Source: Asterias rubens (taxonomy: Eukaryota). Taken from it: DNA of 64,000 nt. Numbering within the stretch: position 1 is the stretch's first letter; the number at the start of each line of letters is the position of its first letter. Below the pieces are notes generated by a model, which had not been told where the DNA came from, searched no databases, and worked only from the letters and a program-made list of their open reading frames with translations. The DNA is taken from NCBI RefSeq assembly GCF_902459465.1, contig NC_047062.1:32178001-32242000 (forward strand), written 5' to 3'. The translations under genes and the position numbers were made by a program. Positions 1 through 64,000 of this stretch are shown in pieces.

Positions 1-1725
1 GACTGTCATTGACTGTTGTGTTAAAATCCCTTTTGAAATTTCTTTCGTAAATGAATTGTTTTGTATTGATTGAAAGGTCCCCAGTAATAATTGCAATGAA
101 GGTTAAAGTTTGGATAAAAATCCAGATGAATAGTTTAAAAGACACTTGACCTGGAGTTTCATCTGTGAAAGGGGAAAGCCATTTTCATTTTGCTTCCATT
201 TGAAAGTCTTCAAGCCTGAATTTGAAGAAAGGTCTTGTTTTAAGAAAACATTTTACGTTTTAAGAAAATTTTAAGAAAAGTTTTAAGAAAATTCTTAAAA
301 CTTTGGACAATAAAATGGCTGATCAAGACTTATGATGAAACACCAGCAAATCAGTTCACATATTCTCAAAATCAGGATTTATACATTTTTATTTCAAACT
401 TGTTAGATTCAGATTTACATTTTTTACATAAAAATAATCTAATATTCACTATTGGTGACTTGTGAACAACTCACTAGTAGTAAACAATACAGCAAATACT
501 TGTTTATTTACAGTGTGGTACAATCTAGATAATAACCAAGTTAGTCTGACTTGGTAATTCTACATCAAGGCACTCTACACCATCATCACCATTTGGTCAT
601 CGCTGCGACTCTTTGATATGACTTTCACTGAACTGGATTGTCCATAAAACATTAACACAACCAACCAGAACCAGCCCAATTTTTCTAAACCTTGATGTAT
701 TTCAATTGATGGGAAAAATCAGTCCATCTTTATTACATCACTATTATGGTATTCAATCAATTTATATAGATTTTTCGGTAGTTGTTTTGTTCAATTATTT
801 TTCATAATTAAAGTGTACAAATAAAATGCCTGAATCAATATGACGAATCTTGTAGAAAGTTTTTGTTTCTTCTTTTTTTGTAGTAAAGTTATGAAAACAT
901 TTGTACAAAGTAACATTGCTTTGGTTAATACAAAAAATCACAAATTTGAAAGAATGTTCACAAGTCTGATACTTTTGAAAGCAAATTTTGTAATAAAGGT
1001 CAAAGTTCACCTTCATGATTCTCGAAAACAAATGCATTGTAATTAACATAGTTCCTCACTCACACAAAGCAGTTTGTGATATTTGTTTTGAGTTTAAATA
1101 AACCAAGAATACTTTCAGGAAATCTTAAATTTTGAAATTGATGACCCACGCTTATTTTTCTCTGTAATTTTTCAGCATATAATGCAGCTAATTTGAACAT
1201 TGCATTTCACAGTAAGGTAGGGACTGAAAACCCAATCAACGTAGTGCCCTCGGCGTGATTTGAACCAGGGTCCAAGAGGTGGAAGGCGAGAGAAGATACC
1301 ACTACGCCAACCCAACAGCCATTAATTCATTGGCCTACTCGACTTTTAGAAACTAGACTCTGGACCAAATTTCATAGAGTTGCTTTTAAAAACACAAGAA
1401 GTAGCTAAGCAAATAATATTACACGTACAACTTAAAACTGGTATCCTGGGTTCAATTTCATAAAGCTGTTTTAGCAAAAAAATAATGCACAGCAAATTTC
1501 TTTGCTAAGCAAACAATTTGCAACAATGTGAACTTGATGTAACTTTACTTTGACTGGTAACCTGTTTCTGTTAAGCAACACTTTTCAGTGCTTAGCAAGT
1601 TTCTGTGCTTACAGGCTTTATGAAATTGGACCCAGATCATTTCTGCTATAAAGCAGAAAAATGTTAAGCAATACTTCCTTCTTAAGCAGCTCTATGAAAT
1701 TAATTGGGGTCTGCGACAAACTTCT

Positions 1726-4700
1726 TCAATCAAACTGATACTTAGAGTAGATAACATCAAAGAGTTCCTTGCACTGAATCTTGGCTCCTAGTTTAGTGCA
1801 CAGTAGGAAAGCACCGGACATCTTTCTGTGTAGGGAGTAACTCTCCTCTGGGGGCGGAGCTAGTCTATGATTGAGCATAACTGGGAGGATGGACTGAATA
1901 CGTCGAGTCGTGTCTTGTTTTGTGAAATCAAACGGCTCACTCTGTGAAAATGGCTCTCCCAGGATCATAACTGCATCTACATGCGCTTTCTGCATCACCT
2001 AGGAATAATAAACAATAACAACTGCATTTCTATACCGCCTAACACATCCAGAAGAAAGTCTCCATCACAAGATGAAAACAAGTTTATAAAGGTGACGCAT
2101 AAAACTGCAAGCTTTTTGTGAAATTTTGCATTGTTGAGATACTTCAAGTTTTCTTCCTTTGGTCATTAAAGGTAGGGTCATACATGTACTTATGCAAGTA
2201 CACCAAAAACTACTGCCCACCAAAACTTAATTGGTAAGATGCTCTGCAGCTGTTGATAGTAAAAACTATTTTGAATAAGGATTCTCTTTGAAGTATTAAT
2301 ATGGTTTTGATCAGTTTTCACCCAATAACATTTGAATCTGAGAAACAATTCATGCACAAGTTCTGAGAGTTAGTTTCCATCCTTGAATGCAAAAAAAATG
2401 CAACAAAACTGTAATGCCATTTTATTGCCTTATTGCTTGCGACCTGTTACTAGGTCAAAAGAAGTCCTGTTACTAGGACTGGAAGAAGGGTGCTGAGCAT
2501 CCTCTTCTGCCGATCACCCCACCAAGTGTTTTGGACGACTGATTGGTTTAAGTTTTATTCTGATTCTTGGTTTAGGATGATGAAATGTCAAGTTACCTTT
2601 GACTCGTATCCGGTAAGAAATCCAAGTTTCTTTGAATATTCCAAGACATCCTCCCTGTTTCCTGATGAAGCTCCTTTGATCACCTACAAGAAAACGATAA
2701 TATAATAATACCAGGTTCTTAAAGTGCCTTATCACAAAACTAAAGGGCAAGTCAAAGTGTCAGTATTTCTTCCTGGAAGGTATGTTGAGCTACATTTTAA
2801 AATGTGAGATCTATTCCTTTTTAGCTCCGGGGGCAATATGCGGCCAATCAGACCAGGAACACTGGGGCGAGCCCCTTCTCTTTATCATAAGTGCACTGGG
2901 TTCTTTTATGTGCATTACACAAGAAACAGAACAAATGGCATTACACTACATTTGAAGGACGCAGCAATAATGGTTTTAAGTGTTTAGCTTAAAGCCATTG
3001 GACACTTTGGATAAACAGTACTGTCCAAGGCCCACACTTAAGAAAATAATGAGTAAACCCACCCTTGTTTCCGCACGTTTCGCCGTGTCATGACATGTGT
3101 TTTAAATAAATCCGTAATTCTCGATATCGAGAATTTATATTGTTTTAATGTTTTCTCAAAAAGTAAAGCATTTCATGGAATAATATTTCAAGAGAAGTCT
3201 TTCACCATTACCTTCTGTAAACCCTGTAAGTTATTTGTAAATCTGTGAACTTTAAAAACAAATACTGTTCCGAAAGTGTCCAATGGCTTTAACGACACAA
3301 GTGTCATGACCGCGATTCGAACCGCCAACCCAATGACTACCAGAACTTGAATTCGATACTCTTAACCGCTCGGCCATGACACCCTCCAACCCACATCAAT
3401 GACAGTGATCATTCAATGCATATTGGTTGATCCCCACTGTACATTTATTTCTCACTAGTCTCACCTTGATATAATCATCAACAAATGATTTGGGGAAATC
3501 TCTGGAGGCTCCAAAGTCTATCAAGGCCAACTGTGAATGAAGAACACAAAAATTATTGCACTTAATTAAATATTTCTACAATGAGAATTGAAAAACCTAG
3601 AGCCAATACATCTCCCAAAAGAGTTTCAACCACAAGTTTACTGGTCTTACTTTCTCATGATCAACACCATGCAAAACTTCAAACATCATTTAAGGAATTG
3701 ATATTGACTTACCTTGCCAGTGTGTTGATTGTACAAAAAGTTGGACCAGTTTGGGTCTGTCTGCATAAACTGCCATTCAAACACTTCCTTTAAGCACAGT
3801 CTCAAGATATTCCTACAGATCTACAAGAAAAAACCACAAAGTATTTCATTAAATAAATAAGGAGAATCAAGCTTTTGTTTGACGAGAACCATCTCAAAGG
3901 TACCCATTTACCCCTGGGTGAAGAGAAGCAATAAATTACAGCTCAAGGACACAAGTGTCATGAACGGGATTCAAACCCCCACACTGAGGACTTAGCCACC
4001 AGACTTAGCCACCAATCCATTAAACCCCTGGGCCATGACACATTTTTTTAAAAGGAGAAGAATTTGTCTTGCACTTACATCATTTCTAGTTTCCTGATCC
4101 AAGTCCACAGCCTTATCTAACGATACTCCATCCACTAACTCTGTAGTAAGTATCTGCTTCGTAGATAACTCTGGTATGACCTCTGGAACTATTAAATCAG
4201 GGTCATCTCTCAGAACATTCCTAAATCATCAGACAAATTTAAAAAGTTATGATCACTATTACTTGAATCGCTCATTAAAAGCAGACCAGGGCCCATGACA
4301 AACTCAGGTCGAAATTCACTGGTTCGGGTATGAGCAGTTTATAAAGCGATATTTCTTATCTGATCAAAGGTTAACAAGGTGTACACACAAATATGGTAAA
4401 CTCTTCACAGGTTCTTGTTTATAAACTACTTACTGGAAAACAGTGTTTAATAATATCATGGAAGCAACTTTGAATCATAAAAAGTGACAAAATATATCTT
4501 CAGAAATCAAATAAGGAACAGTTGGACTTTCTCTCTGCTCTCCAGCATTTTGGTAATTTGGCACCAGCAAGTAGGCTTGTGAGTCAGGATTACTTTTCTG
4601 ATGAATATACCTGAATTTACGACTCCACTCCGCTTCTCTGGTGTAATCAACTTCCCAAGCTAGCTCTCTACGAGCCACATCAACAGCATTCTCAACATAA

Positions 4701-7700
4701 AGACCTTATCAAATAAACAAGGAAATTAAACATTATCAATATTAAACACAGTATTTCTATATCAAGGGATTAGCACCCAATTTCATAGAGCTGCTTTTAG
4801 CACACAAAAATAAGTGAGCTCAAAATAATTATACCAACCAGAATATGATTAGGTGAGGTTTGTGGTAGCACCGTGTGTAAATCTCTTTTGAGTAGTGCTG
4901 GTTCCGAGAAGAACTGGTGTATGACAATTCAACATTTCTCCTTTGTTGCTCCCAAATTGTGGAACAATCTCCCAGTACGCATCAGAAATTGTAACTCTTT
5001 GCCATTGTACAAAAAAACTCTTATAACTAATATTTGTATCAGATGTAATATGTTGTAGTTTAGTTCCATTGGTTTTGCTCTTTTGAGCCCTTTGATTTAA
5101 AAAAAAAAGGCGCTTTACAAATGCACTGTTGTTGTATGTATGTATGTATGTATGTATGTATGTATGTATGTATTTCGATCAGTATGCTCTGATCGTCTTA
5201 AAGAGAATGCTGGACTCTGTTGCTAGATTCTGGTTAAGTACTGCCTCTGTGTCAACCACAAGGTCTTTTCAGAAGCAACACTACTCAAAGAGATGTAAGA
5301 GGAGGAGGATGGAGAAAGATTGTACCTTCAGGAAGAACGTTCCAGACTTTCATGATGGCCATCAGGTTGTTGATGTCACTGTCAATACCCTCACCTACAC
5401 CAGGATACTGGGGGAAAAAACAAAAGATCATTCAAGAATCAGCTTTAGGAACGTCATAGATCAAAGCTGTTTTGTGTTTCCCAGGGGGAGAAACTGGAAG
5501 GCCTTTTTGGTATCGGATAGATAAGAACTTTATTATCCCACTATGGAGAGAACTAACGCATAACTACAATCACAAGGCCCTAGCCGGGAATCGAACCAGT
5601 ACCATAGTGGTGAGAGGCAAGCACATTATCCACCAGGGTTCTCTTTATGCACAACTTAAAACATATTGGGTCGATACGTGCGAATTGTGTGCCAATACGT
5701 GCAAATCTCAGCCTATATGTTTCAACAACAACAATTAAAATTAAAATTTCACAAAAATCAAAGATAAAACCATATAGAATGCTCCAGAGTGTAAAGTAGG
5801 GTTTTTAAAACAAAGATAAACACCAAGAAGAAAACATTCCAAAGGTTGTTTCAATTCAGGGTCCTTCAGCAAAACATAAAAATGTATACTTTTACATATA
5901 TAAGTGTGACAACGACCCCGCCCACTAGCCACCCATCCTAGACACCTACCTGTATCTTCATAGCCACTTCCATTCCATCATGTGTTGTAGCCAGATGAAC
6001 TTGACCAATTGATGCAGCAGCGAATGGCTTGTCTTCAAATGATGCTACTTTACTCCTCCAGTCGTCTCCTAACTCATCCTTTAAGACTCTCTAAAACAAT
6101 CAATCAAACACAGCAAATCAAACTTTTCGTCTCATTACAAGAAAGCATGAGAAAATGTTTCCAAAATTACATCAAGTTGGTAGGTATTTATTTTATGTGA
6201 ATCCTTGTGTCCTAAGCATATAAAACAAAATGTGCTGCAGAATCCCACACAATGTGCGTTAACAAAATGTGTATCTTCTTAATTTATTTCCATATGTTTA
6301 GACTGGAACCTTACGAACAGTGGGTAGAAATGTTAATTACAAAGTTTTCGGATGGACGATCAGGTTACCGGAAACCAATTATTTTGATTTAGGTCTTAAT
6401 ATATCGGTCTTTACCTCCATCTGCCAGGCTGGCATAAAGTCAGCACTTTGTCTGACTCTGTCAAATACTCTCTGCAACTCAGGACTGATTAATGCGTTAT
6501 CTGCAAAAAGGAAACATGGTTCGTGAAGGGAAAGTAATAATATTAATAAACTGGAAATTTAAAAAGCGCCCTTAACCAGAAGATGCAAAGCGCTTGAAAA
6601 CTAAAAGAAAAGAAAGCCAGAAAGATTGAGGGAAGCGCCAGGGCAGACTGGATAAACCCAGATTACATGCAACCAGAACAAAAGACTGGTCCTGAGGGCC
6701 AGATTTTAAAAGTAGTTGAGTCCTTTACTTGAGTGTGAAGTTGATTCCATAGCCGAGGGGCAGAGACAGAAACAGCTCTGCCATCACCAGCCTGGATGCA
6801 AGATCTGGGAACATCAAGACATACTCCTACTCAGTATACAGTGCTTTACATACACTTTTCTTTAGTAGACATAGGCATTTGCCCATGGTTTCTTCATCAA
6901 ATTGTACCCCACTTATCCCTTCAGAGTAATATGCCTGTGAATTTGGTTCACAGAGCTTGGGAAAGTACTCAGTATACAGTACCTAAAACTTGCATCAGTG
7001 TATCAGTAAAAAACACAGACCATAGCAGAAGCAATTGGCTGGTACCAAAATGCTAAATTCCGCCAATTCCAACTCGCCTTAATCCTTCTTAAGCAAGTTA
7101 GCTTTAAGGAGTGTCTTGAAACCTCATCTCTGCTTACCTTGTATGCTAAGCATCTGACCAAGCTTAAGAGCAGCTCCTCTCACTCTACATAACGTATCAA
7201 CGATACGCTCAGCATTAGCTTCGGACAACAGTACACTCCCGTCAAACTTGCCATCTGTATCAAATTAAGGTAAAACAAACAAACAAAATTAACAAATGGT
7301 TAACATTTAGTCTGGCTTAAAGGAACACGTTGCCTTGGATCGGACGAGTTGGTCTATAAAAAGCATTTGAAACCGTTTGTTATGAAATGCATATGGTTAG
7401 AAAGATGTTTTAAAAGTAGAATATAATGATCCACACAAGTATCACTTAAAATTGCACGGTTTTCATTTTACGTAGCGAACTAACACGGTCGGCCATTTAT
7501 GGGAGTCAAAAATTTGACTCCCATAAATGGCCGACCGTATTAGTCGACGTGGTAAAAAGAAAACCACGCAATTTCAAGGCATATTTGTGTAGATCATTGT
7601 ATTCTACTTTTACAACATCTTTCTAACAATATCGATTTTATAACAAACGGTTACAGAACGCTTTTCAAAGACCAACTCGACCGATCCAAGGCAACGTGTT

Positions 7701-10583
7701 CCTTTAACAGTAATGTCACAATTAAATTATTGTTTGTTTTTACAGAATAGTAATAAATAATAGCAATATTCACAGGTTTTATTTAGCGCTTTTTACACCA
7801 AAAGGGCATATTAAACGTTTGTTATTTTTGGTATGCAGACCTATGTTTAGAATTACAAGATTGGATAATCCAAAATGTTACTTACTTTCTTTGAGCCCAA
7901 AACTTCTTTTGGCTTTCTCGGCTAAGGCCCCCACACCCAAACCTGCTGCTAAACCTGTGAAGTTATATCAAGACAAAACAAATAATTGAGACAACATTTT
8001 CAGAGAGAGTAGTAATTCATTGTGAATGTGCCAGCAGTGACTCCGACCGCATTTCTGCTATCAGAATGTTTGAGCATGAAACCAGGCTTTCTGCTTCTTT
8101 TCACCCATACACTCTTGCTTTGGGAGATATAGCACATAGAACCATTCCAAAATCCTTTTCTTATGTATGTATCTCTATGGAACTCTTTGCCTGGTCGTTA
8201 ATGAATCACAACTCCTTGATTTGTGCAACTCATAATCATAGGCGGTAAGATGTTTGCATGTAAGAGATTGGCTGTTGCCAGCTTGGTGTTTATATCCCCT
8301 TGTGGGAGTTTGCCGAGTTCCCTTGACAGGGAGATCATTACTAAGACAGAGACAGATAAGTATCTCACCGCCAAAGTTCCAGACTCTACCAAGCCGAGAC
8401 GAAGGAACTGTCCGCTCTTTAGCTCTTTCACTCAACTAAGGTAAACAAAAATTAAAAGTCAAAGAAATACATCAACAAATGGAATAAATAAAAACAAATT
8501 GGGAAGTCAGGAGAAGGTCATAGTTTGTAATTTTTAAAGAACAAAAAACTAAAAACCTTGATCTACATTGTACAAAAGGGATATTACGAGCTTGATTTCC
8601 AGTACCCACTTATGCTAGGTGAAACTAGCATAGCACAGTAGTTGCATGCTCGTGGGGTGTAAAGCAATCATGGTGTGAAAGGGGGTCACCCCAGGGAATA
8701 GATTAGTGTAAAAAGGGCTATTGAGTACTAACCTTGGGTCTGATTCTTGGACCTCTAGGTCTCGCTGGTGTTTTGGATGATTTTGCTTTCATTCTAAGCT
8801 TCTCGAGTTCTTCTTGGGTCATCCCGGTGGATGAATCATAATGGAGATATCTCCTATGGTCGTTACTGAACTGAGTTCTTGTGAATGTGTGCAACTGTCT
8901 GGTTTGGTTCGGAGGTGTGCCGTTTGTTCTAGGAACTGCTCCATTTGCTCTGTATACAAATATGAAATATTCTTATTACTAAGTAGGATTTGAAACTTTG
9001 TGAGGTGGAAGGGCTGACCACATGTTCCATGCTTCTCCTCATTGAACCCAAGTCTCGACACTCATGGGGTGACACGTCTTTTTCTTCAGCCGCGCCACAC
9101 ATCTGGGACTCTCTAACACTTAATCTTCGATCTTGTCTTTGTACTGCAAAATTCAAGTCTCTTCTCAAAACTTATCTTATGTCACAGGTTTTCGAGGATT
9201 AATTTTGTTGTGTCTATTTTTCTTTGTGATATGTTTTGTTTTTGTTTTGTTTTTGGGTTTTACTGCGCGTTGAACACCCAGCAGGGTGGATATGTGCGCA
9301 TTACAAGTCATATTATTATTATTATTATTATGATATAGGTTTCAAAAATTCAAAGGCTCCATAGGGAAATTCTAAAGAATGAGGTGCTCCACGAAGAAAT
9401 TGTTTACAAAGTCAAACTGTTACAGGCAGGGATAAAGGAAAGAACAAAAGAATGCTCCGTGAGTTATTTTAAGAGTTTGTGTTTCAGTTTAAAATACCAT
9501 GTAACACACTCATACCTAGAGGAGGGATTAGAACTGGATGACGTCTCTGGCACTTCTTGCGAGGAAACACTTTCTGGTTGTGGCACATCATCAATTGAGG
9601 ATGATCCGGCGGAGTAAGCCCAACTTGTTGTATCTTCATCGGCAGCAGAGGCTGGGAATTCCTCAATGTTCTTCTGCAATGATAGAACGACTTACTAAAA
9701 ACAAGGCGGGAATAATGGCTTCTGTTATCTGGTCTTGGCCTTGGTGCCCCTTCAAAAGGTTTGCTCAAAGGCGCTGAGGCACAGAAGAAATAAATAAGTC
9801 ATTGATGGTAGGCCTCCTCAAACAAATGGGCTTTTGGAAGTATCTTAAATGTGTTGAAGGATGTTGTGTCCCTGATGTGATTTGGAAGTTTGGGTCCATA
9901 TACCGAGAAGGCTCAATCAGCAAAAGTGATGTGGCCTGTTCTTTGACAACAACATATGCGGGGAGGCAGGTCTATGGACCACAGTAATTATTTTGCTTTT
10001 GTTTCTCCTAGCCCATCTGGAAGCATATTTGTACTGTCATGTATTGTTGAAATGGCTGAATAAATAATAATAATAATAATAATAGTAATAATAATAATAA
10101 TATGGTGAAAATGAGCTGCAACTGGTGTCCCATTCATTGTCTTGCTTATGGCCTCATCAATCTGACCTCTTAAAAATTTAGTCTTGGTCCAAGACAATGT
10201 TATTCACACTACCCTATCACTCGACTATCGCGATCCCCGCTCGCTCCCTCCTCGCTGTACACATTTGTCTTGCACCAAGACTAAATTTTTCAGAACGTAA
10301 TGAGAACGAGTTTGGGGGTATTGGCAAAGAAATTCCTGCTTAGCAGCTTTATGCAATTTGGCCCTTAAGTGCTTACCTGTGAGGAGCTTATCTTTGATGC
10401 ATACACCATGGCGTTGCTAATCGTCTCCTCTGCCTTTGTTTGGATCTTTTCAGTGGTGGATCTTAGGCTACAATTACTCCATACTTGACTGCAGTCTTTA
10501 CTCTGCGTATCCACGAAGGCTCTGGCAACCAGACTGAACCCCCGCAACGCTTTTATGCAGTCTGTTAACCTAGTCTGTGCCAT
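1726..10583 (-). CDS. COQ8A/B: Atypical UbiB-family kinase COQ8 (ADCK3/4), about 637 aa, 15 coding exons
   Basis: Exons in transcript order: 10377-10583, 9516-9673, 8733-8949, 8369-8435, 7886-7954, 7138-7254, 6415-6500, 5950-6090, 5326-5407, 4611-4704, 4079-4220, 3713-3820, 3465-3530, 2597-2683, 1726-1998. All junctions are GT-AG, phases match, total 1914 nt. Hallmark motifs: [12 protein letters not shown] (KxGQ), [41 protein letters not shown]. Confidence 0.95.
2989..3292. mobile_element. TTAA-flanked MITE (Kolobok-like termini) nested in a SINE
   Basis: TTAA|AGCCATTGGACACTTT...AAAGTGTCCAATGGCT|TTAA. The flanks join into the SINE sequence also seen at about 57770-57985. Confidence 0.8.
4915..5173 (+). 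mobile_element. L2-type LINE 3' end followed by a (TATG)n microsatellite
   Basis: [19 protein letters not shown]...YKKTL, then (tatg)n at about 5134-5173. Confidence 0.7.
6535..6800 (-). mobile_element. L2-type LINE 3' end
   Basis: The minus strand reads [12 protein letters not shown]... and ends in an ATT-rich tail. Confidence 0.6.
7317..7707. mobile_element. TTAA-flanked fold-back MITE (Kolobok-like); second copy at 24995-25367
   Basis: TTAA|AGGAACACGTTGCCTTGGATCGG...CCGATCCAAGGCAACGTGTTCCT|TTAA, nearly palindromic throughout. Confidence 0.85.
8980..9332 (+). mobile_element. L2-type LINE 3' end with (ATT)n tail
   Basis: [21 protein letters not shown]...FKSLLKTYL followed by an (att)n tail. 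Confidence 0.72.
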
Positions 10584-12250
10584 GATGAGTCTGGTACCTT
10601 AACCTTTTATTGCTGTAAAACAAAACAAAATACCCTATTATTAGTTGGTTATAACTCTCTTCAAGGCCTCAATCTGTCAGTAATTTCAAACAATTACATT
10701 TAACAACCAATTACTGTAGATTAAAAAAGGTCACATTTGTCAAGTTTGGGCCTAATACTTTACAGAGGCAATGAAGGCGATTGTCTCCATGCCCCCTGGT
10801 CATTGCCTTGGTGCCCTTGAAGTACAGTAGAAATTTACAATTTCTTTATATGATGCCATTATCAAGAGAAATTGCCAGTGGTGCCCTTGTCCTTTCAAAA
10901 TCGAAGCATACAGGCCTCCAAGTCTTTGAAAAGTTGATGACTACCAATAAAAATTTAAGTAAAAACCAATCTCTTTTGAAATGAATGGAAATCATCATAT
11001 AACCATCTTCACCTGTACCTACCTCCTCCACCTTTTCACTCATTTTAACAACCCAAATCATATTTTACCTCAATGATTTAATACAACTGGTAGTCAAATT
11101 CAGCATCATTTCCCAAAGAGCATCAAAAATAAAGAAATTATAAGAAGTTAAAAAAAATGGAGAAGTAAAGAAATGAGTTGATGCTAATAAATCATTGCAA
11201 ACTGGGTTCTTGAATGAAGAACAAAGCGATACATAGTAAAATGCTAGACCCAGTAACTTTGGCGCTGTACTCTGTTTTAAAATAAAATCGAAACCGTCCG
11301 TAAAGCGATTACTCCATGAAGTATCAAGAAACATCTGCGTTAGTCATTTTGACATCTGCAGTCGTAGTACGAACATGCTGAGCCTAGCCAGATGCCAACA
11401 TTTCGGGGGGAAAACAGAGTACTAGGGTCGGGAAAACAACAGTTTACAGCAGCACCCAAATCATAATTGGGTAGTAAAACAGGTATGCGATGGGAACAAA
11501 CAAGCCTATCCCATCTGAAGAAATCTCATTAATTTTATTTTCTGTAGACTGTGTCTGTGTGTGTCACTGTGTGTTTGTTCAATATTATTAATTATTAGTT
11601 AGCTGGTTATTGCATGATTAGGGCCGAACGAAACACAACAACTTAACATTGTATTATTGTATTTGAAACCTGTCCTTGTTAATAAAAAATAATAAATAAC
11701 AAGAAGGTTACAAAATACATTGTCATTAGTATTACAAGGTCAAGGAAGAAAAACACACATTATTGTATACATGGTAAGAAAAGAGTAGACCATGGAGGTA
11801 GACTAAAATTAAACATTGAGGTGATTACTGTTGCGTATCACCATGACGTAACGAATCCCAAGTATTACGTAACACCAATGTCAATAATTCAGCCTTCACT
11901 CAGCATTCCCACACAAGCAGCATTCATTCATGCAGGCAAACGAACAATAAAAACATGAAATAAAAAAACAGTTTTAAAAACAGAAGAAAGTATGCACGGA
12001 ATACAAAATCATGCCATCATTCATCAGAATGTTTTAAAAGCACCTACCTTGAGCTTCAAATCAATGAAACACTGAAAGATTTGACGAAAACCATGGATTA
12101 AATCCCACAACTGCGGAGTTGTTTAGGAACTGTTGGTTTCTTTCGAGCATGAAGTGTACGTTGTGTAATCGTTTTAAACTCCCAGACTTCCAATAGTAAA
12201 TTATATGGTTGTTAATGCAAAACATTTTGGGTACCATGCTAAAAACTAAC

Positions 12251-12418
12251 GTTTACCGAGCGAGAGAGGGCGCTCGTTAAAAAAACTTGGCACACACTCG
12301 GCACCCAGTCTTCTTTTATTGTAACATACCCGCTTTCAGAAATAAAGTACCCGACTAAAAACTTACTGGACTTGCGAGACGAAGAAGGTAGTGAAAGAAC
12401 TTTTGCTCCAAAATGAAG
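12251..12418. promoter_or_regulatory. Putative bidirectional promoter/first-exon module, copy A: minus-strand non-coding first exon of COQ8 and plus-strand ATG-AAG first exon of the HTH-psq gene
   Basis: Minus-strand donor GGTAAAC|GTTAGT at 12251/12250. Plus-strand ATG AAG|GTTTGT at 12413-12419, phase 0, matches the acceptor at 13574. Both donors are conserved in the paralogous module at 21869-22096. Confidence 0.55.
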
Positions 12419-15400
12419 GTTTGTTTTTCTTATTAAAGGAGGAAAGTGATAGTATGAATGTGTTTTTGCAGCGAGACAAACAGACACTGTGGAGTAGTAA
12501 GCCCTTACAAATATTACTTAATTATTCACGGAAGAAGAAGAATTAGGTTCCAGCCAGTCCAGCGCAGGTTGTGTTTGTGTTTGAAACCACACACACACCA
12601 CCCAGTCATCGCCCCTCATAAAATGATAAAATCGCCCCTCCCCCCCCCCCCCGAGACAAAGTTGCCCTCCTTCACTTGTATTTATTTAAATTATTTCACA
12701 ACTGAAGGGTGGGGGGGGGGTCTGCTGATAGGACGGTTAGATATTTGAATTGAAGCTTCCCTGTTTAATTAATTTAATTTTCAGAAATTATTTTGTTTTT
12801 ACATAATTTTTTGTGTTCACTGTCCATCACTGTCCCACTGTCCCACTGTCCCACTGTCGTCCCACTGTCTGATTGACATTGTCCCACTGTCGTCCCACTG
12901 TCTGACTGACACGAACAAAGTAAAACCAACGCCAACGGCAATGTGACAGCTTTAGAGATGTTAAAAGCATAACCCCACAAAGACAACAAACCAGCACCCT
13001 AACAATAAACAAAACAAACACTAGTATGCAAAGGAATGGGAGACATATGAGGCGCTGGAACATAGTGTGCGCGCACATGTACAGTATTGTGCGCTGCTAG
13101 CGAGGGCTGTGAAAAAGCACCGTCCAAAAATCTCCCATTGTGTTATAATAAAAATAATAATAATAATAGTAATAATTAAATCTTGTATACATTGTAGTGC
13201 CAGTATCCGCCAATGCTGGCGCTCATGGCGCTTGGTAAAAAAATCCGCACTCTAGTCAGCTGAGCTCCAAGTGCACTGCTTAAGATACCTAATAAAAAAG
13301 TTTTAGTCATTATGCTCTGTGGTCAAATTCACATGTCCATATCTAAATAGTGTCAAGGCAATGATTAATCATGCATGTTGAACAGATGTGTTTTGAGTGC
13401 TGATTTAAATGTATCAGTCGTGACAGCTCCCCGGACATAATTTGGAATTGACCATTCCATATCTTTGCTGCTGCGAATTGAAATGAACGCTTTCCCCAAG
13501 AGTTGCGTGCCCTTTGTAGTAATCTTACATTATCAATAAAGCTAATTGATGGTTATTTTTATTTATCTTTGTAGAGTGGCAAATCTGAAACCTCTAAAGC
13601 AGGAACCTCTCAGCCTACCATCTTAACACCTGCAAGAATCAAACATGAAATCAACCTGTTGAAAGCATTCCATGCAATGGAAGAGGGCATGTCAGTTTCC
13701 GAAGCATCCAAGCAGTTTGGTTTTCCCGAAGAGTCACTTCAGGTTTGGACCGTAACGAAGATTCCCATCAACCAAGGAAGACCTCAACGGTCCTGCAACC
13801 AGCACAGTGTCCCACCGACAGCAAAGCGTAAGCACATGCCGTACGATAAAGCCAGTTTAGTGAATGCTATGCAGGCAACAAAAGACGGCATGAGCGCTTT
13901 GAGAGCTTCCAAGCTGCATGGTGTACCAGTTTCTACACTTTATGATTGGATCAGAAGAAATGGCACAGGATCAACACGGCGTGACAAGGGTAGAAGAATT
14001 GATGCCATGAATCGCAGAAAAACTCCAAAATCCTCCAAGTCTACACCCTCATCGAATGCCACATATAAGCGCATGCACTATGGTAAAGCCAAGTTATTGA
14101 AAGCGGTCCAGGCAACAAAAGACGGCATGACCATCTGCAAAGCTTCCAAGCTGTATGGTGTCCCAGCTTCAACACTTCGGGATTGGATCACTCAGCGTTC
14201 AAGGACTAAAAAAATCACTCCACCCACTGCCTCACAGAGTGCTAGAAACCAGTATGCTGAGGTGAATACAGTGGATGCACTCAAAGCAATACACGAAGGC
14301 TCCACCATTTTCAAGGCATCTCGACAGTTTGATGTCCCAAAATCAACACTTCATGACAAGATACAAGGTATTATTAGGATTGACAGTACAAAGCATCAAC
14401 AATCCTCCGTGCATAAAAATGTAAAGACACCAAAAACTCAGTACTACAATGAGATCAAGTTGATCAATGCATTCCGTGCTATACCAGATGGCTTGACAGT
14501 TTACAAAACAGCCAGGCAGAATGACATCCCAAAATCAGCACTTCGTCTCAAGATCAAAAAGCAGCCTGGTGTCCAAAAACCAACACTTTGTGACCAGACG
14601 ATAGGCAACGTAAATAATGACAGCACAAAACCCATGGTGTTGACATATAAGCGAAAACGTAGTACGTACAATCAGGACAATTTGATTCAGGCATTCAAGC
14701 TTACACAAGAAGGCACACGTGTTCACCAAGCAGCCAGGCAGTATGGTATCCCAGACTCGACACTTCGTGACATTGTCAAAAAGCAGCGTGGTGTCCAAAA
14801 ATCAACACTTTGTGACCAGACGATAGCTAACGTTAAGAATGACAGCACAAAACCCATGGTGTTGAAGGCTAAACGACAACCTCCTATGTACAATCAGGAC
14901 AACTTGGTTCAGGCCTTCAAGCTTTCACAAGAAGGCACGTCTGTTTGCCAAGCAGCCAGGCAGTATGGTATCCCAGTCTCGACACTTCGAGATTGGATCA
15001 CAAGAAATGTTTCCACTCAACGTTCACAGCCTAAACAAATCCCTCCACCCACTGCCTCACAGAGTGCTAGAAACCAGTATGCTGAGGTGAATACAGTGGA
15101 TGCACTTAAGGCAATACACGAAGGCTCCACCATTTTCAAGGCATCTTGGCAGTTTAATGTCCCAAAATCAACACTTCATGACAAGATACAAGGTATTGTT
15201 AGGATTGACAGTACAAAACATCAACAATCCTCCGTGCGTAAAAATGTAAAGACACCAAAAACTCAGTACTACAATGAGATCAAGTTGATCAATGCATTCC
15301 GTGCTATACCAGATGGCTTGACAGTTTACAAAACAGCCAGGCAGTGTGACGCCCCCAAATCAGCACTTCGTCTCACCATCAAAAAGCAGCGTGGTGTTCA

Positions 15401-16130
15401 AACATCATCACTTTGTGACCAGACGAAACATGTAGGTAGCGTTAAGAATGACAGCACAAAACCCATGGTGTTGAAGGCTAAGCGAAAACGTAGTATGTAC
15501 GATCAGGACAAGTTGGTTCGGGCCTTCAAGCTTACACAAGAAGGCACACGTGTTTGCCAAGCAGCCAGGCAGTATGGAGTCCCAGACTCGACACTTCGTG
15601 ACATGATCAACAAGCAGCGTGGTGTCCAAAAATCAAAACTTTGTGACCAGACAATATGTAACGTTAATAATGACAGCACAAAACGTAAACAATCCTCCAA
15701 TTCCATGGTGTCGACGTCTAAGCGAAAACGTTGTACCTACGATCAGGACAATTTGGTTCAGGCCTTCAAGCTTACACAAGAAGGCACATGTGTTCACCAA
15801 GCAGCCAGGCAGTATGGTGTCCCAGTCTCTACACTTCGTGACATGTTCAACAAGCAGCGTGGTGTCCAAAAACCAACACTTTGTGACCAGACGATAATTA
15901 ACGTTAAGAATGACAGCACAAAACCCATGATGTTGACGTATAAGCGAAAACACAGTACGTACAATCGGGTCGATTTGATTCAGGCCTTCCAAAGTACACA
16001 AGAAGGCACATCTGTTTACCATGCAGCCAGGAAGTATGGTGTTCCAGACTCGACACTTCGTGACATGATCAAACGAAATCCCATTGAGGATGCAAGCAGA
16101 GGCCAAACGAATATATTCACAAGAGATTAA
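12413..16130 (+). CDS. Transposase-derived gene A, N-terminal part: array of 12 pipsqueak-type HTH domains (about 853 aa to the TAA)
   Basis: Exon 1 12413-12418 (MK) plus exon 2 from 13575 (ttatctttgtag|AGT GGC AAA), in frame with the 823-aa ORF. Twelve repeats of the type 'QAFKLTQEGTSVxQAARQYGVPxSTLRD', which is the HTH_psq pattern. Confidence 0.8.
12824..12905 (+). repeat. 8-bp (TGTCCCAC)n tandem repeat in gene A intron 1
   Basis: tgtcccactgtcccactgtcccactgtcgtcccactgtc..., with a secondary ~32-bp duplication. Confidence 0.85.
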
Positions 16131-17348
16131 GAGCAACAGATGGTCAGCCACATCAAGCACATGGCTAATATTGGATATGAGTATTCAAAATCTGACGTCA
16201 AGTTTCTCGCTGGAGATTTTGCAAATGCTTTAAAAATAAATCTCCAAGACAATAAACCACTCTGTGACATCATAGAGCAGGGTGACGTCTGGTATTCTGG
16301 TTTTTCAAAGCGTTGGCCAGACTTACAATTGGTATTAAAGCCCAATCAAGAATCCGAAGCAAGATATGCCTCACAAGACAAAACAGACAACTACTTCAAG
16401 GAATTAGCCTATATCCTTGTCTCAAACGATTTGCTTGAATCTCCCAAATGCATCTATATCATTGATGGATATTTCCTCAGCAAAGAGCATTCTCCGCCAG
16501 AAAGTGCGTTAAATGTCGGCGAAGAGAAAAATAGGCCAGAAAGTGCATCAAATGTCAGCAAAGAGAAAACTCCACCAGAAGGTGCGTCAAATGTCGGCGA
16601 AGAGAAAATTTCAACAGAAAGTGCATCAAATGTCAGCAAAGAAAAAAATCCAACAGAAAGTGCATCAAAAGTCACCACTAAACCGGAAGCAGTTATTGAG
16701 CAGTCAGTGACCATCATTGGGGGAGGCAATGCCAGCGGTTATCACATTCCTCCGTATTTTGTGATCCCTTACGGTTGGAAAGATACGTATCTGGAGGGCT
16801 CTCCTTCAGGATCAGCCGGTGCTGACCAAGGCTGGAGTAACTCGGATGTCCTTAAGAACTATCTCCAGAAGCATTTTGCAAAGTATGCTTATAAAAAAGG
16901 CAAGGGTACAAAGACATTGGTCCTGTATGACGGCAACAAGTACCACCTCTCTCTGTTTATGGCAGACTGGGCCAAGAAGAATCAGGTGATTCTCTTTCCG
17001 TTACCACCGAAGGGAAGTCAGGTGACTGAGCAACAAGACGATGGGCTGTTGGGCCTGTTCAAGTCCATTTATTCCACCGAGTGTCAACTTCATCGTGCAA
17101 ATAACCCCGACACCCAAATTACGAAGCATAACTTTGCCAAACTGGCGGCCAAACCTTACTTGGTAGCAATGTCTCCATCCAACCTGAAAGCTGTATTCCA
17201 CAATGCTGGTATATATCCATTTTCACATGTTCAAGAATGCACCAGTGGAGATTTTCAGGTTGCACACGCTGCTGCCACCATCTCTGTCTTGTCAGATGAC
17301 GTCAAGGGGGAAGTGGAACGCCACAATTCAGGTGGCATGGAAACCTAG
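16131..17348 (+). CDS. Transposase-derived gene A, C-terminal part: CENP-B/Tc5 HTH plus pogo-type DDE_1 domain (DD35D), in frame behind one TAA
   Basis: Reads FTRD*EQQMVSHIKHMANIGY...WYSGFSKRWPDL...IYIID...GGGNASGYHIPPYFV...GWSNSDVLKNYL...LVLYDGNKYH...LPPKGSQVTEQQD. There are 35 residues between the second and third Asp. Confidence 0.75.
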   Translation, partial: EQQMVSHIKHMANIGYEYSKSDVKFLAGDFANALKINLQDNKPLCDIIEQGDVWYSGFSKRWPDLQLVLKPNQESEARYASQDKTDNYFKELAYILVSNDLLESPKCIYIIDGYFLSKEHSPPESALNVGEEKNRPESASNVSKEKTPPEGASNVGEEKISTESASNVSKEKNPTESASKVTTKPEAVIEQSVTIIGGGNASGYHIPPYFVIPYGWKDTYLEGSPSGSAGADQGWSNSDVLKNYLQKHFAKYAYKKGKGTKTLVLYDGNKYHLSLFMADWAKKNQVILFPLPPKGSQVTEQQDDGLLGLFKSIYSTECQLHRANNPDTQITKHNFAKLAAKPYLVAMSPSNLKAVFHNAGIYPFSHVQECTSGDFQVAHAAATISVLSDDVKGEVERHNSGGMET

Positions 17349-17449
17349 ATCCTGAAGTCTACCACGATCTCATCTCCCCTGCTTGACCCTTCAGGTATTG
17401 TATATTTTATTAAGTAGGATTTGAAACTTTGCATGGTGGAAATATGATA

Positions 17450-17700
17450 TGGAAAGGTTTGCGGTAACACCATGTAATGACTATCTCTAATGAGTTGGGG
17501 TGGTTCTGAAAAGAACTGTTGGTTTAACTCGACGTTTCGATCAGTATGCTCCGATAGTCTTCTGGAGAAAAGAAAAAAGCAAAAAAACAAAAAAAAGACG
17601 ATTAGAGTGATTGAAACGTCAAGTTAAACCAACGGTTCTTTTCAGAACCACCCCAACTCATTAGAGATAGTCATAACATGGTGTTACTGCAAACCTTTCC
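17450..17700. repeat. About 250-bp fold-back (inverted pair) of the hammerhead-bearing repeat
   Basis: Arms at about 17450-17568 and 17595-17700 are reverse complements around an A-rich spacer. Confidence 0.9.
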
Positions 17701-18550
17701 ATTTTGTTTATTGCTGCTTCGTTGCTTTGGTATTTTTCTTTTAGTATATTATTGTGTAATATGATTTTTAATGGTTTACTTTTTTAATTGTACATTTTGA
17801 TCGTACATTGTAATTGTTAATTTGCGTTGCATTGTCTCACTTTTGAGATTTAAATTTGGCCTCTAGCTACCAGGCAATCTCGGTTGTCTAGTTGGTAAGA
17901 CTAGACAATTACAAGAGTCTAGAATTGCAAGGGTTCGTGGGTTCGAATCCCACCCGAGTAATATGCCTGTGATATACTGAGTATACAGTGGTAACACACA
18001 ACAGTGTTTGGGTAAACAAAAATAATAATAATATTTGTTATCCCCAATGCAAATTTAACATCTACAGGTTTATACTTTTAAGTTTGGTTGTCACTTTTTC
18101 TAATATTCGTGGTTGTTCTCTGCATTCTAAAGGCACTCGATACTATTGGTAAATGCTCAAAATAGTTGTTAGCATAAAAAGTTTAATATTTGAATTTGAT
18201 TTCGAGACCTCGGAGTTTGAGTTTGAGGTCTTGAGTTAAAGCATCTAAAATGCACACAACTTAATGTTTTTTTCTTTTTCTTCCATTATTATCTCGCAAC
18301 TTTGAAGACCAGTTGAGTTCAAATTTACACGGGTTTATTATTATGTGCATTTGTTGAGATACACCAAGTGAGAAGACTGGTCTATGACAATAATGTCTAC
18401 TTCATTGATTTCATCCTCTGTCGTTGTCATCTTGTGTAATGTGTTTTTTAATGGTTTCATATTTTAATTGAACATTGTCTTGCGTCTTTGAACAGCTTTG
18501 TTTGGAATTGGTGCACTTAAAATTACTTGTTATTATTTATTATTTTTCAG

Positions 18551-18915
18551 TAAGCACCTCAAGTAGCATCTCGCCAGACGGTAAACCATAATCGGAAGTG
18601 GATAAGGCCAACAGCACCAGCCATCAAGCACTGCAGCAGCCTGATCTTAGTCAAATAGACCCAATGTGATAAGTGTGAACACTGGACTCATCTAGGTCTA
18701 ATTTCATGGCTCTGCTACAGAAGCAGGAAATTCGGGGCTTACGTCAATCGTATTTCCCGCTGACACAGCTAGAGCAGAAATTCAGCACTTGCATAGTAAG
18801 CGGAGAATAGTGATCGTAAGCAGAGAGTTTAGCAGTAAGCAGAGCCATAAAATCAGGCCTTATCCTTTTGTACTTTAATATCAGTAATGCAACCTGACAG
18901 TCTGCCCTCATGGCT
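18551..18915 (+). pseudogene. Decayed PHD-finger exon of gene A, interrupted by a MITE
   Basis: Acceptor ttttcag ends at 18550, in phase 1 with the donor at 17394/17395. Reads IKHCSSLILVK*TQCDKCEHWTHL, then a MITE (about 18695-18860), then FCTLISVMQPDS and, after a frameshift, CPH. It also contains stops. Confidence 0.6.
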
Positions 18916-18957
18916 GGGGCAAGTAGAGATTCATGAATTTCTGTTTACACGAGTCAC

Positions 18958-19108
18958 AGGCCTGGAATTTCACTGAGATCATGGTCAATGTTGCCCTGGA
19001 CTTGGCCTTGGTGCCCATTTAAAAGTCACCCAGATAAGGTTTTCCAATGGGAGTACCTTTGCAAAGTGAAAAAGGCCCGGCCCTTTCAAAGATGAAATTC
19101 CAGGCCCG
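18958..19108. mobile_element. Short MITE family with GCCTGGAATTTC termini
   Basis: Internal ttgcccctggtcttggccttggtgccc. Other copies at about 9710-9780, 10760-10920, 37040-37175, 39180-39355, 42530-42700, 56105-56260, 58900-59230, 60270-60410, 61040-61130 and 62080-62300. Confidence 0.75.
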
Positions 19109-19182
19109 GAGTGCAATATAGTTTGTTAGGCATTTTTGTGGTTTGGTTTTGGGTGGTTTTAATTTTTTGTATTGGTAACTAT

Positions 19183-19262
19183 GGGTGCGTTCGTTTAGCT
19201 TCCCTGGGTCGACCCCGATGTGTGGCGTGTGGTCGACCCGGGGGAGCTAAACGAACGCACCC
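19183..19262. mobile_element. About 80-bp hairpin MITE
   Basis: TA|TGGGTGCGTTCGTTTAGCT...AGCTAAACGAACGCACCCA|TA. Confidence 0.65.
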
Positions 19263-21868
19263 ATAAAGAGTGGATATTGGTACTTGATGATAACCAATGT
19301 CATAATGCTTTGGAACAAAAGTTATTAGATTGGTTAATTATTCACAATGGTTGTTCTAAAAAACGGAAAATTATTTGGATGACTTCTTTTACATTTATAA
19401 ACTCCAAGGACAGATTTGTTTATTCTGAACACTATTTGTGACTCGGCACTCAAAACCTTGAGCAATAATGTCTGAAAGGTGCTTTGAAGTTCAAACATTG
19501 AGTAGTTGGTGAGTGTGAACTAAATCTGCCCCTTGAACAAGATGGCGTACAAAAGATCTCTAGATATTATTCCGACAAAACAGCACGTTGTACGTTTTAA
19601 AGTTACCAGCCAAGGATAAAAATACTAGTCAAGAAAGCTGGGTCTATGGGGTCTTGGCTCTTAGGTGATCTCTGTCTTGCTGGGCAAAACTTAGAGGTAA
19701 AAATTTCCTCCCGCGGTCAAACATAAACAACTTGTATCTGTGAAGTTATAATTTAAAGGCACTGGACACATTTGGTAATTGTCAAAGACTAGTATTCTCA
19801 CTTGCTGTCTTCAAAGTTGCAAGAGAGTAATGAAAGAAAAGCGTCCTTGTTGCACAAATGTGTGTGCTTTCCGATATTTTAAAAGGCTTCTGGCCTGAAG
19901 TCTTTTAAAATAAATATTTGAATGAGAAATTACCTCTTTCTGAAAAACTACATTACTTCACTCAGAGGGAGCCCTTTCTCACAATGTTGTATACTATCAA
20001 CAGCTCTCCATTGCTTGTTACCAAGTAAGTTTTTATGCTAATACGTATTTTTAGTAATTACCAATAGTGTCTAGTGCCTTTAATGCATGAATTTTATTTT
20101 ATATTTTTATCTTTTTGGATAAGTCAAAAGCACAGCTGACCCGCTCAGAGGATTGGCAAAAGGCATGTAAATACTTTGTAGCTATACTTTTTAAGAACTA
20201 AACAAAAACTTGGTTTGTTTATCACTTCTGGGCGTTACTCAAAAAACAAATGTCTGTACCTCTACTGCAGCGTTATTTTGCAGAATGTTTTCTGAGATTT
20301 GGCTATAATTTACAGAAGGGAAAAGGCCTGGGGCCAATTTCATAGAGCTGCTTAAGCAAACAATTTGCTTAAGCACGAAAATAGCTCGCTTGTTTTTCAC
20401 ATGTCACTGGCCAAAATGTCATGCCATATACATTGCTTGTGACTGGTACTTAGCTGTTGTTTACTTAGCATAACAATTGAGTGGAGTCTTGGCCGGTAAT
20501 CTGATTTTACTAAGCAAGGATTTTTTTGCTTAAGCAAAATTTTGTGCTTAAGCAGCTCCATGAAATTGGGCCCTGGCATCAAGGAGTTACTCAATGACCC
20601 TGAAAAAAAGAGAGATTACAAGCATAGATTACAGTACCCTGTGTCCATCTTTCTACAGGGGAAACAATTAGAAAGTCCAGGTGAGTCATGCACTTAGTTT
20701 CAACTCACTAAAGCAAACTGAGGGGGCTAGAAAACAATGTCTTCATATTCCTGGTATAAGTGGTTCAATGATAAACATTTGTTTAGCTCAATTAATTGTA
20801 ATCATGGGCTGAGAATAGTAATGATCTCTATGCCAATTGGGAAGTGCGGTGAACAGAGCTATCAAAAAATTACTGAGCGGTTAAGATGAAACGAATAAGT
20901 TTGTGTTATTTTGTAAAACTGTACAAAAGTTTATGCCACCTTTGGAGTCAAAACTTGGAAAAACTTTGGGCATGTAGCAGATAGGCACTGACAAGATTCC
21001 AATTTTGTCCAGAAATTACAGTACGTGTTGGTGGAAATCTTCCTTTGAAATATTTTTGCCTGAAATGCTTTTTGAGAAATGAGCGAAACAATTACTCCAA
21101 AATTTGATGCTTGGAAACTGAAATCAGATCAGGGGGGTTTCAGTATTTACTTGTGACTCTGGTGAACAGTTGAGCCAAGTTTGCACAGTTTTGTTGCTTG
21201 TGATCGTAAAGTTTGGAAACTGATCTACGACAGTTTCCTTTGAAAACTCAGTTGTTATTATTGTGTCAGTTTATTTAAATGACAATGTCACTAGTTTCTC
21301 TGATGACCACCCCCCACCCTCCCCGTCTATATGTAACCTTTTTTTTCTTGAGAAAAGTTATTAATGGTAATGGTTAGGATTTGAACAATTTGTATGGTTG
21401 AAATTTGGCATTGGCAAGATTGGCAGTCTAAGACCAAGGGTTTGGGGTGCTCAAAATAATGTTTGGCGCCACCAGTCTCATCAAAGACCGCTTGGATGGG
21501 GTATACAAGAGCTTTTACGGGAATGATTATATCGCAGTCGGCGCAGTGCCTGCAATCATAAAACTAATGATAAAGCAATGAGGCTGTCCTTACTCTGTGC
21601 ATTTTGTTCATGATCTGTTAGAACAATTAATATTATGTATTCAAGCCCTATCTTTTTTCCAATTCTAAGGCAAAAAGAGTTACAATGATTTTGAAAAGGT
21701 TTTTACAATGGAGTATTATTATTGATGGATGAATCTTTTCTAAAACAGAAGAGGTAACTGTACTAGGTCAGGGGATGGGTCTTTTATTTTATTTCTACCT
21801 CCATGGTCCATCCAAGCCCCCCCCCCCCCGGGGGGGCGGGGCTTGGACCGAGAGAAATAAAAACTTAC

Positions 21869-22096
21869 GTTTACCGAGCGAGAGAGGGCGTTTGTCAAAT
21901 TGAAAAAAACTTGGCACATGCTCTTGCTTGGCACCCAGACTCCCGTTAATGTATATGGCTCCTACCTCCATGCTTAAAGAGTAAGGGGTCAGTCTAAACT
22001 CAATCACACGGCGTGTGTACGACAACCAAAATGTCGACGACTAATAAAAGTGCGAAGAAAGTTTCAGCATTTGCTGCATTTAGCTCCAAAATAAAG
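21869..22096. promoter_or_regulatory. Duplicated bidirectional promoter/first-exon module, copy B
   Basis: Shares acgtttaccgagcgagagagggcg...aaaaaacttggcaca...ggcacccag and gctccaaaat[g/a]aag|gtttgttttt with 12245-12428. The minus-strand donor here is GTAAGT, and the ATG has become ATA. Confidence 0.6.
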
Positions 22097-23090
22097 GTTT
22101 GTTTTTATTGTTAGAATTGTAGCCAATTGTGTCGGTTTAATTGTACGGAGAAGAACATTTCACAATGTGCGCTCTTTTCGTAAATAATGAAAAATAGGTA
22201 GTGCGCCAGGCAGTAGTGGATTTGTTTTGCGCAAACTTCGAAAATTTACTTTTTTTGTAGTTCGCTCGGTGTGCTACTTTGTTCGATCCCTTGCATGAGT
22301 TTTGAATTTGCGCAGAATATCTCGGGCGCAAGCATTGAGCACCGCGCAATCTTTGTAGTTCGACCATCTCCCCAGTTTTATTTACTTTTTAAAAGTTTTC
22401 TTGTAAAAGTTTTCTTATCATGAAAATTACAGATTTAATTTTTAAAGTAAAGTTTTAAAGAGATAAAGAACTGAGCCTGTGTAACTGTAAAGCATAACGT
22501 TAAGTGTAAGTCAAGTTCAGAATATTTCATCAGTAACTCATGTGCTGATTCATGATTGCTGGAATCACAACAAACTCGTTCCTTGCATTTTGTACAAAAA
22601 TTATGCCAGCTTTGATTTCTCTATATTTTATTCTATGACTACGCGCCTGCACCATTGATATCCCGATAGTGGATTTTGTGTGCAGTGTCGAACAGATACA
22701 GACTATGAGACTATGCTTCACCGATATGCAACATTGGATACAGATGACGCGGCAGCTACATGTACAGATAATTGATGAATATTGTTGATAAATGTATTGC
22801 ATTGATTCGCATTAAAATCATAAATTTGTGTTAAAAAAATGACAAATATTACAATTGAACGAAATGACAAAAAATCATAAATGCAAGTTTATAATGTAAT
22901 ATTTGTTTTCATATTAAAAGATTTTTGCTCAAACAATGTTTGTACTTGGTATAAGTTCCTTTATTGTGGTATTGTTGGGCGCTATCGACCGATCACGCTG
23001 CGCTATTGAAATATCTATTGGTCGCGCAACAATCGGTCGATCGCGCAACCATCGGTCGATTGCGCAACATTCCAAAACAAACATGTGCAT

Positions 23091-24267
23091 CGCGATCGGC
23101 CGATTGTTCAGGAATGGTTTTGGTGCGCGATCGGCTGATTGTTCAGGAATGGTTATGGTGCGCAATCGGCCGATTGTTCAGGAATGGTTTTGGTGCGCGA
23201 TCGATCGATTGTTCAGGAATGGTTTTGGTGCGCGATCGGCTGATTGTTCAGGAATGGTTTTGGTGCGCGATCGGTTGATTGTTCAGGAATGGTTTTGGTG
23301 CGTGATCGGCCGATTGTTCAGGAATGTTTTGGTGCGCGATCGGCTGATTGTTCAGGAATGGTTTTGGTGCGCGATCGGCTGATTGTTCAGGAATGGTTTT
23401 GGTGCGCGATCGACCGATTGTTCAGGAATGTTTTTGGTGCGCGATCGGCTGATTGTTCAGGAATGGTTTTGGTGCGCGATCGGCCGATTGTTCAGGAATG
23501 GTTTGGGTGCGCGATCGGCCGATTGTTCAGGAATGGTTTTGGTGCGCGATCGGTCGATTGTTCAGGAATGGTTTTGGTGCGCGATCGGCTGATTGTTCAG
23601 GAATGGTTTTGGTGCGCGATCGGTTGATTGTTCAGGAATGGTTTTGGTGCGCGATCGGCCGATTGTTCAGGAATGTTTTTGGTGCGCGATCGGCTGATTG
23701 TTCAGGAATGGTTTTGGTGCGCGATCGGCTGATTGTTCAGGAATGGTGCGCGATCGGTTGATTGTTCAGGAATGGTTTTGGTGCGCGATCGGCTGATTGT
23801 TCAGGAATGGTTTTGGTGCGCGATCGGCCGATTGTTCAGGAATGGTTTGGGTGCGCGATCGGCCGATTGTTCAGGAATGGTTTTGGTGCGCGATCGGTCG
23901 ATTGTTCAGGAATGGTTTTGGTGCGCGATCGGCTGATTGTTCAGGAATGGTTTTGGTGCGCGATCGGTTGATTGTTCAGGAATGGTTTTGGTGCGCGATC
24001 GGCCGATTGTTCAGGAATGTTTTTGGTGCGCGATCGGCTGATTGTTCAGGAATGGTTTTGGTGCGCGATCGGCTGATTGTTCAGGAATGGTGCGCGATCG
24101 GCTGATTGTTCAGGAATGGTTTTGGTGCGCGATCGGTTGATTGTTCAGGAATGGTTTTGGTGCACGATCGGCTGATTGTTCAGGAATGGTTTTGGTGCGC
24201 ATCGGCCGATTGTTCATGAATGGTTTTAGTGCACGATCGGCCGATTGTGCAGGAATGGTTTTGTGCG
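23091..24267 (+). repeat. 35-bp CpG-rich tandem satellite, about 33 units, with a 344-bp higher-order repeat
   Basis: Unit GATTGTTCAGGAATGGTTTTGGTGCGCGATCGGCY. ORFs 23453-23761 and 23797-24105 are identical and offset by 344 bp. Inverted degenerate units lie at about 22980-23075 and 24413-24652. Confidence 0.95.
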
Positions 24268-24994
24268 ACTTCACAAAGATTGATCGAAACTGCAAATCAA
24301 TCATAGTTGCTAACTAAAGTGTGACGTCACAATAAATCACTACGGTAATTCTGAAAATTTGTCTTGCAATGAATTTTATTGCCTTGAGAAACAACCCCCA
24401 GGAATGGTTTACCTGCACGATCGGTCCAACGCGCAAAATCATTCCTGCACGATCGGTCGATAGTGCAAACTCATTCCTGCACGATTGGTAGATCGCGCAA
24501 AGTTTTTCCTTCACGGTCTGTCGATCGCGCAAACCCATTCCTGCACAATCGGCTGATCAAAGAAAAAATACTCGTAGCGCGATCGGTCAATCGCGCAAAG
24601 ATGTTCATTGTTGTGCGATCGACAGCTTGCTGTGCGACCAATTGTGATCGCTAATATAAATAAAAGTGATCGCTAATATAAATCGGGCGAGCACCAGACT
24701 AAAAGCTGGTTACAAGTTTACATCGGAGGAGTGCCTGCAGGACACTGGCGAATAAACAGCCAAGAAGTGGACCCATTTCTGTCGCCCAGCCTCCGCTCCA
24801 ACTGTGACTTAGGTATAACATATAACAAAGTACTGCAGGCTTAACTTTTTGTTTTAATTCTGAATGAAATGGCAAAAGATTGTTGTTTACAATAATATAA
24901 GTGTTTGGTTAAAAACGGTGTATTTGTGTTGGCACTTGAAACGTTTTGGTGACTGATTGCATTGTTCAATTACATGTATGTCAACCGGGATGGA

Positions 24995-25367
24995 TTAAAG
25001 GAACACGTTGCCTTGGATCGGTCCAGTTGGTCTTTGAAAAGTGTTTGTAACCATTTGTTATAAAATGCATATGGTTAGAAAGATATTTTAAAAGTAGAAT
25101 ACAATGATCCACACAAATATGCCTCGAAGTTGCGTGGTTTTCTTTTACTTCGCAAACTAACATAGTCGGCCATTTATGGGAGTAAAAAATTTGACTCCAA
25201 TAAATGGCCGACAGTGTTAGTCGATGAGTTACATAGACACCATGCAATTTCGAGTGATACTTGTGTGGATCATTATATTCTACTTTTAAAATATCTTTCT
25301 AATCATACGGTTTACAAATGCTTTTCAAAGACCAACTCGAACGATTGGAGGCAACGTGTTCCTTTAA
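24995..25367. mobile_element. Second copy of the AGGAACACGTTGCC MITE, in gene B intron 1
   Basis: Same terminal inverted repeats and TTAA flanks as 7317-7707. Confidence 0.85.
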
Positions 25368-25703
25368 CTAACTGTGGAATTAGGTTTGGCATTTGATGCT
25401 TAGATGTAGATAGAATCAGCTTTGAATATTAATTCTTTGGACAGTCGTGTTTAGGCTTACAGTTTGTAATTACATATACTTGAAAATACATTTTAAAGCA
25501 TTAACCCCCTCCAAATAAAAATTAAAAAATAGATTTATAATAACAATAGTAATTCATAATACATAAGATTATATATAGATAATTAAATAAATACATTGCT
25601 TGAAACATGAAAAAGAGTTGTGTCATCATTTGGTTGTATTGTCAATCTTTCCTTTGCCTTACCTTGGCCATAGCTAAATTGTGATTGTTTTTATCTTTTG
25701 TAG

Positions 25704-27244
25704 AACGGCAAATCAGAAACCTCTTCTAAGCCCACTCCCTCCCCTGATGAAGAACTTCAAAGTGCTGCAATCATTTTGTTGAATGCCATGCAAGAGATGA
25801 CAGAAGGCGTGGCACCAAGGCAGGATGATGCTCCGGAATCCACACTCCAAGAGAGGCCCAAGAGAAAGGTTACTAATTGTAGACTTAGTCAACACTCCAA
25901 GCGCACCGCATCACCGAAGGAAAAAAGTGAGCATGATGCAGTCCAGACTACACCGAAAAGGAAGTCTGGTACCAAGGCTCAGAAGCAGAAAGGTAACCCA
26001 GTATTGACTATAACCGACAAGGCAAGTGGAAGCCTCAAGAGTGGAAACCGTCAACCAGCTGATCAGCCCGCCACGCCATCGAAGCCAAAACTTAAGCGAT
26101 TCATTCTTTGCGCACCTACCATACAGAAAAAGAAACATCAGTATGATCCGATGAACATGGTGAAGGCTGTTGAAGCAGTACGAGAAGGGTTATCACCATA
26201 CCATGCTGCTTCCAAGTTTGGTGTCCCAGAATCAACAGTTCGCCTCAAGACGAAAGGTATCGTTAAGACTGATAGTTTACAAACTGATCAATCTTCAGAA
26301 CCTGCAAAGCGTTGGTCGTATAGTAAGGAAACTATGTATAATGCATTCCTTGCTGCAAAAAAAGGCATGTCAGTTTGCTCCGCAGCGAGGCAGTTTGGTG
26401 TCCCAGAATCGTCCCTTAGCAGTAGGCTTAAAAGACCTCATCCGCTTGAGGGCACTCGGAGCAGTCCGCTAAAATTATTCACACCCGATCAAGAACAGAC
26501 GTTGATTGACCACATCAAGCACATGGCACGTATTGGATATCGGTTTGCAAGATGTAACATCAGACTTCTCGCTGGAGACTATGCAAATGCCTGCGGGAAA
26601 AAATTGAAAGCGCAAAAACCACTCAGCAGCAATTGGTATGATCTTGGTTTTATAAAGCGTTGGCCAGACTTACAGTTGATCTTAAAGCCCAGCAAAGCGT
26701 CCGAAGCCAGACGTGCTGCCCAAGACGCTTCTGACAACTACTTCAAGGAGTTGGCTGATATCCTCATCACGAACGATTTGCTTGAATATCCCGGCTGTAT
26801 CTATATCATTGATGATTTTAGCACTAAACCAGAAGCAGATGAAGCTCAGGCGATATCAATCATTGCTGGAGGCAATGCCACCGGTTATTACATCCCACCT
26901 TTGTGTTTCCGGGCAAGAAATGAAATCCTATGCTCATCGAGGGCTCTCCCCCCGAATCGGCCGGCGTGATGTCCGACAACAGCTGGTTGAACTCGGTAAT
27001 CCTCAAGAACTATCTTCAGAAGCATTTCGCCAAGTACGCTCACCTAGCAGACTCAAAACGCAAGGGTCTTAAGACATTGGTCCTGTATGACGGCAACAAG
27101 TACCACCTCTCTCTGTTTATGGCAGACTGGGCCAAGAAGAATCAGGTGATTCTCTTTCTGTTACCACCTAAGGGAAGTCAGGTGACTGAGCAACAAGATG
27201 CTGGGTTGTTGGGTTCGTTCAGGTCCATGTATTCCGATTTGTAG
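25704..27244 (+). pseudogene. Transposase-derived gene B (paralog of A): 2 psq-HTH domains, CENP-B HTH and a disrupted DDE domain
   Basis: Acceptor ttatcttttgtag|AAC GGC AAA TCA GAA ACC is homologous to the one in A. The frame is open 25704-26969. There is an apparent 4-nt deletion at about 26900 and a TGA at 26921-26923 (probably from TGG). The DDE remainder runs in a shifted frame to TAG at 27244. Confidence 0.75.
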
Positions 27245-28425
27245 GCCTACACCTATCGTCTGACCATGTTGTCCCTTGTCTTTGTCTTTGTTTGTGTTCC
27301 TTAGTATCATGTTTGTCTGTCAATAGGTTAGGGCACAAAAGCATTTTGCTTAACCTTACACCTAAATGTTGTCTTTAAATTACTACTTGTTTATTTATTT
27401 ATTTTGAAGTATTGTGTACCTAATCATACCTCATACTATATTGCTTGTTTTAATTTTGACATAAATGTACGCTATTGTATTATTGTTTTGTATGACAGCA
27501 TTGAAATAAATGTACTGAATAATAATAATATTCTCACTTGGTGTAGTCCAACTTGGTGTATTCCAACATGTATGCATACAATAGCAAATCTGTGGAGTTT
27601 TTACTAAATTGGTCAAGGATGTTGCACGAAAATAAGGAAAGAAGAAACACCCTTTTTGCACAAATTTGTGTGCCTTCAGATGCCTTAAAAAGGCTTCAGG
27701 TCTGAAGTTTTTTAGATGAGAGCTTACCTCTTTCTCAAAATCTATGTTACTGCAGAGGGGAGCCGCTTCTCACAATATTCTATAGGCCTACTATCAACAG
27801 CTCGTTACCGAGTAAGTTTTTATGCAAAAATGATTTTGAGTAATTACCCATAGTGTCCAGTGCCTTTAAACAATTTTTATGTTAATAAATTTCACTTGTA
27901 AAATAGAAAAGTCAGCAGCATTGTCATTTGTTTTGACCTTTGCGGCTTGTAAATACATGATAGTTTTTGAAGTAAAATAAACAATTAGTAGTTTTATATA
28001 CATTTTTGCATTTTTTCAACCATTTACATACATGTATATATTACTTTACAGATTGTTAATTTAAATTTTGAGTTAAAATTAAATTTTAAAACTAGCGATG
28101 GATTTGTAGTTTATTTTGACATTTTAAATATCTGTGCGTACCCACTACCCACATTATTATTTTGGGGAACTTTTTAAAGCTTTGGTTATTATTTTTCTTT
28201 GAAAATATCGTTGCCACAACAAAACCCTGACTTGATAAAGGAAATAAAATAGAATTAGCTGATTGCAAACAACTTACCAACCAAATGGAGCGATGGTATA
28301 AATGCAAAAAATAGTTAATGGCCTGACATTTTTATCCTAGCAAAGTCTTTCTCGAAGGCTAAATGAACAAGGAAAGACAACAAGCAAAAATCTCATAATT
28401 AGCACTGGTATTTGAAGTTATCTGG

Positions 28426-28630
28426 GCCCAATTTCATGACTCTGTTTACCCCTGTTTTCTTGCACTTACGATCACGATTCCCCACTTTAGGTGCAAGTGC
28501 CGAATCTGCGCTAGCCTCGTAAACGTAGAATGCTTAGTAACGTGAAGTACGCACGCGCAGAAGCCAAAATTCCTTGCTTCGGTAAGCGTCGATTCTGTGC
28601 TTACGGTAAGCAGAGCCATGATATTGGGCC
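28426..28630. mobile_element. GGCCCAATTTCAT-terminus MITE family with CWG target duplication (Harbinger-like)
   Basis: ctg|GGCCCAATTTCATG...CATGATATTGGGCC|ctg. Relatives at about 1360-1705, 4778-4830, 18695-18860, 20330-20572, 59495-59700 and 62428-62500. Confidence 0.7.
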
Positions 28631-28742
28631 CTGGTTGTCGAGTGAGAAAATTGAGCAGAGAAAATTTATTTGCAGAGCCTTAATCATGAGTCAAAGCTGA
28701 AATGTGCCACTGTATGCTGGCATCTTGGAATGTTCTGACTTA

Positions 28743-29207
28743 AGCCCGGTTCATACTACATGCGAACGCAAATGCGATACAAATTTTGACGCCACAAATT
28801 GGCAACGAATAGTTTGTAATAAGTGAACTGAGTTCGACTCCTGCGAAACATTCCCCTGCGAAAACTGCCATGTGCCGTCAAAATTCGATTCGCATTTGCA
28901 GAATGTACATGTATGAACAGCTGGTTTAATTCACAACAGTTGAACTGTGGTCAACTCCTGAGAAACGTTCACTGCAAAATAGCCATGTGCCGTCAATATT
29001 TGATTCGCATTCGCAGAAAGTCTGTGTTCAGGGAAACATTCGCTGCAAAAACAACCATGTGACGGCAAAATTTGTATCGCCTGAAGTATGAGTGGGGCTT
29101 AATTCGTAACAGTTGAGCTATATTCAACTTCTGCACAACGTTCCCTCCGTAAACAGCCATGTGACGTCTAAATTCACTTTGAATTCCCAGGAAGTATGAA
29201 CCGGGCT
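28743..29207. mobile_element. PIF/Harbinger-like MITE with TTA target duplication and internal ~110-bp subrepeats
   Basis: tta|AGCCCGGTTCATAC...GTATGAACCGGGCT|tta. Confidence 0.75.
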
Positions 29208-29471
29208 TTACCCACCATCAATGTAACAAGAATGTACACAACAATGGTGGCAGCCTGTCCATTTCGTTTGTGCTCAGGGGAAGGAAGGATGGCGCTACAC
29301 TGCTGGGGAAATACCCCACATACACATGTAAGTGTGGTGTTCAGGAGGCACCATTGACTGCAGGAAAGGTCCATTCGTGGGAGCTGGATGACTGAATCTA
29401 AATTTATATAATCTTTTTATTATATTGTGCAGCTGATATTTTATTTTTATTATTTTATGGTTTTATTTTAG

Positions 29472-42424
<12,953 letters not shown>

Positions 42425-45400
42425 AGTCTTATTCATAATTATATTAATTATAATATTAATAGAGTGGAAGGGAAGACATGAGTTGCTCTTTTTATTTCCT
42501 TTTTCTTTTTTCGCCATTTAAACAATTACAGGCCTGGATTTACATTGAGGCCATGGCCTCCGTTGCCCCTGGTTTTGGCCTTGGTGCCCTTCGAAAGTTA
42601 CCCACTGACTTTAAGATTTTCCAATGGAAGTGCCCTTTTCAAAGTGAAAATGGCCTTGCCCTTTGAAACATGTTCAAAAACGAAATTCCTGGCCTGCAAT
42701 TTAATTGTAGGCTAGGTTTGCAGAAGCACGATGTGCAAATCTCCTGAAGACAATCAGAGCGTACTAAGCGTAACGTTGAATTGTCAACCACCGGTTATTT
42801 TCACAGCCAATACTACTCAAAAGAGATTTACACATTGTGCCGCTGCAAACTTCACCTAATTGACATCCTATCCTACCCATTAAGCCATTTGCGTGTTAGA
42901 TTTGAATATTGTCTTGTACAATGACTTGCTTAATCATAAGTTACCACTTCAATATGAATTTCTCAGACTATAGAGACAGTTGCTATGTCAAATGATTCAG
43001 GGCGAGATTTTGCGTAGTAACGTAAGAGACAGCAAACACCCATACACAATTCTGAATGAATGTGTATGGCACAATGGTACCAGGGTCTGCTCATCTGGAA
43101 AATGCTATGCTAAGGCTTGCCCCGAACCATTTGACATAGCAACTATCTCTACAGTCTGAGGAATTCAAATTTAAGCGGTAACTTGTGACGAAGCAAGTCA
43201 TTGTACCAAACATTATTCAAATCTAGCTTGCAAATGGCTTATTATCCTACCCAATAAATGATCATACTTTGATACTTACCAATGCACATCCTTTACGTAG
43301 CAGGCTAGTTGAAGCAAATTTCTATTTATAGTGTCTAACTTGAACTATTCTTGGACATTTACAATCTATTTTTAGCTACACATCAAGCAAGCATAAAACA
43401 GTCAAACTTGTACTTTTTGTTCTTGCAAAACAAAACAAAAAGTGCTGTTTACTTATCATAAGTATTTACAGAAATGATTATTTAGTTATCATAATTAATA
43501 ATTAAGTACTTTAATTTGGAGTTGAACAAAGAACAACTGACAAGAGTGGGTTTTAAAACTAGGTTAACATGTCGGCACTCTACCAACTTAGCAATCTAGC
43601 CCTATGTTGGCAGTCTCCCTATTCTGTCAATATCTTTGCTCGGGGTTGCCAGTCAGAAGCCATTCCAGCTGTAATTGTCGTCAAAGAAGTTTAGGAGAAA
43701 GGCTGGGACCTTTTACAGGTGCGTAAATAACAGCGGGACCCTGCAGAGCTCTGGCCGGGTTTTTAACAACTAAGTACAGGTTTTTTATGATGTTCCTTTG
43801 ACATTTAAACACAGGGTGGACATGAGCTGAGTAAGGTTTTTACTTCTCTAATCATTTTCAACTTTCTCATTCTTTATAAAACAGACACAACAACAAACAA
43901 ACAAACAAACAAACAAAAAGAGGAATTAAGAACATTTCAAAGGGGTCCATCAGACCATAGTTTTGTTGTTGCTATATTAAAAGTGTCATTATGTCATTTC
44001 TTTCCAGTCAATGCATAATATGTACAGTGCTCAACATTAAGTACCAATCAAGGTATTCTTTGTTACAGTCATTTGTGAACCATTACTAGACACACAAAAA
44101 CAGAATTAGCAGTGGTTTTTTTTCAAGAATCAAGGGAAAGGTTGTTGCATATAAAGCCCCTTCTGTTTTTAATCTCCTTGTGTTTTTATTGAACATACAC
44201 AGGAAAAGTTGCCTTATTTTAGATCACCAATACATGCAATGGGCAAGTGAGCCTGGAGAAAATTCCTTTGAAATTCTAAGGAATTGAAATTATAATAATT
44301 GACTCAAGTTTTAAGAAGAAGCCTGCTTGACCATTTCCCTGTTGTTTTGGGGGTACTTTCAAAACATATCATTCAACATTGGTGTAACTGGTATTGTTGT
44401 GGATGTTAATTGCAAAATTTGTCCCATTTATTGTGTTTCTGGAAATTGTTTACATTCATACAAAATGTCATATATCTATATCTACGTATTTAAATGTGTT
44501 CTGATGAAATTTAATTATTTTGTTGCTGTAATTGGCCGGGAAAACCTTCACTTTGTCTTTACACTCTGGTATTGTATGCTGTGAGAAAATATATAAAGTT
44601 AAGTGGCAAAAATCGATAGGTATCTAAACACTTGGTCTTGTAAACTACAACATTATTTCTTGCAAGAAAATAGTGTTCACTTTCCATATTATTTGCTATC
44701 AAATAAACTGCTTTGCTTCAAAGTCAAGTTACAAAATATAATTGTTAAACTTTTCAGAATACTATTTCAGAGTTTTAATGTTTTGTAACACAGTTGTCTT
44801 GTGTAGGTCCTGGTCAGCTTTGGCGGTATCAAGAAACATGCAGTGTAGGGAGAATCTTGAACAAGTGACTGCAAACAGAAAAACAAAAAAAACAACTACT
44901 AACGAACAAACAAACGGGGGAAAGACACCACAAACAAAATGACAGAGGGATTAACACAACAACAAAAACAATATTGACCATATTTTTGACCGCATGGGAG
45001 AGCTTTCCTTGCATTACAATAGGAGACTTTTGAACACTAGGTGGCAGTAGACTAAACAGGTAGACCCGCAGGTTGTGGGTTCGAATCCCACCCGAGTAAC
45101 ATGCCTGTAAATTTTATTCACAGAGCTCGGGAAAGTACTGAGTAGTGCTAACACACATCGGTGTTTATGGGTATGAATCAAAATCAATATTCTGTTAACC
45201 CTAATGCAAATTTCCATCTATTTAAAGATTCCCCAACAATCTCCTATTGCACCTTTAGCCCCTTTCACACGAGACCAATTTAGCAAGGGTCCTTTGCTAA
45301 ATCGTAGCATGGTTGTAAAGTTTTACAAAATGTAGCTCGTGTGAAAGGATGAACATTTGTTTCTACTGTTCAATTTCTCTTGAAAATTTAGACAAATAGG

Positions 45401-45870
45401 GCTACATTACAACCATGCTAAGATTAAGCTAGGGACCCCTGTTTAATTGCTGCCATGTGAATGGCACTTTTGTTTGAGGTGTATTTTTTATCTTGACTGC
45501 CTGCATATTGTTTTCTTGGTTAACTACCGGTGTTACCACAAAACTCTCTAAAGTCCCTTTCACACGAGAGCCATTCAGCAAGGGTCCCTTGCTAAATTTT
45601 AGCATGGTTTTAAATTTTACAAAATGTACCTCTCGTGAAAGGAAAATTGTATGTGTACTGTCCAAAGTCTCTGAAATCTTGTCAAACAATATTGCTACAC
45701 TTTACAACCATGCTAAAATTAAGCGAGGGACCACTGTTAAAATTGTGTAGTGTGAACAGCACTTGAGTTAGTTAGTTCTATGGTTAGTTTTACTTTCTTT
45801 GCACAACATGCATTTGATTTACGTACGCCCCCAGTAAGCGGTCAAAAATACTGCGAGAGTGCAATTATTA

Positions 45871-47909
45871 TTATTTTTTACTTGGTTTTTCTTCTGCGGT
45901 GTTTCGTTGTTCTCGTCTCCTTGCCAGTACGTACTCAAGATACGTCAAATAACCGTCATTGTTGAAATCATCTTCAGATAAAACTTGGTCAATCATTGCT
46001 GCAAAACAAAACAAGTCCCCCAAAATAATAAAACTGTTAATGAATTTCCGATCTTGTGTATATACGCAAGGGTGATAGATTCATTTTAAGAAAACAATTT
46101 CATTTTATTAAAATAAATGTCGGAGAAGAAAGTGTAAAAGGTCAGGGGAAATGGACCACTTTTAAATGCACTTCTAGTGACTTAAAACTATAGTTTTCGT
46201 TTTGCATAATTTTTATAAACCAAAAATATCACGTTGTATTCTAAAATAAATTGAATCTGATTATCGTTACTGACAACGTTTTTTAAGGTGGTTTACTCCA
46301 AAATGTAGATTATTCTTTCTGCTTGAAAAAACCGCTCCAGTTCTTTGACATTAACTCAAAAACGCTATAGGCCTAAACCACCTTTTGAAATGTTCGCATG
46401 TTAGTTTCCACGTATTATACAATAATCTTATCAATGGTTTTCTACAGGACAACAATTTGTCAATTTGCTATTATGACATAAAGAAAAATGTTTACCTGCG
46501 TAATATATATTCCTATCTTCGGCAGCGGCTTCTGCGTTTTTACTCTTATCTGCTTCGTATCCCATGGCGTGAGAAATAGCAGCCAGTATCTCCAAACCAT
46601 CTAACTTAGTGTTGTTATCAAAATCGTGCAACCTGCACACAAATCAAGAAAATATTTCGTCAAAAAATTAATATTTATTTCCTTTGTTGTGTGTGTTAAT
46701 GAAGCTAGCACGCTTTCAAATGCATTGCCTCTTAGGGGAAGAGGCCTTCGTTTCAACTTGAGTAATTTTATTGGTTGTGCCTGTACTCTGTAGCGACCCC
46801 AAAAAGAATTGTGAAATGTATTATTCATCTTTCTGGGAACGAAACCTATAGGTATACCTAAATGCCCGCAGTGGACACTATTGGTAATTACTCAAAATAA
46901 TTATCAGCAAAAAACCTCACTTCGTAATGAGTAATGGGGAGAGGTTGATAGTATAAAACACTGTGAGAAACGGCTCCCTCTGAAGTGACGTATAGTTTTC
47001 GAGAAAGAAGTAATTTTCCACGAATTTGAATTCGAGGCCTCAAGTTTAGAATTTGAGGTCTCGAAATCAAGCATCTGAAAGCACCCAACTTCGTGTGACT
47101 AGGGTGTGTTTTTTCGTAGTTATCTCGGAACTCTGACAACCAATCGAGCTCAAATGTTCACAGGTTTGTTATTTTATGCGTATGTTAGGATACACCAAGT
47201 GAGGAGACTGGTTTTTGACATTTACCAATGGAAGAAACGTCAGTTTTATAGATGTGTGAGGAAAATCCCAAAGGGGGGAATAACAAGCAATCGAGTAGGG
47301 ACTGAAAACTCAAGCCACACGCAACGCTCCGGTCTCTGGCGGGATTTGAACCGAGTTCTAGAGAGGTTAAAAAGGCAGGGAAGAAATACGGGGTACTTTT
47401 ATAAAAACTCCAGACTTACTTGAAATAATGAAATTCTAGTTCTTCGTCGTTCATATCCTTTTCTTGTTTACTGGATCCTGTCAACTCATCAAGATGTTCC
47501 TTAACGTGACTGAAAGTTATCAACAGGTCAATTAAATAATTAAAGAATTAAAGAATTAAATATTTACTTTGTTAAGTAGAGATTAAGCAAACATGGTTAA
47601 TTATCATCATTTTTTTTTTAAGATTACCGTATCCTGCCACCACCTTTTCACTCATTCTTTACCAAAAGGAATATCTCATTTTGAGGTAATTTGATTCTAA
47701 TTTATATTAAATCGAATGAAAAAGTGCTTGAAGAATACGGATTTTTTTTGTTGGTGACGATGGATTTTAAATGACAATACCTACTCTTTATTTCTGACAA
47801 CATCCGGATCGTGGAATTTCGATTTTGATTTGGCACCGTCGGGTGAAGAGGCAACGAATGTACACGAGAACAAGATGGCTGCAAAAGTTAGTAGTAAAAC
47901 TTGGTACAT
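45871..47909 (-). CDS. MCFD2: Multiple coagulation factor deficiency protein 2 homolog (secretory two-EF-hand cargo receptor subunit), about 159 aa
   Basis: Exons 47785-47909, 47420-47509, 46496-46632, 45871-45998, total 480 nt. Signal peptide MYQVLLLTFAAILFSCTFVASS, then HVKEHL...[29 protein letters not shown] and IDQVLSEDDFNNDGYLTYLEY. An in-frame upstream ATG/alternative start to 47966 is possible. Confidence 0.9.
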
Positions 47910-50889
47910 ATTACACCAGCATAGAGGGTGGTCTTTCGTAGACATCGTTGACAGTGAAGATAGCACCCTGGAAAAAAAATGCGAACACTCGATAGACTAA
48001 TATCACAACCAAAGTACTTTATATACTAATTTCCTCGAGTTTATTTGCTGATAATAAAAAGGTCGGTGGTCTAAAACGCTTGATAAATAAAGTATGATTA
48101 ATAACAAGATATGTGTTTTATAGTCTGGGAACTTTAAAAGAAAAACATTTTTGTTTACTGTCTAGAGTTGTCCTCGTACGTCTAGTTAAGGTGTTGTTTA
48201 GACAGGCTAGATAGACACGTGAGTGTATGTTACTGTACTAATATTGATCAGTTTGTCTGACCCTTAAAACGTATCAAACAACAAGGACTATATTGATGTT
48301 TTTGATAAGATAAGGGCTTCCGGGCTGACATTATTATTTCTGTCTGTGTTTTGTTTATTTATTTTATTTTAAATGAAATACACAGACGTCTGCTTTAAGA
48401 AAGAAAAAACTCTCAGGGTAGTTCGTTTGTTTGTTTGTTCGTTTTATTGTGGGTGATAAGAGTGTCTGTTTGTTTTGTAGTCTGCGTTTGGTTGAGTGGT
48501 ATTTTGATCTTGCTTATTTTGTTTTGTTTATTTATTTATTTATTTGTTATTATTTTTTCGAGGGGGATGGGGGATGTTTTCATGTTTTTGTTGGTGTGTT
48601 TTTTTAATTTATTTTTATTGAAGGTGATGGGCATCCCGTCAGCAGAATTGACACTAGGCTTCATCATAATAACAGTATTATCCTTATACTATTATCGGAT
48701 AGAAAACAAAAACATATATTAGGATTTGTAAAATGCATCTCTTAATTCATGAACCAAATAATATGCTTAACAAATGTACAAATAAAACGCACACGCGTTC
48801 ACATCATTATTATATTTGTCAGACCCTAAAAGGTTTTTTATACCTCAACCATTCTAGACTTCTGCATCCCGAATGGAGATTTAAAAAAAAAAACATAATT
48901 TGCATACACCGTTAATGACCAGAAGGCGACGTGATTGCATCGTGATGGCAAGCCGACAGCATAGGGAATAATTAGCAGCTGCTTACCTCAATTTTCAGTG
49001 AACCAATAGCCCTGGTTACTAAAATAAAGATTCAAGCATTTTGAAATTTGTAGATTTGTTTTCTTTTTGTAATGTGACTGAAACTCAACCGTTGGCTACG
49101 ATGGTCTTTGTTTTTAATTAACAATTTCTCAATAACATTAAATCATAAAATGTATAAACGGGTAAAAAACATAAATGGAGCTCATCAATTTGACGCAAAA
49201 AGGTTGACCTTTTTCGCATCATCTTCTAAAGATAACCACTGTGGCAAAACACAATTAATATCATATTAGATGATTCAACATTGTCAAACACTGCTACTTT
49301 CCTGGTACAGACAGAGATATTTCGAGAAAATACGGAATGTACAACAGGGGTAAAACATAATGGACTTCAGTTGGATCCTGTTATATTGACCTTTCCACAT
49401 CATCTTATAATACATGGTAACCACTGACAACCGCATGGCAAAAACTCAATTAATACCATCTATAGATGATTAACATGTTAAGAACAGTACTGCTATACTT
49501 ACCCTGTGATGACGTGATAAAAAGGATATTATCGAGAAAATATAAAACGTATACAGCTAAATCATAAATGTATTAACAGGAAAAATAGAGTTGAGTACAG
49601 CTGGATGCAGTATTGTTGACCCTTCCGCATCTTATAACGGTAACCACTGACAACCGCTATGGCAAAACCACAATAGTATCATCTATGTTATGATGATTAA
49701 TAAACACTGCTACTTACTGTCTTGTGGTGAAAAGGATATCCCGAGAAAAATTGGAATATGCAGTCAAAAACTTGATGCTGTGTATTTGATAATGATGCCT
49801 TGATCTTGAAGTGAGTGGAGGAGGTTGGCATATGGCTGCCTCGACGATGCGTGCTACCGTCACGCAGTGATCTTCACAGACAAAAGGGGGCAACAGACCT
49901 GCGCGCACCACCACCGTGCATATCTAATTAACATACAGGGAGTTATAAGCTGACCACGTTGGGTTCTTACACTTGGATTATGAAATTATAATTTTGTTCA
50001 CAGTCGAATGAAGATGTAATTATATTGGTGGGAGGTAAGATGGATGGAAGATCTACATTGAAATGTAGTCTTGAAGACAACCTGTCTGTCTGTCTGTCTG
50101 TCTGTCTAGCCTATTTCACTCCACTGCAGGAGCAAAGCCTCTTCACTCCATCTCGCTCTATCCTGCGCTGTCTGATGCCAAGCAAAACCCCCAGTATGTT
50201 CTTAGTTCAATCTCCTGCTTCACATCGACAGCCTTAGGATAAGGTAGACTTTGTGACAAGTCGTTAGGCGCTGCCTGTTTGTTACTAACTCACATTCTGC
50301 CGTTCATGCAACAGTCACGGTGCGATTACACACACAGACTGGAATCGAGTGTACCGTTCTCGTGACCGTCTACTGCGCTTAACAATAAAATTGCCGACTT
50401 GATTTAAAGACTAAGGACATGGGGGCATCGGTCTCGGGTATTCGGCACTCAGCTTTTCGATTGCCCCTTCGTCGTCAACCTGATCCCTATAGACCATGGG
50501 AACTCTGTTTACAATAAGTGTGACCTGGTACATTCTTTGGGTATTCTGGCAGGCAAGATACTACACTGGTCCTAGGGGAAAGTTAACATTTCTTTGTGTC
50601 ATAATTTCCGCATAAAACCAAGAGTTATGAAAGTAAAAGCTGGACAAGTTTTGAGATGTGCCCCTTTCATCATATCAAAAGTTGATATGAACAAGACATT
50701 GCAATCTCCATAAAATATAAGATTTTATGTTTTCTTCCATTGAGCTGTGTACCAATCGTGCCTGCAGGAGGTCCAGGTGGCTCTTTTGTAAACATGTGAT
50801 GTCACGTCACATCGCTATACTGGCCTTCACTTTGGCAGCAATTTTGTAGTAGGAGATCCCCCCCCCCCCCACCACACTTAGATTCTGTC

Positions 50890-51790
50890 CCTCATACGGT
50901 GAACTGTGAAGTCCAAACTTCTTCTGACAGCAGATGGCCAAATTTCTCTTTGCCATCAATGAGTACTTTTGGGGTAAGTTTATTATTTAAGATGGTATTA
51001 TTGCCCATCGGGTATAACAACAGAAGAAGAAGTATTGCTGTTTCGTTTCAGAGCTCAACTTTCCAAGTTCAACTTGCCATCCCTAAAGATTGCTGGAGTT
51101 GATGTCTCTATCCAGACTAGTCCTATCAGAAATCTTGGGGTCATGTTCGACTCTGGAATGACCATGTCTGCTCAGGTATCCAGTCTGCCAACTTCCATCT
51201 GGTCAACATAGGTGGAGTGCGAAAGCTGCTGACTGTCGAGACCACAAAGTTAGCTGTGCACACACTAAAACATCTAGACTGGACTACTGCAACAGTCTCT
51301 TGACTGGTATCAACAAGAACCTGGAAAGAAGGCTTCATAATGTTCAAAGGACTGCTGCAAGACTGATTCTAAGTGTACGCAAATACGACTCCATCAGTCT
51401 TCATCTATTCAACCTACATTGGCTTCCCATCACTCAAAGAATCTCCTTCAAAGTTATGATCCTGATGTATAAAGCGTACCATAAGCAAGCTCCTGGACAT
51501 ATCATGGACGTGCTCGAATTAAGATCTCAACAAAGACATCTTCTTTCAACTACCTTATGCTCCCTTTTTGCTGTGCCAAGAACTCGCTATTCTACTTTTG
51601 CAGAGAGATCATTCTCTGTATATGGCCCCAAAATGTGGAACACGCTTCCTACACAGATCAGAAATGGCAGCTCAATCACCTCATTCAAGACACTCCTTAA
51701 AGCTCACCTGTTCCAGCAGGCTTACTAACCGTTCAACTGTGCCTCAGCGCCTTAGAACAAACTCTTGATTTTGGCGCTCTACAAATGACC
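50890..51790 (+). mobile_element. L2/CR1-clade LINE 3' fragment (RT C-terminus and tail)
   Basis: Reads IRNLGVMFDS...RLHNVQRTAARLILSVRKYDSISLHLFNLHWLPITQRISFK...RSFSVYGPKMWNTLP...FKTLLKAHLF, with frameshifts upstream. Confidence 0.88.
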
Positions 51791-53139
51791 TTTTAAAAAA
51801 AAATTTTTTTAAACACCCAGACTACAGTAAAACACATTTTAAGCCATCAAGATTAAGAGTTTGATTTTATCCTGGCAAGAATGACATTAGTTAGCCCTTG
51901 GCTAAGAGTGTATGGAAAGTCCTGTTTTGAGAAATGTTGCCAGGAAAGGAATTATAAATCTGCCATCCACTATGCTATTCGGCTTGGTAGGTAGAGACAT
52001 TTCGGAAGTTGACTTGTGGGCAGGGTACTTTGTTTATCTTCTCGAACTCAATGCATCATGCAGTTTAATTATAGCTTAACTCGTCGATTCGAATTGAATT
52101 CCAATATCAGTTGGTGCTAAAGTCCGCTACATAAGTTTTGTACTACTTTTTGTGGCACTAACTAGGCTGGTTTATCTGCAACAGCGCCCTCTTGTGGTTC
52201 GTGTATTACCCAGTATTACTTTTTTCTTAACCCCCCACCCCATTTCTACACCACAACACCGGGCCCTTCATTTGGGAGTTACTGCTTGCAGTTATAGCTA
52301 GATAGCCATGAGACCTTACTGACACTTGGCTCCAAAGCCTGTGTTGAATTTCAAAATTAGAAGCCCCATCCCCCTATATAAATTAATGTGGGTAGCCTTA
52401 ATTGAGTGACTCGATTTTTTAAATTTTAGACTGTCAGTGTACCATGAGTGATTTTTTTAAAATTGTGACACCACTCTTTGCTCAGCATTACCCCCTCCCC
52501 CTATTTCTGTTAATCTCAGAAACAATATTTCAGTGGGTTGGGAATTACTTGTACAAGAGGAAAAAGTGGAAAAGGGTGTGATACAGGAAGGGAACATTGT
52601 TTGTCTGTTTGTATGTTGTTGTTGTTGTTCTTATTGTTTAGTATTGACATTATTTTTTTGTTTACTCTAATATTGGGGGGGGGGGTGCCCAATTATAGTC
52701 TGCTCCGACAAATCGGTCGTTCAGGTCATGTGGAATGTTATCTCTTAGCTATGGGTGAGTATGTGTCTATCTTCGTCGTCTACGGCTTTGGCTATGTCAT
52801 AGTTTAAAAATTAGAATTAAAAACCTCACCCGCAAAAATAAGTATGGATGGCAATGAACTTTATGCCCAATATTGGGCCCCGTTTTTTCTCTTCTCTTTT
52901 TTTTCGGGGGGGGGGGGGGTGGTTGTTTTCTCCGCGTAGTTAATTGTTTATACGAAGTGTCATGATGTCATCATAAAAGTTCGCACAGTACCACACTCTG
53001 ACGAGGAAGAAGGAAATTAAAAAATGTCCAAATACTACAAAAGGGAGTTGTCCATCCCTTCATTTACAACACGTACACTAAAAAGCGCACCAGCTTAAAC
53101 CTGCCCTTTCCGATCCAATAATAATTTCAGGTCCTTAAA

Positions 53140-53230
53140 ATAGAACATGACGTAATGCCCACTATCCATATCACGTGATTAATTTGAGCCAATCGCGACG
53201 TCTGAGAGAATAACAACAGCCAATAGAAAA
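53140..53230 (+). promoter_or_regulatory. Candidate PPM1 core promoter
   Basis: Clustered TGACGTAA (CRE-like), TCACGTGA (E-box) and two CCAAT boxes 31 bp apart (53189, 53220). A possible non-coding exon donor is at 53320, with the acceptor at 56406 before the ATG. Confidence 0.4.
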
Positions 53231-54089
53231 CGGTTTTAGGCAGTTGTACATCGAAACGATCGTTTCATGTCGTTTTTTATGTGTAGATTTGTGTTCGACG
53301 GTCCCGACCTACAAGCTTGGTAATTATTACACATTTTTGTCATAAGTGTCATTCAATTGTTGGGGGGAAAACACGTGCATGATGATGACTACCTAGTCAT
53401 ACAAGGAGTTGGATTTGTTTAGCTTTATTACCTGTATTAGTTATATTTTCGGTTGCACGAATAAGCCATTTTTACAGATGTAGCGTAAGAACTGGGGAAA
53501 ATCATAGCGTTAGACCATGGGTGCCAATCAATGCGTTTTTGTGCATGCAGTGCATGGCATTTTATCCAGCAAAAATGCATTTTCTGGTCAAGCCGAGCTA
53601 TTTAGGGACCAGCCGAGGTGTTAAAATCGTACTGTCTTCCTGGGGCTACATAACATTTTAACAATGTCTGGTCATTTGTTAGATTATTAACTCCCTCCTT
53701 GTCCAAACTACTCGATTCAAAACGCCCCTCTAAAAATAAAATCTAGCCTCTCTATGCAAAAATGCACTCGAATTCCCATCGATTCAAAAACTCAACTAAC
53801 ACCGTTTTATGTTACCAGTCATTGAGTCAAACTCCTCAGCTCAATCAAGAAGTAAGGTGAAACTTCTCTTTCATTAAAAAAACCCCATTGCTTTATTGTT
53901 TATCCTTTTCTTATTTCAAAAATAAAATTTATAAAATAGTATTTTTCAAAGGAAAAACTGAAATGATTGAAAGGGCATAAATGAAGAGTGGTTTTAAAAA
54001 TGTTGTATTACTATAACTATTGTTGCCCCCCTCCCCCTTCACCTCTCGGTCTGTGTGGTCTCTGGTTAGTTGCGATAAAGGATAACTTT

Positions 54090-54212
54090 CTGTATGGCGC
54101 CACCACTTTTTCACTCGTATATTTACAAAAAGGGATATCTCATTGAGGTAAATTAGATAGGGCCTACTGTATTATTTCATGTCGAATGAAAAAGTGGTGG
54201 CGCCATACGGAA
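54090..54212. mobile_element. Small MITE; degenerate relative at about 47625-47735
   Basis: Terminal inverted repeats tatggcgccaccactttttca...tgaaaaagtggtggcgccata. Confidence 0.7.
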
Positions 54213-56625
54213 ACTTTTCCGTGATCACTAACCCTCCTCCCAAGGGCTGTAGGCCGGAGGTGTATGGCCCTCAGCTCAGGAGGAGGGTTACGTTCTTCTT
54301 GCAACTAGACCCTGGTTTGAATCGAATCCCACCTCAGAGTCAGACAGGAGTCTTGCATGTGGACTGGGTTTTCAGTTCCTACCCGATTGCATGGATTTCC
54401 CCCATTGGGGGTTTTACCTTCCTAATGTAATATTAATAATATAACATCCTGTTATTGATGCTTGCGCTGTAGGGTTGGACATGTTGGATGTGCAACAAAA
54501 TAAATGTCACAAAATAAGAGTTTTACTTAAGTTTTGTTTGAAAAAGTGTGTTTTAAACTGACATTCAACTCAAAATGACCTCGTCCTGTTTTTCTAGCAT
54601 GCGAATCATCCTTCCCATCAGGTCATTGGATGCATCTCTACTAGCGCAACAGTTTTTGCTAAAATAAAGCAACAAATTATGATGCTGTGAACACATTTTA
54701 TGGAATTTTCCCCCAAAATGTTTGTTGGATACTAAAAAAGGCCTTGATAGATAGTGAGATTTTAAGTTGAATGCTTTAAAATTGTGTAAATCAAGTTCAC
54801 AAGAAACTGAACCATAAAGAAAATGCTGCAACCGAAAAAACATATACATAAGTAGCATTTGAGAAAGAACTGGGCTTGAGAAAGAACCCTGCTGTGGCCA
54901 AAGCATTTTAGGCCATTACCAGGTTTCTTGACAACAACAATTAATTGTTTTTCACACAAACTTTGTTGTTGAAATAATGTGCTAGTGACAACTATTATTA
55001 TTAAATGTTCTTTCTTGTGGTCAGTGTCTAAAATGTCTAGACTGAAAAAAGCAATCCTGTATATTGTACATTGTAAATGAAATCAGACTCAGTTCCTTTA
55101 CACTTAAAATCAATTGACATCAAAGGAAAAACAAGTTTTGTTAACAGCCCTGCTGGATAAGTATCCATTTATAGCCCCTGGGTTCTAGTGCAAAGAGTGA
55201 CAGAAGACTAATCATGTGGGCAGTGTCATAGACAAATTCAACTTTGTATCCCACTCAAACGCAATATCTTTGTTTGTTTTTGTAAGGTACGTTTAAACCC
55301 AAGCCAAGAGACTATCAAACTAAACAGACAACACCCTGGATTATTTGCACCTTGAGGTTTAAAAGGGACTTGGGTTTCGTTTTTTATCTGTAATATTTGA
55401 TTACTCATTGTTCGCGTGGTGAAGCTTGAATTTTGGATAATAGTTGTGATAAACAATTATTTTGATATAAGGGGGCCATTCAGATTTCAGAATAGATACA
55501 CCTGTACATACTTATGGTACAGTTGATGTTCAAGACAATGGGCACTTTTGGTAATATTGTCAAAGACTAGTCTCTTCACTTGGTGAATCTCAACATATAT
55601 ACATAAAATAACAAACTTAACTTTTGAAAATTTGAGCTCAATTGGTCGTCGAAGTTGCGAGATTATGAAAGAACAAAACACCCTTTCACAAAGTTATGTG
55701 CCTTTAGATGCTTGATTTCTCTTGAAATCAAATTTGTGGAAAATTACTTCTTTCTCGAAAACTATGTTATTGTAAATTGTACTTCAGAAGAAGCCGTTTC
55801 TCACAATGTTTTACACTCGACAGCTCCCCATTACTCGTTACCAAGTAAGGTTTTATGCTATTCAATTATTTTGAGTAATGTACTAACAGACTAAGGAATT
55901 TTTTTTTTCAAAATTGTTTTGACCCACTAATGTGACCCACCTCAAATTCATTATTGAAAAGTCCTGCGTTGGGAGAAGTTAACAATCATATTTTAAATAT
56001 TTAGATAATATTTAAAATTCAAAGTTTTTAAGTGGGTGGGTTGGGTGAATCAAATTGTTTTTGGACATTGATCATTGATTGTCATATTAAATTTTGTTAT
56101 TTTGGAGGCCTGGAATGTCAAGGAGGTCATGGCCTTTGTTGCCCCTGGTCTTGGCCTTGGTGCCCTTTAAAAACTTTCCCAGAGTCTTGAAGATTTTCCA
56201 ATGGATGTGCCCTTTGCAAAATGTCCTTGCCCTCTCAAAGATAAAATTCCATGCCTGATTTTGATTGTAAAGTGCGACCTTGTGCGACCTTGTGCAGCCT
56301 CTTACAATAGGAAATGACGTAAGATCAGTGTGTGAGATCTTCATTTGTATATAAGCAGTGGCATTATTCTGTTTTTAATTGTTTGATATTGTTCTTCCTG
56401 TTGCAGATCAATGTGTGAACGTTTAAGACCAATGACCTCATCTGGCGTGGAGTGTTAAAGTGTATTAGAAATCACGTAAAGTGTGAGTAATGGATTCTGC
56501 ATCAGTTTGGTCACAATGAATACGTCGTGGCTCTAAAAACTCACCACGGATTGCTTCAGTGGTTGTGGAGACGAGATTGATGCTGTAGAAACAGTTAGAG
56601 TAAGATTAAAGGAGAAGGTGTAAGC

Positions 56626-59600
56626 ATGGGGGCATTCCTAGACAAGCCCAAGATGGAGAAGGAGAACGAAGTAGGATGCGGAAACGGATTAAGATTTGCT
56701 CTGTGTAGCATGCAAGGCTGGCGGGTCGAGATGGAAGACGCACACACAGCCGTCATAGGTTTGCCTTTCGGCCTCAAAGACTGGTCTTTCTTCGCCGTCT
56801 ACGACGGTCATGCGGGTTCTAAAGTTGCTAAGTATTGCGCCAAAAACTTACTGGAGGAGGTTACTTCGAATAAGGACTTCAAAGGGAACGAAAAACCCGG
56901 CCCGAACTTTCAACCGACCGACGAGAGTGTGAAAACAGGATTGCGGACTGGCTTTCTCAGTATTGATAAGAAGATGCGCGATATCTTGGCGCGGGATAAC
57001 GACAAGAGCGGGTCGACGGCTGTTGGCGCGATGTTGTCGCCGAAAAGTATTTTCTTTGCAAATTGTGGGGATTCTCGCGCCGTCTTAAGTCGCGCCGGTG
57101 GAGTGTGCTTCTCAACAGAGGATCATAAACCGAGCAAGCAGAATGAGAAGAATCGTATCGAGAAGGCTGGTGGAACTGTCATGATCCAGCGAGTCAATGG
57201 ATCGTTGGCCGTATCGAGGGCCCTAGGAGACTTTGAATATAAAAATAACGTAGGAATGGGCTCGACGGAGCAACTTGTGTCCCCCGAGCCGGATGTGAAG
57301 GCGATACAGCGGAGTAGGGATGATGAATTTATTGTGCTAGCTTGCGACGGGATCTGGGATGTGATGAGCAACGAGGAAGTCTGTAACTTTGTGCGGTCAC
57401 GTCTTGAACTGACGGATAACCTGAAGGAAGTCTGCAACATGGTGGTGGACACGTGTCTATGCAAGGTTGGTATTCCAGAAGGGTAGAGTTTTATGCTGCA
57501 CTTAATGTTAAATTTGTAGTCATACAGATTGGTAAATAATAATAATAATAATATAATATAATATCAAAGTCTTAGGCGTACATACATGTAGGGCACGTAC
57601 ATGTACGTATACTAAACAAGGTACACAAGGCGCCAAGTATATATATACACAAACTTTCAGAAAGATAGTTTTTTTATTTAAGTGATGAATTCTGAGAACC
57701 AATTATTTAGCACCTTATAGGGTTTACAAGGTTCTAGGGCGCATACAGCAGCCACAGCCAGGAACACCAGGGTGAACCCAGCTTCTCTTTACGATAAGTG
57801 CACTGGGTTCTTTTACATGTGTTACACAACACATGGGACCAACGGCTTTACGTCTCATCCAAAGGACAAAGCAGTGGTAGTGCCTTGCTTAAGGACAGAA
57901 GTGTCGCGGCTGGGGATTTGAACCCACACTCTGCTGATCAGAAACACCAGAGTTTTAATTCGGTGCTCTTAACTGCTCAGCCATGATAAAGAACTGACCA
58001 GCAATGAATGAGAAGCACTGCAGCTACTGATAGTTTAAGCAGAGTTTGTCCTGAACTTTTTTAGTGGACTACATTGTAGCCAGCAGGAACAGTTATTTTC
58101 TCGATTTCACTGGTCCGTCATTCTACTGAAAGTTTGGCCTTCATAAATCAGCATTTTGTTGACAAAAAAACAACTCATGATCCTACTTTTGAGAATAGTA
58201 GGATCATGAATTGTTTTTTGTCAACGAAATGCTGATTTATGGAATAGATTCTTAGAATCTATCAATTTAACACCATACAAAATATACCAGCAGAAAGCTA
58301 GTCATTAAACAGCGGCAAGTGTTTTATCTTAGTTTGATTGTACAGTGTAGATTTTGTCATGATACTCAAATACATTGGCCTGTATCTTGCTACTAATGAC
58401 GATGTTTTCACTTTTGTTTCTGGAATGTGTTAATATTTATTTTAAAAATATAAAACAAATATTAAATAAAAAAGCTGTTTAGGGAAGGGTACATAATTGA
58501 TTATACTTACTCTGTGTTTATCTTGGTTCTAAAAGCTCGACTGTACATTCTGGAGCATTTTATCTTGATGTTTTCTGTGAATTTGTTTTGTGTTTGGCTG
58601 AAATTTGAGCATATCAGCACTCCGATCGGGTATCAGCCTGATAGGCTAGCTTGTGCATGGGGAGAGCCCCGGTTATTTTGCATATTATCCAGCAATGAAT
58701 GTGACTCTGATAAACATGACTCTGTTCATTTTGTCCTCAGGGAAGCCGCGATAACATGAGCATCATTATCATCACATTTGAGAATGCGCCTAAGATTAGC
58801 GAGGACGCCATGGCCAAGGAAGCGGAGTTAGACAAAACCCTGGAAGCTAAAACCAAAGGTAGGATTTTAGAGGAATCAAATTTCTCTGTAACGTGTACCA
58901 GGCCTAGAATTTCATCTTTGAAAGGGCAAGGCCATTTTCATTTTGAAAAAGGGCACTTCTATCGGAAAATCTTAAAGGCTATGGCAGGCCTGGAATAACA
59001 CGCAGGCCATAGAGGCTATGGGCTTGGTTGCCCCTGGTCTTGGCCTTGGTGCCCTTTAAACTGTTAAAAGTTTCCCATTGATTTTCCAATGAGAAGGGCC
59101 TTGCCCTTTCAACATGTTCAACAATGAAATTTCAGGCCTTCTATGGGAACCTTTTGGAGGGGCACCAAGGCCAAGATCAGGGCAAGAGGCCATGGCTGCC
59201 GTGGCCACGTGTAATTCTAGGTCTGGTGTACTTTAATTTGATCAGATTGCGAGCCATGCATGGCAGGAGAAAAAAACTAATGTAATAGTAGGCTGGTACA
59301 AACATGTGTTTGTAATCTTATTGCGATCTATGTGTATAAGAGGTGAGGTGAAGTCATTGTGACAGTTATAGGTCTATGCTGTTCAGATGCCTTGAGGGAG
59401 TATGTTTGATCGGTCATTATCAAGCACCATATCTTGATCGCGGAACCTCTATTAGATACTTGTAGTGTGTGATGTACTTGGTTCTTTCATCAGGGCCCGA
59501 TTTCATGAAGCTGGTAAGCAGAAAAAGTTTGCTTGACAAATTTCTTTGCTAAGCAAAACATGAGTGGGGCACCAGCTAAACAATATAAACTTGATTGAAT

Positions 59601-62600
59601 TTTGGCTGGGACCAAGTTCTGCTAAGCAATTTTCATCTGTGCTTAGCACATTTTTGTGCCTACAGGCTTTATGATGGCCCAATTTCATGGCTATACATGT
59701 ATGCTTACCATTGGGCAAAGAATCTACAGTATCTGCCTCAATTTAATAGCTTTCTGCAAGTAAAGTGCTAGTTCAGCACATTCCATTGCATGCGCATCAA
59801 TTCCTTGGACAGAATCGCAGAAAAAACATTGAGGCGTTGACAATTCATGTTGCAGCACCTGATCTGAATGGGATTTTAATCACACTGTGCACTCCCATGA
59901 TGCCATGTCACAATAAAGTTGACACTGTATCAATATCTCTTGCCTGCATAGCACATGTCGGGTGTGAAAGGGGTCAAGTGTACTTTTGTCCATTACCAAC
60001 TTCCTGTAGCAAGTTGTATCTTCCACTTGGATTGAGTATAGACCGATCCAGTAGGCTCCGCCCATGACGCACGTGTGAGCAAGAACATGTGGGGCTCTCC
60101 AATGCCTTTCTGCACAACTCTGCCGCGTGCGCCAAGCATACGCGCACGCATGTCGGACCTTAGTGTCGGACCTTCGTTGCGTTGTGATTGGTCAATACGC
60201 AATGGGGCAGAGCTTAATGGATCGGTCTATTTGCAAGCCATGTCTGATACTTCACGGATTCAAAAAAGGCGATTGCCTTTATGCCCCCTGGTCATTGCCT
60301 AAAGTGCCCTTGAAATGCTCTGTAGAAATGACAATTTCCTCATAGGGTGCCATAAGAGAAAATGCCTTGGTGCCACCTGCCCTTTCAAAAACAAAGCATA
60401 CAGGCCTGCAAGCGATCTCTGTTGAGCGCCCTCTAAAGTTTCAGATAGGGACAGTTTGGCTGGTGTCCATCCAAACGTGACTAATCTTACAGTGAATGTT
60501 GTGTAAGGTTGCGAGAAGATGATGGGGTGTTGTGGGAATGATGGAGTGTGGATTGCCTTTGGTGAATGAATGCATGAGGGTTTTCATTGATGTTGATCAG
60601 CTGATACATGTAGCTGTAGTCTATGGGGCCCGTATTGGGTTTGAAAATTCTGCTTAATGGTCATGTGTTCATGTTTTCATGAGAAATTCTTTGAGGTTTT
60701 GCAAAATATTTGCGATGTTTGATAGTACAACTAGCCCCAACTACATGGAAGTTACTAATAACTTGCAGAGAAACATCTTTATACATTGTACTTGCAAACT
60801 TGTTCCCAGTGGTGTACGATCTCGCCGCACTTTTTTTCCGGATTACCTTGCTCGATCATTACCCCATGGAAGTGTGGCTTTATATATCCAAATACACATT
60901 TGATATTTGATTAAGTCATGTTGTTGACTAATTCTGTGTTACATGTATACGGTACGCTGCCCATGAGGCAAGGTTTCTGTAAAACCAAATGAATTTGTTT
61001 AATGTTTAAGGGCGAGTGTAGGCCGTGAACTTGGCTCTTGAAGGAGCAGGCCTGTTTGAGGAAAATGTAAGTTGGTAGTAAAAAATAAAACTTTGCAAAG
61101 GGCACCACACCAAAATCCCAGGGAACCACTGCAAAAGACCTTTATCATGCTACCTCCATCTTGGTCATGTTCCTCGTATTAAGTAACAATAATGAATGCT
61201 TATATTCATCTTGCAATTAGGAACCAGACTAGTTTGTTCTTCCAGCCTCGGTTTGGTAACATTGATATCAATGGCAGAAATTCAAGATGGCTGCATCGTG
61301 AAAAAGGTTTATTGCTGTGGGTTATTTTGAGTCCTTGGAGTGGATAACGTAAAATTGGTAAAATGGAATAATTTGACTGATAATTTTTTATTTTGTTTGT
61401 GAACTATATTTATAGAGATAATGGATAGTTTTGGTGAGCGAGTGGGCATTGATCTGGTCATGCATGTAATGACAACCACTGAGATTGAAGGTTTACCACC
61501 CGGTGGAGGAATACAAGCAAAGTAAGTGCATGTTCTTTTGGTTATCTTACATTGTAAATCAACCAAGTAATGAAAGCAACTCTTAACCCTCCTACTGTTT
61601 GACCATTCAATATCATCCACTGTGGTTTTGAAGTAAAGATGCCAATTGTCAGCCTTGCTGTTCTCGACCTGTGGGTTTTGATCCCCCTCCTAAAATTTCA
61701 GTCCACCCTACTAAAGAAATCGGTCGCTTATTTTAATTTAAACTACATGTACATTTTATGTAAACTGACCGCCGTGCTAAATTGATTAACTAAAAAATAT
61801 CGCAACTCTGATCCCTTCGTGTTAAATGTGTCTTGCCTTTAGCAGGCAAAGTAGCGCGGTAACAAAAACTACCAGCCTGTAATTTATCGGAATGATATGA
61901 GTGCTGTTGTGTGTCGCATGCAATCGTGATCGGTGTTTCTCGACAGTTTCGAGCGAAGATTTTTACAGTTCATCTGAGCTGAACAATGTGTTGCGTGTTT
62001 GGACGATCGGTCAGTTAATTCTGATATGGTCACAGGCTTAGTTGTGTCTCCATACACCACATGAGCACCACATGTGCACAGGCCTGAAATATTTCAAACT
62101 TATTGGTCACCTTTCTTGAAATATTACCAGTGGGCCTGATACTCTTTGGAGGCAACAGAGGCAGTTGCCTCCATTGCCTTTGTGCCCCTTCAATTGCTCA
62201 AATAGAAATTTAAAATGTCCTCATACATGTATTATGTAGAGGTGCTCTTTACCAAAAAGAACCTTAGTGCCCGTGCCCTTTCAAAAACAAGGCATTAGGC
62301 CTATACTAGGAGGGTCAAAGTGTATTAACTTTAATTTGAAAATATTTAGTTTGATCTTTTGGTCATTTTCTCTCTTTCCCTTTACAAGGGTTGTACATTT
62401 AAGAAAATCAAAAGACATGCACTGACCTGGCCCCAATTTCATAGAACTGCCTTAGAAGCAGAAATATTGCTTATATTCAGTAGTCCTAATGGATGAATTG
62501 CTATAAATCAATGATCGAGTTCGGTCAGTGTGTTCTTGGCTGCTGAAGAACACGCAGAATTGTTGTGCAATCTTCTCACTCGAATGATGATGATGATAAC

Positions 62601-63187
62601 GCATTTTGGTTGTTCTCGACTGATCCCTGCTGAAAGGTAGTTTGTGATCTTGTTCTGAGTGTATTGTCCTCATCCTTTGGGCGTGGGAACAGCGCACTCG
62701 GCCAGAGCACACTGCCCAAACACGGCCAATAAGTGTTAGTGTGTAAAAGTTACAGCAATACCAAGAGTAATCCATTATAGCCTAATCCACTGGTGGTTTG
62801 TCTCAACAGGAAATCTACCATTGAATCCATCGTCAACAGATTAAATTCAGATCAGAAACAAGATGAGGTAAGTCGATAGTATTAACCTAAATATTTATTA
62901 AGCACGGACGTTAACAATTTTTCTTTCAGTAAGCATTTTGTACTTGGCTTAGTATGAAGTTATGCATCTCAAATAACTTGCTTACATGTACATTGCATTG
63001 ATCCGGAAAACAATAATAGAGTACTTTGATAACAGGTTAAAAAACTAAATTGTACAATTTTTTGGCAACAAGTACCTCACCAGATATATATCTATTAGAA
63101 CAAGATTATGCTATGTATATTTTGTGTTTAAATAAAGTGTTTGCTTTGAAAAATCAAAAAATGCCATCAATCAATCTATCAAACAAA

Positions 63188-63237
<50 letters not shown>

Positions 63238-63307
63238 ATCAATAATGTTGTTTTTATGATGGTTGGTTTTCAATGAGTTTCCTACTTCTCAACAGAGATG
63301 CGGCTAG
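56626..63307 (+). CDS. PPM1A/B: Protein phosphatase 1A/1B (PP2C alpha/beta) ortholog
   Basis: Exons 56626-57465, 58741-58858, 61416-61521, 62810-62867 and a tentative terminal exon 63296-63307 (RCG*). Motifs: [77 protein letters not shown]. The last exon is uncertain. Confidence 0.92.
63168..63245 (+). repeat. (TCAA)n microsatellite
   Basis: Run of atcaatcaatcaatc.... Confidence 0.9.
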
Positions 63308-64000
63308 TCATTGCTCAAGTCTGGCAAGAATTCACAAGTGAAGACAAATCTAAGACCGATTTTAGTTGAATGGTCATCAGTGACTGCAGACAATGATGTC
63401 AACCATCCACCTTCCACTTCATCCACTACAACCCACCTTCCAACCCATCATCCCATTCCCTCTGGTAGCATGTCTTGATTCACGCTCTTCTTTGTCCCCT
63501 AGGAAGCGTCGGACGATGCCTGGTAAGTTTCCTTGATCCGTGGTGTGGCCTGAGGATGTTGTGTATCTGCGGGGTTGTCTGACGATCTTCTTGACTTTGT
63601 CGCCCTGATGGGAAACCACTGCGGAGATCTCATGCAATTAGCCATTTTAAGGTATGGTGGACACATAGGGCCTACTCAATAGACCAATCCGACAAAACGA
63701 AATTGGTCTGTGAGTTTGTGCGTGTGGGTGTGTGTGCATGCACCATATAAATCAAACCAGGAACGCTGCATGCTTCATTGACATACGGGTTTCAACGCGC
63801 ATACGGCCTGTCCCACAGTATGGCCACTGTCATAGCAACAAAGGGAAATGGGTTATTCGATACAGTCCATATAGGGCACTATTTGGTTTGGGTAAATTTG
63901 TCTGAAAACACCCAAACCGGTGTACTCTCGCTGCGTTTTCACTTTGATGCAGCGCGCGGAACCCTTTCTCAAAGTCTGCAGTGCTTGACTGGAAGCTCAG

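What the first reader, a model, noticed from the sequence alone, without database searches (positions are those of the whole stretch)
12413..17348. Spliced, host-promoter-driven pogo/Fot-like transposase derivative carrying 12 tandem pipsqueak HTH domains
Seen: a 2-codon exon (MK) splices in phase to a 3.8-kb exon holding 12 psq-type HTHs, a CENP-B HTH and a DD35D domain. I found no terminal inverted repeats, and the gene sits head-to-head with COQ8. Known: pogo-superfamily transposases normally carry one psq/CENP-B N-terminal HTH plus one Tc5 HTH, and have been domesticated repeatedly (CENP-B, TIGD, JRK). Inference: this is a domesticated lineage-specific DNA-binding protein whose recognition module was amplified into an array, conceptually like tandem zinc-finger or TALE arrays. 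It may bind the TIRs, MITEs or satellites abundant in this genome.
Basis: partly seen in the sequence, partly recalled or inferred. Interest (0 to 1): 0.78.

Follow-up and report, generated by a model that had tools for sequence, protein, structure and literature searches.

The report
Starfish gene: 12-repeat DNA-binding array
A former pogo "jumping gene" in the common starfish now sits at a fixed place, is spliced from a duplicated host promoter and first exon, and encodes a protein made almost only of 12 psq DNA-binding repeats; this is an unusually repeat-rich case of the well-known process of transposase domestication.

Summary
The window is Asterias rubens chromosome sequence.

**Confirmed**
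- The 2-codon exon (12413-12418) splices to 13575. RNA contigs of two independent runs carry the junction.
- Twelve psq-type HTH units follow. The whole-array Pfam HTH_psq E-value is 1.8e-73.
- A degenerate DDE_1 domain with DD35D spacing lies downstream.
- No terminal inverted repeats were found.
- COQ8 lies head-to-head with the gene.

- An in-frame TAA at 16128-16130 ends the protein right after the array, at 853 aa.
- The DDE part is therefore 3' UTR or a separate ORF.
- In A. amurensis the same codon is CAA. Its ortholog is one 1179-aa ORF with 8 psq units, at the same COQ8-RIOX1 position.

**Selection**
- dN/dS between the two species is 0.47 (0.33-0.69).
- It is 0.26 over the N-terminal units and about 0.8 over the distal units.

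**Origin**
- The promoter block, first exon and donor, acceptor and transposase exon are a tandem duplicate, about 10 kb upstream, of RIOX1's promoter and exon 1 and a 3-psq paralog inside the RIOX1 gene span.
- This fits transposase capture followed by segmental duplication and array growth.

**Verdict**
- It is a domesticated, non-mobile, lineage-specific psq-array protein, and a new variant of a known kind.
- Its DNA targets are unknown.
- The scan's unchecked notes report other domesticated pogo-PHD genes elsewhere in this genome.

The parts
12240..12294 (.). Conserved block of the bidirectional promoter region. It includes the minus-strand donor of COQ8's first exon and is duplicated at 21858-21918.
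   Evidence: 85% identity to 21858-21918, while the surrounding sequence is unalignable. The sequence was read.
12366..12418 (+). Exon 1: at least 47 nt of 5' UTR plus ATG AAG (12413-12418). It is a duplicate of the end of RIOX1 exon 1, where ATA AAG has become ATG AAG.
   Evidence: The junction contig extends 53 nt upstream of the joint. 12401-12435 matches 22079-22113 at 88.6%. Sequences.
12419..13574 (+). Intron 1, 1156 nt, GT..AG.
   Evidence: The joint 12418|13575 is present in contigs of X1 and X4, and intron depth is about 0.
13575..16130 (+). Coding part of exon 2: 851 codons holding 12 psq-type HTH units, ending at TAA.
   Evidence: Translation; Pfam HTH_psq 1.8e-73; unit list; per-unit Pfam scan; NCBI model P0001.
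14190..15839 (+). Higher-order repeat: two 825-nt blocks of four psq units each (units 4-7 and 8-11). The first halves are 96% alike and the second halves about 87%.
   Evidence: A. amurensis has one block only.
16128..16130 (+). In-frame TAA nonsense codon. The codon is CAA (Gln) in A. amurensis.
   Evidence: It is carried by RNA contigs X1 15900-16940 (0 differences) and X4 15900-17394. The ENA contig shows the same split into two ORFs.
16140..17348 (+). DDE_1 remnant: a 402-codon ORF in the same frame and on the same transcript. D109, D264 and D300 lie at 16464, 16929 and 17037. In A. rubens it is 3' UTR or a separately translated ORF (annotated LOC117297890).
   Evidence: Pfam DDE_1; alignment to intact relatives; coordinates; even transcript depth to 17394; names.
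16477..16674 (+). 39-nt (13-aa) tandem repeat inserted in the catalytic core where relatives have the second beta-strand. The inserted segment is about 255 aa in A. amurensis, against about 58 aa here.
18611..18727 (+). Decayed relic of the ancestral transposase's C-terminal PHD-like zinc finger. It has an in-frame stop and lies 1.3 kb past the present ORF.
   Evidence: tblastn with P0006 residues 606-644, E 3e-6; translation.
21858..22113 (+). Paralogous promoter block plus RIOX1 exon 1 (ATG 22031 to 22096, 22 codons, then GT).
   Evidence: The RIOX1 (JmjC) model starts at 22031.
25704..27244 (+). Paralogous copy 2 inside the RIOX1 gene span. It has a homologous acceptor, one degenerate and two good psq units, and a DDE remnant broken by a frameshift in A. 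rubens.
   Evidence: In A. amurensis a 772-aa HTH_psq+DDE_1 product shares its start with RIOX1.

Best explanation
This is a domesticated, immobile pogo-family transposase gene of Asterias. SHOWN: it is transcribed from the promoter it shares head-to-head with COQ8. A tiny first exon (5' UTR plus Met-Lys) is spliced to one large exon derived from the transposon. In A. rubens translation ends at a TAA just after twelve tandem psq helix-turn-helix units, giving an 853-aa protein that is essentially a string of DNA-binding modules joined by basic Lys/Arg/Ser-rich linkers. The A. amurensis ortholog keeps 8 units and reads on into a crippled DDE domain. INFERRED ORIGIN: a pogo element (psq + Tc5-like HTH + DDE + PHD-like finger) landed in the RIOX1 gene downstream of its first exon. 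It was captured as an alternative terminal exon through an acceptor directly upstream of its ORF, and lost its TIRs, its second core beta-strand and its PHD finger. Then the block promoter-exon 1-intron-transposase exon was tandemly duplicated about 10 kb upstream. The upstream copy became an independent gene: ATA changed to ATG, giving the MK start. Its psq module grew from about 3 to 8-12 units by unequal recombination. INFERRED FUNCTION: a nuclear, sequence-specific, multivalent DNA binder that reads long or reiterated sites, by analogy with the four-psq domain of Drosophila Pipsqueak. It does not transpose.
For: Expression and splicing: the joint 12418|13575 is in contigs of two runs, the intron is empty, and one transcript runs to at least 17394. 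NCBI's model uses the same junction. Immobility: no TIRs. Protein databases hold only this locus and its A. amurensis ortholog; the next relative is 46% identical. Synteny ABC1/COQ8 - gene - RIOX1 is the same in A. amurensis. Selection between the two species: dN/dS 0.47 (95% 0.33-0.69) overall, 0.26 for the N-terminus plus units 1-3, and 0.35 for the DDE remnant, with dS 0.08. Between copy 1 and copy 2, dS is 0.46-0.56 with dN/dS 0.32-0.48, so constraint is long-term. Uninterrupted ORFs of 853 and 1179 codons are kept. Capture and duplication: only the promoter block, exon 1 with its donor, the acceptor and the coding parts still align between the two copies. RIOX1 exon 1 ends ...ATA AAG|GT and copy 1 ends ...ATG AAG|GT. 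A. amurensis annotates a 772-aa psq+DDE product that starts where RIOX1 starts. Crippled enzyme: the second-strand region is replaced by a repeat in copy 1 and deleted in copy 2, and the DE, HxSH and QPLD contexts are changed, although the three Asp remain. A PHD-finger relic with a stop lies downstream. DNA-binding array: HTH_psq 1.8e-73, and eight of the ten units scanned singly pass the cut-off. The mechanism matches the published steps of transposase capture (bioRxiv 10.1101/2020.05.07.082677, read).
Against: The distal psq units (8-12 against a4-a8) evolve at dN/dS 0.79 (0.45-1.57), which is not distinguishable from neutral. In A. rubens both paralogs are damaged downstream of their HTH units: a nonsense codon in copy 1 and a frameshift in copy 2. 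That could be early decay rather than refinement. Only two species, separated by dS 0.08, could be compared. No protein-level or DNA-binding evidence exists. Units 5 and 9 are not recognised by Pfam (unit 9 by its identity to unit 5). An independent ENA assembly shows an 8-unit form (P0002), so array length may be polymorphic or that contig may be collapsed. Logan contigs give presence, not quantitative expression.
Confidence: 0.72

Rival explanations
1. An expressed but decaying relic. The transposon exon was exonised by the RIOX1 or duplicated promoter. It was perhaps once useful, but in A. rubens it is now on its way to becoming a pseudogene, and the psq array grows and shrinks neutrally by unequal crossing-over like a coding minisatellite.
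For: A premature TAA in copy 1 and a frameshift in copy 2. dN/dS is about 0.8-0.9 in units 4-11. Unit number differs between species (12 vs 8) and possibly within the species. The 13-aa repeat inside the DDE part expands freely. The PHD finger has already decayed.
Against: dN/dS is significantly below 1 overall and 0.26 at the N-terminal units. ORFs of 853 and 1179 codons stay open although the copies differ by dS about 0.5. Splice sites and the promoter block are conserved islands in otherwise unalignable paralogous introns. The nonsense codon falls exactly at the boundary between array and enzyme and in the last exon, so it leaves a complete DNA-binding protein and does not trigger nonsense-mediated decay (inference).
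Confidence: 0.2
2. A still functional (or recently functional) transposase or recombinase in A. amurensis-type alleles. The DDD triad is kept because the protein still cuts DNA, and the psq array serves to recognise element ends.
For: All three catalytic aspartates are kept with DD35D spacing in both species and mostly in copy 2. The DDE remnant is under purifying selection: 0.35 between species and 0.32-0.48 between paralogs.
Against: The second beta-strand of the RNase H core is replaced by about 58-255 aa of low-complexity repeat, or deleted in copy 2. The conserved DE, HxSH and QPLD contexts are altered. There are no TIRs and no other copies. A. rubens dispenses with the domain in the main ORF. 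Pfam covers only profile positions 48-176.
Confidence: 0.05
3. The 12-unit array or the stop codon is an assembly or annotation artefact.
For: An ENA contig gives only 8 units and a copy-2-like tail. Repeats are error-prone to assemble.
Against: Contigs of three other A. rubens samples match 14574-14857 (units 6-7, absent from the 8-unit form) with 0 differences, and others match units 10-11. The TAA is present in X1, X4 and the ENA contig. The ENA contig's mosaic pattern (block A on the left, block B on the right, copy 2 at the end) is what short-read collapse would give.
Confidence: 0.03

Closest known systems
Pogo-superfamily transposase domestications (CENP-B, TIGD1-7, JRK/JRKL, POGK, POGZ; fission-yeast Abp1/Cbh)
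   Same: It derives from a pogo element with a psq/CENP-B-type N-terminal HTH and a DDE_1 core. It has lost its TIRs, sits at a fixed syntenic locus and shows dN/dS below 1. The catalytic domain is kept as a non-catalytic module, or dropped.
   Different: Those proteins carry one psq/CENP-B_N HTH plus one Tc5 HTH. Here the psq HTH is reiterated 8-12 times. The gene is restricted, as far as seen, to Asterias, and in A. rubens the DDE part is cut off by a nonsense codon.
Drosophila Pipsqueak and the psq-motif family (Psq, Bab, E93, Ribbon; LCoR in vertebrates)
   Same: The DNA-binding module is the same psq HTH, and it is used in tandem. Pipsqueak has four consecutive psq motifs that together bind GAGA repeats (my knowledge of Lehmann et al. 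1998 and Siegmund & Lehmann 2002; the family's pogo origin is restated in PMC10027918). The nearest solved chains by sequence are the LCoR HTH 2COB and Drosophila CG11849 2ELH, both weak matches.
   Different: There is no BTB domain. There are three times as many units. It is a recent, independent derivation that still carries its transposase remnant.
Host-transposase fusion genes born by alternative splicing (SETMAR, PGBD3-CSB, KRABINER; Cosby et al., bioRxiv 10.1101/2020.05.07.082677)
   Same: The transposon lies in an intron of a host gene (RIOX1). [quoted passage not shown] The exon is used as an alternative terminal exon, and host and fusion products are both annotated (A. amurensis). A later segmental duplication followed.
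   Different: The host contributes only the promoter and 22 (copy 2) or 2 (copy 1) codons, with no functional host domain. The novelty lies inside the transposase module (array growth), not in a domain fusion.
P0018, an unnamed 1417-aa protein of an unidentified eukaryote (ENA ERZ25878582)
   Same: It has about 9 psq units (8 passing Pfam, E 2.3e-79), then a Tc5 HTH and a PHD-like finger, with no DDE domain. It is an independent pogo-PHD derivative with a long psq array.
   Different: It is only about 30% identical. Its units are widely spaced with acidic linkers. It keeps the PHD finger and lacks any DDE remnant. Its organism and expression are unknown.
Tandem C2H2 zinc-finger (KZFP) and TALE repeat arrays
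   Same: This is an analogy only. A DNA-reading module is reiterated in one exon, and unit number changes by unequal recombination.
   Different: The fold is unrelated. There is no evidence here for one-unit-one-subsite reading or for an arms race. Recognition helices are fairly similar between units.

Membership tests
pogo superfamily transposase (origin) | N-terminal psq/CENP-B_N-type HTH | tested here: met
   HTH_psq 1.8e-73 and CENP-B_N 1.1e-28 on the array. Eight of ten singly scanned units pass the cut-off.
pogo superfamily transposase (origin) | Second HTH of Tc5/CENP-B type (PF03221) | tested here: inconclusive
   No hit in A. amurensis residues 555-720 even at E<=1. The aligned region of relatives P0005 and P0006 gives sub-threshold hits (0.007; 3e-4). 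Homology is positional only.
pogo superfamily transposase (origin) | DDE_1 catalytic domain with a DD35D triad | tested here: met
   DDE_1 at 30.5 bits against a cut-off of 22, over profile positions 48-176 only. D109, D264 and D300 align with the relatives' aspartates, with D2-D3 spacing of 35. The first third of the core is disrupted.
active (autonomous) DNA transposon | Terminal inverted repeats with TA target duplication | tested here: not met
   Only chance-level AT-rich pairs flank either copy.
active (autonomous) DNA transposon | Multiple dispersed near-identical copies | tested here: inconclusive
   Protein searches of 5.8 and 1.8 billion sequences return only this locus and its A. amurensis ortholog. 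The window holds one diverged tandem paralog.
domesticated transposase gene | Orthologous, syntenic position in another species | tested here: met
   ABC1 - gene - RIOX1 in both A. rubens and A. amurensis, colinear at 88-94% identity. Only one other species was available.
domesticated transposase gene | Purifying selection (dN/dS below 1) | tested here: met
   0.47 (0.33-0.69) overall. 0.26 for the N-terminal part, 0.79 (n.s.) for distal units, 0.35 for the DDE remnant. 0.32-0.48 between paralogs. Nei-Gojobori with bootstrap, not a likelihood branch test.
domesticated transposase gene | Transcribed and correctly spliced from a host promoter | tested here: met
   The junction is in contigs of two runs, and transcript contigs are present in four runs, including a related species label.
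host-transposase fusion by alternative splicing | Transposase exon spliced to upstream host coding exon(s) that contribute a host domain | tested here: not met
   Host-derived coding sequence is 2 codons (copy 1) or 22 codons (copy 2), with no Pfam domain. Promoter and exon capture is met; domain fusion is not.
host-transposase fusion by alternative splicing | Co-existence of parental (RIOX1) and fusion transcripts from one first exon | tested here: inconclusive
   The A. amurensis annotation lists a JmjC product and a 772-aa psq+DDE product with the same start.
Pipsqueak-type psq-repeat transcription factors | Tandem psq motifs forming one DNA-binding domain | tested here: met
   12 units at 58-80-residue spacing. 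DNA binding itself was not tested.
Pipsqueak-type psq-repeat transcription factors | N-terminal BTB/POZ domain | tested here: not met
   No BTB hit in P0001. BTB is found in the unrelated hit P0016.

The most novel reading that the evidence does not exclude
The psq array is a fast-evolving, modular DNA reader, an HTH counterpart of KRAB-zinc-finger arrays. Units are gained, lost and reshuffled by unequal recombination: 12 vs 8 between sister species, and perhaps variable within A. rubens. The distal units evolve at dN/dS about 0.8 because they track changing repeated targets, such as the abundant MITEs or satellites of this genome or the ends of the related pogo-PHD elements. On this reading, the A. 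rubens nonsense codon is an adaptive step that releases a pure DNA-binding repressor.
Probability: 0.15. Interest if true: 0.8.

Novelty: new variant of a known kind. Interest (0 to 1): 0.5.

Why it matters
Transposase domestication and capture by splicing are well documented, mostly in vertebrates. This locus shows every step of the path in one echinoderm window:
- the parental arrangement (RIOX1 exon 1 plus a transposase exon within the gene);
- its tandem duplicate turned into an independent gene by a single ATA-to-ATG change;
- growth of the psq HTH module from about 3 to 8-12 units;
- loss of the enzyme part by a single nonsense codon in one of two sister species.

An array of 12 psq HTH units is larger than any other I met in these searches. 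The next largest are about 9 units in one unnamed protein and, from my own knowledge, 4 in Pipsqueak. If the array binds DNA modularly, it would be a natural example of an extensible HTH-repeat reader. It would also offer a tractable pair of alleles or species (8 vs 12 units, with or without the DDE tail) for asking how repeat number changes target choice.

Tried and rejected
1. AlphaFold2 of the DDE remnant with a 9-sequence alignment gave mean pLDDT 38 and pTM 0.34. That is too poor for any fold search, so the integrity of the core rests on the alignment only.

2. The third word-indexed protein search (A. amurensis residues 950-1177) returned nothing, not even the query itself. It is uninformative. 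As a result I never obtained the 772-aa A. amurensis copy-2 protein, and locus L002 ends before that copy.

3. My first dN/dS run used out-of-frame boundaries and a second run timed out. Both are discarded; the valid values are.

4. A simple 'recent 825-bp duplication in A. rubens' was rejected. The two blocks and the single A. amurensis block are equidistant over units 4-5 (about 96%). Units 6-7 are only 76-90% like any other unit. Gain versus loss is therefore unresolved.

5. Hits P0021 (3926 aa) and P0046 (4625 aa), with 16-30 matched stretches, looked like giant psq arrays. They have no HTH_psq by Pfam and are low-complexity matches.

6. DNA for the ENA contigs of P0002, P0018 and P0005 could not be fetched because the files are too large. 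Their organisms therefore remain unknown.

7. I searched unit 1 (17300-21858) for relics of RIOX1 exons. Only interspersed repeats matched.

8. A literature search found no paper describing psq arrays in pogo derivatives or this Asterias gene. Absence from that library is not proof that none exists.

Full report
**Identity of the window.** Protein look-ups place the window on Asterias rubens chromosome record LR699092.1. Window position 12413 equals position 10001 of locus L001.

**What is in the sequence**

- *First exon and splice sites.* ATG AAG at 12413-12418 is followed by GTTTGT. At 13574/13575 a polypyrimidine tract and AG precede AGTGGC.
- *Reading frame.* From 13575 the frame stays open for 851 codons and then meets TAA at 16128-16130. 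After three more codons, an ATG at 16140 opens a 402-codon ORF in the same frame, ending at 17348.
- *The psq array.* Pfam gives HTH_psq at E 1.8e-73 on the first piece. A motif scan finds 12 units at 58-80-residue spacing.
- *Units scanned one at a time.* I scanned ten of the twelve. Units 2, 3, 4, 6, 7, 10, 11 and 12 pass the Pfam cut-off. Unit 1 is just under it, and unit 5 gets no hit. Units 8 and 9 were not scanned; they are 95-96% identical to units 4 and 5.
- *The DDE remnant.* The second piece matches DDE_1 (30.5 bits, cut-off 22), but only over profile positions 48-176.
- *Second HTH.* HTH_Tnp_Tc5 is not detected, even at E<=1.
- *Catalytic residues.* In the alignment with the nearest intact-looking relatives (41-46% identity), all three aspartates are kept and D2-D3 spacing is 35. 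The neighbouring DE, HxSH and QPLD contexts are altered.
- *Disrupted core.* The segment that forms the second core strand in relatives is replaced by a 39-nt tandem repeat at 16477-16674.
- *Zinc-finger relic.* A relic of the relatives' C-terminal PHD-like zinc finger, with an internal stop, lies at 18611-18727. The original element therefore reached at least that far.
- *No TIRs.* No credible terminal inverted repeats flank it.

**Transcription**

I laid contigs of four public runs on 12000-17900.

- Runs X1 and X4 come from different studies and share one species label. Each has a contig with the joint that skips 1156 nt, with GT..AG ends, equivalent to 12418|13575.
- Intron bins have depth of about 0. 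Exon bins are even, at about 91 (X1) and 15 (X4), from 13575 to 17394.
- Contig X1 15900-16940 has no differences from the window. Contig X4 15900-17394 differs only at 17112, 17265 and 17266. Both therefore carry the TAA, and no splice removes it.
- An independent ENA assembly also splits the frame at the same place: ORFs end at 2537 and begin at 2547.
- Contigs matching units 6-7 exactly (14574-14857) occur in three samples, so the long array is not peculiar to the reference individual.
- Runs under another species label (X16-X19) hold the transcript at a few percent divergence.

**Comparison with A. amurensis**

- *One ORF there.* The ortholog XP_071794904.1 (P0013, 1179 aa) begins with the same MK exon and acceptor. 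It has CAA where A. rubens has TAA, so it is one ORF.
- *Fewer units, larger repeat.* It has 8 psq units, and its 13-aa repeat segment is about 255 aa.
- *Same neighbours.* ABC1/COQ8 lies upstream on the minus strand and RIOX1 downstream. The region is colinear, at 88-91% identity in most non-coding blocks (a few reach 95-98%) and 93.7% in the ungapped coding block 15014-16674.

dN/dS values (Nei-Gojobori with bootstrap; dS between the species is 0.08):

| Region | dN/dS | 95% interval |
|---|---|---|
| Whole gene | 0.47 | 0.33-0.69 |
| N-terminus plus units 1-3 | 0.26 | 0.10-0.65 |
| Units 8-12 vs a4-a8 | 0.79 | 0.45-1.57 |
| DDE remnant | 0.35 | 0.19-0.65 |

- *Unit orthology.* The matrix pairs r1-r3 with a1-a3, r4 and r8 with a4, r5 and r9 with a5, r10 with a6, r11 with a7 (86%) and r12 with a8. 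Units r6 and r7 have no A. amurensis partner.
- *Gain or loss?* Over units 4-5 the three sequences are equidistant at about 96%. I therefore cannot say whether A. rubens gained four units or A. amurensis lost them.

**Where the gene came from**

- *A second copy.* A second, diverged copy lies at 25704-27244 on the same strand, inside the span of the RIOX1 gene model. It has one degenerate and two good psq units and the same deletion of the second-strand region. In A. rubens it also has a frameshift.
- *What still aligns.* Comparing the two neighbourhoods, only four kinds of segment align:
  - a promoter block that includes the minus-strand COQ8 donor (12240-12294 with 21858-21918);
  - the end of exon 1 with its donor (12401-12435 with 22079-22113);
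  - the acceptor with the first codons (13549-13595 with 25678-25724);
  - the coding parts.
- *RIOX1 exon 1.* It is ATG at 22031 through AAG at 22096, 22 codons, ending ...ATA AAG|GT. The upstream copy reads ...ATG AAG|GT. The MK exon is therefore a duplicated RIOX1 exon 1 whose original ATG is gone and whose ATA became ATG.
- *Shared start in A. amurensis.* Its annotation lists a 772-aa HTH_psq+DDE_1 product with the same start as RIOX1. That is what capture as an alternative terminal exon predicts.
- *Age and constraint.* Between the two copies dS is 0.46-0.56 with dN/dS 0.32-0.48. The duplication is several times older than the species split, and the DDE-derived part was constrained for most of that time.
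- *Published parallel.* This sequence of events matches the published steps for host-transposase fusion genes (bioRxiv 10.1101/2020.05.07.082677). The difference is that the host gives only a promoter and a few codons.

**How it most likely works**

*Shown:* it is a single-locus, syntenic gene that is spliced and expressed from a bidirectional host-type promoter. Its A. rubens product is an 853-aa chain of psq HTH units. The TAA lies in the last exon.

*Inferred:*
- With no exon junction downstream of the TAA, the mRNA should escape nonsense-mediated decay.
- The protein is nuclear. Basic KRK-type stretches precede most units.
- It binds DNA multivalently, as the four-psq domain of Pipsqueak does. 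That comparison rests on my own knowledge of Lehmann et al. 1998 and Siegmund & Lehmann 2002.
- It cannot transpose.
- The DDE-derived part probably served a non-catalytic role, and A. rubens has just dropped it from the main ORF. In A. rubens it could still be translated from the ATG at 16140, which is untested.

By outgroup comparison in the alignment, A. rubens does not show an excess of derived amino-acid changes in that part. This is a by-eye count of roughly 4 changes in A. rubens against 8 in A. amurensis, so it is weak. It fits a recent nonsense mutation.

**How unusual is it**

- An exhaustive phmmer search of 1.84 billion representatives found 86 hits. Only this gene family scored below 1e-30.
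- Other multi-psq proteins exist. They include 5-unit proteins, one of them from Selaginella. A BTB protein with 4-5 psq units has the same domain architecture as Pipsqueak.
- There is also one 1417-aa protein of an unidentified eukaryote with about 9 psq units, a Tc5 HTH and a PHD-like finger, but no DDE.
- Long psq arrays in pogo derivatives have therefore arisen more than once. Twelve units is the largest I saw.
- Unchecked notes of this scan report other domesticated pogo-PHD genes elsewhere in this genome, one also as an intron-1 terminal exon. That suggests this transposon lineage is captured recurrently in sea stars. I did not test those notes.

**Verdict.** The domestication reading holds. 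The gene is a new variant (an 8-12-unit psq array, born by promoter and exon capture plus tandem duplication) of a well-known kind. Its DNA targets and its biological role are unknown.

Noticed in passing
window 17449-17702: A 254-nt MITE-like palindrome (95-nt arms, 95% complementary) sits just past the transcript's end. Its contig word depth is enormous in all four runs (up to about 240,000, against about 90 for the gene), with many rearranged joints. It is a very abundant repeat family, present in RNA libraries.
   Followed up: no
window 22946-24218: A 35-nt satellite array of about 35 copies (consensus ...GATCGGCCGATTGTTCAGGAATGGTTTTGGTGCGC...) lies within the RIOX1 gene span, between exon 1 and copy 2.
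   Followed up: no
ENA contig of P0002/P0012 (3539 nt, ERZ23498428): An independent assembly gives an 8-unit array whose breakpoint joins unit 5 to unit 9. Its DDE ORF ends like copy 2 (...SMYSDL). This is either a short-read collapse or chimera, or a real recombinant or gene-converted allele.
   Followed up: partly
window 16839-17075 vs 26990-27235: The 3' part of the two paralogs is 87-92% identical, while the 5' DDE part is 70-80% identical. This suggests gene conversion between the copies.
   Followed up: partly
L002 13250-14030 (A. amurensis): The 13-aa PESASNVSKEK-type repeat inside the DDE core is about 255 aa in A. amurensis and about 58 aa in A. rubens. NCBI isoform X2 of A. rubens lacks one 13-aa unit.
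   Followed up: partly
window 30783-31365: 54-nt and 27-nt tandem repeats. The 54-nt repeat lies in a plus-strand ORF encoding [18 protein letters not shown] units. It may be a low-complexity RIOX1 exon, but I did not map the RIOX1 exons.
   Followed up: no
window 31404-32226, minus strand: ORFs of 125 and 167 aa with a motif (...[13 protein letters not shown]...) that I recall from LINE ORF1-type proteins. This is probably a retrotransposon fragment.
   Followed up: no
window 13195-13517: An intron segment is matched by expressed contigs with about 10% differences and a 57-nt replaced stretch, at high depth (2544 in X1). It is a dispersed repeat, not part of the gene's transcript.
   Followed up: no
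window 24995-25367: Another MITE-like nested inverted repeat (56-nt arms at 88% and 118-nt arms at 81%) lies about 340 nt upstream of copy 2's acceptor.
   Followed up: no
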